Assembly: GCA_050230475.1 (NCBI GenBank)
Contig: JBFLGF010000062.1
Location: 1-64,000, forward strand
Origin: Ancylonema sp.
Taxonomy: Eukaryota
DNA length: 64,000 bases
Direction of reading: 5' to 3'
Shown here: positions 1-64,000 of the stretch, in pieces
Numbering within the stretch: the first letter of the stretch is position 1
Layout: every line of letters begins with the position of its first letter
Program-made: the position numbers and the translations under genes
The notes under the pieces: generated by a model
What the model was told of the DNA's origin: nothing
Database searches by the model: none
What the model saw: the letters and a program-made list of their open reading frames with translations, nothing else

Positions 1-46
1 AGGCTTGCCATTTTCGGATGGGGATGCCACCTTCCCCCCCCCCCAG

Positions 47-3000
47 GAAGTAGTCCAACCCGCCTCCGCCTCTCCCCACAACCGCATCTACTGGGGGTGG
101 GGCCGCTCCCTGAAGCTAGGCATCCTAGCCCCCTCCCGCTTTTGCAACGGCCACACGTTTTTCGTGCAACGGATTCCTCAGACTCTCGGTTTGCAGCCCT
201 ACGTGGTCCACAACACGTTTCAGTTCTACGGGGCGGCAGGGAAGGTGATTCGGTTGAAGGAAAATCATTTGTGGGAGTTGGAGGAGGAGAGGTAGGTGAA
301 AGGGTACGGGCAACATTTTTTTTTTTTTTTTTTTTTAAATTATTTATTTATATTCATTTATGTATTTTATAATTAGGGATAGCTTATCAACCAATGGAGA
401 GGTTTGTATGAGTTCCGTTTCGTGTCGGTTTCGTGTTGGAGGTCTCAGTTTATTTATATAACTTTCTTTTTCTTGATACTAATTTTTTATTGGGGGAGGT
501 GTGACATGCATGGAGCTACTACACGGAGGGCAACTTTTTGTCGTTTTCCATCACTCTTCCCCCCTCGTTGCAACAAATCCACGACCCCCTCAACAAACAT
601 CTGAGAAGTGTGGAGTTCTATTATGTGACCCCCTCCTTCCCTCCCTCCCTGCCCTCGTAGTATGAGTCATCGTATAACTGTCACATGAAATTGTATGTAC
701 CGAATCAATCCCCCCCGGGGGGAAAAAAAATACTAAAAAATGAAGAATTGTTCTCTGACATGCTTGAGATTTCTCCTATGAAGTAGATGAGTAGAGGAGT
801 CATAGTGACTCGATTGATGTGCGTGAGAGTGACCACGAGTTTATTTCACACTCGAAGGTCCCCTTCCACCTTCCATCCAGTCTAAACAAAATTGTCGGAC
901 CAAACCAAGCGGATCACGTAGTCCTGTACTTGTAGGCATGGTTGCATGGATGTATGTATGCAGGTACAGTTTAACTTGTCTTCATTAATACTGTCGGGAC
1001 GGGATAAAAATATCAATTAAGACGAGGTATTAATCAACACGTCAGATTCTGAATAATAAAAACGGAATCGGGCGGAAGATTTCGTATTAGATAAGACAGG
1101 TTAATAATTTGCACAGTACTAATTAAGACAGGTTTCATTGTATGTACGTATGTCTTCATGTATGCTGTTGTATTTGTGTGTGTATGTCTTCATGTTTTTA
1201 TGTATGTATTTATTCATGTATGTATGCAAGTATGTATTTATATATGTATGTATGTATTTATGTATGTATATGTGTATGTACGTATTTATGTATGCATGTA
1301 TGTATTTATGTAAGTATTTATGTATGTATGCATGGATGTATGTATGTATGTGTCTACCTATATGCATTTCTCCCCGTAGGCTTGTACACATATGGAGATG
1401 CACCGCTACAAACACGAATACGTGTATCTACGGAGGATGCCCTCTGTGTGGGCCTTCCGTCCATACATGCGGGCAGAAACGAATACACAAATGTGACCAT
1501 ACATCCTTACGTAACCCTTGCGTACTTCCGACATAAACCCTTATTGTGAATCTCAGATCCTTGGACCTCCATGTTTCCCTTTCGTGACCCTTCCTCCCCT
1601 CTCCTCCCGTGTGTGTGCAGTTGTGCATTCGCAACGCGTTAGCGATCGCGACCATTTTGAAGCGCATTATCATTCTCCCCGACTTCACATGCTTCTGTGA
1701 CCGGTACGAGGACTCAACTGGACGGAGGGGTCGTGCTACACTGAAAACTGTCTTCATTCATACTGTGGGGACCAGATGAAAATATCAATTAAGACGGGGT
1801 GTTAATTAACACGTCAGATTCTGAATAATGAAAACGAAATCAGGCGGAAAAAAATATTATTAGATAAGACAGGTTATTAATTAGCACAGTATTGATTAGG
1901 ACAGGTTTATTGTATTTTTTAAAGCTCGCTCCTCCCTCCCTGTATCCCCATAAACGAAACAAATGGTCGTTCAAACTTCCTTTGGTTTCTAACGTGCCTT
2001 CCGTTTCGCAACTCGGACATAGCCACTCCCAACCTCCCAACTAACCCTTCCTCTTCAACATTTCAGATACAAATTCAAACCCCCAATTGAACTCTCATGC
2101 TGAGGCCGTTCCACCAATCAATACCACCCATCATTGTTGTACGGAATCCGTACGGATACCCAACAAGTTCGGGTCATAGCGCATCCAGATGGATGATGAC
2201 GTCATCATGGATAATGACGTCATCATGGCGTCAACTCGTGTGATAACGGGTGGAACTTACCGCGGGTGCACGTAATTACAGCGTGTACCTCACTGTACTT
2301 CATAGTCGCAAATGGAACATTCCCAACCCCACACGTCCCTCCCGCATCACCCTCCTCCCCTCTCCCCCCTTCCCCTCCCCTCCCAAACAAACCGAAGATA
2401 TTGGCAGAACACGGAGGCCCCATGTCGGTTGCCCGGTTCCGATGCAGACCCCCCCATTGAGCATTGCCCTTTGGACCACATCCTCGACGTCCAGTTGTGG
2501 GACAAGTCGCGGTTCGAGTGGAGGGAGAGGGCGTTTTTGGACAACCCGAAAGCGTCGCCACGCATCAAAAACTCCGTGTATGTATGTCCTACACCCTTCA
2601 AATTAATGATGGAAAGGAAAAAAAGAAAAAAAAAAGAAAAAAACATGATGAATGTTGTGTCACTTCGTGAAGAGGCAATAAGAGCCCATAGGAGCTTGGA
2701 GGAGCCCATAAGAGCCCATAGGAGCCCATGATTGTTGGTGGTGGGGCTCTGTTCAGTCCCTAGATGCCAAAGTGAACGACAATAAGTGTTGTGTCATAAT
2801 CTGGTTACACGAACAACGGTGGCGATGATGATGATGACGATGATGTTGATATTAATGATGTTCACGTTAACCTGTCTTAATTAATTCTGGCTTAATTAAT
2901 TGCTAGTCCTAATTTTGATATTTTTTTCCGGTCCGGCCGACGTGCTAGTTAAATATGTACGGAATCCGTACTTATCCGTACAAAACATGTGTACAAATTA

Positions 3001-4483
3001 GGAGTTTAAAATGTGGGTGGGGGGGGGGAGAAGAAAGAAAAATCGATAGTATAAAAAATAAAAAAAAATGATATAAAAAAACTGTTATTTTCTAGGTTAT
3101 TTTCTAATGCGGGGTACAAATAGATGGTTGCCTCATGTTTATATATACGTTTATATCATTATGATATGGTTATGACTATGTGAAAATACACGTTTGGGTT
3201 GATTCCGACCTGGATATTTACGTGTTGCCCCTCGTACTCACATAGAAACTCGATTCAGGAATTTTGGAACCGATCCAGTCTTAGGTAATAACCTGTCTTA
3301 ATTAATAACATTTTCCGGTCTCGATATCATTAATCAAGACAGGTTTTACTGTAGTACGAAATACCCCCCCCTCCCCCTCCCATAGGCCCATCAACAACGT
3401 GCTCATCTCTCAAACCTTGAAAACAAAGCGCCTTAATTCCACCTCTCAATCCCCCTTCCCACTTCCCTCCCCCCCCAGTCTCCAAGTTCCCCTTGTTCCC
3501 CGGTCCCAACCAACTTCCGGGAAGTTGCCGCGTGGGGCCACGAGTGAAGAGGTACTTGGTGCCCTGTCGGATTTGAACGCCACTCGGGTCCTCCATCTCA
3601 ACGCGGCGGAGTACTCGTTCTGTAGGTGAGGAGGGGACGGGAATGGGTCGTGTAGTACACGACATTTTTTCAGTACATGGCAATGCAACGTGGACGGATG
3701 TGAGGGACTGTATTGTGGGGAACCATGATTTATTTTTCTTTTTTGGTTCACCGAAATGTGATACTTCGGAGGAACCTCCGATTTGAGAAACATTATTGTT
3801 TATGAGGGCCTTTTTTGTGTGTCTCATATCAAGGTTCTACTTAGTTTTGATGCTATCTAGATGTAGATAAGGGTTATGAGTTGTTCACTTGCCGTAGTCG
3901 TAAGAATGTAGACGCGACGTAATCCCAAACTCGTGACTCAATCCCATAGATACCAAAATGTAATATAAAATGAATTACAATAAAAACTTGTTTAAAATAA
4001 TACCTTTGGGGGAGAGAAAAAAAGTGTTCTTTTAGACAGGTTATTCATGTAGAGAGGTGGAATAACTACACTCCCCAACGTTTGGGGGGGACATTTTCTA
4101 TTCTTTTCGAGAGGTTGTTCTTTTAGACACTATTCTTTTAGACAGGTTTTAGTGTACTTTAAAACGATGAAAACAAATCCCTCCCAAATTCCGCCCAAAT
4201 TCCGCCCAAATTCCGCCCAAATTCCGCCCAAATTCCGCCCAAATTCCGCCCAAACTCCGCCCTTCTCAATCCTTGTATCAGGTTCAACGACAACGAAGAG
4301 AACAAATCGTTTGACCGAGACACACTCGACACGTGGATGTTTTGGACCCTCTGGTGCTGTGAGGCGAACGGGAATCTCTACAATATGACGCACCACGAGA
4401 TTCGGAAACCGATGGCGTTGGAAAGCAAAAGACTCGAACAGTGTTTGGAGGAGATGGAGGAATACAAGCCGATGCCGCTTTAG
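47..4483 (+). CDS. XEG113-like arabinosyltransferase / nucleotide-diphospho-sugar transferase (GT77), 3' part. Exons 47-291, 516-624, 1621-1703, 2398-2577, 3479-3625 (alternative in-frame acceptor at 3386), 4282-4483; 5' end lies outside the window
   Basis: GT-AG joins keep one frame: LGILAPSRFCNGHTFFVQ...PYVVHNTFQFYGAAGKVIRLKE | YYTEGNFLSF | IRNALAIATILKRIIILPDFTCFCDR | CPLDHILD...ERAFLDNP | ...WCCE, stop TAG 4481-4483. The motif order matches plant XEG113 as I recall it. Confidence 0.85.
965..1142. mobile_element. Tc1/mariner (pogo-like) MITE, intronic
   Basis: TA-flanked with imperfect TIRs TACAGTTTAACTTGTCTTCATTAATACTGT ... ACAGTACTAATTAAGACAGGTTTCATTGTA; a closely similar copy lies at 1737-1914. 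Confidence 0.7.
1143..1352. repeat. degenerate (TATG)n microsatellite
   Basis: Directly visible; it explains the MYVC-rich spurious ORFs. Confidence 0.9.
1737..1914. mobile_element. second copy of the 965-1142 MITE
   Basis: Shared internal sequence AAAAATATCAATTAAGACG...ACACGTCAGATTCTGAATAAT, the same TIRs and TA flanks. Confidence 0.7.
3060..3353 (-). mobile_element. non-autonomous Tc1/mariner-like element fragment, same TIR family
   Basis: Ends AAGACAGGTTTTACTGTA. Its reverse complement matches 37991-38290 (TTTCTATGTGA.TACGAGGGGCAAC...CGGAATCAACCCAAACGTGTATTTTCA). Confidence 0.65.
4183..4261. repeat. 11-bp minisatellite (CCCAAATTCCG)n just upstream of a splice acceptor
   Basis: About seven tandem units are visible. 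Confidence 0.9.
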
Positions 4484-5225
4484 GGAGCAACTATTAACTC
4501 CAACGTCTCCATTACCGATTGTAACATTATGATAACGCTATTTGTTGTTTCTTTGTTTGTCATTTGTTTTTACGTATGGTAACGTTTGGTACGTTCGGTT
4601 CATTTAGTACGTGGTATGTTTGGTATGTATGGTTAGCGATGCGGAAGGTTAAAATTTCAACCCCTAACTATCGGTTATTAATATATTGAAGTCAGGTTAA
4701 ATAATAGGCCGGAAAAACATGCCGTAAAAAAAATGAAAATGAATAGCTCCAATATCTAGGTTTAAGAATAGATTCCTCCCTTCTCAGGCCTTGATAGCGT
4801 ATTTCTAGGGCCTAATTATTGCTTACTAGGCCCTGCAAAATACAGTGTGGAAATCAAAATGCAGATGTGGAGTTATTCTAAAGCTAAGTATCCGTGATGA
4901 GGATCAATTAAAATGACCCCAAAAGGATTGATGTTAGCTTTACTTTCATATTTTCAATGGCTATTCACTGTATGTAATGCCACAATATGTGTTTCCGAAT
5001 TTTTTTGGGGTTCCGTTGACGCGTAGAGATTTACTTTGAACATAACATAATTAAATGCAAAACAAACCATTCCATACAACTTACTTTTCCGCTTAGGTTG
5101 CCCTAGCAACAAAAATATAAATAATATTTGAGCTTTTGTTATATCCAATGACTAGTCTACGACAATTGAATACTCATTCAATGTCAATATAAATGCCGTG
5201 GTTGGTGTCACCTAGTAAGGCAGTT

Positions 5226-5280
5226 TTTTTTTGCATGGGTACGAGACACCAAGTTGGTGTCTCGTACCCATGCAAAAAAA
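5226..5280. repeat. perfect inverted repeat, 27-bp arms with 1-nt spacer
   Basis: TTTTTTTGCATGGGTACGAGACACCAA-G-TTGGTGTCTCGTACCCATGCAAAAAAA. Confidence 0.95.
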
Positions 5281-5818
5281 CCAACAAATAACATTTTTGA
5301 GATGTTTGATGTAAGCACTCTGTTTGTAAATCTGTCAATAAATGTCATGAGCAAAAAGTATGCTAAATCTCCATAATTTCTAATTATTAACTCGAATATT
5401 GTGATCAGCGTACATTTTTGACCCAAGAATGATATGTCTCATAAATTATTAACATTTTACCCATAACTGTCTTTTTAGCCTTATGAATTACCGCCGGAAT
5501 TTCTAGGGCCTAAAACGCAACCCTTCGCCAAAAAAAACTGCTGAGCTTATCAGCGACTCGGACCGCTGGGACGGTCCGAGTCGTCGGCCAACACCCAGCC
5601 ACGTGTCCACTGACCCACGTGACAGCCGCACGGGACCTCTGAACCGTCCGATCACAATTCATCGTGAAGTGCGGTTGGTGAACCACGACAGATTCTGACG
5701 TAGCATTCTCAGGTCCTTATGACTGACATGTCCCGTCCTATCTGGATGAGTATCCTGTTTGTCAGGTGACAAGTGAGTTAGCTTTCGGCATTTGCAGGCG
5801 ACAAACTTTGCCGCGCAA

Positions 5819-12127
<6,309 letters not shown>

Positions 12128-14605
12128 CGTGGATTGGGTGGGAAGGGAAAGCCGGAAGGTAGATGACCTAGGAGGGGCGGATGGAGAGCGGGGAGTGGTT
12201 GAAGTTGAAAGGGCGGGATGGTTGATTGAGTGATTGAGAAAGGAAAGTAGGATGTCGATGGAGGAGACAAGGGAAGTGGAGTTGACATGTGAGACAATGG
12301 TTTTGTTACTTATATGGAAAGCGAAGAATTGTTGTCTTCCTCCATTTGGTTTCTTGGTTGGACGGAACGGTTTTGGGCTCCCGTACGTCTCGAGGGAGGT
12401 ACTAGTCTATGAAACAAAGGAGAGCAGATTGAATGTTTTTCGTTTTCGGAGAATATTTGGTAGTTGTTGCATGGTTGCTCTTTTCTTGTGTGACGCTTGC
12501 ACGCTTTGGCACCTAACTATGTTTCTATGAATGGAGTTCCCCGATCCGATCGAAATGTTTCCGATCCGGCGCCAATCCGGATCGGGGATCTGGATGGCCC
12601 TACTATGAGTCTATGTTTCACTTGTACTACCACATGTCGCCTCATGTTATTGCATTGAGGCCACACGTGCAAGGCCTAGTCGTTTTTCTCGAGCTCTCGA
12701 ACAAGAAATTTGTTGGCAGATGATCAATGTTAGTGACCACGGCAAGGATCCACGTTTGTAAACCATAGTTGCATGGACCGGCAAGATTGGTTTTCCGGAC
12801 TACAATCGGACTAGGTCCGGAGTTGGGACCCGGTCGAAATTTGAAAGAGTACATTTTTCTTTTAATTTTGCACGATGCACAAGCCCAAACGAAAAACAAA
12901 ATATATATTTTCCTGATTCTTTACTCTACTGGAAACCTTTCGAAATCCTGAAAGAAAAACCGAAAGTATCATACTGCCGATGGTCCGGCATTTTGGCCTA
13001 GAAGGACGGACATGACCCGGACCTTGGTCCGGAACCGTGACCTCGGAATGTACGCCTGTCCGTGTAACTATGCCGAAATGGCCAAGGGAAAACCGGAGAT
13101 GCACAACTTGAGTGCAGTTCTCCCTCGTTGTATCGACAAAGTAAAAACACGGAAATTTTCGTTATATCGAGGTGTCCATCCATGTACATTGTTTAAGGAC
13201 ACTTATGACTGGATTTCGAAATGTATGTTTATGTACCGAGGGACTTCATGAATCAAGTAAATTGATTAACAAAATATGTTGCTTCCTGGTAGTTTAAAAG
13301 ATGCTGCATTTGGATCATCACCCACTTGGTTGTGTGTTGTGTGATACAAGCAAATGAGACCAATACATGGCGGCTAGCAAAATATATTAAGTCAACTTCA
13401 CGAGGAGAGTTGGGGAAGGATTAAGAGTTGTACGAAGCAACAAAAATACTCACATATTTTGCTAGATATGGAGTACACAATGGACAATGAACGACGTGGA
13501 CTTTTTCAATTCTCAGTTTTACATTCTAGGTTTAAGGATTCCAGATCTTCTCGATACATCCATACGTTGTTCTGTGCGAGTAATTGCTTTCTACACAGTA
13601 TAGCGTTCACTTATAAATAACGTTCACTAATCAATCTCGAGTATAACTTGTCTTTCTATAAAGTGTCGGTGTGCTTATACCGACAATGGATTGAATAAAT
13701 AAATAAACAAGGCGACAAACAAACAAAACCGAAGTGGGTCGTTACATCGTGAGTCAAACGAGCTTTTCAGTCGCCGTACTGCCCGCCGAGCGACGGAAAT
13801 CCGTTTTGGAGCTTTTTGCTTTTTGCCCGAGTCAGAGATTCGTAGTACTGCGATATCCGAATCTTTTGCCTCGACTGATGCAGTGCGGCCACATGCTCCA
13901 AAACGGCAGGAAGCAACGCCATGTGGTTGGTCTAATTCAGATATCTGTCGACTTTGGATTGGCCAACATCAGATGTGGCTCACTGGAATGAATCGGAATT
14001 GCTTTCTGTACGGGTGGCAATCTCAACGACCGAGAATCATCATGTTCGGATCGCCCGTGAGTCGCGTTAGATTCAGAGTAGATCATCATGACGCAAAAGT
14101 CCGCCACAAACGTAATCACGTGTGATTCATGGTGCCATGCAGGCACCCAGTCCTAAGCCAAGCCAAGCCAAGCCAAGCCAAGCCTGACACGTGCTCGGCG
14201 CACAATGCTGAGCTGGCGTCCTGATTCAGGCGAAACCTTTCGGTCAGCGTTGTCCTGGTCTGACGTGGTTCGCATGTCCTCCAGCTGACACAAACTGCCG
14301 CCAGGATCGGCCGCAGCTACATCCGGTATCCCGTTCGATGGATTCTACGGCGTCCTTGACGAGGACAGACCCGCCACAAAAGTCTCGGTCTACTCCTGAC
14401 TCAAAAAATCGAGTTTGTCCACTGTAAACTTTTTTCCCGACGTTTTGCGAACGTCAGATTGGGGTCTTCCCATACGTATTTCCAATCGTATTTTTTTAGT
14501 CAACTGTTTGACGATATCTAGGCTGCACAGTAGTAAACCATCTATCTGAGCCTACTACAATATTCACAGTGGACACAGGTCTGAGGGAATCTGAGTGCAG
14601 CGGCC

Positions 14606-17600
14606 ATGGCTCTTCGGCTCGGCGCAATCTCAGCAGTCATATTTCTTGTCGTCTTCAGCTGCTTTACAGCGATCTCAGAGGCGACTCCGACATTCAAAAA
14701 ACATCTTATTACCAGCCTACCTGGAGCGCCGAATGCTGTCTACAAGTGACTCAGTCTGGAAATACATCGTTTTTTGAGAGGACCAACATTCGCGATAACT
14801 TATGAGCTGATGATATATCAGATGGCATCTGGGGATCATGTCATAAGTTACCTCCCATTACATTTTTTGTTGTAAAATACTTGAGCATTTTTTACGATGT
14901 TGTTGCATTGTTATAACGACATGCCAGACTGCTGCTTCTAACATAGCATGATAATATGATACTATGATACTATGATACTGATGATGCTTCTATCATGCTG
15001 AGCAGAAAGTGATTTGTTGTATGACTGACTGCATACTTATGTCTCACACTCAGTATTTTTACTGACTAGTGTGGGGTAACGGACCACCTATCGATTATAA
15101 GAACCCATTCATTAACTGAATCCTACCGTGTTGTGTGAGTGTGTAGTCAGTACTCTGGGTACATCCATCTCTCGGATGACCTCAATGGCAAGGCTCTGTT
15201 TTTCTGGCTCGTGGAATCAGTGATCGCACCAGAGACGAAGCCTCTCACACTTTGGCTTAATGGTGGTAAGTGCCCAAGATTTCCACAGAGTCAAGTCAGA
15301 TTAACGCCATCATATGTTCGTCTCAGCGAATATTGTGTAAGCCATGACAGATGGTGCATCAACTTCAGCGAATACTGTATCAGCTGCTGCATAGATCATT
15401 GCACATGTGAGAACCACTTATCTTTCAGCTATCACCATCGCACTACAGGAACTACCGTCTTTCTCCTCGTGCATCCTTCATTACGATGCTCTACACCTGC
15501 AATGGATCTCTGATTCGGAATTCGGATTCTCCACAACCTCACGTCACATGTGCTATCGATCCCATTCATCAAAAAGCTCAATCAAAGGTAGGCAACCAGT
15601 CCCAAAAAACTCTGTCCCAGTGGTTGCTTTCTGCCAGCTGTCAAAACGTGTTTCATTTCCCCCCCCTGCCCGACCAGGTCCCGGTTGCTCTTCGGTTGGC
15701 GTGGGTGCCCTAGCGGAGTTGGGGCCGTTCTTCACCAACAAGGCAGCCAATGGCCTCAATCTCAATCTGCACGCATGGAACAAAGGTCAGAACCGTTACA
15801 ACCGGCATAACCGTCATAGTCATAATGTTCATAATCGTCCTATCTGTGCGGCAGAACCGCTTTTGGAAGCTGCTGCTGTTGTGGGATTTCATCCGGTTAT
15901 TAGAGAGAACGTATGAGGGAATCTATGCTGACAGGAGTTTCGTTGATTCTGATATGTAGATTTACTTGTGATAAAACAAGGACAAATTTGCATGGTGCTC
16001 GCAAACGGCAGATTCATGTGTAGTCCCTACTCGACATCGGATTTGTTGTTCGATCCGTCAAGGAGATGTCGATCCCTCGAACACCTACTACAGAGGAGTA
16101 CCGATTTCAATTTCGGGATGCGCATGATGTGGCTTGTTGTTCCCTCTAGTTATTTTCAGATACTTGTTTTTATCCTCCTCCAGAGTGTTGGTAGGCGAAC
16201 AGTGTCCCTCATGTTGTCCGTCTCTCTTCCTTGGTTGGTGCAGAGTCGAATATTTTGTTTCTTGAGCAGCCTGTGGGCACGGGGTACTCGTACTCCAACA
16301 CATCCTCGGATTACGTCATGGGGGATAAGCAGGCTGGTGATTACTCCGATCTCCCCTCTGCCGATGGAAGAAGAACATGAAAATCAAAAAAACGAACGAA
16401 AGAATATGGTTCATGGGTCAACTTACGCACCAAGATCCTGCTTCCTGTCACCTGATTTTAGTCACAGAAACACTACAGCTGTAAGAGGGGCGGCCGCACG
16501 TCAGCATCAAGCACAAACCAGGGAAAAAAACAAGAAATAACAGAAGCTAGTCAAAAATTATAGTCTTGACATTCTGTCGTGTTCCGATCCACCCCCCTCT
16601 CCCCCCCCCCAGCAATCGACGTCCACCACTTCCTCATGCGATGGCTCAACGTGTTCTCTCACTACATTGGTCGAGACTTCTACGTGACTGGCGAGAGCTA
16701 TGGCGGCCATTACATTCCGCACATCGCCAAACAGCTGTGGGAGAACATGGACGTATCTGAGCCGCACATCCCTTTCAAGGGGTTCGCGATTGGGAATCCG
16801 TGGACGGATCCTGCCGTTGACTACCGGGGGGAGGTTGACTTTTGGTACTCGAGAGCGCTCATGTCCACGGAGACGTACACCAAACTGACGGAAAACGTGA
16901 GAATTTTATTTTGGGGTATTTTGGATCATTTTGGGAAGGATCGTTTTGGATAAGAAAATGAATCTCTTTCGTGATTTCGATTTGTCTTGGAGCACGAATT
17001 TCTTTCATGGCATTTTCTGCTTTCCAGGTTTTCGGGTCCCAAGATTCAGGCTACGGCTGCCTGAGGTGTGAGCTCATAGTTCCGTACAATTCATGTGATT
17101 GATGGTCTCTTCATTCATTGATTCACCTCCCATTCCTTCAAAAAAAAAATCAGTGTGGTGTTGTGGACTACTGGGAAGATATCCCTGGCTCCATCTGCCT
17201 CGACTATCTCACGAGGGCGTATACGGAAATGGTGAGAGGGGAGGAAGCACCGAAAACTAGAGCACTAAGCAATAGCGTAGCGTAGCGTATCGAATTGTAT
17301 GGCGTGGTATCAGATCTCATCGAATCGGATTCTGATACGAATGTATGACGTCGGATCGTACGGTGTCGGGTTGGTGTGGATGAGATTGTATGATCCATGA
17401 TCAATGATCAATAATCAATGATGATATTGTTTTGACGATTGTACATGAGGGAGTATTAATGAAAGGGTTTCCAGAACGGTGTATCATTTTTTCTTCTTTG
17501 TTTTACTGCAGTAAGCAAGCAGTGTGCAAAGTTTTCATTATTTGGTCTGAATTCTTCCCCCTCTGCTGTCTGATTCAGGGCGACGTCAACATCTACGACG

Positions 17601-19217
17601 TGTACGTGGACGTGTGTCATCCCAATTCGGTGACACCCTCCGTGAAAGCGCTACTCGACATCAAATACAAAAATGTAAGAAGAGGCAAACCACACCCACT
17701 CCCCCTCCCACTCCCACTCCGACTACCACTGCCAACTGAAAATCGAAAAAAAAAGAGATGATGTTGTTGTTCATTCCAAATTCATTTCTGCCATTTTTCC
17801 CATATTTCTGCCATTTTTACTCGTTTCCACCATACCTCATCATGCCTCCAATCCCTACCGCCCCCTCCCCTGTCACTAAGCCTTCCCCATCCTCCCCCCA
17901 CCCCCCCCCAGCTCCACCAGCGCCTGTCCGCCCGCTCCCCCTCCCCAGTCACCCCCTCCCCAGTCACCCCCTCCCCAGTTACCACCTCCCTCCCCTGGGA
18001 GTACGACCCGTGTGCTCACTGGCAGGTGGAGGTGTATCTGAACAAGAAGGAGGTGCAGAGAGCGCTGCATGCCAACACCACGGGGCTGCCGTGGGAGTGG
18101 ACGGAGTGCTCGTGAGTAGAGGGGAAGGAAAAGGAGGGAGAGAGGGGGGAAGTGGGTGCAGACGTGTATGTAGGTGGGGTGGAGGAAGTATGAGCACATG
18201 GGTTCATTTTTTGCGGTTTACAGAGGTGATGTACGGGAGTAGCAGGGCATGTTTCGATGCCATGCATCAAACATTCATCATGGGCATTTCTCATACATCC
18301 AAAATAATTTCGGGTTCATAAAAATTGAAGGGGCAACATTGAAGGGGACGTAAAGGTTTGATCATGAGTATCCGGCGCAGAAAGAAGACACATCTTCATG
18401 TAGAATACTAATACAGAATGATGTCTATACAAGATATCCGCTGCAAAGTATGCGTTTCTCTACCCCCTCACCTCCATCTCCTGTGTAATTTTCACATCAT
18501 TTTCATCTCAACCTTCCCCCCCCCCCCCCTTCAGCACCGTTCTCCAATACTCCGACTCCGACTCCCTTGCTTCCGTCCTCCCCCTCTACCACGAGCTCCT
18601 TCAGACCCCCCTCCAGATCCTCATTTTCTCGGGTGACGTGGACAGCGCGATACCGACCATGGGGACGAGGAGGTGGATCCTGCAGCTCGAAGGGGAGGGG
18701 CATCTGAGGAAGAGCAAGGCGTGGGAGGCGTGGTATCTGGAGGAGCAGGTGGGGGTTATGATTATTCTTGGGTTTTCCCTCCCTCTTCTTTTTTAATTTT
18801 TTAATTTTTTAATAATAATAATAATAATATATAATAAATGAAGTAGAATGACATCAGTTATCTTCCATTCCTTCCACGCCATTGTTTTTTGTACTTCTTC
18901 CTATCGGTATCCCCCCCTCATGTTTCCGAACTTCCATTCCCATCCCCGGTTTGCAGGTTGGCGGTTACTCGGAAGAGTACAACAACGGCAACTTCCGATT
19001 CGTGACCATCCGTAACGCGGGCCATATGGTCCCCTACATGCAACCCGCACGTGCGCTGCAAATGTACAAAGCGTTTCTCGCGAACACCTCCATGCCGACG
19101 CAACATGCGCCAATCAACGCGAGACGCAATAATGATAATGGCGGAGGGGAGGAGGGGGAGGAGGAGGAGGAGGAGGAGGAGGAGGAGAAGGTGGAAACTG
19201 TTTTGCTCGCGATGTAG
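14606..19217 (+). CDS. serine carboxypeptidase-like protein (S10), copy 2. 10 exons, approx. 14606-14745, 15147-15265, 15678-15785, 16244-16336, 16613-16896, 17154-17231, 17579-17674, 17912-18111, 18535-18748, 18957-19217
   Basis: Signal exon MALRLGAISAVIFLVVFSCFTAISEA...SLPGAP, then QYSGY, WLNGGPGCSS, FLEQPVGTGYS, GESYGGHYIP, SGDVDSAIP, IRNAGHMVP; the catalytic triad is intact. Confidence 0.93.
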
Positions 19218-20379
19218 TAGATACGATATTTTGAGTTAATATTCTTTTGTCCAATTTTGAAGGTTTTTGGGAACGTGGGAAGATGGAGAGGGGGAGAGAG
19301 AGAGAGAGATGGGCGTGGCTTGACGCAGAAGCCTACAATTTTGAGTGAATATGTGATAGGGAGAATTGGAGAAGAAGATAGAGATCGTTTTTGTGGTACA
19401 AAATGTGACTTCCGTACATCAATTTTGTAGGAGATGGCGCGCGTAGCGACGCCAACGATTTTGCAACTGTAGCTCATCACAAAGTTGGCGAGAACAACTT
19501 GTTGTTTTATTATATATCATATGGGAGATTATTGTGTAGAAAGTATATTAGTTTGGAGAGATTGGGGAAGGTACGCACCCCATAGTATGCGGGTTGAAAA
19601 CATAGGTAAACCACTTGTATGCCAATCAAGGCAGCTACTACTTTATGCAAGTTGACATTGTGTTGGTCTTTCGTTTTCGTGTTAAGAAAATGATGGTATT
19701 TTGTTCCCACACTTCGGTTTTTCCTTTCACAACGTGGATGATATTGGTGTTGCATCCATAATCTAAGGTTGGGTATGGAACAACCATGAGTCACAAACGG
19801 TCGTGTTTCACAATGACCCGTCGGATTTGTGACCCGCCGGTCACAAATCCCGATTTGCTCACTAGATTGTAATCGCACATGGCTATACTTGCGGCTGATG
19901 GGAAGGATATGGATGAAATGGGGTAAGATCCCACGATGGTGCTCAAATTTGAGCACTTCAAGATGGAACATCTGAAGAATCAAAAACTTCTTGCTTAGTG
20001 TCAAACTCTCTAGCTAGAGTAGGGGATGAATAATGTAACACGCTCTCTTCTTGTGCTCATTCCGTTTCATAGGTTGATCCCGCAAAACCATGTCCGAAAC
20101 CGCAATCGGACATTCCGCAAATTCCCGGGACATTCCGAGGCCAACAAAGTGGTATCGGGGGGAAGGTAAACAAAATACTAAGATACAGCATTGTAGGGGT
20201 TTCCATGGCATGATATGTGCTACAAATATGCACAGAAACATGTTTATGATGTTATAAAATATATATATTGAACGATAAACTTCAAAACGATATGTTCGTA
20301 TCGCCACACATAATGACCCGGGTTTTTTAAAAGGAATTAATGCAGTTAATGAACCACCATTTGAAAAGATTGTCAGCAA

Positions 20380-20776
20380 CAACTGTCAATATGGCATACC
20401 AAACGGACGCACATACTAATATGAAAGACATGATTCGACCCTAAGTTATATGAAAGAAACTTTGAATATTAGTTTGCACCCGTAACTTTCATCACTTGCA
20501 TCGACGTTATTTTGTAATTTGTTATTACGATATATTTTTCTCGATTTCCGTACATCGTTATTCGCGAGAAACAACGTTCTATATAGTATAAAGAGATTCA
20601 TTACTAATAATGTTAATAATGTTATTAATAATGTTAATAATTTGGCTTTGTAATGAGTGTCGTTATGCATATATCGAGGGCCATTTTGTATTGATTTTAA
20701 ACAAGTTCAAAAGTACTGTCCTTAAATCGAGGTTGTTCTAATAAAGACGGTCCTTATATCGAGGGAGCACTTTATA
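20380..20776 (-). mobile_element. pogo/Tigger-like non-autonomous DNA transposon fragment
   Basis: The minus-strand end AGTGCTCCCTCGATATAAGGAC and internal sequence match 55267-55640 (TACAGTGCTCCCTCGATATAAGGAC...AACGTTGTTTCTCGC...GGGTCGAATCATGTC). Confidence 0.6.
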
Positions 20777-21850
20777 TGCAGCTAGGCGGTTGGGTGGCGG
20801 ATGAGCACTTGGACAGCGGTTAGACAAGGGACTTGCTGCGTACCGACCCCCTACTAGCTGCGTACCGACCCCCCGTAATATCGGGGTTATTAGAGTGACT
20901 TTGGGTACCGGTATATTACTTAAAAAGTAATCGTGCTTTTTTTTTGGAGGCTAGTGTTATTGAACGACACTCATAAATAAATATGTACCCAAATATATAT
21001 CATCTATATCATTACATATATTAATATATTCATTACTTACAGTCCTTATTTATATTATTACATATATTCATTTATATCATTTATATCACTCATATTTATT
21101 TCATGTTCACAAGTATCCACAGAGATAAGAGTGTGGTGGGGTGTATGAATATCAGTAGTTCATTAGTATGATTTAATACAAATTATAAATATGGAGGGGA
21201 AAAAACTTAAAGAAAAAAGAATGAAGAATGAATAATAAGTTTAAAGAATGAAGAATAAAGAAAAATGTCCTTTAATCTCAGGCAATGATGATTCCACACG
21301 TTTTTAGAGTAACCACACTCATTATGGACCTTGCGGACATATATTAGCTCCAATACCACCAAAACAAACTACCGTACTCTCCTAAGAAAATGATGGGAGC
21401 TCAGCTCGGAGCTCATATGTCGTCACGTCAGCTGACTTGGAGACTTACAGCATAGCCATAAAAGGCCATGGAGCGACAACGGATACCGACGACAGATGAC
21501 CGTGCACACCACATGCCTCAACAAACCTACATCACCAAATTATTTTCATGCAAAAGCATATTCGGTTATTGCAGCTCGCAACGCCAAACGTAGAAAAATA
21601 ATACCTTAATAATCACGCGGCTCGCAGAGAACGTAGCTCTGCTCACAGACGGGCGTAATTAGCACGCAGTCTACGCCACACGGCCCATGGTACCTCCGCA
21701 GCGCGCAACAGGTGAAGGGCAATATGACGCAGCAGCAAGCATGGAGACTGCGCTGGCATACTGCGCCAAATTCCTGACGGCAGCTGGGTCCAGAAGCGCT
21801 GTTGTCACTATACATCCCCACGCTCAACGTAACGAAACCACGGTTTGGAA

Positions 21851-22166
21851 CATAGATGTACACGCCCGTCAAAATCTCCGCCGAGCGGCGCCCGCGGGTG
21901 GTACGCGGGCGAAAATGTCCACGTGGCGTGCGGGTATATAGGGTTCTGTTGTATTCAGTTTTTAAAACTCCATATTTATCGGAATAAAAAAATAAAAAGT
22001 GCTAATATCAACAACATAGTTTCATCTACATTAATTTTTATTTTTTTTAAGAATATCATAAAACGTCTAGAAGCTATGCTTTTTTAAACTTGCTTTCATG
22101 AAATTCCGAAATTCAGCGCGCCCGGAACGAGCGGCTAGGCGGCGCCCGCGGGCGGGTATATCTATG
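21851..22166. mobile_element. possible MITE with GC-rich termini and an AT-rich core
   Basis: Imperfect TIR CATAGATGTACACGCCC ... GGGCGGGTATATCTATG; no clear TSD. Confidence 0.4.
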
Positions 22167-22577
22167 TGTACAGCGACAGTTGGAGTCTTGCCGCTTTCCC
22201 GATATTACGGGGGGTCGGTACGCAGCCAGTAGACAATTGGGCGGCGGCGGTTGGATGACGGTTGGAGGTGGCAGACAGTTGGCACCATGCCAGCCGCTGA
22301 GATTCTGGCGGTCGGGATCCACCCTACTCCCTGTACAGTCAGCGCAGCAGTAGACATGACGTGCTGGCCTAGCTTTTGACTCGACGCCATGGTGCCTACT
22401 TAATTACGTCCCAACCGATTCATTGCGCTTCTAAAAATCTGCGAGTATTGGCTTTTGCCGCGCCGTCAAACTTAGTTGTAGAGGCTGTACAGTATAGAAA
22501 GTCATTCGACTGCACATTGCTAATTCCGTGAGTCGCTGTTTTATACTGCCTATATTCACCCGGAAGTTGGTGAAGCC

Positions 22578-25500
22578 ATGGAATGCCTATGCCAGACGCA
22601 ATTACGGTTAGGAACAGTAATTCAAAACTCGACTCCAAAATGTTATGAAGATGGAAAACCACAAACGCAGAAGTTCCAGGGCCCGGCGTTCGTGGGGCTC
22701 AGCCGCCACATCTCTATTTCGCAGCTCTCTCGCACTTCGCGTGTGCCCCTGTCCTCAGAGGCCCGAAGAGGTAGAAGTGGTAGGTTTTCTGCGCGTGTCA
22801 GTGCATCTGCATCATCCGCTGGACTCCCTTCACTCAACGACCTGCCCCTTGTAACGTACATCAACAACCAGGGTCGCATTAGTCCACCCATAGAGGTGGG
22901 AACTCAGGCTTCCGTCCTTGCCGTGTTTGACGCCAACAAGAAGATTCAGTACATTGGATTTTCAAAGGATGTACGGAATTCGTTGCGAACACTCATGGGC
23001 CGCAGGGCGGAGCTGTGTTACTTCTACTAAATCCATAACCTCAAGGAGCTGGACCAGAAGGCGATGGTGGACATCCGGAAACACGTAAGCAGAAGAAAGC
23101 CAGCCACCGGATGGCGTCTGGTCTTCTCCACAGCGTGCCCACTCGATATTACAAAAGGAATGGAATGAGTGCGAGGTTTCACAGGAAATGAGCACAAGAG
23201 GCTATTTGTCGGAATTCAGCTCCGTTATCCCGCACACTATCCACGTCAACACTCCGTCGTCTCTAGACCTGCTTTCTAAACCTCGTTTCTTTTTTCCCAA
23301 CCCCAACTCCACCCTGCCCACCCTCCTCAGTGGTTTTCCGAGCTGGGCCTCCCGCCAGCTGGCAACACGGAGGCTTACCAGAGGGACCAATGGGAGAAGC
23401 CCGTCGACGCGGGCTCCATCTCCGAGAGAGGGAAAGTGGCCGCTGCATCCTCCAAGGCCAAAACCATGCTGCAAATCATGAAGGACAGGGGCCTCAAGGA
23501 AGAGGTGAAGGGGCTGGATTCTTCTACGGGTGGGGGTCTCTCACATAAAATGAATCTGAGGGGTGGTGCATATAGGCAGTCAGGGGCTGTATGGAGTCGA
23601 CAGAGTGGTTTGACTATGGGCTGGTTCAGGTCCAGGGTTCATGGTAAGGTTAAGGTTACAGGCTGATCCTAGGCGCGAATTATGTGCGGAACGAAGTCCA
23701 GTTTTTCTCGGGGTTAAGAGAGGTTTCTCAGTGGGGACCAGAAAAGAAATGATTTGGTGAAGTGAGGCGCGAGGCTTGAGGTTTTAGGACTGGCGGGGGG
23801 GTAGGAGAGTCGCTGAGTCAGCAAAGTACAATTCTGACTCGGCCCGGGGGTCATCCTGTATGCTTCAGTGTGGAGGGAATTTGAGTGGCTGAGATTCCGC
23901 CACGTGTACGGTGTGGATGTGCGCAGATGGTGTATGACCCCGCCCTCATCGAAAAAGGGAAATGTGACGTGCTACCGGTAATACGCTCGAAATCTTTCTC
24001 TGAAGCGCAATATGTTTTTTTTTTTCGTGGCATTTTTTTCCTTCTTCTTCTGGTACATGTGTTTGGTGGGATTCTCATACATTTGCGAGTCGTTTGAATA
24101 ACGTTGTGTTGTTTACCTTCTAGGCTTTTGTTACGAAGAACTGGGTTTCATGGTCTCACTGTGAACAGTCCTCCCCGTCTCAACTTGCAAAACTAAAAAA
24201 AAACTAGAAAAAAAAAAAAAAAAACACATCCTTTTTAAACCGCATTCCAGCTCTCATCCACCAATTCCGTACACGCACTAAAACCTCCAATATATTTTCC
24301 ACACTTCATATAGCACCGCATCTCTTACCCCCCCCCTTCCTGTTCCCTCCCCCAGTCCAAGGGTCTGACCGAAGCTGAGCTGGCAAGCGCTGACGCGTTG
24401 AACCGAGCAGCCGCCTCCGAGATGCGCCACGTGTCCCTCTCTGCGCCCTCTGGGGAGAGTATTGAGTTTGACATTCTGTTCCAAAACAAGATTGTGACTA
24501 ACGGGGGGTGGATGTTCGACCTCAAAATCGCGAAAGACGATAAGGAGACGAGGTAAGGAAACAAAAAACCGGGAACCCGAAACCCGAAACCCGAAACCTG
24601 AAACCTAAAACCCGAAACCCGAAACCCGAAACCCGAAACCCGAAACCCGAAACCCGAGACCCGAAACCTGAAAACCCAAAGCTGAAACCCGAACCTGAAA
24701 TGTATGGGAATCCAATATCTCATACCTAAAACCCGAAGACTGTAACCTGACGCTTGAAACCTAAAACCTCAAACCTGACACGCGAAGCCGGAACCTGAAC
24801 CCCGAGCATGAACCTGAACCTGAGACCTTGGAAGATCCCAGAGGTCGAATTGGAAGCAGGAGCTGCGAATGGGGAAGAAATTGAGGGCATGAAATGAGAT
24901 GGTGTCTGTCTCCTTGTGTGTTGTGTTTAGGCACCGTGTGGTGTGCTCAAGAACGTATCCGGAAGCAACGGGGCTCACAGAAGAGGAGATGATTGAAAGG
25001 ACGTTTGCGTTTCTGCTGGTAAGACAGGGGGGTTAGAGGACGATCTAAGGGTTTTTTTCCTATATTTGTGATCATTTGTATATTTATAGACATACATCAT
25101 TTAGATAATATCCCGCTTTATATGTATTTTCCTTCATGGAAATCTTTACCTTCATTGTTCTGTTATCATTTTGTTATATTATATTCACCTCATTATTATT
25201 ATGATCATTCTCATCATTATTATGGTGACAAAAATATTTCTACATAATATCTTTCCGGGTTTTTTAATTTATAGGATGTAGTTTGTACAACAAATGTCCA
25301 ACAGATTCGTTTGTAGTACCGAGATCCAATGTACGAATTCCTATTTTCCTTGTTTTCCCCCCTTGTCATGATAATATTTAATAGACAGGTTCCCAGACTA
25401 CTCAAAGCATTGTCATGAGAACATTACGCTCGGAATGATTCTTTTTGGGGGGTGTAAAAAAAGGAAAGAAAAATATTTATGTTTAAAATAATAATAAAAA

Positions 25501-25915
25501 CCAACCCATATGACATTTTTCGGCCAATCCACTTTACCAACTGTCGTCACCAAACCCTATTGTCAACGCCCTTTGCCAACCCCTTTTGCCAATCCGTTTT
25601 GCCAACCCGTTTTGCCATCCCCTTTTGCCGACCCCTTCGCCAACCCGTTTTGCCAACCCCTTTTTGCCACCTCAGCACAAGAAGCAGCCCCGCCAAACGG
25701 AGGGTGTGCTCCGAATCGACGAATTCGCGGTGAACTACTTCGCAATTTCGGAGTTGGCACAAAAGTTCGACGAGTTCAAGGACTGGTTCTCCGGGGAGCT
25801 GCCAGACGCGTACTGGAGATTCAACCGAATCCACTCGTACGGAAACGAGACGGATCCGTTATATACGGAGAGGCCATCCGTGCCGCAGTTCACGGGAGAA
25901 GTTGTGGAGGCTTAG
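22578..25915 (+). CDS. plastid-targeted-type GIY-YIG (AtGrxS16 N-terminal-like) domain protein with an uncharacterised C-terminal domain. Exons 22578-23084, 23331-23504, 23927-23977, 24356-24552, 24931-25018, 25676-25915. One in-frame TAA at 23028-23030 (pseudogene allele or sequence error)
   Basis: Ser/Arg-rich N-terminus; SVLAVFDANKKIQYIGFSKDVRNSL...ELC...W...PPAGN resembles the GIY-YIG domain of AtGrxS16. All splice phases are consistent. The paralog has AAA (Lys) at the TAA position. Confidence 0.8.
24575..24830. repeat. telomere-like heptamer array (CCCGAAA)n decaying 3', intronic
   Basis: Tandem AAACCCG units with some CCTAAAA/CCTGAAA variants; one base different from the plant telomere repeat CCCTAAA. 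Confidence 0.8.
25550..25670. repeat. ~13-bp minisatellite (CCAACCCGTTTTG-like) before a splice acceptor
   Basis: Directly visible tandem units. Confidence 0.8.
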
Positions 25916-28748
25916 GGGGAGCCTAATATCGTTAGGATGTTCGATATTCCGACCATACTTTCATGTTTCATGTTTCATTTTAAGTTTCAAGTTTGCCATG
26001 TGCTTATGTCGACTATGTTTTGCGAGGTACCCGTTTCGACCATGTGTTTATTGCGCGCGTTAGTACTCATCACAGTGTTTAAAATTTCGCGTTGGTACTC
26101 GTTTGGACCACTGTTATCTATGAAACGGCGGTGGCGTAAAGGGGCGGAGGGGGGTAAGTTGACTCATCATTGCGCGATGATAAGCTCTCGATAATTAAAA
26201 AGGAGAATGGTCGCCAGGTGGCCATATTACAATGCTCTTACAACCAATCATATTGCAATGAAATCTCGTTTTAAAGGTACAACTTTGTTATGGATTGCCA
26301 ACAATGAAAGTACCAATACTTTTGCACTCAATATGCTTTCATAATGGTTTTTTTTTCGTTTTTTGTTGAAGTTCCTCCATGATGCTGACATTTGTGCACA
26401 CAGTAGCAAATAAGCTTCAGTCCGGCTTTGACGAACGAACAATATCATGCAATGTTGGATGTTAGCCTTTTTTTTTTGGGAACTAGTCGGTTTTCTTCGT
26501 TCTTGCATTTCACTACATTTTCAGTTTCTTGTCTAAATTATAAAATTTCACTTTTTTTGGGGAAAAAAAAAAAAAAAAAAAAAAAACAAACAAACAAACA
26601 TTTTTTTTTTTTTTTTTTTTAAAGGCTTATTTTTCTTTATTTTTATCTTCAGCAGCTTGATTCACATCAAGTAGCAAATTCGTTGTACGAACTTCTAAAA
26701 AAAAACTCAAACAACAAAAACCATTATTTCTTTTTTGTGATACATTCATTGATCATTAAAACACTAATCCCCATAAGTTGTCTGCAAAGGTATGAGTGAA
26801 ATGGGAGAGGTTGTCGGAACGTGTAGTCCACCTCCGTCTCATTTGACCGAATGTCAATGTGACCAAATTGCTTAACAAAATTATCATATCAAACCATTCA
26901 TTACGAAGACAAATGATTTCTCTTGCCGCAAGAGACCCATAAGCAAAAAATAACGCGAAAGAATATGACTATGAACTTAATGCGGCTCCCAGGTTGTCTT
27001 ACTTTTTTAGCTACACAAATCTCTCGGCGTTGTTCACAACGGCACAAATGGTACTCCACTAACTACAATGGTTTACGTATTTGTTGCACGACCGGGGTCC
27101 GCGGAAAGGCCACGAGCACTCCAAATGGAACCGACACTTCAATTAAATGCAATGGAGGACATTGGTTCATGGTTGCACGAACTCCGAACAATTTCCGAAC
27201 CGGATCTTAGATGGAACCGGTTCCCTTTAAAATGTCCTCTTGTTCGGAACTAAAGAAAAGTTTTTTTTTTTCACTAGAAGACCGTTTACAGGGGCTTTAT
27301 ATTCGACACATAGTTTTCACTTGCGTAGCTTGACTCATGCAATCCTACATATACATGGAAAGAAAGGTGTTCAATGGGAAAAAACTAGTAAAATCCGTAC
27401 ACATGAATAAACTTCTCGTGTGATAGTAAGTTACTCAATATTGTCAACAATTTTAAGTTGCAGTGCATTCCAAATAGAAGTAGTAGGTTGAAAAGTTCAT
27501 TGTCCTTTGTTTCGATCATGACAAGATGTTCATTTAGATTGAACAAATATTTTGAAAAACTTATTCCCCTAGTTGCTAAATGCCCATATTTTAGTGCGAT
27601 GATTCATTCCTATTTTCCAATCTTGGCATGCCACATGCAATTATAACAATTTTTTAATGTTATTTTATTGTTTCAGACCCATGACCAAAAAAACGATACA
27701 AATGCTTCTACTTCTGATCTCCAAGTGGTTCTACCCCTAAGCTCTTAATAATATTTTGGAAAATAAAAACGCGGTCACGGTCTGATATTGATATAGAGAT
27801 ATAGACCGCACCGTAATTTTAGGACGACAATATTTACTAATATGTCCAATTGTGTTGACCGTGAGTGACAGGCAGCGCCAATCATCTATCCGTACCAAAT
27901 AGGCTGGGCACGAAATATTCGCGAACACGTACAAAGCGCACTTGGAGCCGAGCGCGCTCGGTACGCGCTTGGAACGCAAGCATTCCACGAAATCTGAAAT
28001 GCGGTTGTTCCGGGGGGAATACGGGGGAAACTTTGCTTCAAGCACGCTCCGTACGCATTGGGGACGCGAGCGCAAATCACCCAACTATGATACATGTATA
28101 TCTCGCCGCATAAATTTTGTGGAAGACTGAAGAATTTTATTTGCGGAAATAGGGAATCCCTATGAACACCCTATAAGCACCCTAAAACACCCTGTGAACA
28201 CCCGGGTCCGGACTGTAACCATCTCGGAACCGGTTCCCCCGGGAAAAAATCCGTTTTTGCAACTATACTTCGGTTGAACAAATAGAAACCGTGTATTCGA
28301 TTCTTGCGTGCTGGAATGAACTTGAAGAAAAATAATATTGCACGAATGTTTGTCAATCGCCCTTCTCATTAGTCCCAAAACTTATGTGTACTCAGATGAT
28401 CTACTTGGAAAGGAAAAAAACTTTGAGCAAAAATACAATCGCCCACCCCGAAATCTGAGCATTTCCACCGTTGCCAAACTTCCGCAATGGACCCCACCCT
28501 CCTCACTCACAGATTGAGGCAGCAACCTCAACCTCAAACTGAACCTCTCCTACTCGAACTCTCTTTAACCCTAAACCCTACTCCCATCCCCCCTGTCATT
28601 CATTGCATTGGTCCATCCTCCCACCTCCATAAAAATTACACCCCCACAACACCACCTCCTCCACCCCCCTACCAGTACCCCCGACCCCAAACCCCCAACC
28701 CCCACTCCAGCCACCCACCCCACCCCCCCCCATTCCCCCACCTCTCCC

Positions 28749-29597
28749 TTAACCAAAGAGGCTGAACCCGAAAATCTCCCCCAAAATGATCCCCATCCCC
28801 ACCAGAATCGCGATCACGGACGCCCCCAGACTGAGCCTACTGGTGAGCCACGGCACCCTCTGGTTGCAAGCCTCACTCAAAATCCCGATGAAGCTCGTGT
28901 ACACACCCATGGCCATCACCGTCCCCACCAGGAACATGCCCAGGAAAGCTGCCCCTGCGAGCTTGGAGGGTAGGGCGAGGGCGGGCAGGATGACGAGCAG
29001 CGCGTCAGGCTGCAGGCCGTGAACGATCCCCGTTGCGAACGTAGCAACGCTGAACACCCTCTTATCGGAGGAGAACACGACCGCCCCCGGTTGGGCTAGG
29101 CAGTCCTCGTCCCCCGCGTCGCACTGGATGGGGAGCTGACTGGACTCGTACACCCCCATGCCCCCGATGGCCATGAGGGTGAGCCCAACGATCCTCGCCC
29201 CCCACAGACGGAATAGATCCAGGTGTAGTTTGTCTCTCAGCAGAACGAAGGCGATCCCGAACAGCACCTGTCCCGCGTCGTGCCCGCATCCCCACAGAGC
29301 CCCCACGGCAGCAGACTCCATTCGGGTACGCCCGATCGACAGGGGGGCGAGGGCGGCCAGGTGGTCGGGACCGGATAACGTATGTAACCATCCCGCGACT
29401 AACCCCGTCCAGGCGGCGGTTAAGAACTCGGTTCCCGTGACACGGTGGATCGCGGTCGCGGTTCCCGCCCCCGCCCCCGCCCCCGCCCCCGCCCCCACGA
29501 AATGGTCGCCGGCGATGGAGGAGGCTAGGGCTGGGGAGGGCCGCCATAGGGTGGCCGCGACCAATGCGAGGAGGACAGCTGGCACGAGTTTCTTGAG
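28749..29597 (-). CDS. NicO/UreH-like multi-pass membrane protein (similar to plant CGF1/CGF2-type chloroplast proteins), terminal exon
   Basis: AWTGLVAGWLHTLSGPDHLAALAPLSIGR, GALWGCGHDAGQ, ATGIVHGLQPDALLVILPALALPS; several hydrophobic helices; the transit peptide is not in this exon. Confidence 0.88.
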   Translation of the reverse strand, partial: LKKLVPAVLLALVAATLWRPSPALASSIAGDHFVGAGAGAGAGAGTATAIHRVTGTEFLTAAWTGLVAGWLHTLSGPDHLAALAPLSIGRTRMESAAVGALWGCGHDAGQVLFGIAFVLLRDKLHLDLFRLWGARIVGLTLMAIGGMGVYESSQLPIQCDAGDEDCLAQPGAVVFSSDKRVFSVATFATGIVHGLQPDALLVILPALALPSKLAGAAFLGMFLVGTVMAMGVYTSFIGILSEACNQRVPWLTSRLSLGASVIAILVGMGIILGEIFGFSLFG

Positions 29598-29942
29598 CTG
29601 CATGCGTGGTACAGCCGTGGTCAACCGTTACTTTTTATTTTTTTAGGTTTTATGGCTTTTTTTTTTATCCCCATGGCTCTATATTTATGTGTGTGCAGTG
29701 TAATTTTTTTATGTATCCATTATTTTATGACTGGTCTCTCTGTGCGTGAGCGTGAGTGGGGGTGTGTTGTCTTTTTCTTTCCATTATGGTTTTTTTCCGT
29801 TATTATTCCACCCCCCCCCCCCCTGTGTGTGTGTGTGTGTGTGTGTATTTGATTCGGATTTCCCCTGGGACTCATTTCAGGGCACCAGAGAAGAAGCAAG
29901 TCAGTTTCGTTCCCTCGCCTGATTTTGGTCGTGGCAGCTTAC

Positions 29943-31311
29943 CATGCGCATACGTTTATCGTCATCCTTGTTCTGTTGTCTCGAAAGCTTCCCTTGTTCA
30001 AGGAGGGACGGGGTATAGACCATCTGCGGACATCCACACAGTATAGGTGGCGCAATCTCAGCCAATCGAAGACCCCCAACACTGAAGCATACAGGAGGAG
30101 CTCTGGGCTCTGGGCTCATTTTACACTTTGATGACTCAGCAACTCTCTGCCCCCGAGCCCAGTCCTCCCCCCAGCACTTTTGGAATGCAAATCAGTTCTA
30201 GTCCCATCTAAAAAAACTATTTAAAATGGGGTAAACATCCATACTTCCAGACCCCGCACGTATGTACTGCTATCAGTAATATCATTCTTTTTATTCCCCC
30301 CCCCCCCCACCCTTCATAATTTTACATTCTACATTATCCCAACGCTTTCACCCTCCCGTAACCCCTGTATAAAAAGCAATTCCTTCACCTCTTCTTTAGG
30401 GCCCCTGTCCTTCATAGTTAGCAGCATGCTGCTGGCCTTCGAAGATGCAGCGGCCACTATTCCACTCTCTGACACAGAGCCCATTCCAGCGGGCTCATCC
30501 CATTGGTCGCTCTGATAATGCTCCGTGTTGCCAGCTGGCGGACGGCCCAGCTCGGAAAACCACTGTGGAGGGTGGGCAGGGTGGGGGTTGAGTTTTTTTT
30601 GTTTTTTTTAAAGGTAATAAATCAACCTGGTTCAAGGGAGTTGATGAAGTACGAACTTGCTGAAGTGCTGAATGAGGGGAGCTGGAGTCTGAAGAGCAAG
30701 CCCTCGTTCAATATTACTATGATACCTCAAACACACTAGATATTCTTCGTTATGTCGGGTTTACGGAACCGAACACCACATAAGCGCACTGGGCGTCTTC
30801 TCACATGTTTTTGGATCTCCACCGTTGCCTTTTTATCCAGCTCCTTAACGTTATAGATTTTGTAGTATTGGCACAGGTCCGGCCTCCGCCCCCAAAGTGT
30901 TTGCAGCGAGTTTCGTACATCCTTTGAGAATCCAATATACTGAATCTTCTTGTTCGTGTCAAAGACGGCGAAAACGGAGGCCTGCGTCCCGCCCTCTATG
31001 TGTGGAATTATGTGGCCCTGGTTGTTGATGTACTTTATAAGGGGTAGGTCTGTGAGCGAGGGAATTCCAGGAGAAGATGTAGATGCACTTATATTCAACA
31101 AAAATCTACCACTTCTACATTTTCGGGCCTGTGATAAGAGGGGCACATGAGAAGTGCGGGACAGCTGCGAAAGAGAGATGTGGCGGCTGAGGCCCACGAA
31201 CGCCGGAGTCTGGGGCTTCTGCGTTCGTGATTTTCCATCACCAATATTTTCTGGAATCGAATTTCGAACTACATTTCCTAATTGGAGGTGCGTCTGGCAC
31301 AGGCACTCCAT
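29943..31311 (-). CDS. inverted partial duplicate of the GIY-YIG gene (exons 31311-30805, 30562-30389, 30023-29943), probably spliced to the NicO/UreH-like exon at 29597
   Basis: Exons 1 and 2 have the same lengths as in the parent (507, 174 bp) and no stops. Similarity includes intron sequence and ends at about 29989. Donor ATG|gtaagc at 29942 and acceptor cag|CTC at 29597 are both phase 0. Confidence 0.75.
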
Positions 31312-33149
31312 AACTGCACCAACTTTCGGGTGACTGTACAATTATCTACTGAGACAAAAGGTGTCGCGAGCACGGCATTACGATTTCTGGAGCGAGCTAC
31401 TCTCCATCTAATTGCAAGCGTGAGGAAGCTGGAAACCCTTCAACCGCTCAGCTCAGCTCAGCAGTAGGTACCGAGCAGGCGCCAGGCGCCATGGTTTCGG
31501 CATGGGGCTTTTTCGGGTTTTGGTCGATGTCCCTCTGCGGTATTTTCTAAGGTGATCAGTCATCATCTCTGGGCTCAATGGGCCTCATCAGTGTTTTCTG
31601 GGCTCTGGGCTCGCAAGGCTTTTTGTCCAGGGTCGAAGCGGGCTCCGAGGCCTGAACTCAAGAGCCTGCAGTCGGGTCCTGAGCCCAGATCGGAGCCCGA
31701 AACCCCTTCAATTGTCAAAAATCAAACCAGAAATTACCGTGATATAATCACTTATGATTGGCGGACAACATGTTCATGGTATGCACGCATGCGTCAAGTG
31801 AAATGTTGATCTAGGGCACTTCATCTTGAGAGTGTACTCGGATTGTGCAATTAGTATCATCAATGACACACACAATAAGGAACTCGTCTTGTGTACAAAA
31901 AAGGAATCCTTCTTCATATCGCTACTGTTTTTTTAAATTGGTGTCGGTTGCGTAAATTATATTCCACATCATGCTCATCGATTCCGCTCTTAGAGAGCAG
32001 TATTAAAAAAACGAAAAACATGTATGGGCGAGCACTCAAGTGATGATTTTTATACCGACCATACTTTGCTTCTAAGTCGATTCCTAAGTAATTATGGAAC
32101 ACGGAAGTAATCAATTTCATCAATTAACATTGAGTTCAAATCATTCATTCACAATCATTGAAACCGATTCCGTTTTTTTGTAATAAAATCTATGGAATCC
32201 CGGAATTCAAATCCACAAATCATCGATAATAATGTTTACGAATAATTGATAAATGACTTCGTTTGAGAAAGAACGGAATGGTTTTGAAAGCACAATACGG
32301 TAGCATAGTACGGTAGCGTTTCGGAAGCACATTGATTAAAGCAACGGGGCGGGCTTATTCTTCGTTGGCTTAGAATTACGGCCGCAGCAACCGCTCGCAC
32401 TTTGCCACCTTCAGCGACGCATACCGATGTTGGGCGACGAGCCCATCGGCTTGGATTCCGTATCCGAACGGATCCGAGCCCCAAGTCCGGTATCCGAGCG
32501 CCAAGCCCAAAATCGAGGCTCGAATGGCTTCCCCACTTTGGGCTCCGGGCTCAATGCGCCCCGATTTCCAAGGCACCGGGCTCATTGGGCTCTGGGCTCC
32601 CCAAACATGAAGGATAACTCAATACTATTGATTGTATTTCGGTTCTATCGGACAACGAAAAATCCTCTACAATTGAGATTGCATGGCCGATTGATTGCCA
32701 CCTTGCATAATATAGACTTGTAAGCATTTGAACTTCATATGAACTTGATATGCCTGATATGCACGTGTCAAAAAATAGTGAATGGCAGAGCCACCAAACT
32801 TGTGGTTTAATTGGGATGATAAGTGGAAAAAGCTTAGTGCAACGATGCGTATGCGGAGAATTATGGTGATCCGCAACACATGAATTTTCTTACAAGTGTG
32901 ATTCAGATTTACATGTGACACAATTTCTTGGTCTCGTAGACCATAACTTGCTTGAGTACCATGGCACATTGGTCCAAAATCTACACCTAGGAGCGGCATT
33001 TGAACACGAGTGGCATTTCTAAAAAATCGCATCGTTTTTATTTCAATCACTTCCCTACGAAAAGGGAATAATCGGTTCATTTTAACTACTTTGTCTAAGA
33101 ACGTGTATTTCCATTGTCCACTTGTCAATTCAGGTACAAAGTCACCGTA

Positions 33150-34435
33150 CCGTGCCGATGTAAGAATTTATAGATTATTGAAACCCGAATATTGTGATAG
33201 TTTTGTAGATGATGTAATCGCCAAATAAATTACTTCAAATCATTGACGTTAATGTTGCTTTTTGATATGCGTAGAAATCCCGGATTCAATTTGATCATTT
33301 TCTCGGAAATCGAGCGCGTCAAATGACATGTCACACGTGGGTAAGATAAATTATAGAACACACAATTGAGCTTATTTTTCCAGTCGACATTCCCTTTCAC
33401 CGTTGGGTATTGTTGGATCTAGAATATTCCTCGTGCACAAAGCCGCGTCTTTATTTCATAAATGCCAGCTTCCACTATTAGTTCACGTTTTTTTAATTTA
33501 AATATATTCTGCATTAACGATTATTTTTTTGCAATCTTTTTGAATTCTATCATCGTATCTTTTCGTTGTCAAGTGCACCATTCGCCTTTGACGTATTTCC
33601 AATTTTGTGTGAGCTTCGTGTCGTTCCATGAGATGTAAGCTTCTCGACTTTTTTGCTTGCTTGTGTGTGTTATCTGAATCCGAAGTGAACGGAAGCCGTG
33701 TTTCATTTTGCGTCCGCATCGTTGTAATAATGTCGTTCACATAATTATTGCTACGCTTGCAATTATCGTTACCTTCGCAAGAGATGTTGTCAACCGTTTA
33801 TTCACATCATTAGATCGTTACGTTGAAAGTTGCGCCGTTTTTTGTACGCTCTACTAGCTTATTCGCTCCATTCCATTTTGTTGAAGTCGTGTCTTTAACC
33901 TTTGAATCGTTTATTCATTGCATCGTTTGAGCTTGCAAACCGTTTAGCGTATTCTGAAGTATCAACCATTTTCAACACTTCCATCTATAGAAATTCATCG
34001 AACCTTTGCCCTGATGTCTTTTGAAACAATTGTCCACCGTTGCTGACATTATTCACTCGTACTTCTTGATACTTGGTTGTTACCAAGACCTCAAGTGTAG
34101 TCGGTTCGAGTGCATCTAATTATTCAGTGGGCATGAATTCTTCAATGTTCATACTTGTGAAGCACACTGATAAGTCACATATACTAGCAAAAAAACCATC
34201 CGCTGCTAATACCATTTGAGACCCAATCGTCAAATCACTCTACCATGATCAGATGATTACTCCAAAACTGGTGCAAGACGTTGCAAATTCCATGAAAGCA
34301 TCAACTACAATCCGTCAAATTCATCGGGGGGGGGGAGGGGGGAGCAGCTTTCCAGCTTTCCCCAAAATTTGTCAATTTTTTGGTTTTTGCCAAATTCCAT
34401 CGACAAGTTCCATGTCGACTCCATCTGGCGCGTCA
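33150..34435 (+). mobile_element. old degenerate solo terminal repeat (D) related to 50989-52421; left boundary approximate
   Basis: Colinear matches to C: TGCCAGCTTCC, AATTATCGTTACC.T.GCAA, TGTCA.CCGTTT, GTGCATCT, and the end CGACTCCATCT.GC.CGTCA. Confidence 0.65.
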
Positions 34436-37400
34436 ACGTCGAAAACGAGGTTAGATTGGGACAATTCCGATAATCGCATCATAGATCATATCACAATCTG
34501 AACGATAGGATAAAAACAGATGCGAACTCGACAATTTACTTCTAACATTAGAAGGACGTGAACGTTACAAGTTTCCACGGGTACATTAGACTTCCGCACC
34601 TACAATATCACTCCAAAAAAAATACATTTATGAACATCAGCACATGTTTGGACGTATTTTGACGTTGGAAACACATCACCCTGATTTTGTATCTCAACGT
34701 ATGATAACTCAACGTATTGTGCAACCTGGCCTGCTCCTGGAAAGTCACATTTACCTTCCATAACAAAATGAGAAGAGAGCACGTCATACAAATAGGTAAT
34801 GGTGCCATACCATTGAAGAGGTCTTACTCTTTTAGTGTCGTGGCCCTCATAAATGTTAATAGTCACCATTCCAGATTGCACTTCATATCTATATCGCCGG
34901 ATCTTGGTAAAGATGGCAACAACTCTCGAATCGAGTCGTCAAGGTGATCAATGGCTGATAGCAGTAGTAACAAGATGATTAACTGGAGGCATACGCGAGA
35001 TGAAGACCATTAATAATAGGTGTTGCCCTTTTGTGCTTCAACGAGACAACACGGACATGTACACAAAGGTGTCAAACAAACCACACATCCCATTTGTTGC
35101 ACCGACGAGGATTCAATGATCCGAAGTTCTTACGACACTTTGTGTTGAAGTAGAAGGACGAAAATACAAGACCTTGCATGACGCGAACTATGAGTTGACA
35201 ACATGATGTACCACAGCTAAAAGTTTGAATGTCCTCAGTATGATACAACAACCTCTCTAAAAGCGAAACCCTTGATTCATTTGTACATATCAATTTTAAT
35301 TGACACCGTCTCCCTTTTCCAAATGTTGTACAAGTCCTATACATCAAACCTCAAAAAAATACAACAACCAAAAAAACAAAAAAAAAAACAAAAAAAACAA
35401 AAAAACCAAAACGAGCATTCCCACACCAACACGGATTTATTTTGTACATCTTCGTTCACTACACTCCTTTCCTCACTGCTTCAATTTCTTCTAAGTTGCG
35501 ATGCCATCTTTGCCCCCACCAAAGTCCCTAATTCAGTCCTCCTCTGCCTTTTGCTTGTCCTTGGACAACAACCTCTCGTCCCACTCTCGCATTTCTTGTT
35601 TTTCCATGTCATCGAATGATTCCATCCTTTCTGCCCCATCGTCCTCTTGCTCATCCGTTGCCTGGAGAAGCACCACAAAAAGAGAAAAATAGCAAAAATA
35701 GCAAAGCAGGAGAAACAAGCACAAGAAGTGATGAGAAAAAAGTGGCATGCAACAATAATGGTGTCCACACTCCCCACCTTCCACAATTGCGTACCATACA
35801 GATACAAACCACAAACTTTGAGGAACTCTGTAATTTACATTAGTCTCCGAATTTTACACCCCCCCCCAAAAAAAAAAACAAAAAAAAAATCAAACAAACG
35901 AACAAACAAACAAACAAACAAACAAACAAACAACCAAACAAATAAACAAACAAATAGTAAACAAACAAACAAATAATCAACACATAACTAAATTTTAAAA
36001 CGTAACCGGAGAATCTCTAGTCTGGGCAACAAAATGATTTCGACTCCCATGACTCTGACTTTGACTTCGACTTTGACTTTGACTATGACTTTGCATTTAA
36101 CGAGGTGCTATTTTTTACGAAGTGTACATCTCTACAACCTCACGAGATACAAAAGCTCCCCGCTCCACCAAACACACTAAAAACACCTCTCGAGTGTTTG
36201 CCAATTCGTGACGTGCACTTAAACCCCGATAGAGAAGTTTGGCAAACTCCCATATTCGTCGCGACAGCATCCGGGTATCACCGTAGCGGGGAGTGAAGTT
36301 TACAAACAATTACAACGTCAACTCTACGTGGGTTGCCACAATCACAAGGGATGATGGTAACGAGGTGTGACTATAACGAGGTGTGATTGTAACGAGGTGT
36401 GACTGTACACCAAGGGGTACATAAAGTACTTTTGTGGATCCCCACTCCAGTGGAGGCCGATCTCTACAGCTACTATTTAGGAGGCCTACATAGTTCCCCC
36501 TATGGTTTCTTACCGCGTTCCCACTGCTAGACTCCTTCCTGAAAGAGGCTAGAGACACCAAGTGGGTCGCATCTTCCGCAAACTTCTCCACCTGCGAATG
36601 GATACACCTCGATGCCGATTCCGATACTGATTCCATTCTCAGCACACACTTGGTCGAAACAGAATTGGTACTTGAGGATGATGGAACCGCAAATCAGGAT
36701 CATTCAGAGTTGTGCACTTATAGCCAGCAGGAGCAGTGGACAGCACGACGAGAGAAGGACATTTCGAGATTCATACTCGTGCCATGTGATGAGGGCAGAG
36801 GGCAAAGGGGGGAGGGGAGGGCAGAAGTGATAGGGTCCTTTAGGGGGGAAATAAACGGCTTGGTTTGTAAGGCGTATCAGACCAACATACATATGTACGT
36901 AAACTCACAAGTACATACGTACACAGATGTATACACAACCGCGTCCCTATTATACGAAATACACACAAATGCATATTCAGTTGCACATATGCATAGATAG
37001 ATAATGAAGGGTGTTGGCGGTTGAGTTCCATGGGCTTCATAGGGTTCTGGGTTCAAACAAAATGATTGGAACCGCCATGGAACCAGCACGGGGTTAAGAG
37101 ACACCCTTGTACAGGCACAGGGTACAGTTGACCATTTGCTGTTCAGATTTGGATCTGAACCCAGTCATGCAACTCTGACTCAGACTCACTCTGGATTACG
37201 TGTCAACTGCCAACTGTCAATGGTTAGCTGTGTGGTCGACTGCTTTTCTTTCTTCGAATTCAGAAGACCAAGACGGTACATTTTGGTCTCAAAAGAGGCC
37301 TCAGCTTACAGCCACTACCTCCACTCTATTGGGATCTATAGTGTGCACTGAATAGAGGGTCGGTGGCGGTTAGAGGAAGAACCAGATATAAGAAACGTTG

Positions 37401-37990
37401 TTATAAAGAGCACCCGTCCCTGTCACCGACCCCTCTATAGTCACTCTTGCGGTTGAATGAGTATGATTGCCAGTAAAGAAGTTGTGCCTGTAGATGGGGG
37501 AGGATAGAGAGGATCCACTTGTTCTGTTCTCCCCAATTTGGTGCCTTCATTAATGTAGGGGTGTGCCTATGGGAGGGGTGTGCCTGTAAGAAGGGTGAGA
37601 CTATAGGAGATGTGTGCCTATACGTGCAATCTGTAGTACCTGTACGTTGATGATGCAGAGCAGCGTGGAGATGAGGAGAAGCCAACTGCGGTCGTCAGAG
37701 AACCCACTGAAGCTTCATGAAAGGGGGGGGAGGACGGGGGTGGGGGGAGACGGGGGGGAGGGGGGGGAGGGGGGGGGGAAGGGAGGGAGGGGAACAGCAT
37801 ATGCACTTAGTTTTGGAACCATACGTTCAGGCAGTATGCTTATAGATCAGGGGGGGGGGGAATGAAAGTAAGCAAAACAAAGTGATAGGAGTCTGCCAGT
37901 TAAACACAAAGCCCAAGGAGCCCCCTAGAGAACAAACATGAAAAACAAAACAAAAAAAAACCCAAAAATCACAGGGAAAAATATGAACAA

Positions 37991-38290
37991 TACAGTAAAA
38001 CCTGTCTTAGTTAATAATGTTGGGACAGGAAAAAAATATTAATTGAGTCAGGTTATTACCTAAGACAGGATCGGTTCCAAATGACGTGAAACCAGTTTCT
38101 ATGTGAATACGAGGGGCAACGGGCTTATATCCAGCTCGGAATCAACCCAAACGTGTATTTTCATTTAGTTATAATCATGATCATAATGATATATGCGAAT
38201 TTCCAACATGAGCCAACCCTCCATATTTGTACCCCGCATTACTCTAAATAATAACCATTTTTACCAGAATTCGTTTTTTTTAAAAGGGAA
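37991..38290 (+). mobile_element. non-autonomous Tc1/mariner-like element fragment
   Basis: Starts TACAGTAAAACCTGTCTT; reverse-complement match to 3060-3353. Confidence 0.65.
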
Positions 38291-38699
38291 ATCCGGTTTT
38301 TTTTCGGTTTTTTGTTTATTTTTTATTTTTTTATTTATAAAGCAGTCCACTCAGAGGAGCACCAGGTTGGAAGTCAACTCCGAATCCAGTCTGTAGGCAC
38401 ACCCTGCCATACTGCCATACTGCCATTTGGTCCACCTGCCCATTCTTGTTCTGAACCCAATGATGGAAGAGGACAGGACACACCAAAAGCTGACTGCTGT
38501 TTGTTTCTGGCGTTTAAATTTATCATTGATGGGTGCACATATCAAGTAGGAGTGCCTAAATAAAATACAATACAATACAATATACAATACAATATACCAT
38601 ACAATATAGCCTAAATACACGTAGAGCATTTTTGGTGCTTATAAACCCATGGGCGCACATGCGTATACTGACAGCTGTACAATATATGCCCATTAAGAA

Positions 38700-40330
38700 G
38701 TATTTGATTGCACGGCGGTATGCCCGGTCTTTTTGCTGTTGGTTTGGAGTTGGTATGTATTGATGTGTTTTGAGTAATGTCATGGTAGCATTTCCATCCC
38801 AAATGTCAACTTTGAGGTCGTTAGGTAGTGGTGTATCTTGGTGGTGGCTGAGGTAGTATGATGGTGATACTTGAAGAGTTGGAGATGTCTCGAAGTAATA
38901 ACATGGTGTTTTCTCCCCCAGTGTCTCAATCTCATGGTTGTCTGTAGTGATTTCGGGTAGTGGACATCGGCTACATCCATCCGCGTTGGAGTTGGCTATG
39001 CCAGGGCGATGAAGAGTGCCCAGAGTGCCAATTTACCCGTAAGTTTTGTAGTAGTCATTATCCATTTGAGTGGGGCATGGTCGGTGATCAAGATAAATGG
39101 TTTTCCAAACAAAAATTGTCTGAAATGTTGTGCTCCCAAATGACTGCAAGACACTCGCCATGGAAACTACCGTAGTTTTTCTCTGCGTTGTTGCACCTGC
39201 GGCTGGCGAATGCGACTGCATATTCTTGTCCTTCTTTGTCAACTTGACTGAGTACCGCACCTAATCCATGAGCACTCCAATGTGTAGCCAGAATGTATGG
39301 TAAGTTGGTATCAGGTCGTCTAAGGACAGGTTCATAACAGAGCTTGGTTTTTAGTTCTTTGAATGCAGTATCTTGAGAGTCGCCCCACTGCCATTTGACA
39401 TCACCTTTGAGAAGCTCATTGAGTGGTAAAGCAATTTTGGAGAAATGTGGTACAAATTTTCGGTAGTAGGTAAATAGTCCCAGAGCTGCCCGTAGTTGGT
39501 GAATATCCTTGGGTGCAGGCATATCCTAGATTGCTCGGGTTTTCTCATCTTGTGGTGCAATGCCTTTACCGGAGATCTTATGCCCTAAGAAATCCATTTC
39601 ATCTGCGAAAAATAAACATTTTCGTGGACGACATTTGAGTTTGAATTGTCGCAGGCGATGAAACACTTGACGTAGATGTTGAATGTGGTATTCGTGCCGC
39701 TCCAGTTACTGATGTCATCAAGATAGCACCGTGAGTTGCAAAGACCAGCTAGGATGCGATCCATAGTGCGTTAGAAGAATGGAGGTGCGTTTTTCAATCC
39801 ATATGGTACGACATTCCATTCATATAGTTGGCGGTCTGCTCCCCAAAATGCAGTTTTACATTTTTTTTCCTCAGCGATTGGTATTTGGTGATATCCTTGC
39901 CGGAGATCCAGTTTGGTAAAGATCTAAGCATCCTTCATATTGAGAAAAATGTCCTCGATGCGTGGTAATGTTTGATTGTTGATAGGGCGGTAATCTCCAC
40001 ATTGACGATAGTCTGTGTAGTTGCCTTCTTCATCCTTTTTGCGAACAACGACTGTGGCGGAAGCGTAATGGTTGCTATCGCTTTTTCGGATCATTCCAAG
40101 TTCCATAAGTTTTTGACAATTTCCGCGTACAAATCCCCATTCCGCCTATTTCAGACAGGCGGTGTGAGTTTTGGAAATTTGGTTGTGTAGTTTGGAGTGG
40201 TATTTCCACAAGTTTATTGCTAGAAGGTAGTAGTTTTTCTAAAGAAAATGCGAAAACATCTTTGTTTTCCTTGAGTAGTTCAATGACTTGTAGCTTTTGT
40301 TCCTTTGTCAAGTTGTTTCCTATTTTCCAG
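38700..40330 (-). pseudogene. Ty3/gypsy reverse transcriptase-RNase H of element A, with stops, frameshifts and deletions
   Basis: YRQCGDYRPIN, LPRIEDIF, TKLDLRQGYHQI, KTAFWG, PYGLKNAP, CYLDDI, FLGH, ALGLFTYYRKFVPHFS, GLGAVLSQ, AFASR, EKNY, ITDH, NADGCSR. Confidence 0.92.
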
Positions 40331-40614
40331 GTAATAGGTTCAGCTTCTGTGGTAGGATTGTTGTCGTGTGGTTATGGAATGACATTGCCATATGTAACCG
40401 TTGTAGATTGGTAACTTGTCTCAAACAATAGTGCCAGAGTCATGGAGATAGCATCGTTCCGAAGTTGTGGTTCGTTGTCTGGTACAATATGTGAATGGTC
40501 ATGGTTTGGGTAAAATGTAGAGGTGTGGTTATCATAGTGGAGTGTATGATAAGCTTGTGGTATTTGGTATTTCCCACCCCCCCTATCATTGGTTGAGAGG
40601 GTGGGGTCCGATTC

Positions 40615-42039
40615 CTATATGAGGTTATATGATGGTATCGCATGAGTTGCCACTATCATGCCCCTTAACCATTTTTCCATGTTGCGATCCATAGTGATGC
40701 CCAAAATAACTTTGCGTTGGTCTTCTCTGATGCCTGGTGCACATGTGTCACCGTTTTCAAACCCCATGAGTCTCTTCCGTTCCCATAAGTTTGCTTCTTC
40801 CCAACGCTGTGTGTCGACGTTGTAAAGCATGCCTGGTCCTGGTTCTTTCCAACGTTGAAAAGTGAACTGGTAGCTGTCTGGGTAAGACACCAGAGTAGGT
40901 CGTGCACGGCGAGGTCGTCCAGCTTTGTTGACTGATGTAAATGGTGGTTGGTCATCGGTCAAGACTTTGTTGGGTCTATGGTGTGGTTCCAAAATTTTGT
41001 GAAGAGGTAGTAGGTTGGGTTCATCTGGTATAGCGAGTTCCAGAATGTTTGGTGCTAGCAAGTTGGTCCATAAACAGCGGACTCTGTGTGCCGTGCTACC
41101 AAAGCTGCATGCATCGACCACTGCTGGAAAGCCTAGAAAAGACTTGATGAGAGTAGTGGTATCCTTGACTTCTTTGATGAGGTCACCGAATGGGTATGTG
41201 TTTTCAAGTACGAATACTGGTGGAATTTTTTGTACTTTAATCAGATGGTTGAGGTAGCGAATCAAGTGGAAAAAGAAAGGAAATATACGGTCGTAATATC
41301 CTTTGCCTTGTCCTACCTTGCTGATCATCTGGCATTCCCATCCTGCGAATATGAAGTCTATTGGTCCTCGTTGTGCAATGAGTCTGTCCAAATCGTCGTT
41401 GGAAATTTTTGAAATGTCATGATCGAGACGTGTGTCAAACCCTTTGATTGCACTCGTGGGTAGTAGTCCGGGATAACGAGTTTGTATCTTTGGTAAGAAA
41501 GCTCTGGTTATATCTTGAGCATCTTCATCGATATCTGTGTTGGTGTAAGTGCCAATCTTCTTGCCTTGTTCGACAGTCATTATGGCGTCCCTGCAACTCA
41601 TGCCTCCAAATGGTTCCCAAACATGTAGTCCATTTTGCAGTGCTTTGGGGTCAAAACGTGCGGTGTAATCCGGTGTTATAGGAACCGCATCACGAATCGG
41701 TATACCTTTCCATTCAGTCCATGGTGGTAATGGTGATGTTCTGGCTTTGTCTATGGCATTGCGCAAATATGAAGCATTGGTAATGCGCAAAGTGTTGAGG
41801 CGGTTGGTTGCATGGTGTTCGTTAACTTGGTTCAGACATTTCGCAACCATGTTCAATTGTGGTCGACTGGCTTGACGAATATTTGTATGTTTGGTGGTGG
41901 CGAGATAGACCATGGTATTGGCTTCCCATTCTTGCAAGTTTGGTTCATATGGTTGTTCTTGAGATGCATCAGATGAGTATTCTGGTTCAGAGTACAAACC
42001 ATTGCTGGCAATGTTGAATTCAAATGCGGTGAGTACATC
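40615..42039 (-). CDS. C5-cytosine DNA methyltransferase domain within the element A polyprotein (between protease and RT)
   Basis: Motif I VWEPFGG, HDISKI (III), motif IV IFAGWECQ (catalytic Cys), motif VI FVLENT, motif VIII AHRVRCLWTN, IX ERKRLMGF, X ILGITMD; open over about 470 codons. Confidence 0.9.
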   Translation of the reverse strand, partial: DVLTAFEFNIASNGLYSEPEYSSDASQEQPYEPNLQEWEANTMVYLATTKHTNIRQASRPQLNMVAKCLNQVNEHHATNRLNTLRITNASYLRNAIDKARTSPLPPWTEWKGIPIRDAVPITPDYTARFDPKALQNGLHVWEPFGGMSCRDAIMTVEQGKKIGTYTNTDIDEDAQDITRAFLPKIQTRYPGLLPTSAIKGFDTRLDHDISKISNDDLDRLIAQRGPIDFIFAGWECQMISKVGQGKGYYDRIFPFFFHLIRYLNHLIKVQKIPPVFVLENTYPFGDLIKEVKDTTTLIKSFLGFPAVVDACSFGSTAHRVRCLWTNLLAPNILELAIPDEPNLLPLHKILEPHHRPNKVLTDDQPPFTSVNKAGRPRRARPTLVSYPDSYQFTFQRWKEPGPGMLYNVDTQRWEEANLWERKRLMGFENGDTCAPGIREDQRKVILGITMDRNMEKWLRGMIVATHAIPSYNLI

Positions 42040-43699
42040 TGTCATGACGCTAGAGATAGCTAAGGCGAAACCCCTCTAGATTGATCAAGAACCCCTCTAG
42101 ATTAATACTCTGCTATAGCGAGAGTATTGCATATAACGATTTTCTAGAACTAGTACTTTACAAGAAAAATAGTGAAGTATGAAATTCGTACGACTCGAAA
42201 ATAACGTGTGGCGTATTTTCCGAAGTCTAGAATCCAGCAGTCTTCAACAAATAGGTGCGTGTCGATTTTGTTAAAATCGCAAGTCTCTTTAGACTTGTCG
42301 ATAATCCCGGCGATTAAATCCAACCGTAGAACTAGAGGAATATCTCGCGCCGCTTTCATCGGAGCGCCGAGATTAATTGTAATTTTCTAGAAGCCAGCCT
42401 CTCGCTATCTTCGACAGTTTAACTCTAGTTAACTCTGCCGGTTAGCACCGCGCAACAGCTTTGTGATATAAGTCAAATTGTACTTTCAGATCTGGCAGCT
42501 TCCGCTGTCAGATTGTGTTGTTAAGAAGTCCCTTCCAACAATATTTTTGTGTTATCTGAATCCTTTGCAATTCTGTGAACATTGCATCCCTTCGTTTACG
42601 CGACTACGCAACGTGCTCGTCTTCCGACTCAGCCTGACATCCGACAGCCAGTCGGTAAGATTGCAAATCATTCGTTGCAATCTGTGTGTGTGTGTATTTG
42701 ATCTGATTCATCTAAATCTGTTGCTGACGCTCTTTCTAAGCCAGATTGTTAATCGACTGTAACTTCTTACATCGATTCGCTGACGCTCTGTCTGAGCCAG
42801 CAAGCGTGTGTGTGTGTTAAACATCTGTCGATTTGCTCGCGTTCGCTCCGAAGCGGAAATTTCATTTGTGTGTGTGTGTTTGTTGTCGCTCGCTCCGAGC
42901 CAGCATCTGTTGTTTACACCTGTCTGCTGACGCTCTTTCTGAGCCAGCATCTTTTATCGACGCGCCGTCGATACTTTGCTTTCGCACCGAAAGTAACTCT
43001 TACGGCTGTTAACCTTGATAGTCTGCTCCAGACTACCAGACTATCTTGTTTGCTTTATAGTATTTTCACACTATAAACCATCTGTTAGGCCCTCGGCGTT
43101 ACGTAGTGAATTTCACCAGACCGCTGAGACGTGTGATAGATATGATATTGATATCTCAGCAGAGACTCAATCTGCAGTACTACTTACTTCAATCCGACCG
43201 CGGAAGACCTTGAATTATCAACAATTTAAAGTCTGAAAAGGTAAATTGCCTTAAAAAAAAATTGTTTTTTTTTGGCAACTTTTCTTCTACTATTTTGTAT
43301 TCGATGTGCTCGCAAGAGTAGTGCATGCAGTGGTCACGAGATAGTAGAGGGAGATTAACCAAACTGGAGATAACTAAATCTGCTGAAATTATCGATCGAC
43401 CAGCTGCACCAGCTATCGACAAAAACTGTCCACGATCACCGGACATTGATATAATTAATATCGAATCATCAGCTGCACCAGTTGTTGATACTTATATTCA
43501 TACTGATATTGACAATTCAGCTGCACCAACTGTCAATATCTCGGCATTCCATCTGCCTAGTACCCTTCTCGATAACGATTCTACAACCCAAATATAATTA
43601 ATATTTGAACCCAACAAATTGACATGTTCTACATCTGAACCAGAACAATCTTTGGAACGCCTACCTACAGGCTCCATTAACTTGAAACTTGTTTTGATT

Positions 43700-46694
43700 A
43701 TTGACACAGACGACCACATCGTCGACACCACAACATCTGTGGCTGGACCATCGACCACTGTTCTCACTACAACGCCACCAAGCGCTGCAACAACATCCAT
43801 TTATCGACACAAGATAGATAAAAGGTGGGACAGACTCTACCATGGCCAACCCAACGCCACTACCGACATATACTAGAGAAACTGGTGTCAAACAAGATGA
43901 GTTCATCGATAGTTTGAGACAGTTAGACCGAACCCAACAACGCGCACAGCGTATGGGGCATGTACAGTGGGACTGAGTACTTGCAGCAGGTCAGTATATG
44001 AAAGGAGAAGCTCATCGAGAATGGCAACAGTTTGTACGTGACAACCGTGGTACTACTACTACGGAAGATATTCGAGATATGTACCGTGAGCATAATTCCA
44101 ATGTCGCATATTATCGTCTGCAAGGTAGACAGGATGGACAACATGCACCGATCAAACCCACATTATCGGCAGCAAAACCAACATAACTGGACTTGTTCAT
44201 CACTACCATCAAAAATCGTTTTCGAACTTCAGCTGCAGAATTTGTCACTTAGATCGAAACATTTTCAGCACGACCCAACGACTGTGTTGCAACCACATTT
44301 GCACGCTCTTTAACGACCCAACAACAATTGTTCAAGAGGCAGGAGCCATGACAGAAGAACAACTGGCTAGGAGGTATATACCACATATTCCTCTACCACT
44401 ACAGTCTTATATCGACGACTGGCATTTTCGAGAATCAGAGGAAGGGTACTACAAGAATCCACCGGATCCTCCTATTACCAAGAAGGAAATTATGGAGAAA
44501 GCTAACAAGGCTGAATTACTACGTATGAAACAAGACGCGGAGAACCGCGCAACCGGGATCACCAGATCTCCTAAACTACCTTCATACACTCCATGTACTC
44601 CATACAATGCTCCTAAACCAACAGGCGTATTGACACCACGACAGGATAACAGCATGGAATGCTATAAGTGTCATCAGACCGGACACCTTTCGCGTGACTG
44701 TCCTGCACCAAGGAAACAAAACAACTTTCAGTCATCAGGTTACCAATCTGATAAAATTTCCAAAACCAACCAATCCTCAGGATCATAGTTTAAGGGAGGT
44801 GCGTACCGTACTGAAAACATACAAACTTTCAAACCACGACCTCGCCAGTTTGATGCAAAACAGTACACCGCTGATGCATTCTGTGAATACTGCAAAGGTA
44901 AACACCACACCCGAGACCAATGTCAGAAACTTGCCAAGGTACAGAACTTCCTAACTCTCAATACACCACCCAGTGCAGATACCCAACCCAAACAAATCGT
45001 GGAAGACTCTGAATCCTGAGACGCAGACAAGTTACCTGGCTATGCAAGTAGACGACTTGGCACGCCAACGAGAATTCGAAAACATGTCGCACCAAACAAC
45101 GGACTCTGAGATCGCAGAAAAGGCACATGACAACGCGGTTGCACTTGTCAGCTCCATGCAAGAACCTGCAGCCCAATACACTACCAATCAGGATTTCACC
45201 ACTACTTCACCACGCAACTCTCAGGACACCAAATATGCTATCCAACATAAGGAGAAGAAAGCCACAGCAGACCAATCTGCGAGAGACAGTGAATCTGCAC
45301 GTGTCGGCCCACGCCGTTCCATTCAATTCGGCTCCCAACCTGAGGAGGCCGTCTTGCTTACTTTACCACCGGTCAAAGCGGTAGCAGGTGATTATGAGGA
45401 TAAATATCCCCTTACACCTGGCTCCACGCGCATTGACCCTCCACCTGAGTTCACAACGGACTATGGGGAAATACAAGAAACTGCGGATACACCTCACCAA
45501 TCAGTAGTACGCAAACGATTGGAAATCGAGGACAAAATCAAGCGCAAATGCATTCCTGAGGCACTTGAACAAGCAAAGTTTATAGATTTCAACCAACCCA
45601 TCTCACCTCGCAGCACTGTGTGTCAAACATTCTTTCGCGCTGCTGAGTTTGAAGATGCACATACTCCTATGGAATTGGATACCTCAACAATTATATCCTT
45701 AGACATTTCAACCAAACCTATATCACCTCAACATTCGCTACCTACTTCTGACACTCAATTCCTTTCAAACATTCTTTTTGATACAGACCTTTCTCGGGCT
45801 GACAACGACACCTTCGAACCAAATGAGCTACACGAGCTCACTAAGGACGACTTTCGAAACCGATACCACGCTATGATCTCGCAACAGAAAATTTCTCGAG
45901 CAGTCGTCTTCAAAGCAGCCAAAATAAAGGCAGAGGTAACGATTACACGAAGAATATCATAACTCATCAACGAACAAAAATCGGTGCTTCTCTGCAAGGA
46001 TGTGCAAGCAGATGTCGACATCGCCGCAGCTCGGGAGGAGGAAAAGAGCAAATGGATTCAGCAGTATGATCTTCTAGTGGATACACTCCATTCCAAATTG
46101 GAAGACAAGATGCAGGACCTAGTCGTTCTTCACGCAACGTAACTCCAAGAAGTTCGCTAGGAAGCTGCTCGTCTGGAACAGAGGCTACAAATGGAGATTG
46201 GCAAGAACGTACTGCGCGGCGAACATTCAGCACCAATTCCCAATTCCCCACTTACCAGCTGTGCACCCTCCACATCCATTAGTTCTGCACCTTCTCCTGC
46301 TGCCAGCACCCCTACCCAACCAGGGGGTGATACCATGGACACCTCGGAGGCCATAAAACCTCCTACAACTGCTGCGTGCAAACGGGAGGCGTATTCCACT
46401 CACCCCATTTTGATGGATAGTCGGCGGTCTACACCTACAACTCCCAACTCTTCATCCCAATTACCCAATGCACAAGACCCGGGACAATCCATTGTCAAGG
46501 CGATGGAGAAGGAAGCTGTGAAGAACAAACCACTCGGTGCCTACGCACACCTGCGCGACCCAAGAGACAAAACCGACGTTGCTCAACGTCTGGCACGCAC
46601 GAATACCAATGTGTCAGATTTTACCTTCCGTCAACCATTCATTCGACCGGCTATGGCTGTTAGGACCCTCGCTACAATCACTAGGGCTCCCTAG
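43700..46694 (+). pseudogene. gag-like ORF of element B plus a long uncharacterised extension, interrupted by stops
   Basis: CCHC knuckle CYKCHQTGHLSRDC (~44660), a second knuckle FCEYCKGKHHTRDQC (~44880), then consecutive ORF fragments 44973-45962 and 46191-46694. Confidence 0.75.
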
Positions 46695-47110
46695 CGAGGT
46701 CCCCACACTTAGCGCTAGAGCGCTACTAGCTCAGTTTTCCCAATAGCGAGTTCTGTCCCTATAGAGTGGGAGTTGTGTCCCTAGCGGCCGCCTGGCCCCT
46801 AGAGAGTATTCTGGTGTGTCCTTCGCTACGGCAGTAGTGCCGTTAGCCAGACTTGATGTGTCCTTATCATATTAGTGTGAGTTATCCCACTTGTAGTCAT
46901 GGTTCAGACTTCAGCCAGTTCCTATATCTAGTCGAGATAGGAATGCCTTTAGAGCATTCCTATCAACTCTTTTGCACTCCCGATTATTATCACCACCATT
47001 TCCCATCGGTCATACAATCTCATTCATTCGGCATTTCGCCATCTTTCCGCTTGGTGCATATCGCAACTTGCTTGCTAGGGACGCCTTTTGCATCCGTCCC
47101 TAACATAACA

Positions 47111-48442
47111 ATGGCGCATCTCCTCAGCATGGGCGCCATCCCGAAGGCTTTCTCCGGAGCAGACCGCAGCAAATTAGCAGATTCCATCTACGCGCCAGAC
47201 ATCCTGCATTACGGAGACGCCCGAGAACATCAGGCGAAATGACCAAAATTGTCTTCGTGAGGCACACCTCAAGTTGGCACATGACTATCAACCAATCCCA
47301 CCATCTATCAAATGGTGTGGTCCTACATTTTAAGGTGCATATGAACTACCTCGTACCATCATTTCCACGCAACCAGCTTCTGAGGCTCGTGGCCTGCACA
47401 TCTACATCCCCTTCGGCAACTTGGAGATTGTGGAGATATGTCTGGAGGGAGGCTCCATTGTTTCCAACGTCACGCCGCAGACGGACTGCATCCACACCAA
47501 AAACCGCTACCTTCAAAAGCTGCGACAACTTCAACTCCGATTTCCAGACCAGCTGCCGAACTCTGCGATCGAGCACTGTGATGAAATTCTGTCTACCAGC
47601 GTCACCGACACGACAACATAGTAGATGGACGCACTTTTCCGTCAAAAAGGCCCCTTCGACGTAGTCGGTGGTAACTATCACACAGAGGTGGATCGCACCT
47701 ACAACCCTCTACGTGGCGGTCAAGACCATCGCCTCGCTCCACTCCTCGTTGTCATCAAATGGATGCACTACAGCGCGCGACTCGCACAATTCTACCCGGT
47801 GCACATTTTCTACACCCACATCGGCACACCCGAGTACCCTCCTTGGGTGGACGCCCTGTACCACGTGGCGCGTGCATTCCTTGGCAACGCTGCAAATCTC
47901 CAACCACTCCAGTTCCAAGGCCACGTACATCGCCCAACCCAGGTGTGGACCAACTGCATCACACCACGCGAGCTGGAACTTGCGCAACCCCACAAGATAT
48001 GGCAGACCCGGGAGCCTCTGCAGAACCTTCTGCAACCGGGGCACACAGCTCAGATCTTGACACTTCCCGACCCGGTGAACCATCACCGCATGGGCAACCG
48101 CTTGGCTATTTTTCCCACTCTGAGTCCTTACCTCCGGACAACCAACTATACGTTGCGCTCGGATGGACGACCCGGCATCGGTATGCTGTTCGATGCACCA
48201 TCTCAGTAGTACGTGCCACCTTCTCCATTCGAGATCGAGCAAGCTCTTGGACGACCTGTGGGATACACAGCACATGGCCGCATCACCGACGCCATGCGCG
48301 CTGCTCATCTGGGCCACATGATGGACGGACGACTCATCATGTTCCTGGAGGAAATCCTCCAGGGCACCAAACCATAGGAATCACCCCTCACCTCGGAACA
48401 CAGGTATTTACCACCCTCGACTCTGGGGGGGAGGGACACTAG
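47111..48442 (+). pseudogene. divergent, catalytically dead DNMT-like ORF of element B
   Basis: Colinear with the element A DNMT: GLHIYIPFGN/GLHVWEPFGG, RFPDQLPNSAI/RYPGLLPTSAI, QKGPFDVVGG/QRGPIDFIFAG, AFLG...HRPTQVWTN/SFLG...HRVRCLWTN, RPGIGMLFD/EPGPGMLYN, LGHMMD/LGITMD; a few stops. Confidence 0.8.
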
Positions 48443-49260
48443 ATCCTCTGGTCAACAATTTTCAACCAATCCTGTCAAACCACACGGACGGAACAAATCC
48501 AAATCCAAAGTCCAAAGTCAAAACCAAACTACGGGCACACCCACTACAGTCAAAAGTCAACAAAAAAATATAGGACCTAACATGGTATCGAAACCCGGTC
48601 CACGACCACGGTCCTCAAATTCAGCTAAACCAACCGAATTAAGGCCTAACAACTCAACGGTCAAACTTGATCTTTCTGGTCCACGACATTCTCGTCTCCG
48701 GTCCGTACCTAGTCAACAAAGTAACACTCGGAATCAGTCTACAACCATCCCGGACCTACCAAACATCACTTGGATATCAAACAAACCAAGACGACAATCT
48801 CAACCAACATCTCATGCTGCCTCTTACCACACGAGGAAACACCATAAAAAACAGCATGAAGATTTTTTTGTCATCAACCACACTTTTCAATACCAACCAT
48901 CGGAACCTACTTCAGTACCACCTGTACAACTACATTTTTCTTTATCACCATATTCTACCTCGCGATCCACACTCTCGGATTCTCTCAGCATACCCGATAG
49001 TCTACCCGACTTGCTAGAAGTACCATCTTTTCCTGATTATGAACATACCGTTTATACATATTTGGATGATTCTAACATTCCTACCTATACTCAGGGATGT
49101 ACACTTGACCGTGATGCATTGTTCGCATTATTAAGCACAAGGTGACCTACCACTGCTGATCATCCCAGTTCTGCAACTCAACCACGGCATACTTTTGTCA
49201 CATTCTTATACAATCTCGTCTGCTGCTGTTTCCCAGCTCCTTCACAAGCGTTCCACACCT

Positions 49261-49272
49261 GGGGGGGGGGAG
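49261..49272 (+). promoter_or_regulatory. polypurine tract of element B
   Basis: GGGGGGGGGGAG immediately before the TG of repeat B1. Confidence 0.8.
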
Positions 49273-50988
49273 TGAGAGCAGCCGGACCACCGAGTCCACC
49301 TGAGACCCTTCGATCACCTACAAACATCATCTATACCAACCCAGTCGACATCATCACTACACCACCGCGTGCATTACCACATGCATCATTATGAGAAACA
49401 TCCGGGAACAAAGGGAACAAAGTATGAAGAATATAATTTCGGGCGGCCGACTCCAAACAACACGTCACCTGTCATGACGCTAGAGATCGCTACGGCGAAA
49501 CCCCTCTAGATTGATCACGAACCCTTCTGGATTACTACTCTGCTATAACGATAGTATTGCATATAACGATTTTCTAGAACTAGTACTTTACAAGAAAAAT
49601 AGTGAAGTATGAAATTTGTACGACTCGAAAATAACGCGTGGCGTATTTTCCGAAGTCTAGAATCCAACAGTCTTCAACAAATAGCTGCGTGTCAATTTTG
49701 TTAAAATCACAAGTCTCTTTCGACTTGTCGATAATCCCGGCGATTAAATCCACGTAGAACTAGAGGAAATATCTCGCGCCGTTGTCATCGGAGCGCCGAG
49801 ATTAATTGTAATGTTCTAGAAGCCAGCCTGTCGCTATCTTCGGCAGTTTAACTCTAGTTAACTCTGCCGGTTAGCACCGCGCAACAACTTTGTGATAAAA
49901 GACAATTTGTACTTTCAGATCTGCCAGCTTCAGCTGTCAGATTGCGCTGTTAAGAAATCCCTTCCAACAATCTTATGTGTTATCTGAATCCTTGCAATTC
50001 TGTGAATATTGCATCCCTTCGCTTACGCGACTTCGCAACGTCTCGTTTCCGTCTCCTGACATCCGTCAGTAGCCAGACGGTAAGTTTGCAAATCATTATT
50101 TGCAATCTGTGTGTGTGTGTATTTGATCTGATTCATTTGAATGTGTTGCTGACGCTCTTTTTAAGCCAGCTTGTTAATCGACTGTAATATCTTACATCGA
50201 TTCGCTGACTCTCTCTCTCTAAGCCAACAAGCGTGCGTGTGTGTGTAAAGCATCTGTCGATTTGCCCGCGTTCGCTCCGAACCGGCAATTTCATTTGTGT
50301 GTGTGTGTGTGTTTGATGTCGCTCGCTCCGAGCCAGCATTTGTTGTTAACACCTGTCTGTTGACGCTCTTTATGAGCCAACATCTTTTATCGACGCGCCA
50401 TCGATACTTTGCTTTCGCACCGAAAGTAACTCTTACGGATGCTAACCTTGATAGTCTGTACCAGACTATCTTGATTTCTTCATAGTGTTTTCACAGACTT
50501 TTGTACTATAAACCATATGTTAGCTCGCCTTCGGCGTTAAGTAGTGAATTTCACCAGACCGCTGAGACGTGTGATAAATATAATATTGATATCTCACCAC
50601 AGACTCAATCTGCAATACTACTTAGTGAGAGCAGCCGGACCACCAAGTCCACCTGAGACCCTTCGATCACCTACGAACATCATCGATATCAACCCAGTCG
50701 ATATCATCACTACACCACCGCGTGCACTACCACATGCATCATTATGAGAAACATCCGGGAACAAATGGAACAAAGTATGAAGAATATAATTCCGGGCGGC
50801 CGACTCCAAACAACACGTCACATCATCGTCCTCAGAAGAATGTCATAAAGCAAGATTGGGTTCCTGCATGAAAGTATCTACTGAAGTATATGTCACTCTT
50901 GTCGTCATGTATTGACATTAAATACTTGCAGCATGTGGTATACTGTATCAAACTGGTATCGATTCTTTCTTGTGTCCTCCGAGATCCC

Positions 50989-52421
50989 TGTCATGCCGCT
51001 AGAGATCGTTAGAAAGCAAAGTCTTTTTAATTGTCGATCCGCTTGAAAAATAGCAATTTTGGTAATTGTCGATTTTTAGTCGTTATGTTAGTCGTTATAT
51101 TGAACTCTGTCGTTATATGAGTTTCAATCAGTCAGACGTTTGATTTGATAAAAAATTTATACTCAGTCAATCTAGAAAAATCGATGTACCACTTTTTAGA
51201 TTTTAATTCGGAGTATTCGAGTTAGTAGATTCCCAGTGCGCGAGCTTTATTTCAGTCAGCCAGCCTGGCGTTTGAACCGCCGCACGTGTTAAATCTATAA
51301 CTCTAGACTAGACAGTCACGATTGGTTGTCTACTCCGATATTTTTTTTCAACCATAGATCAAGATAAGGATCTAGATTACCGCGCGTGTGAAACGGCGCG
51401 TCGATTGTACTAAAGCCTAAGTCGCTTTCTAAACTGCCAGCTTCCGCTGTCAGTTTACGCTGTTTGAATCACAACAACTCTTTGCAATCGCCATCTTTGC
51501 AATCTTTGTGAATTCGTGTATTCTGCAATCGTCAACAATCGTTATCAAGTGTGCCGTTTCGCCATTGATACTTTGTCTCTGATTTTTGCAAACTTCGCGT
51601 CGCTCCATCCAGCCGTAAGTTCTGCGAAATTGCCTGTTTGCTTGTGCGTCGCATCTCAAGTAGTACAAAAATTCGTGTGCCGTTTTGCATACGCATCGTG
51701 TGAAATTCTGCCGCAGTCATAATTATCGTTACCCTTGCAAAATTTTGACCCTTGCAAGTCGTTGATTGTCAGCCGTTTCGCTGACTTCAGAAATCGTTAC
51801 AATTAGCTGCACCGTTTCGTGCGAGCTCAGTCAAACAATTCACCCTTTGAATTGCCTGCACCCGTTCCAGATCTAGTGAATCGTTTTATTCACGACAACG
51901 TTTGATTCCCGAAACCAATAGTGAGTGCGCACCCCGTCGCAACTAACTATCATTCATTATGCACCCTTGTATAAATTCTATAGCTATTTGCCTTGCGTTC
52001 TTTTTAATCGTAGCTGTCACCTGTTGTGAAGTACGATAACCTGCAACGCTTGATTAACCATAGTGTTTTTTATAGAATTCCCACCACTAAGCGTTGAGTG
52101 CATCTCAGATTTCGGCGAGTAGTAGCTACGGCAAACTTCGTTGATAAGTCATATACCGTGCTTGAATTACATTCTTGTGTGGTCAGTAGGGATTCAACCT
52201 ACACCAAACTACTCTAGTGAGATCCAGATGATGACCGTAGGCCCAATCCTGAATCTCCTCATCCAGACACGCAGCCAAGTCATCAACCAACAACCGTCAC
52301 TTTCATCGACGCAGAAAAATATAGAAAGTCAAGTTTTGCAGATTTTTCCAAAATCTGTCGATATCTTTATTTTTGAGAGATTTCGTCGACAGGTTGTCTG
52401 CCGACTCCATCTCGCACGTCA
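50989..52421 (+). mobile_element. element C: solo A+B terminal repeat of a related family; TSD TCCC
   Basis: TGTCATGCCGCTAGAGAT...GCACGTCA with TCCC on both sides; internal A/B junction ACTACTCT-AGTGAGA (~52217). Removing it restores the host frame RVDW-DLGGHKK. Confidence 0.88.
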
Positions 52422-53700
52422 TCCCAGTCCACCCGGTAATGAAATTCTTGAATCCAAGGGTCAGTGATTCCTCCGATGGGTGCGAAGAATGTGGTGCCAA
52501 GAAGTACGTCGAATTTGTCAGATGGTGAGAGATGTTGTTTGGTCTGTACATAAGTCTGGTTATGTCCTTCTCCGATTGTAATAGTACATTTCTTTTTGGT
52601 TGTGCCCAATGATTGATGACTTTTGCCTTTAGAAATAATATATTCAATGCCTTGTTCCAAGTCAGTTGATGTGAGACCCAATTGTTTGGTAAACCTGGAC
52701 CCAATCATGACATTCTTTGCTCCTAAATCATAGATGAGAATTGTTGGTGGTTCCCCTCCAATGGTGATGATCCCTTTAGAATTGTCAGTTTTTGGTACAT
52801 GCCAATTGGTTGCCAGTCGTGCGTCACATGGTATTACTCGTGGTTTGTTGGTTTGTGGTCCTGCAACAGATAGAGCAGGGTTTGGGTTTGGCATAGGTGC
52901 CTGTGGTGGATATGTATGAGGTGGTGGTACATCCCCATGTGGTGAATCCAGTAGTAAATTTCTGCGATGAGGACAATTTGACATAGTGTGTCCTTTTTGT
53001 CCACAAAAAAAACATTGTACCTCTCGCATGGTAGTATCATAATGGTGGTTGTGGTCCTGGTCCCGATAGTCGTATTCTGGTAGTGTCGTACTTCTTGTTG
53101 GAAGAAGTTCACATTCTGTCTCGTGGTCTGAAGTTCTTCTGACCTCGTTGTTGTTGTGAGGCGTAGCAGTCCAATTGAGTGATGTAGATGTGCTCATTCG
53201 CTCGATGATTGTTTGCACCACTCGTTCTAGCTGGGTGTCAAAAATGTGGATGGCGAGGTCTGGTGTAGTTTCGTCCATTGGCATCGCTGAGTAGGAGACT
53301 GCGTTGATTTCAGCAGTAGCGGTGTCGATGATGTCGTTGATGTTTCGTGTAACCATGTTGTCTTTCCATTGTTGCTCATCTGTGTGTAGCTGTACTGCGA
53401 GATGATTTGGAAACACTTGCTCCCATTCCTGTAGTCGATACTTGCATTAAATTTGAACATGGTCCATGATTGTTTCCTGTACCTTTGGTGCAAAGGCTTG
53501 GATGACCGTAGTGTGGGTCTCAATCTGTTCCGCTATCTGTCCAAGTCTGAAGTATCGGAAGTCGGAACTGATGTTGGTTGCTTTCTCACTCATGTCTTTC
53601 TATTAGTATATATCATTGAGTTTGGATTCTGCTACCGAAGCTTGTTGTTGAAGAAGTGTATTACTCGTTGCTTGGTTGACAGCACTGATCATTGAAGAAA
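52422..53700 (-). pseudogene. gag (zinc knuckle)-aspartic protease region of element A
   Basis: ORF 52367-53416: CFFCGQKGHTMSNC, ILIYDLGAKNVMIG, FDVLLGTTF. Confidence 0.85.
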
Positions 53701-53781
53701 CTGGTAAAATAAAAAATGGTCAAATTCTGGTAATAAAATGACTTTCTGCGATAAAAAGTCTTCCGCTGGTGTGATTGAAGT

Positions 53782-54956
53782 TGGGTTGCAAAAAGAGTCT
53801 CTGCTGAGAATTAGGTGTTCCGCTAGTTCTATCACACTTTCTCGTGCGTGAATGTGTGGAACACTACTTGACGCCGAGGGCGAGTCGACAATTACTATCA
53901 ACAATAGAAAGTCTAGACAGGATGATTGATGGTAAACAGAATATTCTGGTGTCGAATATTAGGGTCGACAACCGAAAGGTAAACTTCCGAGTAGAAAGTT
54001 CGGCTGTCAAACGGTGCGGTGAGAGATGATAATTGATGGATGTGATGTGCTGGTTCAGTTAGAACGTCAGCAAGTGGTTGCGCGTCGTTATCGTACTAAC
54101 TCAGTACGAGCGTAAGTGAATCGACGTAAATCGACAAGAGTAGTTCTCGCTCAGTAAGAGCGTCAGCAACGTGGTATATGATTATGGCTGGCTCCGTAAG
54201 AGCGTCAGCACAAAGATGTGATGGTAAACAACAAGTTTACACGCTGGCTCAGTGAGAGCGTCAGCGAAACAACACAAGTAATGACAGGAAGTTGAAGTTG
54301 CGAAGGTCACTTCGGTCAACTTACAGAATTCGTCGACGGTAGTCGCACGAGAAATCGTAGACAAGACACGAAGATAAGGGCAAGAACTAGCGTCAGCCAC
54401 GAGTTGCAAAATTCAGATAACATAATTGACAAGATTTCTGAGAAAATATCTTGAAAGTTTCTTGACGGCGCAATCTGACAGCGGAAGCTGGCGGATCTGT
54501 ACAATGAAAAATGTATGTATGCTACGATCGTCAAATCGTAAAACTAACTAGAGTTAATCGACATGGTTAATCGACAGGCTATACTCTAGAAAGTTCTATT
54601 TAATCTTGGCGCTACAAATATAGACGTCAAGTATTCTACGGCTGGATTTTATCGCCGAGATAATATCGACAAGTCAGAAAATATCATCGTCGATAACAAA
54701 ATTGCGCAGAGCGCTGAAAAGTCGACACGCACTCTTAATTGTACGACTCCTGGATATTACAGTCGGAAAATTTGCCACGCGTTATTTTCGAGTTTACAAA
54801 AAGTTGTTAGATTTTGCGGAGTACTGATTCTAACTTCACACCAAATCATGAAATCGCTATATCGAATCTGTTTGCTTATAACAAGGTATTTTACTAGAAA
54901 GGACTGGATATTATTACAAAGGGATTTTACCCTTAACAATCTCTAGCGTCATGACA
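53782..54956 (-). repeat. 5' terminal repeat (A part only) of element A
   Basis: Shares the start TGTCATGACGCTAGAGAT, GCCAGCTTCCGCTGTCAGATTG, GCTGACGCTCT motifs and the end CTCAGCAGAGACTC...ACTTCAATC with A1 of element B. Confidence 0.85.
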
Positions 54957-55266
54957 CCGAGTTGGGCCGTTTGGTTGCAATCATGCCTCTACCCATGGCC
55001 GTCCATGCCTGTAGAGTCGTGCAATGTCAATGACGAGTATATATTCGTAGAGAGTGGGGCTCAAGAAACGTCGGCGGGATATTATAATATGGATAAAGTC
55101 AACAAATACATGAAGTTCCTGTTGTGTCTTACTCATATCGATCGTGTACGGCTACACGTGCCAACGCTATACTGTAGAATCACACCGTACAACTGTCTTA
55201 TAACAAGGGCCCCAAGTGCCGCAAAAACAACCCAATAACCGTGCCCTCTCCCTATACACACTTCGT

Positions 55267-55640
55267 ACAGTGCTCCCTCGATATAAGGACCCACTTTATA
55301 AGGATACCTCGATACAAGGATATATTTTTGCAATTTTTGTAATTAATTACAAAATCGCCCTCGATATTAGCACTCCGTATAAAGACAAATTATTTCAAAA
55401 ATTTGTCACTAAATGTCCATTTACTGTGTACAGAACGTTGTTTCTCGCATACAATGATGTAAGGAAACCTTTAAAAATATAGGTCCCCAAAGTTACATCA
55501 ATCGTCGATGCATGTGGTGAAATTATGGGTGCAAACTACTATTCATTTTTTTTTTCATGCAACTCAGGGTCGAATCATGTCGATATTAGTATGTGTGTCC
55601 GTTTGTTATGCCGTATTGAAAGTTGTCGATGACAAATCTT
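55267..55640 (+). mobile_element. pogo/Tigger-like non-autonomous DNA transposon fragment
   Basis: TACAGTGCTCCCTCGATATAAGG terminus; homologous to 20380-20776 (inverted). Confidence 0.6.
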
Positions 55641-57942
55641 GTAGTCTATTTCAAATCACGAAAATGTACACATATATTTGGATGAATCTGGTTTGTTAGA
55701 ATATATACGAATTGTTTATTTTGTTTGTGGTTCACAATTTGTAACTATTTTGTAGTTCTCTTCATGACAAGTATTGGTTTGTCTTGCCTTTTAACACTTG
55801 TCCATGTTGTTTATCACCATAGTGTTTACTCCTTGTCATTGGAATAATATCCGGACCGGACCGGACAAGTTAATAATGTACACGTCATATTTTGGGGTGT
55901 AATCTCGAAATTGGGCGGAAGTTTTCATATTTGATTTGAGAGGTAATTTATTTGCTCACCGTTGAACTGAACACATTTCAATAGTAAAATCCGGGTATTT
56001 TTTGGTCACTGGAACGTGTGTCACTAATGTAAGGATTGCCACTACATAGAGCGAGTTTTTATATAGGATTAGGAAAAGGGCAAAAATATGTTACGCTATC
56101 GAAGTTGCCACCGTACTAAAACCCCGATATAACAAACCCAAAAATGTTGGGAAAAGTTTATTACATCGAATACTTCTTATACTGTGTATAAAAATTTATA
56201 CGGGAGACCTCGCGAAGATGTTTCTTATAACGAGGGCAGGATATGTGGACCCATGGCGTCTTATCTTCGATCGTGCGATAATATTTGTTGTACATGTGGA
56301 CGTGCAATACCTGAATCGGAGGACTTGAGAATATTTATTGATTATATTGCACTCACGTTCTACGCGTAATTATTGATTACAAGCGATTGCGATAATTTAA
56401 GTGAGGAAATGAATATACATAATATATGAGTATGAACCGATGAAGGTTATTCATCTAGGAAATAATAATTAGAGGGGTTTTACTCCGCATAAGAAACCCG
56501 TAATACTAAAAATCGAATTGTTTCTTCTATCGGAGTTTTTTATGCTACTATCGGGGGAGTTTTATGTGGGGGGAAATTATGTTGAGAACAAAGTTATTTT
56601 TAGTCAGGAAATTCCTACACCGAAGTTTCTTATATCGAGACTTGAGTGTATCAAGGGTTTACTTGTGAAACCAAGCACGTTGACACACGTTGACAGGTGC
56701 ACATACCGTACTAGGCACCCTAAATGATTTCTGTTTTTCCAAAATTAATTATTTTCGTAACAATTTTTCAAAATGATCCCGGGATCCCGTTAGTTATAAT
56801 CGATGATTTCTGGTAATGATTCCATGAATCCGTTAGTTATTATCAATGATTTTCGGGGATGAGTCCGGATTGTAGGAATAAAAAGCGTAAAATATTTCCT
56901 TATTTAGGAATTAAAAATCAAACGATTTGTCTTTATGTAGGTCATTCTTGCATATTTACCGTACATTTTTACATCACAACTGCACGTGGTAAGCACTCGT
57001 ACTAGTCGAGATATCTCGACCGGCCACAATTTTGTCGTTATGTATGGTCTTAATTTGTCGTGTAGCGCGTCAAGTCGGTAATATTTCCCATATCGTGGGA
57101 GTTTTGGGCCCGGTACGTAGTTTCTGACGTCGTAAATGTCGCTCGTCCAAAAATGTGTCCTTTTGCACGTGCCTACTTTGTCGTGTACCCCGTTTTCATC
57201 ACATCTAGAGTTCACATCCAGGTGACCCCGAATTTTCCGTAAATGATTCCTATTAATGATTTTTATTAATGATTTTGAGTAATTTCCTTTTTAGTAATTA
57301 ATTTAAATGATTACTTTCTGGTTTCAATAATGAATTAAAAATCATTTACGGTGCCCAGTACGGTGGACACGTGGAAAGACTCCGCAAAACGAGTGGAAGC
57401 CAAAAACGATTGGAGGCCACGGCAAGGACCCGCGGAAACTCGAACCGTACTTGTACGACGGACTGACATTGTCGGTGGTGGACGGCCATGCCGTAATTTA
57501 GCCGTAATTTAGGAATTTAGCCGGCCCAAAGTTCGCCATGCCCCTGGGAGCGAAATTCCAGCCGGCCCCTGCGACTGCCACTTGTGTGCAGTGGTGGAGG
57601 GAATTGTGAGGACCGTGGCTTGCATGGCCATCGGGTCACCTTCTTTGGGCATCGTGCAGAGTTTTTTTCATGCGAATCGCGGAGCTCTGGAGTTGGTTAA
57701 ACGCATACCTTTTCCGCTATTGAGCCATTTATTTTGTCTTCACTACAAAACGCATCACTCTGCACCTATCTACGATCCAGACGGACTTCAAAATTCTGGA
57801 CCCCATCTTAAATCCCATGATCGCAATGACCTGTGATACAATTTCCAAACATTGCTTAATTGTAAAAAATAATCAAATTTTCCGGGAAATCCAGTAATTT
57901 GGTGTACGCCCTCGTCTCGACGCCCTTCAACTTTCATGTGCC

Positions 57943-60900
57943 ATGTTCCTATGGACAGCTAAGCTGCAGTGCCGTCCTCAGCGTGTCACAATCACACCGT
58001 CGGCAGATTCGGCGGATTCGCAGTCTTCGAGCCGCCGATCTTCTTTCGACGATCAGCCGTCATCGTCGAAGCGCCACGTGATCGTCGCAATCAACGGCAG
58101 CCAAGTTAGCAAAGCAGCCACAGAATGGGCGTTGAAGGTAAGATAAGACGACGAAATTCCCTGCAGAGACAGAAAATTTGACTTATGTAGACACGAAATC
58201 CAGCTCACTGAATTGCCTGTGCTAGATTTCCTGCTCCCATACTGCCTACGACCAGAAGAGTGGCCAGTGGGAAGCAGAGTAATACGCAATGGCGACATCG
58301 GAGAATTACGGAACCGGATCACCGGATCACTGGAAAACTGGATAATCCGAATCGCCGTTGATACCCGACTTAAACCAGTGTGCTTTCGATTGGCACACAT
58401 GGAGTGGGATTGAAAGCGAGAAGACAGGATCTGTCCAAAAATCCCGCCTTCCTGTACTTCTACCGTTTTCATATCACTGACCTGGCTCATGCGCCGGTCA
58501 AAGCTCCTGCTTGCAACCGTCGCCATTTTCACCGACCACTTCCTGTCCACCGAATCTTCACGAAAATTGACTCCACGTTTTTGAAATGTCACCGTCTGCG
58601 TCTGCGTCTGCGTCTTTGACAAGTGGCGTCACCCTGCACTTCTGCTCGTCTTTTTTTTGTTTCTTGTTCTTCTGTTTTGTTTTTGTTTAAAACGTGCTGA
58701 ATCGAAAACTTGCCCTGCTCCTCAAAACGCGCTCCTCCTAGTGTTTCCTTGAAAATGTGGTTCACTTTGCGTCTTGTCCTTGACAGTTTGTCTTAAACAT
58801 GCCCATACAAACACTTCAGATTTTTCAATAAATTCAGCAACTGGATTCTACCAATTTTTTGATATGTACAAATATTGCACATTGAGAATGCATACATGAA
58901 ATGTATATCGCACATACAGCTTTACACTAACACCCCTCCCTGTATAAAACCTGTAAATCGGGTTCCAATGTCCAATTCACCAACATCCATCCGTTCAGGG
59001 CCTGTCTCTTGCCTCCCTCAATTTCCTTTTTCCATACAGACGACCACCTGTTATGCGCTCAACTTACCCCCCGCTCTCCTTGACTTCACCCTGAAGTCAA
59101 TCTGTTTATTTCTCCTGGAAGCACTTCAGTCGTCAACTTTCCCCCCGTTCTCCTTGAGTTCACCCCGGAGTCGATCTGTTTTTTTCTCCTGGCAGCACTT
59201 GTGCCGTCCAGGAGACCACCTCTGTTTGCTGCACATGAGGGAGCCAAGTCAACCGACTTCTAGAGGTAACCAACCTGTAACCGAGCAGGTTAGTTGTAAC
59301 CAACCTGTAACCATGCAGGTCACAGGTTGTCCCTTTCTGTTTATAGGCACACCTCTGGATGGGCACAAAAATTTCTGCCTCTGTAGGCACCAGACTTTGG
59401 GGAACGGAATTCGTGAAGCCTGAACACTCTACCCCCTTGTTGAGGCACACCCTCCGTATAGGCAACAAAGTAGCACCTATCAAAATGGTGTTCACAGAAG
59501 GAGTTGACTGTGGAGTCACCAAACAAACAGAGCTTGGGACATGAAAATGGAACCACGGTATGTGACTATGAAATTATAAAGATGTGAAGCCTGGTGAAGA
59601 AACGAGGTGTACATGAAGTGTCTACATACATATTCAGTAAGTATGAACATACACGTTCAATCAGTATCTAGGTACATACGTATTCAGTAAGTATGTACAT
59701 ACATATTCAGTAAGTATGAACATACATATTCAGTAAGTTATGTACATACGTATGCAGTAAGTATGTACGTACATATTCAGCAATCATTTTGATGTGATGA
59801 TATATTGTGATCTTATGATGCGATGGGGGAGCACATGACATAATATGATGATGAAATTTATTGTGATCAACTGACGTGATACCATGCAAGTAACATTTGG
59901 TGCAATGATGAATGGTTCATAAATTCATAAATATATTTATGAATTTATGATACTACGTAGTGAGATATCTTTGTCCCATTTGTTAGAGGACAACATGGTG
60001 CCGTGTATCTCAATCCCCTAGAGAGGTATAATGGAAAAATGAAGAAGTGAGGAAAGAAAAAAGTGGATGTGAGAGGGTCGTCGATACAGTCTACAAACTC
60101 TCCAAATAAATATATTTCCTTCGCACATTTTCTTACCAACTCTCCAAATAAATATATTTCCTTCGCATATTTTCTTACTTATGTCACTTCTTCACAGGCT
60201 ACGCCAATTGAAATCTCTACTTGTACTTGTAGTTATAGTCATCATCCGTTTCCGCTGTCCTTTCCAGATTATGCCATCTCTTTTGATGCTTGTTTATTTC
60301 AGTCTTCAGTATGAAGAAAACGATTTCTGTCTTCTCTTGATAAGTTTACATCTTACATTTTTTCCAATCATTTTTTGCTTCACTCATAACTGTTATAAAA
60401 TATTTTTTATCATGCTTTCAATTTTGATCTCGAGGATAAACCCCAGAATAAAGAAAAGTCAAACCCCTTGTGGTGCCATCAGCTTGCCCAACCAAAAAGT
60501 CAACAAACTAATGATTGCCACTAGACTTCTGGGCTCCCCAATCCCTTTTCAAGACACATACAGCTAGCCGCCCATCTGTCTTCACCAAAAAAAAAGAAAA
60601 AGAAAAAAACACAAACAAAATTCCAAGTCTGTCATCGCCCCCTCGGCTTCCGTTGCTTTTTTCCTTCTTGGCAGTTTCCAAAGACGGCACGCGTACCGGT
60701 CGTTCCTCATTGGACAAGCTTCAATGCATCGAGTCCCAAATGGATGCTCTCCTAGAGACAGCGTATGCGGACTACATGGTGAGGGGGAAGGTGGACAGTA
60801 GATCCCCATCCTATACCCCAGACCCCAGGACCCCAGGACCCCAGACCCCAGACCCCAGACCCCAGGATCCCAGGACCCCAGGACCCCAGACCCCATCAGA

Positions 60901-62033
60901 AACCCAGGACCCAACAGACAGGCATCTTAAGGCATCAGTATGCGCGGTTTTTCCTTCAAATGAATACGAACATGGACTGGATATTGACATGAATAAGGAT
61001 CTGGGTATCTGAATGATTGGGAAAAAAAAAAAAAAAAAAAGCATATTTGATACGCGGGGCTGCGTTGCTTTGCTCTCCAGGAAAAGAGCGACAGTGGGAT
61101 CCTTTTCATTCTCGTGATTGTTATGAAAACGGCGCGATGGTGCTGAACCCATCAAATAACTGCGGTAGCACCATGCTGACGTCAGCATGTACACAACTGT
61201 TTGTCACACGCTCCATCTATCACCCCTCCATTCATCTTTTCTCTCTATCCTCTTTTCCCCTTGGTAAGAAATGGTAACACCAAACCCGAAACCGAAACCA
61301 GAAAACTGAATCCCAAACTGGAAAACGCAATACCCCTAAAAACAACCCCTTACAAACCCGAATCCCGAATCTGAAACCCAAAACGCATCAACCCTTCAGC
61401 CTCCCCATCTCCACCCCCCCAACCCCCATCCCCAACCCCCCCTTCCTCGTCTCCCCCCCCCCCAGGTCCATTCTTCCAAAGCCATCCGGTTTGGTGCTGT
61501 TGTCGACTCCATCCTTGCCGAAGTTGTGAAAAGGGCGGCAGTGGCTCTTGTCCTAGGGGGGAATCAGGCACAGGAGGAGAGGAGGGGGAAACGGTTGGGG
61601 GAAGGGGGGGGGGGGTTGGGAAAGGGAGTCAAACGCTTCTCGTCGTCATCACATCGCGATTTTGAGTGCAATCTTTTGTCCGTTCTTGTTATACACGAGA
61701 ATCCATTTTACGCATGCCTCGAACATGGGAACCGAAACCGAGATTTTGTGCTGACTTGTTTGTTTCCCTCCTCTATTTTTCTCTTGCTCTCCCTTTTGCA
61801 GCGCCAACAAATATAAGTCGTCCGTTTACTTGGAGTGCCAACAACGAGCTCCCTGTCCCGTGATCAGGGTACAAACTCGACACAATAGATGTGGCGAGAG
61901 GCATATGAATGCCTCGAGACCACAAGACGGTGCAATGAGGGAAAGCAAGACTTGCCTCTCTGTACAACGCACCCAACAAATCCGGGAAGAGCTTGAAGCC
62001 AAATGCTCCCGGGGGGTGGCTCTAGTGGAGTAG
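57943..62033 (+). CDS. universal stress protein (USP) domain protein. Exons 57943-58137, 59196-59265, 60675-60778, 61466-61593, 61802-62033
   Basis: RHVIVAINGSQVSKAATEWALK|HLCRPGDHLCLLHM ... GAVVDSIL...ALVLGG ... SSVYLECQQRAPCPVIRV; splice phases are consistent. Confidence 0.8.
59620..59780. repeat. ~20-bp degenerate minisatellite (ACATATTCAGTAAGTATG), intronic
   Basis: Directly visible. Confidence 0.8.
60816..60912. repeat. (GACCCCA[G])n tandem repeat, intronic
   Basis: Directly visible. Confidence 0.85.
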
Positions 62034-64000
62034 AACCTTGTTATAAGATACTCATTATAGTAGTGTTAAATTATAGACTGTAGGATGGATGAAATAAATA
62101 ATGCCGCATGTAATCAAATAAAGTTGTATAAGTCAATGTTATTTATGTGATAAACACGGTCGTTTATCACGTAGGAAATATGAGAAATGACATGTGCCCT
62201 TTGTTGTCCTTTTGTGTCCCCCCCTAGGGCATATCAATAGAGGCCAAGGAGCACATACTGTAGCAGATAAAACTTGTTTTTTACAACCTTTTTTATACGT
62301 AGATACGTTATCTTTCTTGAAAAACAACCGCGATTGCGTCGTTCTTCCCCCCCCCCCCCCCTTTTTTTTTTCTTTTTTTTTTCCTACCCTCCTTTTTTGT
62401 TGGAGGGTGTGAGTGTCAAGTGCCAAAAAAACCCAAAAAAAAAACCCAAAAAAAATCCCGACCCCCGATGATTTTAGTGTTGGAAAAGTTTGTGGGACCT
62501 AAAGGCGAATGGTGTAATGGATCTAGTTGAATGTCTTCCCGCAAGGAATTTTGGGCGAGATTTGCAAGGTTTTGCTTGGTACATCGTTTGTGATCTTGAA
62601 TTACAAAGAATTGTTTGAGGTCGTTGGACCGATAAGGTTGGGAAACCTTAATAACAATGATTTCAAGAAACCTCAATTAGGGCCTTAATGTTAACCTCAG
62701 TGATTGTCGGGATTTTTGGGTCCCATAAAAACACTTCACTTGCGTTTTCGTTTTTGAGGCTTATGATATCCCTCAAACTATATCGACCTTCATAACCTTT
62801 ATTCTACGTAACTTCTAATCATCTCATACGTACATTTCATTCCCTAAAGTTCTAGGCCTATAGCCCAGGCCGAAAAATAGGGTAATAGGGTAACCTTGTA
62901 ATCACGTAGGTTGGTAATATAACCGATTTGAGCAACCTGTAGAACGTCTATGTTCGTCTGTTGCGTTTCTCAGCCGATGGAAACAAAGATATTGAGTAAG
63001 ACTTTGTTGGTGATGCACAACATATTTAAGTAGGTGATGAAGACGTCTGACGGCCGAGGGTGCATGGGTTTGAAAAATGGTTCTTAGAATTTTAAGAATT
63101 GAAGATGAACGTTTTATCGTGTTGTTTTTGTGGTTCTAGAGTCTTCGTATGGGGAGCAGGAGTCTTTCTATTGCTACAATCAGGGATGGCAAGTCTTAAA
63201 AACCCTCTTCGTAATTGGAGGAGTTAGACCGTCATTACAAAAGAATAATAAGGGTACGCCCAGAAAGCACCCCTAAAAACCCCTAAATATAAAAATTTGA
63301 GTTTAGGGGTAATTTAGGGGCATTTCCCACCCCCAACCATCACTGTAGGGCCTAAATTGCTCTATTTCTGAAAAAAAAAACAAAAACTGGACCAAAACCT
63401 TTGACCAAAACGTACTACCAAAAGTTGTCATTGACAAGTGACGTACCGCCATTGCGGATAGTTTGGGTGGACATCAGACAATATATTTCGGCGTACCACG
63501 AATTTGTCAAGCTCAATCGGGTAATGTCTGCCATGTATTGCGAGAGAGTAGATCTTAGCGCCGGTGACCTCTCATCGGGGCGTACGGAATTTAGTCGCCC
63601 GGGGAAATCGGAATCGAGGCTCTTCGTAGAAAATACCATCTTGCTTTTCCTCCGCCCCCCTCCCCAAAAGTCTCGAACGGGTGGGAGGGTGAGTGGCATT
63701 GATAAATAATTTCGTCAATGCCATCAATTTCGTTGCACGACCGTTTACTTGGACACGTTACTTTCCCCTCCAAGATGTGATGACCGAAACTCTCTTACTT
63801 CATCATTTATTCACGTTTCTGTTTGTAAACTAGGAAACAAGTGCTTATGTTCAGAGAAAATGCGGCAATGATTTACGTTATCAAGTGACTACGCAATCAG
63901 CGATGCTTCCAAACGTTCTCTCTTTGTTAGTCACTTCGACATGGGTATTTTTCAATGTCTGAAACGCCAATTGATGAATTCTCGCTCCAAGTTTTCCAAA

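Follow-up and report, generated by a model that had tools for sequence, protein, structure and literature searches.

A DNMT3-like methyltransferase domain within a dead Ty3/gypsy copy of Ancylonema sp., and the Glu-Cys motif IV of its family

On the minus strand of a 64,000-nucleotide stretch of Ancylonema sp. DNA (contig JBFLGF010000062.1, positions 1 to 64,000; hereafter the window), a stop-to-stop frame of 486 amino acids (40615..42075) stands open in the midst of broken retrotransposon genes. This locus raises the question of what the frame encodes, how it came to be open in such surroundings, and what an enzyme of this type would do for a retrotransposon. The original prediction was that of a C5 cytosine methyltransferase (DNMT), with all core motifs and a variant catalytic loop, carried between the protease (PR) and the reverse transcriptase (RT) of a gypsy-type element. 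Read from the 5' end of the minus-strand element downwards, the locus is composed of the following features.

53776..54956, minus strand: 5' terminal repeat A' of the DNMT-carrying element, whose minus-strand start at 54956 is TGTCATGACGCTAGAGAT
52426..53446, minus strand: open gag-protease frame, with a zinc knuckle at ~52970-53017 and an aspartic protease at ~52436-52834
50989..52421, plus strand: nested insertion 2, a high-copy solo unit of 1,433 bp, 'A-B'-like, with ends TGTCATG...ACGTCA and the TSD TCCC (50985-50988, 52422-52425)
50825..50988, minus strand: 55-codon polyprotein piece between the two insertions, with 3 in-frame stops, read through after excision
42040..50820, plus strand: nested insertion 1, an oppositely oriented element of 8.8 kb, with the TSD CATC (42036-42039, 50821-50824)
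41698..42039, minus strand: conserved subfamily-specific N-terminal region before the methyltransferase fold, matched by the fragments P0002, P0003, P0198 and P0199 at 55-91% identity
40618..41697, minus strand: putative DNMT3-like C5 cytosine methyltransferase domain (PF00145, DNMT3B sequence match, AF2, Foldseek)
40372..40617, minus strand: stop at 40615-40617 and an in-frame linker of 80 codons, closed by a stop at 40372-40374
39008..40371, minus strand: reverse transcriptase and RNase H, disrupted by at least 3 frameshifts (Pfam and tblastn to P0162)

The native portion of the open frame spans 40618-42039 (474 codons) and then meets the stop at 40615-40617, which together make up precisely the stretch marked in the original prediction; the first 12 residues of the 486 belong to the end of a nested element. 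The predicted core motifs were all located on the minus strand: motif I FGG at 41602-41610, motif IV GWECQ at 41329-41343 with its Cys codon at 41332-41334, motif VI ENT at 41197-41205 and motif VIII HRVR at 41077-41088. The Pfam search that had been proposed as a check gave a match to PF00145 of 25.5 bits (E 1.1e-5), above the curated gathering score of 22, which covers the profile in part (residues 216-337 against profile positions 41-159 of 324). Among solved structures, the best sequence matches were DNMT3B, DNMT3C and DNMT3A (E 4e-5 to 1e-3), which also made up 22 of the 22 sequence matches with E<0.01, and the motif IV Cys of the window aligned with the catalytic Cys of DNMT3B. Structure pointed the same way: the AF2 model of the domain reached a pLDDT of 91.6 and a pTM of 0.89, and Foldseek gave 186 matches at E<=1e-3, the best of those listed all being DNMT3 (DNMT3C, 3A and 3B; E 3e-16 to 1e-12, target TM 0.75-0.80), in the form of DNA-bound DNMT3 catalytic domains. 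The mammalian enzymes, although they are the best matches in sequence and structure and align at motifs I, IV (Cys), VI and VIII, are only 17-20% identical to the window domain; DNMT3B has GSPCN where the window has GWECQ, and the window domain, unlike mammalian DNMT3, has no PWWP or ADD and sits in a retrotransposon polyprotein. A bacterial methylase or contamination was rejected, given the weak sequence match to HhaI (E 0.085 versus 4e-5 for DNMT3B) and the retroviral-type domains with which the DNMT is in frame. These sequence and model data support the reading of the 40615-42039 frame as a putative DNMT3-like C5 methyltransferase that a retrotransposon encodes between its protease and its RT.

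The element that carries it extends from the 5' repeat at 54956 down to ~39008. Repeat A', which begins with TG, was delimited by a block of high-copy depth (53776-54945) and by the joint 50820<->54956, and it shares its terminus and collinear blocks of similarity with repeat A of the nested element. In the gag-protease frame the Pfam zf-CCHC match was just above its cut-off (21.4 versus 20.8 bits) and that of Asp_protease_2 under its gathering score (21.4 versus 24.3 bits), with tblastn against the protease regions of P0043 and P0036 giving E values of 5e-8 to 6e-9. Downstream of the DNMT, which shares its frame with the linker and the RT start, these two segments are collinear with residues 1129-1214 of the metagenomic relative P0162; Pfam detected RVT_1 (under its cut-off), RT_RNaseH and RT_RNaseH_2 in 39008-40371, and a tblastn search with P0162 residues 1129-1600 placed the RT-RNase H pieces in frames 0, 2, 0 and 1. 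Integrase was not found in the window copy, P0162 residues 1601-2138 giving no tblastn match. PR, RT and RNase H thus stand in gypsy order in the window copy, with integrase present only in relatives (P0162, P0092); the 3' part of the element is lost, and of its terminal repeats only the 5' A' survives.

That the DNMT belongs to the gag-PR frame once the insertions are removed, as had been predicted, was borne out. Insertion 1 has the layout A-coding-B-A-B (A 42040-43186, B 49271-49468, A 49470-50624, B 50625-50820), with A/A and B/B 90% and 96% identical, and diverse flanks were found ahead of 42040 in 65 contigs. It encodes a gag zinc knuckle (zf-CCHC, 44639-44785) and carries a decayed DNMT-like stretch of its own (47202-48368; tblastn E 3.6e-26), which contains 4 stops and no longer has ENV or the Cys of motif IV. 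Insertion 2 was recognised from a step in depth, from varied flanking sequence at both 50989 and 52421 and from head-to-tail contig joints 52421->50988. Both nested elements have TGTCATG...ACGTCA ends and exact 4-bp TSDs. When 42040-50820 was excised with one copy of CATC and 50989-52421 with one copy of TCCC, a single frame of 869 codons was restored from gag to the DNMT end, with 3 internal stops that all fall inside the 55-codon piece 50825-50988. In P0198, a relative with 91% identity that reads across the first junction without a break, this piece directly adjoins the N-terminal region of the DNMT. These results show that two younger elements, of related families, entered the polyprotein frame between protease and DNMT. 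The idea that 50822-52369 forms a long PR-DNMT linker was discarded, as it has stops in all frames and consists mostly of another high-copy unit, flanked by a TSD of its own. The split repeats had suggested a DIRS element; this was also rejected, given the 4-bp TSDs and the relatives with an rve integrase; no tyrosine recombinase was found among the 126 + 122 ORFs scanned.

The same arrangement occurs in intact relatives. Searches yielded 803 cluster representatives at E<=1e-3, and the family is multi-copy and highly repeated in the source organism, where 23,114 contigs of sequencing run X1 cover the window region 38900-43300 at 80% identity or more. P0162 holds zf-CCHC, DNMT, RVT_1, RNaseH and IN within one ORF of 2,138 aa and is collinear with the window from the DNMT through RNase H, and the order gag-PR-DNMT-RT-RH-IN recurs in the Closterium proteins P0043 and P0092. 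The predicted position between protease and RT is therefore real and not peculiar to the window. The Closterium polyproteins GJP34393.1 (NIES-68) and CAI7886383.1 (NIES-54), together with P0162, have the domain order of the window with an integrase added, and DNMTs 33-37% identical to it, and all three are collinear with the window; their ORFs are intact or longer, whereas insertions and frameshifts break up the window copy, which has no integrase. The Closterium records are labelled only 'hypothetical' or 'unnamed protein product'. In a midpoint-rooted DNMT tree of the retrotransposon family alone (127 rows), the six named proteins looked up on the side of the window were all from Closterium, and a larger algal clade (104 of the 127 rows) has the order RT-RH-DNMT-IN-PHD and includes no PR-DNMT-RT member. 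The 'pol' of Scenedesmus sp. PABB004 (KAF8056149.1) is of this second type: its DNMT is homologous (~30-36% identity) and shares the invariant residues and the alternation of Glu and Pro in motif IV, but lies between RNase H and integrase, with a C-terminal PHD finger, in a separate clade. The two Pol architectures track two DNMT clades, the PR-DNMT-RT placement probably belonging to zygnematophyte-type elements and RNaseH-DNMT-IN-PHD to the much larger clade. Two further searches with P0001 were negative: a scan of metagenome contigs gave 52 pattern matches and no confirmed relatives, and in a search for longer homologous proteins 0 of 2,586 candidates scored.

Could DNMT, RT and gag-PR stand side by side only through an assembly chimera of separate repeats, or could the frame be open for the reason that it is still in use? 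High-copy repeats make up the region, and assemblers often misjoin such sequences; on the other hand, the exact TSDs at both insertions, the precise excision that restores one frame, the bridging of the first junction by P0198 and the recurrence of the same order in independent proteins from other assemblies (P0162 and Closterium P0043 and P0092) leave a chimera with a negligible chance. Selection on the frame, as an exapted or still-expressed stand-alone methyltransferase, is somewhat less far-fetched and still very improbable. The original prediction had noted that the DNMT stayed open while linker and RT accumulated stops, and the damage was indeed found, with in-frame stops at 40615-40617 and 40372-40374 and at least 3 frameshifts in RT-RNase H; the nested element's TGTCAT end, reverse complemented, even supplies an in-frame ATG (MTDVLTAF...) as a possible start. 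The hint of preservation, however, was not upheld. In simulations that ignored indels, the probability of finding no stop in 474 codons was 0.07 at 5% divergence and 0.18 at 3%, so that the openness beside broken segments is only mildly unlikely by chance and not clearly beyond chance expectation; a 0.07 event is moreover unremarkable because the frame was chosen as the longest open one in the 64 kb. The gag-PR frame (340 codons) is also open, though the 55-codon piece has 3 stops, a clustering that is unexplained. Among the 40 best-supported private differences, out of 737 listed for 38900-43300, 17 lie in the DNMT frame, and these comprise 12 nonsynonymous and 5 synonymous changes, a neutral proportion. 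They also fall at positions conserved in the family (e.g. G163D and A254V, conserved in at least 80% of the 122 relatives), and these two changes are absent from relatives at 70-91% identity; the Gly after FGG in motif I, present in 83% of the 122 relatives and in the close ones, is Asp in the window copy. G163D, which lies in motif I (AdoMet binding), and other such private replacements are predicted to impair the enzyme of this copy. The private substitutions look neutral; with gag-PR cut off, RT frameshifted and integrase gone, the window copy is by its sequence dead, twice-interrupted and non-functional, and its DNMT frame would have remained open by chance.

What an intact member of the family would do is best approached from its conserved residues. 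To our knowledge, a Pro before the catalytic Cys is near-universal across C5 methyltransferases; the window copy lacks this Pro-Cys dipeptide and has Glu instead. The EC of the predicted variant loop was thus confirmed, but it is no peculiarity of this copy, since Glu is the majority residue of the family: among 122 relatives the residue before the Cys is E in 72, P in 39, S in 4, D in 4, Q in 1 and C in 1. The catalytic Cys itself, the Glu of ENV and R331 are invariant (122/122), and R333 (120/122) and the Asn of ENV (118/122) nearly so. Glu-Cys occurs on both sides of the family tree, including in the Closterium proteins P0043 and P0092 (P0162 being outside the motif IV tally), and E and P alternate inside clades, which suggests that the two states may be interchangeable. 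A literature search on a Glu-Cys motif IV gave nothing relevant, weak evidence that it is unpublished. The replacement could alter or abolish activity on DNA. In the Dnmt2 homologue Pmt1 of S. pombe (PSCQ), the residue before the catalytic Cys is also replaced and catalysis is kept, although there by Ser rather than Glu and in a stand-alone tRNA methyltransferase with no relation to transposons (PMC3526270).

We therefore favour, with a probability of about 0.78, the reading that the frame is the DNMT3-like domain of a dead, 3'-truncated Ty3/gypsy copy, and that intact relatives would likely methylate their own reverse-transcribed DNA. The conserved catalytic residues suggest that intact family members would be active enzymes, made as part of Gag-Pol, and that the enzyme would act on new cDNA within the particle or the pre-integration complex; the RNA of the element would be an alternative substrate. 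A doubtful alternative is that the domain does not methylate cDNA, being either directed at RNA (as Dnmt2) or a non-catalytic binder of nucleic acid or chromatin, with Glu-for-Pro as its signature. The prevalence of Glu on both tree sides would fit this, as would the behaviour of KnitGypsy-Dnmt3 from Klebsormidium nitens, for which no DNA methylation was detected in yeast in what is given as the sole published assay of a gypsy DNMT3; the authors called that assay inconclusive, human DNMT3B having failed too (PMC5890265). The invariant Cys, ENV Glu and RxR, however, favour catalysis over mere binding, the best structural matches are bound to DNA, and the retention of Pro-Cys in 39 relatives, in alternation with Glu, speaks for interchangeable states. 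It is likewise tentative, and to us rather unlikely, that a DNMT3-like enzyme was captured or re-placed at two positions in Pol (PR-DNMT-RT and RNaseH-DNMT-IN-PHD) and mostly then acquired Glu-Cys as a mark of changed chemistry or substrate. If this were true, RNA:DNA hybrid or single-stranded cDNA in the particle would be candidate substrates, and the apparent inactivity of the gypsy DNMT3 tested on yeast chromatin would be explained.

The type of element is already known. DNMT-bearing gypsy elements have been published for streptophytes, among them the charophytes that the original prediction named (de Mendoza et al. 2018, PMC5890265), and the window element is a further member of this Gypsy-DNMT3 type. 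By its description, KnitGypsy-Dnmt3 likewise has an intronless DNMT3-like domain within Ty3/gypsy Pol in a streptophyte alga, and the A-coding-B-A-B repeats given for it in the legend to Fig. 4c are exactly the layout, compared by that legend, of the nested plus-strand element (PMC5890265). The paper reports few copies in K. nitens, in contrast to the highly repeated window family in the source runs (PMC5890265), and the named relatives of the window family are from Closterium, which belongs to another charophyte class than K. nitens; no K. nitens sequence was among the named relatives looked up, and nothing relevant on Closterium retrotransposon DNMTs was among the literature matches listed (12 of 452). 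SymbioDIRS-Dnmt3 of Symbiodinium also carries a DNMT3-type domain in a retroelement Pol, and its domains were reported to perform de novo CG methylation in yeast, but it is a DIRS element with a tyrosine recombinase, whereas the window relatives have a DDE integrase and the insertions 4-bp TSDs (PMC5890265).

The locus by itself is of little import, being a decayed copy from a type of element already in the literature. The wider family is large and repeated, with two architectures, and mostly has Glu-Cys while keeping the other catalytic residues. It thereby offers a testable handle on two questions left by the 2018 yeast assay (PMC5890265), namely the activity of retrotransposon DNMTs and their substrate.

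The minus-strand frame between protease and reverse transcriptase (RT) in the window, translated from stop to stop as the 486-aa protein P0001, matches the Pfam family DNA_methylase (PF00145) over residues 216-337 with 25.5 bits (E 1.1e-5), above the gathering score of 22 bits, and motifs I (FGG), IV (GWECQ), VI (ENT) and VIII (HRVR) could all be placed by window coordinates. Among solved structures, the sequence search placed DNMT3B, 3C and 3A closest, each by its catalytic domain (E 4e-5 to 1.4e-3), followed by M.HhaI (E 0.085); GWECQ aligns with the DNMT3B catalytic loop GSPCN, and HRVRCLWTN with AHRARYFWGN. Residues 127-486 were modelled with AlphaFold2 on an alignment of 36 relatives; the model is confident (mean pLDDT 91.6, pTM 0.89), and its top Foldseek matches in the PDB were DNMT3C, 3A and 3B (E from 2.8e-16 downward in rank, TM on target 0.75-0.80; 186 matches at E<=1e-3). 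The long open DNMT domain with core motifs proposed from the sequence is thus corroborated: the Pfam search and the structural match, set beforehand as tests, were both positive, and the cysteine of motif IV is present. The domain lies in an element interrupted by two insertions, laid out as follows.

52370-53446, minus: gag-protease frame with zf-CCHC and aspartic protease
50989-52421, plus: second nested insertion, 1,433 bp
49470-50624, plus: second copy of repeat A of the nested 8.8-kb element, 90% identical to the first
198 bp before and again after the second A copy, plus: repeat B, the two 96% identical
47202-48368, plus: DNMT-like stretch of the nested 8.8-kb element, in one frame with 4 stops and without the motif IV Cys and ENV
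44639-44785, plus: gag zinc knuckle of the nested 8.8-kb element
42040-43186, plus: first copy of repeat A, 1.15 kb, into which the DNMT frame runs upstream
40615..42075, minus: P0001, stop to stop
40615-40617, minus: stop codon 3' of the DNMT frame, same frame
80 codons, minus, DNMT frame: linker between the two stops, followed by the RT start
40372-40374, minus: second stop, 3' of the linker, DNMT frame

The A-coding-B-A-B layout marks an 8.8-kb plus-strand element nested inside the DNMT-bearing one, bordered by a CATC/CATC duplication, and the sequence before 42040 varies from contig to contig (65 contigs of sequencing run X1, agreement 0.34). This layout is common to KnitGypsy-Dnmt3, the DNMT3-bearing gypsy element of Klebsormidium nitens, for which it is given in the Fig. 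4c legend of de Mendoza et al. 2018 (PMC5890265). The 1.55 kb between the 8.8-kb element and the gag-protease frame carry stops in every frame, and 50989-52421 forms a unit of its own, whose summed depth in source-run contigs is about tenfold higher, with diverse flanks at either end and contig joints running head-to-tail from 52421 to 50988. It begins TGTCATG, finishes ACGTCA and is bordered by TCCC/TCCC; starting like repeat A and ending like repeat B, it is taken for a solo A-B unit belonging to a related family. The end-to-start joints are read as tandem or circular forms of this unit elsewhere in the genome.

Excision of both insertions with one copy of each duplication leaves a single frame of 869 codons spanning gag, protease and the whole DNMT; its three internal stops all fall within the 55 codons between the insertions. 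The independent protein fragment P0198, which shares 91% identity with the window, is continuous over the first junction. The predicted sharing of one frame by gag-protease and DNMT therefore holds, as does the predicted decay of the adjoining linker and RT: beyond the stops at either end of the linker, RT and RNase H reach ~39008 on the minus strand in frames 0, 2, 0, 1, and so with at least three frameshifts. The 5' repeat of this element starts at 54956 (minus), with the same 18-nt terminus as both nested elements. Since the integrase part of the metagenomic polyprotein P0162 (residues 1601-2138) has no match anywhere in the 64-kb window, the copy is 3'-truncated. A near-identical 18-26-nt 5' terminus, TGTCATG[A/C]CGCTAGAGAT..., recurs at 42040, 49470 and 50989 (plus) and 54956 (minus), and the end ...ACGTCA is also common to three otherwise diverged element families of the window; the common terminus is presumably a conserved integrase recognition end.

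The nested 8.8-kb element (42040-50820) showed no detectable protease, RT, RNase H or integrase and leaves just ~0.9 kb between its DNMT-like stretch and repeat B; possibly this element is a derivative that is non-autonomous or has lost internal sequence. Its repeat A has 20-30x the summed depth of the coding part of the DNMT-bearing element. The reverse complement of its TGTCAT terminus gives the DNMT an in-frame ATG (MTDVLTAF..., 42010-42045, minus), and with it a putative chimeric 476-codon ATG-initiated ORF.

With P0001 as query, phmmer on 1.84 billion cluster representatives retrieved 803 proteins at E<=1e-3, of which 423 reach <=1e-10 and 81 reach <=1e-30. Nine of the first 12 matches scanned with Pfam were polyproteins with RVT_1, RT_RNaseH, Integrase and PHD (PF00145 itself reported in six of the nine), with the DNMT between RNase H and integrase, a domain order that differs from that of the window. 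The window's order was found in three proteins of a second batch (n=29): P0036 (zf-CCHC, DNMT, RVT_1), P0043 (zf-CCHC, Asp protease, DNMT) and P0092 (DNMT, RVT_1, RNaseH, rve). The entire domain series stands in a single 2,138-aa ORF in P0162, which clusters with P0036, and all four are collinear with the window's minus strand. With architectures labelled by local phmmer, the starred branch of a FastTree phylogeny of 127 DNMT domains separates 104 rows (80 RH-DNMT-IN, 24 DNMT only) from 23 (14 PR-DNMT-RT, 8 unknown and the window's plus-strand copy), which shows clustering by architecture rather than the number of captures, since the tree is midpoint-rooted with no outgroup and SH-like support only, and the plus-strand copy sits on a very long branch (3.06). 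All six named proteins looked up on the PR-DNMT-RT side come from Closterium strains; the two named proteins on the other side belong to the same cluster and are 'pol' of Scenedesmus sp. PABB004. Judged by its Closterium relatives only, the locus probably stems from an alga of zygnematophyte type. Words of 40615-42018 also occur in two metagenome runs (shares 0.08 and 0.04), one labelled glacier metagenome, and contigs of both match this region at 80-99% identity, which suggests that relatives of the family exist in environmental samples.

The original prediction treated GWECQ as a variant catalytic loop. The Glu-Cys pair is there, but it is no oddity of this copy: across an alignment of 122 near-full-length DNMT domains the position preceding the catalytic Cys holds Glu 72 times, Pro 39 times, Ser and Asp 4 times each, and Gln and Cys once each, and Glu and Pro alternate on either side of the tree (10 and 7 of 19; 62 and 32 of 103), making Glu-Cys the family norm. 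The catalytic Cys, the Glu of ENV and R331 are invariant (122/122), with N292 kept in 118 and R333 in 120. No description of a Glu-Cys motif IV was found in the literature searched, Supplementary Fig. 13a of the 2018 paper not included. In S. pombe Pmt1, described as active on tRNA with PSCQ for PPCQ (PMC3526270), the same position is replaced, by Ser where this family mostly has Glu, so the residue before the Cys can vary without loss of catalysis.

In intact relatives the DNMT3-fold domain is translated within Gag-Pol, placed between protease and RT, and its catalytic residues are conserved across a large, old family. The domain is probably an active methyltransferase that would methylate the element's cDNA during or just after reverse transcription, as the discussion of de Mendoza et al. 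argues for Pol-embedded DNMTs (PMC5890265). In the yeast assay as recounted there, DIRS DNMT3s produced de novo CG methylation; KnitGypsy-Dnmt3 produced none, a result its authors call inconclusive, and for this reason the idea that the domain acts on an RNA substrate or has a non-catalytic role stays live, unlikely as we consider it.

The family is highly repeated in the source runs: 23,114 X1 contigs align to 38900-43300 at >=80% identity (2,978 at >=99%, 7,541 at 95-99%, 9,389 at 90-95% and 3,206 below 90%), with summed depth alike in DNMT and RT bins. Among the best-supported 40 of 737 sites, 17 lie in the DNMT frame, and at these the window departs from almost every contig; 12 of these differences are nonsynonymous and 5 synonymous, about the neutral proportion. 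G163D, A254V, R264I, D270H and C274Y occur in the window but in none of the compared fragments of 70-91% identity; G163, the last Gly of motif I, is conserved in 83% of the 122 relatives and A254 in 98%. The two A copies of the nested element differ by 10%, so the DNMT-bearing copy has been disrupted at least that long, roughly 5% per lineage. A simulation at 5% divergence gave P = 0.07 for zero stops in 474 codons, indels ignored. The DNMT has indeed stayed open while linker and RT decayed, as predicted, but at this P the open frame is mildly unusual and not evidence of selection. Stops concentrate in the short linker pieces, gag-protease (340 codons) and DNMT being clean, a clustering that is unexplained.

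Across the window, CpG observed/expected is 1.26 in 42040-43186 and 1.38 in 50989-52421, both terminal repeat units, 0.62-0.77 in the gag-protease, DNMT and RT-RNase H segments, and 0.88 overall. Three collinear inverted matches (540, 204 and 181 bp, 79-84% identity) join 22556-23961 to 31333-29989, pointing to another related repeat pair in opposite orientation ~6 kb apart. Two further inverted pairs (80-83% identity) link 20366-20774 with 55640-55266 and 3105-3353 with 38241-37991; the last segment lies just past the 3' truncation of the DNMT element, and this repeat may belong to whatever took the place of its integrase.

That the capture itself was already known is confirmed by later papers, which name 'streptophytes (Gypsy-DNMT3)' among TE-borne DNMTs (PMC12344493; bioRxiv 10.64898/2026.05.21.726589, in the lists concerned), and the locus thus belongs to a known kind: it is a dead, previously undescribed member of Gypsy-DNMT3. 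What may go beyond the print found bears on the family and not on this locus: Glu-Cys in most members, two positions within Pol that go with two DNMT clades, and a nested element that has kept gag and a decayed DNMT but shows no RT or integrase.

Follow-up and report, generated by a model that had tools for sequence, protein, structure and literature searches.

Gypsy elements with an A-B-A-B repeat layout are not new. They are in print for two algae, without an explanation in the accessible literature. KnitGypsy-Dnmt3 of Klebsormidium nitens appears as a gypsy element with DIRS-like repeats in a figure legend (Fig. 4c in de Mendoza et al. 2018, PMC5890265). Besides gypsy domains, it has a C5 methyltransferase within its polyprotein region, and its repeats have the A-coding-B-A-B order of the DIRS element in that study. 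The accessible part of the account gives neither ends nor spacer and describes no duplication, primer site, or mechanism. The accessible text of a bioRxiv preprint (10.64898/2026.05.21.726589) names Gypsy-DNMT3 and does not discuss its repeats. We compared these and other systems with element B, which lies in the window (the whole 64,000-nucleotide stretch of an Ancylonema sp. contig that was analyzed).

The second alga is Chlamydomonas reinhardtii. REM1 is reportedly a PHD gypsy element with unusual repeats. The left LTR of Gypsy-7a lacks the 8 bp with which the right LTR ends, according to the Fig. 6A legend of Craig et al. (PMC9940879). As described there, this family is active in laboratory strains, with 86 new insertions in one of them. 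Among Chlamydomonas gypsy families 1 to 22 in the accessible repeat library of that paper, judged by eye, the layout was clear in 12, probable in 1, and ordinary in 8, and one was left unclassified. The internal entries close with a G-rich tract, a copy of the LTR tail, and GC, as in the element B family. Gypsy-7a and its sister families encode gag, protease, RT, RNase H, PHD, and integrase. Repeat B is 6 to 8 or about 50 bp long in the Chlamydomonas families, compared with 197 bp in element B. In families 7, 8, and 9, where B is 6 to 8 bp, the internal entry starts with a TGG-type primer site, whereas self-priming is predicted for the element B family. These comparisons are of layout and domain content, not of RT clade.

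The PAT, TOC, Ngaro, and VIPER tyrosine-recombinase retrotransposons have A1-B1-A2-B2 split direct repeats like those of element B (PMC4157794, in the accessible text). The element B family differs from them in the gypsy RT and DDE integrase of its relatives, its TG...CA ends, its 4-bp duplication, and its polypurine tract, and no recombinase was found. Integrases of foamy virus and HIV-1 cut the palindromic end-to-end junction of two-LTR circles, which is a precedent for cleavage at LTR-LTR junctions (accessible parts of PMC1180852 and PMC4372172). In those viruses, cleavage re-creates ordinary LTR ends and serves as a side route. Members of the element B family, in contrast, inherit the junction as a constant component of their sequence and would have no other route. 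No mechanism for the A-B-A-B gypsy layout was found in the literature searched; subscription papers, theses, and Repbase reports lay outside the search.

Repeat layout and ends of element B

Element B is a dead, nonautonomous copy of a Ty3/gypsy family of the green plant lineage, with A-internal-B-GC-A-B ends (Table 1). Its order is A1, internal region, G-run, B1, 2-bp spacer, A2, and B2. The sequence-only reading had described this layout with TG...CA ends and a CATC duplication, and self-BLAST and global alignment confirmed it. It had known of no such layout in a gypsy lineage; the two figure legends cited above already show one. Element B shares the A-coding-B-A-B repeats of the Gypsy-Dnmt3 group and the split direct repeats of the PAT, Ngaro, and TOC elements. 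Its left end is A only, and it does not have two complete identical LTRs at its ends. The lineage is gypsy by its proteins, with a noncanonical LTR layout.

Table 1. Positions of elements, repeats, and signals in the window
Feature	Positions	Strand	Basis or remarks
Element D, decayed A+B-like remnant	33293..34447	+	Start not found
Element A, host of B and C	38600..54956	-	Integrase and 3' repeats missing
Left target-site duplication, CATC	42036..42039	+	Sequence; 2 contigs of run X1 have the empty-site joint 42034->50820
Repeat A1 of element B	42040..43185	+	Starts TGTCATG; end not CA
Conserved motif inside A, predicted self-primer at RNA 5' end	42499..42515	+	Complementary (15/17) to sequence immediately after A1
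Predicted primer-binding site directly behind A1	43190..43206	+	Complementarity
Decayed gag with CCHC zinc knuckle	43870..44990	+	PF00098, E 2e-6; stops and frameshifts
Nested 453-bp TG...CA insertion, 5-bp duplication ATGGC	46658..47110	.	Sequence; all four runs have the joint 46652->47111
Degenerate C5-methyltransferase-like region	47388..48395	+	tblastn, E 6e-14, 27% identity
Polypurine tract, run of 10 G, directly before B1	49261..49270	+	Sequence
Repeat B1, 197 bp	49271..49467	+	Alignment; ends CACGTCA
2-bp spacer at inner end-to-end junction	49468..49469	+	CC in this copy, GC family-wide
Repeat A2	49470..50623	+	Self-BLAST, alignment
Repeat B2, abuts A2 with no base gained or lost	50624..50820	+	Alignment; ends CA; same A/B joint in one X4 contig
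Right target-site duplication, CATC	50821..50824	+	
Element C, solo A (50989-52215) + B (52216-52421)	50989..52421	+	Sister family; TCCC duplication

The A1/A2 match in self-BLAST ran from 42036-43186 to 49466-50624 with 89.8% identity including gaps. The B1/B2 match ran from 49271-49468 to 50624-50821 with 96% identity. In global alignments, A1 and A2 differed by substitution at 77 of 1130 ungapped columns (6.8%) and by 14 indels, and B1 and B2 differed by 8 substitutions in 197 (4.1%). The two rates were not significantly different (Fisher p=0.16), as expected for a single insertion event.

The termini are TG...CA with a target duplication in the 4- to 6-bp range of Ty3/gypsy elements. An A precedes each of the two duplications, CATC of element B and TCCC of element C, and a 5-bp reading of both was considered. 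It was ruled out by the loose ends of other copies, which lie exactly behind 49467 and before 49470 among the matches listed; the ends are therefore CA and TG, and the duplication is 4 bp. By chance, 4-bp matches at both two-ended elements would be expected with a probability of about (1/256)^2.

The B1/A2 junction reads CACGTCA-CC-TGTCATG at 49461-49476. The spaced junction of the sequence-only reading was therefore present, and its CC proved to be private to this copy. In public runs, G was found at 49468 in 91 X1 contigs with 94% of the summed depth, and likewise in X2, X3, and X4. CC was thereby ruled out as the family spacer, which is GC.

Runs X1 to X4 are DNA contigs. The four runs come from three samples; two runs are from one sample, which may be the source of the window. 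Unrelated flanks preceded the start of A in 56 (X1), 42 (X2), and 3 (X4) contigs among the matches listed. They followed the end of B in 26 (X1) and 25 (X2) contigs, again among the matches listed. The A-start/B-end layout is a family trait and is not peculiar to element B. In pattern scans, the A start matched 2 viral stretches and 22 from metagenomes, and no match resembled the element B family.

Internal region and priming signals

A predicted primer site lies behind the 5' repeat of element B and an observed polypurine tract before the 3' repeat, as in Ty3/gypsy elements. The predicted self-primer duplex has an energy of -22.4 kcal/mol, and none of 60 shuffles was as good. For the complementarity of the predicted primer site, 0 of 60 shuffles matched in each of element B, element A, and the related locus L028. 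The self-primer motif is also present in elements A, C, and D. No clear self-priming equivalent stood out in L032, L033, and L034. Positions 43186-43189 are a 4-bp duplication that is missing in 40 X1 contigs.

The interior of element B (43187-49270) gave no match to RT, RNase H, or integrase with 7 query proteins. Its methyltransferase-like region has the catalytic PC and ENV motifs replaced in the alignment. Element B thus differs from KnitGypsy-Dnmt3 in having no RT or integrase and no catalytic methyltransferase motifs. Two word-based protein searches, with the element A methyltransferase and the methyltransferase-like region of element B, returned no longer relatives, which is weak evidence. 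The nested 453-bp insertion is likely an ordinary solo LTR from another family.

Neighboring elements

(a) Element A. It begins with TGTCATG at 54956 on the minus strand. Repeat A (54956-53778) is followed directly by internal sequence. The A-only 5' end noted earlier therefore stands; the 3' end lies outside the window, and the layout visible there is that of the 5' part. Element A encodes gag, protease, a C5 methyltransferase (42075-40615; PF00145, E 1e-5) as in the Gypsy-Dnmt3 group, and RT-RNase H (40130-39008) of the Ty3/gypsy type. The RT-RNase H is 46 to 54% identical to that of L028 and is nested among rve-bearing polyproteins. No integrase was found in the window, where element A is truncated and element B is nonautonomous.

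(b) Element C. The claim that this is a solo A+B flanked by a target duplication was borne out. Other copies contain joints from the end of B to the start of A with a GC or GA spacer.

(c) Element D. It is 59% identical to element C over 1232 columns, with a score of 357 against a shuffled maximum of 50.

Protein relatives and the inner junction

The RT of element A sits in a 12-row clade with an SH-aLRT of 100 in a tree without DIRS-type RT. It is of the gypsy type, in agreement with the relationship first proposed. H2C2, rve, and PHD domains are present in 9 of the 11 other members; the remaining 2 stop before the integrase. Two K. nitens proteins share a 154-row RT clade (98) with element A, and neither was identified as KnitGypsy-Dnmt3. 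Three loci came from viral contigs, none of them in the element A RT clade where placed.

No tyrosine recombinase was found in the 29 ORFs of the window, in 17 relative proteins from the RT-clade domain scan, or among the 120 matches listed of 1507. None of the recombinase families was detected in the 23 scanned of 150 long methyltransferase relatives. None was present as a separate ORF among the scanned long ORFs of L028 or L034. The domain content of the autonomous relatives supports a DDE integrase in place of a tyrosine recombinase, as the sequence-only reading had supposed.

A GACA-GC-TGTC junction lies 60 to 250 bp behind the G-run in all five integrase-PHD loci that extend far enough (L030 and L031, which end just behind pol with the pattern match inside an ORF, were excluded). 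All five encode a DDE integrase. L029 contains a complete B1-GC-A2-B2, and B is about 246 bp in L034. The CA-GC-TG junction is missing in 4 other loci.

Integration

The element B family probably integrates by joining of its cDNA ends, after which a DDE integrase would open the inner CA-GC-TG junction. The RNA would start within A1 and end within A2. Minus-strand DNA would be primed directly behind A1, here by the predicted self-primer, and plus-strand DNA at the G-run. The G-run at B1 and the predicted primer site at A1 support the earlier view that the reverse-transcribed repeat is B+A, now with the spacer. Ordinary reverse transcription would give B-GC-A-internal-B-GC-A, without TG...CA at its ends. 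Since A ends without CA, the right end of this predicted linear product would have no integrase site. The last base of A would be joined precisely to the first base of B, giving either a two-LTR circle or a dimer in head-to-tail orientation. If the left junction were then cleaved with loss of GC, the product would be A-internal-B-GC-A-B with a staggered 4-bp duplication. The enzymes may be supplied in trans by relatives like element A. We infer the circle step, and an end-to-end jump of the reverse transcriptase would give the same product. Against end joining, the circle would carry two equal CA-GC-TG junctions, and the opening of only one is unexplained by the model.

Such a jump, with no circle, appears unlikely. 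The reverse transcriptase would pass from the template end to the start of B, the linear cDNA would gain B (and GC) behind A, and integrase would trim both inner sites. This would account for the use of the left-end junction only. It would also suit the exact A/B joint of element B, element C, and one X4 contig, as host end joining is usually less clean. It requires removal of an internal flap of up to about 250 bp, however, with B at 197 bp here and about 246 bp in L034.

Copying as in PAT and Ngaro elements is quite doubtful. The RNA would run from the start of A1 to the end of B2, the inner B1-GC-A2 would template circle closure, and a DDE integrase would open the circle. This would regenerate the GC spacer and has the repeat order of PAT, TOC, and Ngaro elements (accessible text of PMC4157794). 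However, the G-run at B1 and the primer site at A1 define B-GC-A as the copied repeat, and the RNA is predicted to start some 460 bp into A. The 6- to 8-bp B listed for several Chlamydomonas families is also short for strand transfer.

Insertion of the circles in trans by a tyrosine recombinase from another element is highly improbable. Element B encodes no integrase and has the repeat order of tyrosine-recombinase elements, but the 4-bp duplications are unrelated (CATC and TCCC), the ends are TG...CA, and the relatives scanned carry DDE integrases and no recombinase family. The possibility that this copy, in a nested, decayed cluster, arose by tandem insertion, recombination, or misassembly is largely refuted by the 6.8% difference between A1 and A2, the single duplication around the unit, and the recurrence of the junction and both termini in four runs and distant relatives.

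Implications

Element B is a dead copy that adds one more family to a group whose layout is already in print. Finders that require two full TG...CA LTRs (for example, PMC6317226) would likely miss members with a long B, so the group may be undercounted in the genomes of algae and bryophytes. In laboratory strains Gypsy-7a is mobile at present, which makes the mechanism directly testable.

A broader reading seems to us evenly balanced. The group would be an old, widespread green-lineage gypsy group of chlorophytes, streptophyte algae, and probably liverworts, in which the integrase sites moved inside the copied repeat. Integration would occur only via an end-joined intermediate opened at the conserved palindromic CA-GC-TG. 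The range of B (6, 8, 50, 106, 197, and 246 bp) would reflect drift of the polypurine tract upstream of a captured circle junction, and the PAT/Ngaro layout would have arisen by convergence, without a recombinase. These would be the first LTR retroelements with two-LTR circles as an obligatory precursor. For LTR retroelements in general, such circles tend to be regarded as by-products. An obligatory passage through them would make this group a naturally occurring example of a DDE integrase that acts on an inner junction.

Structure of element B and its neighbors

Sequence, self-comparison, and alignment bore out the anatomy of element B described in the sequence-only reading. The element contains, in order, repeat A1, about 6 kb of internal sequence, a run of 10 G, repeat B1 (197 bp), CC, A2, and B2. 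It has CATC on both flanks. A1 and A2 differ in 6.8% of ungapped columns and B1 and B2 in 4.1%, a difference that was not significant (P = 0.16). Elements B and C are both nested within element A, a minus-strand element that codes for gag, protease, a C5 methyltransferase, RT, and RNase H but stops near 38600, short of integrase. Of coding sequence, element B retains only a decayed gag and a methyltransferase-like region that has degenerated; seven polyprotein queries retrieved no RT, RNase H, or integrase from it. Public contigs cover its whole internal region deeply, so the methyltransferase-like region of this nonautonomous family may be a family-wide dead enzyme and not the decay of one copy. 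A word-based protein search, which is weak evidence, retrieved no longer homolog of this region. The highest contig depth of the region falls on the nested insertion, likely an ordinary solo LTR. Its 5-bp duplication contrasts locally with the 4-bp duplications of elements B and C. The left end and duplication of element D were not found. No Pfam family was found for the ORF of the inverted gene pair.

Features of the window
Feature	Coordinates	Strand	Description
Element B	42040-50820		Copy under study
Element C	50989-52421		Solo A+B with TCCC
Element D	33293-34447		Fourth decayed A+B-like remnant, with conserved self-primer-like motif
Methyltransferase-like region of element B	47388-48395	+	Catalytic motifs replaced; ~27% like relatives
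Nested insertion	46658-47110		TG...CA, 453 bp, 5-bp ATGGC duplication
Inverted duplicated gene pair	22556-23961 and 29989-31333		~79-84% identical; plant-like host ORF
Host-gene fragments	7341-8075 and 15395-15916		Serine carboxypeptidase (PF00450)

Family layout in public contigs

We compared public DNA contigs from four sequencing runs (X1 to X4) over 49225-49560. X1 and X2 are from one sample, which may be the source of the window, and X3 and X4 are from one other study. Among the contigs listed, unrelated flanks (agreement, 0.35 to 0.53) were present before the TG of repeat A in 56 (X1), 42 (X2), and 3 (X4) and behind the CA of repeat B in 26 (X1) and 25 (X2). On this contig evidence, the layout that starts with A and ends with B is a family trait. 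A minority of copies may start at repeat B. The 2-bp B1/A2 spacer is CC in element B, as first read, but the family spacer is GC, since junction-crossing contigs have G at 49468 (91 in X1, with 94% of summed depth; 52 in X2; 24 in X3; 9 in X4). Family C contigs contain B-end to A-start joints with a GC or GA spacer. The empty site of element B was seen in two contigs.

Relatives

A profile search with the methyltransferase of element A retrieved 803 proteins. Among 23 long relatives scanned, chosen from 150 listed, the H2C2 integrase domain was present in 21, rve in 20, and a tyrosine recombinase family in none. This agrees with the earlier proposal of a DDE integrase and not a tyrosine recombinase. 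A quick RT-RNase H tree with 175 rows, midpoint-rooted and without a DIRS outgroup, places element A in a 12-row clade (SH-aLRT, 100). Nine of the 11 other members encode H2C2, rve, and PHD; the remaining two end too early. The relative protein P0216 has the order of element A, protease-methyltransferase-RT-RNase H-integrase-PHD. Element A also lies in a wider clade of 154 rows, whose named members are proteins from Klebsormidium, Closterium, Marchantia, Calypogeia, Scenedesmus, and Haematococcus. Such relatives suggest that the host is a green alga or bryophyte.

P0262, P0266, P0267, and P0276 are gypsy polyproteins with PHD and PF05869, an adenine methylase family, and fall outside the C5-methyltransferase clade. 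The DAM-LTR elements of a 2026 preprint (bioRxiv 10.64898/2026.05.21.726589) offer a comparison.

DNA was examined for 11 relative loci, from contigs filed under prokaryote genome bins. L028 to L052 are gypsy retrotransposon contigs inside bacterial and archaeal bins and are apparently eukaryotic (algal or plant) contamination. GACA-GC-TGTC lies 60 to 250 bp behind a G-run in five of the 11, the integrase-PHD loci L028, L029, L032, L033, and L034. Two loci end too early to show it. It is absent at L025, L041, L043, and L045; three of these four were placed in the tree, all outside the clade, with plain paired or terminal repeats. L029 contains a complete 3' end (PHD, G-run, B1 of 106 bp, GC, A2, B2). 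The other four show the junction alone, and the L028 contig is collapsed and circularly assembled. One in-frame stop (L028, 3489-3491) separates its gag-protease-methyltransferase ORF from its RT-integrase ORF, and many relatives were called as separate RT-integrase ORFs of ~1,050 aa, which suggests stop read-through.

Predicted self-priming and probable route of integration

Repeat A has no CA at its end, and the predicted primer site is directly behind it. Repeat B is directly behind the G-run. In elements B and A and in L028, the 18 bases behind repeat A find their best pairing partner in a motif within that repeat (460, 466, and 175 bases in, respectively), beating 60 of 60 pair-shuffled controls in each. 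Families A, B, C, and D all retain this motif; elsewhere their repeats are 55 to 66% alike. These observations are in line with a predicted Tf1-type self-priming (PMC6317226), with the RNA beginning inside repeat A.

The minus strand would then be self-primed directly behind repeat A. From established LTR biology, standard reverse transcription would put B-GC-A at both ends, with an integrase site at neither end of the cDNA. It would offer no template for B2, so B2 would have to be added by an end-to-end step. If a staggered cut then opened the left CA-GC-TG junction and GC were lost, the observed element would result. The A2|B2 joint is exact. Only the left junction would be opened, and the model gives no reason for the sparing of the second. 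Integrase is reported to cut palindromic two-LTR junctions in foamy virus and HIV-1 (PMC1180852, PMC4372172). We consider end-joining and opening of the inner junction the probable route, with moderate confidence. An RT jump, which would involve no circle, is an unlikely origin, and PAT-like copying is more doubtful still. Recombination between A1 and A2 may have produced solo C, as may cutting of both junctions.

Published layouts

The layout, for which the sequence-only reading had no description in a gypsy lineage, is already in print. The Fig. 4c legend of de Mendoza et al. 2018 gives the Klebsormidium nitens element KnitGypsy-Dnmt3 a DIRS-element repeat structure and gypsy domains (PMC5890265). 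Craig et al. report that the left LTR of Gypsy-7a, a Chlamydomonas reinhardtii family, lacks the final 8 bp of its right counterpart (PMC9940879). The Chlamydomonas repeat library of the latter was read by eye for gypsy families 1 to 22, with family 20 unclassed. The right LTR is preceded by a duplicate of the LTR tail followed by GC in families 2, 3, 5, 6, 7, 8, 9, 10, 11, 14, 18, and 22 and probably in family 21. Families 1, 4, 12, 13, 15, 16, 17, and 19 have the ordinary LTR layout. The portions of text covered in the two papers contain no mechanism for the layout. Element B represents a new, decayed family with a layout of a known kind that has been without explanation, and as a copy it is unremarkable within the group.

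Follow-up and report, generated by a model that had tools for sequence, protein, structure and literature searches.

How minus-strand synthesis is primed is the question raised by a decayed retrotransposon at 42040-50820 in this Ancylonema DNA, whose full 64,000 nt we call the window. The preliminary description stated that no TGG-type primer-binding site follows the repeat of this element, and this was borne out: the bases after ...ACTACTT are (ACTT)CAATCC.... Directly after the repeat lies instead a stretch complementary to a motif within the repeat itself. We consider Tf1-like self-priming of the minus strand by the 5′ end of the element's own transcript to be the best reading of this arrangement, with a probability of roughly 0.55.

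The element, hereafter the A1-element, is Ty3/gypsy-like, and its terminal regions are built as follows.

42036..42039, plus strand: CATC flank adjoining the left end of the element, with the same four bases adjoining its right end at 50821-50824
42040..43185, plus strand: repeat A, 5′ copy, opening with the conserved TGTCATGACGCTAGAGAT and closing with ...ACTACTT
43186..43189, plus strand: 4-nt duplication, ACTT, between the end of repeat A and the primer-binding-like site
49261..49270, plus strand: G10 run, polypurine-tract-like in sequence, directly 5′ of module B
49271..49467, plus strand: module B, copy 1, AGTGAGAGC...ACACGTCA, with CC between it and the 3′ copy of repeat A
49470..50623, plus strand: repeat A, 3′ copy, with a copy of the motif at 49925-49944 carrying one change (CTTCAGCTG)
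50624..50820, plus strand: module B, copy 2, abutting repeat A without a gap (...ACTACTT/AGTGAGAG)

The repeats do not form a plain LTR pair. Their order is A-internal-B-A-B: two identical LTRs around an internal part were not found, the 5′ copy being without B and an additional B following the 3′ copy. The 5′ repeat A is 89.8% identical to 49466-50623, and copy 1 of module B is 96% identical to 50624-50821. The 18-nt start motif of repeat A is found at four places in the window, at 0-1 mismatch. Where repeat A ends is fixed independently twice, by the A-end/B-start junction, which is family-wide (read contigs: n = 25 in X1, 12 in X2, and 4 in X3), and by the G10/B-start boundary; the 3′ end of the would-be primer therefore lies exactly at U5. 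The CATC on both flanks, a single instance, is possibly a 4-bp target-site duplication.

Within and just after the 5′ repeat, five features bear on priming.

42467..42471, plus strand: TATAA, about 30 nt upstream of the motif and specific to this copy
42496..42515, plus strand: conserved motif CAGCTTCCGCTGTCAGATTG, of which 42499-42515 (CTTCCGCTGTCAGATTG) is the proposed self-primer, with a predicted 3′ end at G42515
42655..42659, plus strand: splice-donor-like GTAAG, the only one in the repeat, 159 nt after the motif start
42723..42948, plus strand: hairpin motif GCTGACGCTC-N5-GAGCCAGC, present four times within presumed R-U5
43190..43206, plus strand: primer-binding-like site CAATCCGACCGCGGAAG, complementary to 42499-42515 at 15/17 positions

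In a five-copy alignment, the conserved motif forms the most conserved block of repeat A, an island of conservation, and the window holds four copies of it at ≤2 mismatches (0.00 expected). The TATAA said earlier to lie some 30 nt upstream of it, at 42467, is present in this copy but is not conserved: the family majority at 42469 is A, against the TATAA of this copy, and a TATA at the matching distance from the motif is absent in the three related copies A, C, and D introduced below. GTAAG occurs once per repeat, 155-177 nt after the motif, in 4/4 copies examined, and this conserved donor-like sequence suggests no more than that the plus strand of the repeat is transcribed. A primer formed across a splice junction was considered and rejected, because joining the GTAAG donor to any downstream AG gave at most 9/17 complementarity to the site. 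The hairpin motif has 11 matches in the window at ≤3 mismatches, every one inside A repeats, compared to 0 expected.

The complementarity between 43190-43206 and 42499-42515 was confirmed at 15/17 positions, the two mismatches being T42506 x C43199 and A42510 x C43195. When the 25 nt after the repeat were compared with the whole 1,150-nt repeat, the best ungapped complement was the motif, whereas none of 300 shuffles of the same 25 nt reached 15 (maximum 14, in four shuffles). The motif was likewise the best partner in the whole repeat by duplex energy (A1-element, −23.4 kcal/mol; element A, −20.7 kcal/mol), energies that were attained by 5/200 and 6/200 shuffles, respectively. The two-part pattern CAATC-N(3-9)-GCGGAAG has four matches in the 64 kb, only at these sites (0.08 expected), two of the four being motifs read backwards. 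As a control for chance only, we used 27 unrelated loci in which the motif occurs by chance, taken from metagenome, genome contig, and viral scans; none of the 27 has the two-part pattern downstream. On its own, a 9-mer complement is no rarity within 2.5 kb: 6 of these 27 loci have one. The metagenome scan, made with GCCAGCTTCCGCTGTCAGNTT, yielded one locus, which does not resemble the retroelement region; its sole BLAST matches to the window are low-complexity stretches of ~30 nt near 24.6 kb. The genome contig scan for the motif yielded 25 loci, all in bacterial records and about as many as expected by chance, and the viral scan yielded one. ARAGORN found no tRNA genes in the 64-kb window.

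To these observations can be added three related copies in the window.

33454..34435, plus strand: copy D, ~60% similar to copy C, with a decayed motif at 33463-33473
50989..52421, plus strand: copy C, which resembles repeat A but belongs to a third family; its motif lies at 51438-51457
53760..53777, minus strand: CAATCACACCAGCGGAAG, the primer-binding-like site in element A, immediately following ...CCCAACTT
53778..54956, minus strand: repeat A of element A, a diverged relative, with the motif at 54490-54471

The pair noted previously in element A (54471-54487 versus 53760-53777, 9+5 bp) is real and lies on the minus strand, a detail that the preliminary description had omitted. Its partners are homologous to the two sites of the A1-element. 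Retention of the motif in copies C and D, also claimed there, holds for C (2/20 mismatches) and partly for D, where only 33463-33473 is left. Copy C has no primer-binding-like site after its repeat, though it keeps the motif. Two further readings of the copies were set aside. Copy C as a solo A+B was suggested by a post-repeat stretch that starts AGTGAGA like module B, yet BLAST detected no similarity to B, and the homology of C with D, which reaches 52421 and runs 120 nt further, speaks against it. A module B upstream of the repeat of element A has a weak likeness by eye that alignment did not support.

Contigs from the host's own sequencing runs contain thousands of copies of the family and, with them, two further site versions, each complementary to the motif at 16/17 positions. 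One, CAATCCGACAGCGGAAG, accounts for 5.3% of depth; the other, CAATCAGACAGCGGAAG, was found in 11 contigs and directly abuts ...ACTACTT. Within the site, only 43199 varies at ≥3% (C>A, 5.3%; C>T, 2.2%; X1), and both mismatches are kept in >90% of copies, which make up the major version. The ACTT duplication before CAATC is present in this copy and most relatives. CAATC stands directly at the repeat end in ~8% of copies, in one subfamily, and in element A; a 4-nt deletion at 43181 accounts for ~8% of depth (38 contigs in X1). Unbroken pairing spans at most 7 bp in the major version; it reaches 9 bp in element A and 11 bp in both the 5% variant and the subfamily. None of the four site versions pairs with A42510. 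Covariation of the two segments had been proposed as a check, and no compensatory change was found in the two elements or among the read-contig variants: both elements that have the site share an identical 5′ motif, with nothing to compensate for the differences on the 3′ side.

The coding content of the two elements indicates the class to which they belong.

39008..42035, minus strand: continuation of element A beyond nested insertions, with the DNA methyltransferase (DNMT)-like ORF P0002 (42035 to 40618), then reverse transcriptase (RT) and RNase H (40121 to 39008)
44129..44788, plus strand: gag-like open frame with a CCHC zinc knuckle (Pfam zf-CCHC, E = 2e-6)
47202..48395, plus strand: degenerate C5 DNA-methyltransferase-like region in one frame with a few stops
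52370..53446, minus strand: element A gag (zinc knuckle) and retropepsin-like protease frame P0001

By tblastn, the knuckle of the relative P0086 matches 44624-44755 in the A1-element. The degenerate region at 47202-48395 matches the minus-strand ORF P0002 (24% identity over 401 aa, E = 3.6e-26), as well as P0086, P0049, and others. In element A, the Pfam matches are DNA_methylase, RVT_1, RT_RNaseH, and RT_RNaseH_2 in 39008..42035 (PF00145 on P0002, E = 1.1e-5) and zf-CCHC, Asp_protease_2, gag-asp_proteas, and RVP_2 at residues 225-321 of P0001, which is colinear with the protease region of P0086, P0044, and P0017. P0086 and P0093 mapped colinearly onto element A by tblastn on the minus strand. 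The domain order is gag-protease-DNMT-like-RT-RNase H, with the DNMT-like domain inserted between protease and RT. A zinc-knuckle gag, a retropepsin, an RT, and an RT_RNaseH-type RNase H thus occur in the order that defines Ty3/gypsy. Judged by these domains, the elements are Ty3/gypsy-like, and a C5 cytosine methyltransferase-like domain lies inside their coding region. HMMER searches with the DNMT-like ORF found 803 relatives, many of them inside RT/RNase H/integrase polyproteins; word-based protein searches with the gag-protease frame and the DNMT-like ORF gave no match. A DDE integrase (rve) was not found in the window, where element A ends near 39000. P0086 and P0093, which share the domain order of element A, carry rve, and most other scanned relatives have rve and/or an integrase zinc-binding domain. 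No Chromo domain was matched in P0086 and P0093 at up to E = 0.5; other relatives carry a PHD finger instead of a chromodomain.

The self-priming reading starts from what is directly seen: the complementarity and its exact placement at the end of the repeat, the presence of such pairs in relatives, a gypsy-like coding content, and no TGG-type site. The folds predicted for both presumed 5′ regions, described below, speak for it too, being closed by the motif-site stem. The transcript would begin only a few bases before 42499, and the ~690-nt R-U5 domain would fold such that CUUCCGCUGUCAGAUUG pairs with the site at 43190-43206. Two helices make up the predicted pairing, one GC-rich and 7-11 bp long, the other of 5 bp (GAUUG/CAAUC) and reaching up to the repeat boundary; A42510 is always part of the interruption between them. 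A cut by the element's own RNase H after G42515 would then release a 3′ end for extension through U5 and R, and the primer of the plus strand would be the G-run 5′ of module B. Several observations count against this scheme: copy C keeps the motif without such a site, the TATA is specific to one copy, the duplex is broken at A42510 in every version, and no compensatory change is seen. In the standard model, plus-strand strong-stop DNA copies the primer. We infer that a self-primer should for this reason tend to rewrite the site to its perfect complement, and the two mismatches that persist in >90% of copies fit simple self-priming poorly.

Lasting mismatches of this kind in a conserved, interrupted helix suit a structural role better than a copied primer. 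They bring in the alternative that survives best, which we regard as possible if not probable. Here, the motif-site pairing would be a long-range stem closing R-U5 rather than a primer, with a role in packaging, dimerisation, cyclisation, or initiation control; the site may also pair with the motif of the 3′ repeat, aiding first strand transfer, and priming would fall to another RNA. In other retroelements, long-range pairings adjacent to primer sites serve such roles. The motif is indeed present in both the 5′ and the 3′ repeats of the A1-element. In predicted folds of the presumed 5′ 729 and 745 nt, the motif-site stem closes the whole domain in both the minimum-energy and the centroid structures (z = −3.2 and −5.0). 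The region is also rich in RNA structure, its repeated, conserved hairpin motif being predicted to fold as hairpins in both the A1-element and element A. However, a primer would still be required, with its 3′ end pairing at CAATC directly after U5, and no tRNA 3′ end fits there because there is no TGG. Moreover, the helix stops exactly at the repeat boundary in three versions, an end for which a mere stem has no need.

Priming by a host RNA, either a tRNA fragment or another small RNA, would require an RNA end that fits the major site perfectly and would make the likeness to the repeat's motif secondary, and we judge it unlikely. The major site is invariant in >90% of copies despite its two mismatches to the motif, as expected for an external primer, and half-tRNA primers are known in copia-type lineages (PMC6317226). 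However, the primer needed would be identical at 15-16/17 positions to the most conserved motif of the element, which is improbable by chance given 0/300 shuffles, and the other site versions differ from the major one, yet all are near the complement of the motif. Nor did Rfam match any family in 41900-43500 on either strand at up to E = 1. In tRNAs, G18, G19, and A21 are invariant, and the primer needed, read as a tRNA 5′ half, would break these invariants. The 9-nt core of the site in element A, CAGCGGAAG, presumably matches, in the same sense, a portion of the eukaryotic initiator tRNA D arm; it would follow that the repeat's motif, not the site, is complementary to that tRNA. Least likely of all is that the two stretches act as DNA, as inverted protein-binding sites in a promoter or in recombination, or that the match has no function: the palindromic setting of the 5′ motif (CTGCCAGC TTCC GCTGTCAG) could be a factor-binding site or core promoter, and the unusual terminal layout makes unusual DNA sites plausible, but the location exactly at the U5 boundary and the recurrence in diverged relatives with changed flanks argue otherwise, and we know of no DNA-level role for such a pair.

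Self-priming by the element's own transcript has precedents. It is established for Tf1, which uses 11 nt and an RNase H cut between bases 11 and 12 (PMC7175516), and is predicted for Tj1, Tf1/sushi, Tcn1, and TAR elements (PMC4600332, PMC6317226). The elements described here are like Tf1 and Tf2 of Schizosaccharomyces pombe, Tj1 of S. japonicus, and the Tf1/sushi group in having no tRNA site and a gypsy-type RT and RNase H. As in the Tf1/sushi group, the site after U5 complements the element's own repeat near the presumed transcript start, and the would-be primer has its 3′ end at the U5 boundary. In Tf1, however, the 11 bases are paired perfectly and the mechanism is proven (PMC7175516), whereas here 17 bases with one or two conserved interruptions are seen in sequence alone. 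The ~690-nt fold-back domain and the order gag-protease-DNMT-RT-RNase H also differ from Tf1/sushi, and no chromodomain, which the chromoviruses of that group carry at the integrase C-terminus, was found in the two relatives examined (P0086 and P0093). Neumann et al. (2019) predicted self-priming for 12% of the plant elements surveyed (PMC6317226). Among these, the cases of the Tcn1 chromoviruses of mosses and the TAR copia elements were likewise deduced solely from sequence (PMC6317226), whereas the lineage here is another one, DNMT-bearing and gypsy-like.

A C5 DNA methyltransferase in Pol has also been described for KnitGypsy-Dnmt3 of Klebsormidium and SymbioDIRS-Dnmt3 of Symbiodinium, to which we liken the present elements by description (de Mendoza et al. 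2018, PMC5890265). The passages describing these two elements make no mention of a primer (PMC5890265). SymbioDIRS-Dnmt3 is drawn as A-coding-B-A-B, the layout of the A1-element (PMC5890265), but has a tyrosine recombinase and a PF00075-type RNase H, unlike the gypsy-type RNase H here and the rve of the relatives. A1-[ORFs]-B1A2B2 is the layout of split-direct-repeat elements of the DIRS order (Ngaro and PAT-like elements; PMC8547959), and the A1-element has it (42040-43185/49271-49467/49470-50623/50624-50820). In contrast, the tyrosine recombinase and the lack of a protease and of a DDE integrase that mark DIRS elements do not recur here: no Phage_integrase match was found in the scanned ORFs of the window or in 40 relatives, element A has a protease-like domain, relatives carry rve, and there is a possible 4-bp target duplication. 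The primer of DIRS-1 is stated to be unknown (PMC7192593).

With its A-internal-B-A-B order, an integrase-type lineage here shows the split-direct-repeat pattern so far tied to tyrosine-recombinase elements, a feature stranger than self-priming. We tentatively offer one account, which we think doubtful: a very high-copy, DNMT-carrying gypsy-like family of the integrase lineage with split direct repeats may combine LTR-logic reverse transcription with a cDNA circle that is reopened for insertion at B/A. A followed by a self-primer site and B preceded by a polypurine run would make B+A the functional LTR. Circularisation of the DNA would give the precise A-end/B-start joint, and opening of the circle at the conserved B/A boundary (...GTCA CC TGTC...), followed by insertion, would leave the 4-bp duplication.

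Predicted self-priming is already widespread (Tf1/sushi, Tcn1, and TAR), and the type of mechanism is already known. If self-priming holds here, a DNMT-bearing gypsy-like lineage apparently without a chromodomain would join the elements that need no host tRNA, and the longer, interrupted primer helix and the ~690-nt fold-back domain would extend the known range. Since sequence-based predictions of this kind are already common, the picture would be extended rather than changed. The repeat layout matters more. An integrase-type lineage that uses split direct repeats, if real, would differ from the textbook LTR route in the step from cDNA to insertion. If the account given above is true, it would link the LTR and DIRS-type life cycles and give split-repeat elements, whose primer is unknown, a concrete candidate for it. 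The thousands of copies in this family would make the question of the layout directly testable with long reads.

Between about 39 and 55 kb, the window, from a eukaryotic genome, carries decayed retroelements nested within one another. Among them is the A1-element, a decayed plus-strand gypsy-like retrotransposon (42040-50820) with a repeat A and a module B, arranged as follows.

42040-43185, plus strand: repeat A, 5′ copy; 1.15 kb, no B before it
49271-49467, plus strand: module B, copy 1; 198 nt, directly before the second A
49470-50623, plus strand: repeat A, 3′ copy; 89.8% identity to the 5′ copy
50624-50820, plus strand: module B, copy 2; directly after the second A, 96% identity to copy 1
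42040-42057, 49470-49487, and 50989-51006, plus strand, and 54939-54956, minus strand: 18-base start of repeat A, in copies whose remaining sequence is just 60-70% alike

Because B flanks the second A on both sides and is absent before the 5′ A, the layout is A-internal-B-A-B, and a plain LTR pair is ruled out. A run of ten Gs stands directly 5′ of the first B. The joints in the window read ACTACTT/AGTGAGAG and G10/AGTGAGAG, and family contigs that depart from the aligned stretch after 43186 run into GTGAGAGCAGC, the start of B (25, 12, and 4 contigs from sequencing runs X1, X2, and X3, respectively). The end of repeat A is defined independently by the A/B joint in the contigs together with the window joints. 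The A1-element starts with TGTCATG and ends with CGTCA (TG...CA), CATC is found at both flanks (42036-42039 and 50821-50824; a single instance), and the internal B/A joint reads GTCA CC TGTC. TGTCATGACGCTAGAGAT, the 18-base start of repeat A, carries 0 or 1 mismatch in four copies of three families, as expected of a terminal recognition site.

Following the 5′ repeat A, a primer-binding-like site, CAATCCGACCGCGGAAG (43190-43206), is complementary at 15 of 17 positions to CTTCCGCTGTCAGATTG (42499-42515) within a conserved 20-nt motif (42496-42515), as the preliminary description had stated. This is the best complementary match in the whole repeat for the 25 bases after it; when these bases were shuffled, none of 300 shuffles reached 15 (maximum, 14, in 4 shuffles). 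By duplex energy, the motif was again the best site (−23.4 kcal/mol, reached by 5 of 200 shuffles). The same pair had been claimed for element A, a diverged relative, and is present there on the minus strand: its repeat (54956 to 53778) contains the identical 20-nt motif at 54490-54471, and CAATCACACCAGCGGAAG (53777-53760), directly after the repeat, pairs with the motif over 9 + 5 bp, the best duplex site across that repeat (reached by 6 of 200 shuffles). Across the 64-kb window, CAATC-N(3-9)-GCGGAAG occurs only at both sites and, read backwards, at both motifs. When five copies representing at least three diverged families (both A copies of the A1-element, element A, and two further plus-strand copies, C at 50989-52421 and D at 33454-34435) are aligned, conservation within the repeat is highest at the motif.

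Contigs from the host's own DNA runs and from some metagenome runs were aligned to the region. The host's runs are extremely rich in the family, with 14083 contig pieces of X1 fitting 42380-43330 at 80% likeness or more; the family also occurs in several metagenome runs, one labeled glacier metagenome. Within the site, only 43199 varies at 3% or more of contig depth: C>A, seen in 20 X1 contigs and 5.3% of depth, regains the pair with T42506, and C>T makes up 2.2% of depth. Eleven contigs form a subfamily with ACTACTT/CAATCAGACAGCGGAAG, a site version that is complementary at 16/17 positions. The ACTT between the repeat end and CAATC in the A1 copy is missing in ~8% of depth; because CAATC directly abuts the repeat end in this fraction, in the subfamily, and in element A, the helix there stops precisely at the repeat's final base. 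A42510 is without a partner in all four site versions, and the major version retains its second mismatch in >90% of depth. The covariation check proposed earlier yielded no compensatory change: the motif is identical in both site-bearing elements, and the differences between their sites are uncompensated.

The best available reading, unproven, is Tf1-like self-priming, to which we assign a probability slightly above one-half (about 0.55). The RNA's 5′ end would lie a few bases before 42499; the RNA would fold back over ~690 nt to place the motif on the site and be cut after G42515 before extension. Minimum-energy and centroid folds of the presumed 5′ regions of both elements were closed by motif-site pairing, an outcome favored by beginning the folds at the assumed 5′ end. 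Given the independently fixed repeat end, the 3′ end of the candidate primer (G42515) falls at the required minus-strand start, and the G-run is positioned where plus-strand synthesis must begin. Since these two features sit at the two required start points, B+A seems to behave as the functional LTR. In one reading of this layout, which rests on one complete element in the window, reverse transcription would use B+A as the LTR; joining of the ends would next give a circle with the precise A/B joint, and this circle would be opened at the B/A boundary for insertion.

The coding content bears on the class of the two elements.

P0001, minus strand: ORF with element A gag (zinc knuckle) and retropepsin-like protease; three retropepsin families match residues 225-321, all weakly
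42075 to 40618, minus strand: P0002, C5 DNA-methyltransferase (DNMT)-like ORF; open 486-aa frame, weak match (E = 1.1e-5)
44624-44755, plus strand: A1-element zinc knuckle
47202-48395, plus strand: A1-element DNMT-like frame, degenerate; 24% identical to P0002 (E = 3.6e-26)

P0002 carries motif-like FGG, ECQ, and ENT stretches, and fragments of RT and of a gypsy-type RNase H lie after it. With P0002 as query, a full HMMER search returned 803 relatives, many inside RT/RNase H/integrase polyproteins and often with a PHD finger at the end. A Pfam scan of 40 of the 803 revealed two domain orders: RT-RNase H-DNMT-integrase (H2C2, rve)-PHD in most, and gag-protease-DNMT-RT-RNase H-integrase in a smaller group (P0086, P0093, P0037, and P0044). 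Because P0086 maps colinearly across the window minus strand (protease, 52798 to 52424; DNMT, 41421 to 40633; RT and RNase H, 40118 to 39008), element A is a single Ty3/gypsy-like element that copy C and the A1-element interrupt; the window lacks its integrase part. Protease, RT, RNase H, and integrase were not found in the A1-element, which is a non-autonomous relative.

The A-internal-B-A-B order is described as the split-direct-repeat pattern of Ngaro and PAT-like elements of the DIRS order (PMC8547959), and the DNMT-carrying SymbioDIRS-Dnmt3 is drawn with it too (PMC5890265); one account states the DIRS-1 primer as unknown (PMC7192593). The A1-element shares this hallmark layout with tyrosine-recombinase elements but has gypsy-like coding content, and a DDE integrase is encoded by relatives; neither the window ORFs nor the 40 relatives yielded a tyrosine recombinase.

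Several observations, the lack of compensatory change described above among them, count against self-priming. The TATAA noted earlier at 42467, ~30 nt before the motif, is present in the A1 copy but specific to it: most of the family reads A at 42469, and a TATA at this place is absent from element A, C, and D. In copy C the motif is retained, but no such site follows its repeat. Since the primer is copied by the plus strand under the standard model, we infer that a self-primer should pull the site to a perfect complement; the persisting mismatches in the major site are contrary to this expectation and unexplained. The pairing might instead be a structural long-range stem, with another RNA as the primer. 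Alternatively, a host RNA matched to the major site may prime; Rfam gave no match, and the core of the element A site, which we take to correspond in sense to a portion of the eukaryotic initiator tRNA D arm, is a lead only, under which the motif rather than the site would presumably be complementary to that tRNA. A splice-junction primer was rejected (complementarity at most 9/17). A DNA-level role, or chance, is a further alternative. A bare 9-mer complement within 2.5 kb occurred in 6/27 chance loci; being not rare, it counts little for self-priming, and what carries weight is the position and the two-part pattern, which occurred in 0/27 of these loci.

Other features were observed in the repeats and the window. 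Eleven hairpin motifs, GCTGACGCTC-N5-GAGCCAGC (a stem, an AC bulge, and a second stem), all fall within the presumed R-U5 portion of the repeats (42723-42948 and 50148-50381, plus strand; 54049-54265, minus strand), and the copy at 54049-54071 has GTTC/GAAC for GCTC/GAGC with pairing kept; a role as packaging or Gag-binding signals is possible. In the 4/4 copies examined, the repeat has exactly one GTAAG, located 155-177 nt downstream of the motif (42655-42659, plus strand, and homologous places in 49470-50623, 53778-54956 on the minus strand, and 50989-52217), mostly in a G/GTAAGT-like context; it might serve as a splice donor conserved within the repeat, and by eye only, D apparently has a counterpart about as far from its motif. 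Over 1 kb, copies C and D show ~60% likeness, which continues ~200 nt beyond the repeat end, up to where element A protease homology stops; their relation to element A may be one of nested insertion or of a shared target. At 34323-34345, D carries a G10-A-G6 run and then AGCAGC, resembling the boundary of the G-run and B start in the A1-element. Elsewhere, 7341-19214 (plus strand) holds two same-strand sets of intron-split serine carboxypeptidase (Peptidase_S10) exon-like frames or gene fragments, suggesting tandem host genes with introns.

In Tf1, an RNase H cut between bases 11 and 12 is described as releasing the primer (PMC7175516). Self-priming has been inferred from sequence for Tj1 (PMC4600332) and for the Tf1/sushi group, and likewise for the plant Tcn1 and TAR lineages; a plant survey predicted it for 12% of the elements that it covered (PMC6317226). 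The self-priming candidate described here would be a further case of this already known mechanism.

Follow-up and report, generated by a model that had tools for sequence, protein, structure and literature searches.

Introduction

Some retrotransposons are known to encode working cytosine methyltransferases, and to our knowledge nobody knows why they do so. In mammals, DNMT3L and DNMT3B3 are inactive partners of DNMT3A/3B, that is, non-enzymatic subunits devoid of catalytic residues and kept by selection, and DNMT3L is missing the target-recognition half while possessing an ADD domain. Some non-autonomous LTR retrotransposons, for their part, keep gag and depend on a helper, as BARE2 does with BARE1. 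We know of no helper-dependent non-autonomous LTR element with a selected pseudoenzyme domain, and a literature search found no non-autonomous LTR element with such a domain.

KnitGypsy-Dnmt3 of Klebsormidium nitens is a Gypsy-type element whose repeats follow a DIRS-like A-coding-B-A-B layout (de Mendoza et al. 2018, PMC5890265, Fig. 4c legend). As far as it is described there, a Dnmt3-type domain lies inside its polyprotein, is under purifying selection between copies and conserves the key catalytic residues (PMC5890265).

The present work concerns two nested elements, here called A and B, in a window of 64,000 nucleotides of Ancylonema sp. (assembly GCA_050230475.1, contig JBFLGF010000062.1, positions 1 to 64,000 of the forward strand). 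The DNMT-like stretch of element B is presented as the decayed copy of a Dnmt3-like domain belonging to a high-copy Gypsy-type family, represented here by an RT-less copy, and in this family the domain likely serves as a selected, non-catalytic DNA- or partner-binding module. We hold the descriptive core of this explanation with high confidence and the explanation as a whole with confidence somewhat better than even.

Architecture of the two elements

It can be gathered from Table 1 that element B carries the split direct repeat layout, with its repeats in the order A1, B1, A2 and B2. The 5-bp repeat ACATC flanks the element on both sides (42035-42039 and 50820-50824), and two contigs of run X1 show the joint 42034->50820, which is weak because its short side measures only 21 nt.

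Table 1. Coordinates of the features of elements A and B in the window
Feature	Position	Strand	Basis or remark
Element A RT and RNase H, stop-broken	38820..40371	-	Pfam RVT_1 and RT_RNaseH fragments; tblastn with polyproteins
Element A Dnmt3-type DNMT ORF	40618..42036	-	motifs I, IV, VI and VIII intact; ends at TAG
Element A Gag-protease ORF	52370..53446	-	Pfam zf-CCHC and Asp_protease_2; far side of B
Element A 5' terminal repeat	53755..54956	-	collinear with B's A1
Element B, Gypsy-type, RT-less retrotransposon with split direct repeats	42040..50819	+	repeat layout; nested in element A
Repeat A1 (5' terminal repeat of B)	42036..43186	+	1042/1137 aligned bases (91.6%) identical to A2
B Gag-like ORF with CCHC zinc knuckle	44129..44785	+	Pfam PF00098, E 2e-6
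Nearly open frame from Gag to the DNMT-like region	44955..46652	+	no Pfam match, no recognisable domain
453-bp insertion, TG...CA ends	46658..47110	.	private to this copy; joint 46652->47111 elsewhere
Dnmt3-like pseudoenzyme region	47205..48377	+	tblastn E 2e-26; codon starts divisible by 3
In-frame TAA	47331..47333	+	CAA in three X1 contigs, read from their loose ends
Motif I remnant IPFGNLE	47406..47426	+	active relatives EPFGG..
In-frame TAG TAG	47619..47624	+	GAG CAG in nearly all other copies
Motif IV remnant GGNYHTE	47667..47687	+	Thr for catalytic Cys; Cys in 46/51 other matches
Motif VI remnant IFYTH	47805..47819	+	Tyr for Glu of ENV; Glu in 52/55 matches
Motif VIII remnant HRPT	47928..47939	+	second Arg replaced by Thr; Arg in 55/58 matches
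In-frame TAG	48207..48209	+	Q in 7/7 family fragments spanning the place
255-codon open frame after the terminal TAG, same frame as the DNMT-like region	48378..49142	+	no recognisable domain
G10 purine run	49261-49270		directly before repeat B1
Repeat B1	49271..49468	+	190/198 bases identical to B2 (96%)
Repeat A2	49466..50624	+	repeat layout of element B
Repeat B2	50624..50821	+	completes A-coding-B-A-B layout of element B

The absence of RT, RNase H and integrase from B, asserted in a first-pass annotation of this DNA, was borne out, as neither these three nor a protease gave any signal in Pfam searches of the ORFs, in tblastx against A or in tblastn with 27 long polyproteins. The one copy examined in full has its terminal repeats and is devoid of polymerase genes. 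A YLDD motif in the ORF after the TAG had hinted at an RT remnant; this candidate was rejected, the 27 polyproteins giving no RT match in B by tblastn. A hairpin is predicted at ~48385-48435, downstream of B's TAG, and another after A's TAG; the hairpins of A and B do not exceed shuffled sequences in stability (z -1.3 and -0.05).

Element A, the autonomous-type neighbour, has a DNMT ORF that matched PF00145 in Pfam (E 1.1e-5, 25.5 bits, cut-off 22). Among proteins of solved structure, DNMT3B/3A/3C are closest to it (E 4e-5). What looks like the start codon of this ORF, the ATG at 42045, sits within B's repeat. The protease of P0026 maps by tblastn to 52798-52424, within A's Gag-protease ORF, and an integrase was not found in A by Pfam or by tblastn with polyproteins. 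The two elements are alike at their 5' ends: the terminal 26 nt of B's A1 match A's 5' terminus at 54956 with 92% identity, and sequence immediately inside the 5' repeat is conserved between them as well. The zinc knuckle is the sole shared part of their Gag proteins; A itself may therefore not be the helper, and its role as B's actual helper is only partly backed.

The DNMT-like region of element B

The homology of this stretch to a DNMT, noticed in the first-pass annotation, is real: by tblastn, 47205-48368 of B aligns to A's DNMT with 97 identities in 400 residues (24%, E 2e-26) and a few short gaps. Despite 76% protein divergence, no frameshift relative to A is found over ~390 codons, and B's frame ends at a TAG (48375-48377) in the context ...TAG GAA TC... 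common to A's stop.

Motifs IV, VI and VIII are replaced as the annotation had stated, with an offset of one residue. AGWECQ of A aligns with GNYHTE of B, which puts Thr in place of Cys; VLENT is paired with IFYTH, and HRVR with HRPT. In the DNMT fold SAM is held by the second glycine of motif I together with the acidic residues of motif II. Both are affected in B, where the glycine is lost (FGG to FGN; kept in 35 of the 39 other matches covering the column) and the S/T-D-I-D block with its acidic residues has become N-V-T-P. The read-through protein of B gave no match to PF00145 at E up to 10 and none to any other Pfam domain. Dead DNMT domains of this kind escape Pfam, and surveys that count PF00145 matches therefore miss them.

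The AF2 model of the domain (pLDDT 81.4, pTM 0.78) agrees with the homology in the structural comparison that had been proposed as a check. Foldseek places it nearest to catalytic domains of DNMT3A/3B, with a target-normalised TM of up to 0.73 and E about 2e-11, and these are chains of DNMT3A/3B rather than of DNMT3L. The solved complexes listed among the matches include some whose titles name DNMT3L and DNMT3B3. The predicted domain has the overall fold of DNMT3 and lacks the expected residues of motifs I/II, IV, VI and VIII.

Divergence from the active enzymes is unevenly spread along the domain. Of the strongly conserved columns, B keeps 21 of 34 in the part that starts at residue 279 versus 17 of 49 before it (Fisher p 0.024). 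By this count of retained residues, the half after motif VIII appears closer to active enzymes than the first half. Its position suggests that this half would contain motifs IX/X and the target-recognition part, and it is modelled with high confidence by AF2.

Decay of this copy

This copy of the DNMT-like stretch is a pseudogene, unable to make the protein. The first-pass annotation had taken it for a stand-alone, full-length gene with its own ATG at 47111, which had to be abandoned: the frame 47111-48442 holds eight internal stops, both the ATG at 47111 and the stop at 48442 are out of frame with the DNMT homology, and the ATG is contained in the 5-bp target duplication ATGGC (46653-46657 and 47111-47115) of the 453-bp insertion. 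The insertion-free joint 46652->47111 was recovered in 3, 2, 1 and 5 contigs of runs X1-X4, respectively, and summed depth in the X runs is about tenfold higher over 46399-47092. With the insertion removed, the upstream ORF runs into a frame other than the DNMT frame, and other copies have small insertions at 47220-47221. The first ATG in the homologous frame is at 47625, past motifs I-III, with none before residue 172.

The frame of ATG 47111 was also considered as a candidate coding frame at 47111-47239. Its 43-aa translation has no BLASTP match to the A-type protein P0051. Two near-fixed differences, at 47164 and 47176, would be synonymous in the frame of ATG 47111 by codon reading.

In addition to the in-frame stops of Table 1, a TAG at 47175 lies in frame upstream of the homology and is TGG in nearly all the depth of other copies. 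At 47619 and 47622, other copies account for 63008/63312 and 60919/63312 of the depth in X1, the same being seen in X2-X4, where all depths are sums over the short contigs of runs X1-X4 and not single copies. Other copies carry sense codons at no fewer than four of the five stop places. The expectation of an open family ORF is thereby upheld for the family at these places and fails for the copy in the window, which is stop-broken.

A changed genetic code, with TAA and TAG read as Gln, was examined and rejected. The frames of A and B both end at TAG in the shared ...TAG GAA TC... context, other copies have sense codons where B has its internal stops, and table 6 opens long frames everywhere and so discriminates nothing.

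Selection and relatives across the family

The selection check suggested in the annotation came out favourably. It was made on a sample, the best-supported 40 of 73 differing places, and is not a codon-model estimate; 28 of these 40 are synonymous in the DNMT frame (~29% expected, p 7e-8), and two of the 12 non-synonymous ones are this copy's own stops. Third codon positions take 30 of the same best-supported 40, with 12.3 expected under a composition-only model, in which 0 of 400,000 simulations reach 30. In run X1 alone, 29 of the 38 places shown are third-position (p 5e-6 even if all five unseen places were not). The third-position share is 23/27 among differences under 90% of depth versus 7/13 among near-private ones, and the bias is present on both sides of the TAG TAG, with 17/20 before and 13/18 after. 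The Dnmt3-like domain of the B family thus appears, from these differences, to have evolved under purifying selection.

Fourteen B-family fragments from other assemblies show the replaced motifs wherever they cover them (motif IV in 2/2, VI in 3/3, VIII in 1/1), and GGNYHTE, HIFYTH and HRPT are kept. Neither Cys, ENV nor RxR is restored in family copies, and the proposal that catalysis was lost before this insertion, as a trait of the family, is sustained by these fragments and by lineages without the Cys that are 31-37% identical to B. Family fragments often end or start internally, two ending at ...LQPL and seven starting at GTG just downstream, so that breakage must affect many copies of the family, with some breaks perhaps common to several of them. 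In a collection of 5.8 billion proteins, no fragment of the N-terminal 172 residues was found, the corresponding DNA being present at similar summed depth, and no homologue of similar length was found either. Among JGI metagenome contigs, a single-ORF query found no relative. Contigs of run X1 number 36-69 for B-type and 12-38 for A-type sequence per listed place, a rough measure of contig counts and not of copy numbers.

The more distant lineages are P0016, P0019, P0030 and P0052. They share with B the derived residues N188, W/Y189, T/Q191, E192 and R/K195, and P0019 additionally has B's Y234 and T276. The distant dead lineages carry the same kind of replacements as B, for instance GN[WY]HTE. 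At motifs I and II, B, P0016 and P0061 have other residues in place of the second Gly and of the acidic residues, respectively. In the tree, B, two B-family fragments and P0019 group together with SH-aLRT 99, and the dead forms whose position could be resolved make a single, separate clade with conserved residues of its own. The B family appears to have long kept a Dnmt3-derived pseudoenzyme.

Discussion

The catalytic and SAM-holding motifs of the domain are lost and yet the family bears the marks of purifying selection; a non-catalytic DNA- or partner-binding module is therefore likely, and not an enzyme. A functionless leftover of an autonomous ancestor, hitch-hiking within the family, would accord with the four stops inside the homology of this copy, the one just upstream and the insertion at its 5' edge, as well as with the many family fragments that are short stop-bounded pieces and the lack of N-terminal fragments in the protein collection. 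However, we disfavour such a relic as improbable, given the 28 synonymous against 12 non-synonymous differences (best-supported 40 of 73, two of the 12 being the copy's own stops), the derived former-active-site residues common to lineages only 31-37% identical, and ~390 codons without a frameshift relative to A at 76% protein divergence. The same bias could in principle reflect constraint from an overlapping frame, either the 255-codon plus-strand ORF 47675-48442 or the antisense ORF 47709-48380, both of which are long. That origin is contradicted and hardly credible, since the 30 third-position differences occupy codon position 1 or 2 in the other two plus-strand frames, by coordinate arithmetic the same differences occupy codon position 1 in the antisense ORF, and homology to DNMT is found in the DNMT frame only.

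An enzyme with changed chemistry, in which N-[W/Y]-[H/N]-[T/Q]-E would be a putative new catalytic or base-flipping site, could account for replacement residues conserved across dead lineages. Asn followed by an aromatic residue also loosely recalls N/D-P-P-Y/W, a motif of amino-methyltransferases. Nevertheless, the replacement of the SAM-holding motif I Gly and motif II acids in B, P0016 and P0061, together with the lack of a match to any Pfam methyltransferase model, renders it very improbable. Better placed, and still rather unlikely, is a DNA-binding shield or competitor, whereby a putative DNA-reading half would accompany B's Gag and cDNA and cover sites on B's DNA, keeping the de novo methyltransferase of the helper or host from marking new B copies. 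The better retention of conserved columns after motif VIII (21/34 against 17/49 in the first half), the confident modelling of that half and, by rough contig counts, an abundance of B-type sequence in the runs that equals or exceeds that of A-type are consistent with such a role; on the other hand, the conserved residues could serve the fold or a subunit interface, and contig counts are not copy numbers.

Within the favoured explanation of a non-catalytic binding module, the domain in intact family members would most likely be the C-terminal portion of a longer polyprotein on the Gag side. B's layout would mirror the Gag-protease-DNMT part of A, given that the DNMT frames of A and B terminate alike, with a TAG in the ...TAG GAA TC... 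context. B would be mobilised in trans by A-type machinery. We tentatively propose, by analogy with DNMT3L/DNMT3B3 and DNMT3A/3B, that the dead domain may pair with an active Dnmt3-like domain from the helper's polyprotein, although we place this short of an even chance; such pairing would couple the particles of B to the enzymes of the helper or change the targets which those enzymes methylate. Somewhat more speculative is a transposon-borne anti- or co-methyltransferase, a dead Dnmt3 with a DNA-reading half, kept by a parasitic family under selection, that might block, redirect or recruit methylation by helper or host, and we consider it on the unlikely side.

Polymerase genes and methyltransferase chemistry are both gone from the B family, and yet it has kept the protein under what appears to be selection, which suggests that a transposon DNMT domain can do more than transfer methyl groups, for instance bind DNA or active relatives. 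B's domain could hence be regarded as a natural separation-of-function variant for probing the roles of DNMTs in transposons. Should a partner or competitor role prove true, it would represent an independent origin of a DNMT3L-like pseudoenzyme in the setting of conflict between mobile elements; should the anti- or co-methyltransferase role prove true, mobile elements would hold an active/dead DNMT pair like DNMT3A/DNMT3L, invented by transposons.

Comparison with known systems

Compared by description only, element A fits KnitGypsy-Dnmt3 as set out in PMC5890265, and B has the same repeat layout. B's domain is likewise apparently selected between copies (28/40 synonymous among the best-supported of 73), whereas its catalytic and SAM residues are replaced and RT, RNase H, integrase and protease are absent from the element.

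As a non-autonomous element, B resembles the BARE2 type in possessing terminal repeats and a Gag-like ORF without polymerase genes and in belonging to a high-copy family, and at its 5' terminus it looks like an autonomous relative.

With DNMT3L and DNMT3B3, B's domain has in common a Dnmt3-derived fold without catalytic residues. However, DNMT3L and DNMT3B3 are host genes while B's domain is transposon-borne, and in contrast to DNMT3L, with its ADD domain and without the target-recognition half, B has no ADD and keeps best the half after motif VIII.

Locus organization

The window is eukaryotic and the DNMT-like stretch lies within two nested, related retrotransposons, namely element A, which carries a Dnmt3-type methyltransferase (DNMT), and element B, inserted within it (Table). 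Series of exon-sized Pfam matches at 7341-19214 (+; 7-19 kb) mark two serine carboxypeptidase (Peptidase_S10) genes in tandem, both with introns, and inverted repeat pairs at other places in the window (22556-23961/29989-31333, 3105-3353/37991-38241 and 20366-20774/55266-55640; identity 73-84%) are probably other transposon families.

Table. Coordinates of features in elements A and B
Feature	Position	Strand	Remark
Element A 5' terminal repeat	54956 to ~53755	minus	
Element A Gag-protease ORF	53446-52370	minus	
Element A Dnmt3-type methyltransferase ORF	42036-40618	minus	PF00145, E 1.1e-5
Element A RT and RNase H fragments	40371-38820	minus	stop-broken
Element B repeat A1	42036-43186	+	
Element B repeat B1	49271-49468	+	
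Element B repeat A2	49466-50624	+	
Element B repeat B2	50624-50821	+	
Insertion in element B	46658-47110		453 bp, TG...CA ends, 5-bp duplication ATGGC
In-frame stop 5' of homology	47175	+	
In-frame stop in DNMT frame	47331	+	TAA
In-frame stops in DNMT frame	47619 and 47622	+	TAG TAG
In-frame stop in DNMT frame	48207	+	TAG
End of DNMT frame in B	48375-48377	+	TAG

The protease, DNMT, RT and RNase H of a long database polyprotein (P0026) map in the order of element A, on both sides of B, and the closest solved structures of A's DNMT ORF are DNMT3B/3A/3C (E 4e-5). Its apparent start codon (42045) falls within B, so B's insertion truncated the ORF on the 5' side. It is open over 473 codons while the adjoining RT and RNase H are broken; of the 12 near-fixed differences listed between it and other copies, only 3 are third-position changes (coordinate arithmetic). 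This indicates neutral decay of this copy of A, whose open frame may be due to chance.

Element B runs A1, coding region, B1, A2, B2, a DIRS-like circularly permuted layout in an element with Gypsy-type genes, with ACATC on both flanks (42035-42039 and 50820-50824); an empty-site-like joint (42034->50820) in two contigs of sequencing run X1 is weak, its short side being just 21 nt. Ten G (49261-49270) immediately precede B1, and the apparent opening point is the B1/A2 junction (…CACGTCAC / CTGTCATG…). The repeats differ by 8.4% and 4%, time enough for this copy to have decayed.

Element B had been annotated as devoid of RT, RNase H and integrase, and none was recovered: the Gag zinc knuckle was the sole Pfam match among all its ORFs of at least 45 aa, tblastx against A returned nothing beyond DNMT, zinc knuckle and repeats, and tblastn of 27 polyproteins (at least 600 aa) matched B in the DNMT region only. 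The first 26 nt of B are 92% identical to those of A and the sequence immediately internal to the 5' repeat is also conserved, which would fit use of A-type machinery by B; the zinc knuckle is the only common part of the two Gag proteins. A may plausibly be the actual helper.

Homology and reading frame of the DNMT-like stretch

With A's DNMT as tblastn query, the window held one other match (47205-48368, +), in a frame starting at multiples of 3, with 97/400 identities (E 2e-26), few short gaps and no frameshift; judged from this alignment, the homology is real. The open stand-alone ORF (47111-48442) with its own ATG proposed in the first-pass annotation did not hold, as the frame of ATG 47111, shared with stop 48442, contains 8 internal stops and the ATG lies outside the homologous frame, whose earliest ATG is 47625, downstream of motifs I-III. 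ATG 47111 belongs to the duplicated ATGGC flanking the 453-bp insertion. In each of the four runs, contigs (3, 2, 1 and 5) pass straight from 46652 to 47111; the insertion is therefore absent from other copies. It shows weak terminal inverted similarity, a summed contig depth about ten times that of B and no second copy within the window, and probably represents a highly abundant family, either as a solo LTR or as a small non-autonomous element.

Without the insertion, ORF 46161-46652 continues into the 47111 frame, where a 43-aa piece was not matched by an A-type protein in BLASTP; other copies carry small insertions at 47220-47221, and the AF2 model of the read-through protein is disordered before residue 37-42. 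The DNMT-like domain would form the C-terminal end of a polyprotein on the Gag side. Its terminal TAG and A's stop share an identical ...TAG GAA TC... context, followed after about 9 nt by a C-rich/G-rich hairpin (within 40573-40617, minus, and 48375-48435, +). Past the TAG, the reading frame continues uninterrupted for 255 codons in B (48378-49142) and, ahead of the decayed RT, for 80 in A. Such an arrangement resembles a stop-codon readthrough signal separating the Gag-protease-DNMT and RT parts; the stability of the hairpins was not above that of shuffles.

Other copies of the families

The stretch is present in DNA runs of one organism and of metagenomes, and tens of thousands of short contigs (80% likeness) cover A and B, hence both families are high-copy. 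Runs X3-X7, whose labels are metagenome and glacier metagenome, contain copies of both families, indicating that the host or a close relative lives in such habitats; X4 gave 369 contigs over a wide region, 25 of them at least 99% alike, and 28 over a narrow one.

At the stops of B, other copies have sense codons: TGG at 47175 in nearly all depth, GAG CAG at 47619/47622 (63008 and 60919 of 63312 X1 depth; X2-X4 alike), CAA at 47331 in the three X1 contigs reaching the site by loose ends, and Gln at 48207 in 7/7 spanning protein fragments. The stops thus arose by mutation in this copy, mostly through C to T changes. A changed genetic code was considered as their cause and was ruled out by the same codons.

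Fourteen B-family fragments (62-144 aa, 73-90% identical) from metagenome assemblies all lie within residues 170-422. Rather than restoring the catalytic residues, those covering the motifs keep the replacements, with GGNYHTE or NDNYHTE in motif IV (2/2), HIFYTH in motif VI (3/3) and HVHRPTQVWTN in motif VIII (1/1). Many start or end internally (two stop at ...LQPL, seven begin at the next GTG), so many copies of the family are broken, and no fragment covering any of residues 1-172 was found in the protein collection, which speaks against regarding the copies simply as intact.

Replaced motifs and predicted fold

Pairwise and multiple alignment gave the same motif pairings and agree with the annotated loss of catalytic motifs IV, VI and VIII: AGWECQ in A against GNYHTE in B (Cys to Thr), VLENT against IFYTH, and HRVR against HRPT. 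Motif I is changed from FGG to FGN and the acidic S/T-D-I-D block of motif II to N-V-T-P. Among other database matches covering each column, the motif IV Cys is kept in 46/51, the motif VI Glu in 52/55, the second Arg of motif VIII in 55/58 and the second Gly of motif I in 35/39. No Pfam methyltransferase model matched the read-through protein even at E up to 10. Its AF2 model, a confident one (51-sequence alignment; pLDDT 81.4, pTM 0.78), retrieved the DNMT3A and DNMT3B catalytic domains as top structural matches (E ~2e-11, target-normalised TM up to 0.73).

When 1.84 billion representatives were searched exhaustively without a profile, 73 matches were obtained, mostly Dnmt3-like domains with G-W-[E/P]-C-Q, ENV/ENT and HRxR, many of these active-motif domains sitting in long Gypsy- or DIRS-like polyproteins. 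Four (P0016, P0019, P0030 and P0052) are without the motif IV Cys and just 31-37% identical to B, with which they have the motif IV replacement residues N188, W/Y189, T/Q191, E192 and R/K195 in common; P0019 additionally has Y234 and T276, and the changed motifs I and II recur in P0016 and P0061. In a tree of the motif IV-VIII block, from which the remaining dead fragments were left out as too short, B groups with two B-family fragments and P0019 in a clade (SH-aLRT 99) on a long stem adjoining A-like sequences, possibly through long-branch effects. Of columns conserved in at least 70% of the active set (n=83), B retains 17/49 up to residue 276 vs 21/34 from residue 279 (Fisher p 0.024); by motif order, the DNA-reading part and motifs IX/X are expected in this second half.

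Selection on the DNMT frame

Over 47310-47960, differences common to at least 35% of depth occur at 73 places, of which the best-supported 40 were compared. Of these 40, 30 change the third base of a DNMT-frame codon and 28 are synonymous, against a random expectation of about 29% (binomial p 7e-8 on 40 of 73 places); two of the 12 listed non-synonymous differences are the window's own stops. Under a per-codon-position base-composition model 12.3 third positions were expected, and at least 30 arose in 0/400,000 simulations (40 of 73 places). X1 alone, with 38 of 43 places listed, gave 29 third positions (p 5e-6 if the other five are counted as non-third). Among the places listed, the bias is seen 5' as well as 3' of TAG TAG (17/20 and 13/18) and reaches 23/27 for intermediate-share differences vs 7/13 for near-private ones, as expected if the latter include post-insertion decay. 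This rough form of the dN/dS check proposed beforehand favours constraint on the DNMT-like protein.

Discussion

The stretch in B is a long-constrained, Dnmt3-derived pseudoenzyme whose family is represented here by a copy without polymerase genes. Of the original annotation, the homology and motif replacement stood, the open stand-alone gene did not, and the central idea of a dead enzyme maintained for a non-catalytic role is supported at family level. The domain would have a putative binding role, and pairing of the dead domain with the active Dnmt3-like domain of a helper, as DNMT3L and DNMT3B3 do, is the reading we favour, tentatively. A putative DNA-binding shield ranks second and is rather doubtful.

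A neutral relic might be suspected from the stops of this copy, all the same it is very unlikely, since the synonymous excess between copies favours constraint. Altered chemistry in place of the lost catalysis is very unlikely. That the constraint stems from another reading frame is the least probable account, as the third-position differences are first or second positions of the other + frames, and first positions of a long antisense ORF (coordinate arithmetic).

Full-text literature searches turned up no account of a catalytically dead DNMT carried by a non-autonomous element. The retrotransposon DNMTs described in the main text of PMC5890265 are active, and the terms 'inactive', 'non-autonomous' and 'Dnmt3L' are absent from that main text; a 2026 preprint (10.64898/2026.05.21.726589) names streptophyte Gypsy-DNMT3, the term 'inactive' being absent from the text searched. 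Related polyproteins show two domain orders, RT-RNase H-DNMT (P0024, P0025, P0027, P0067) and protease-DNMT-RT (P0026, P0028, P0042), which echo the two orders in Symbiodinium DIRS elements described in PMC5890265. The repeat layout of B is that of the Gypsy-Dnmt3 elements of Klebsormidium nitens, as given in the Fig. 4c legend of the same paper.
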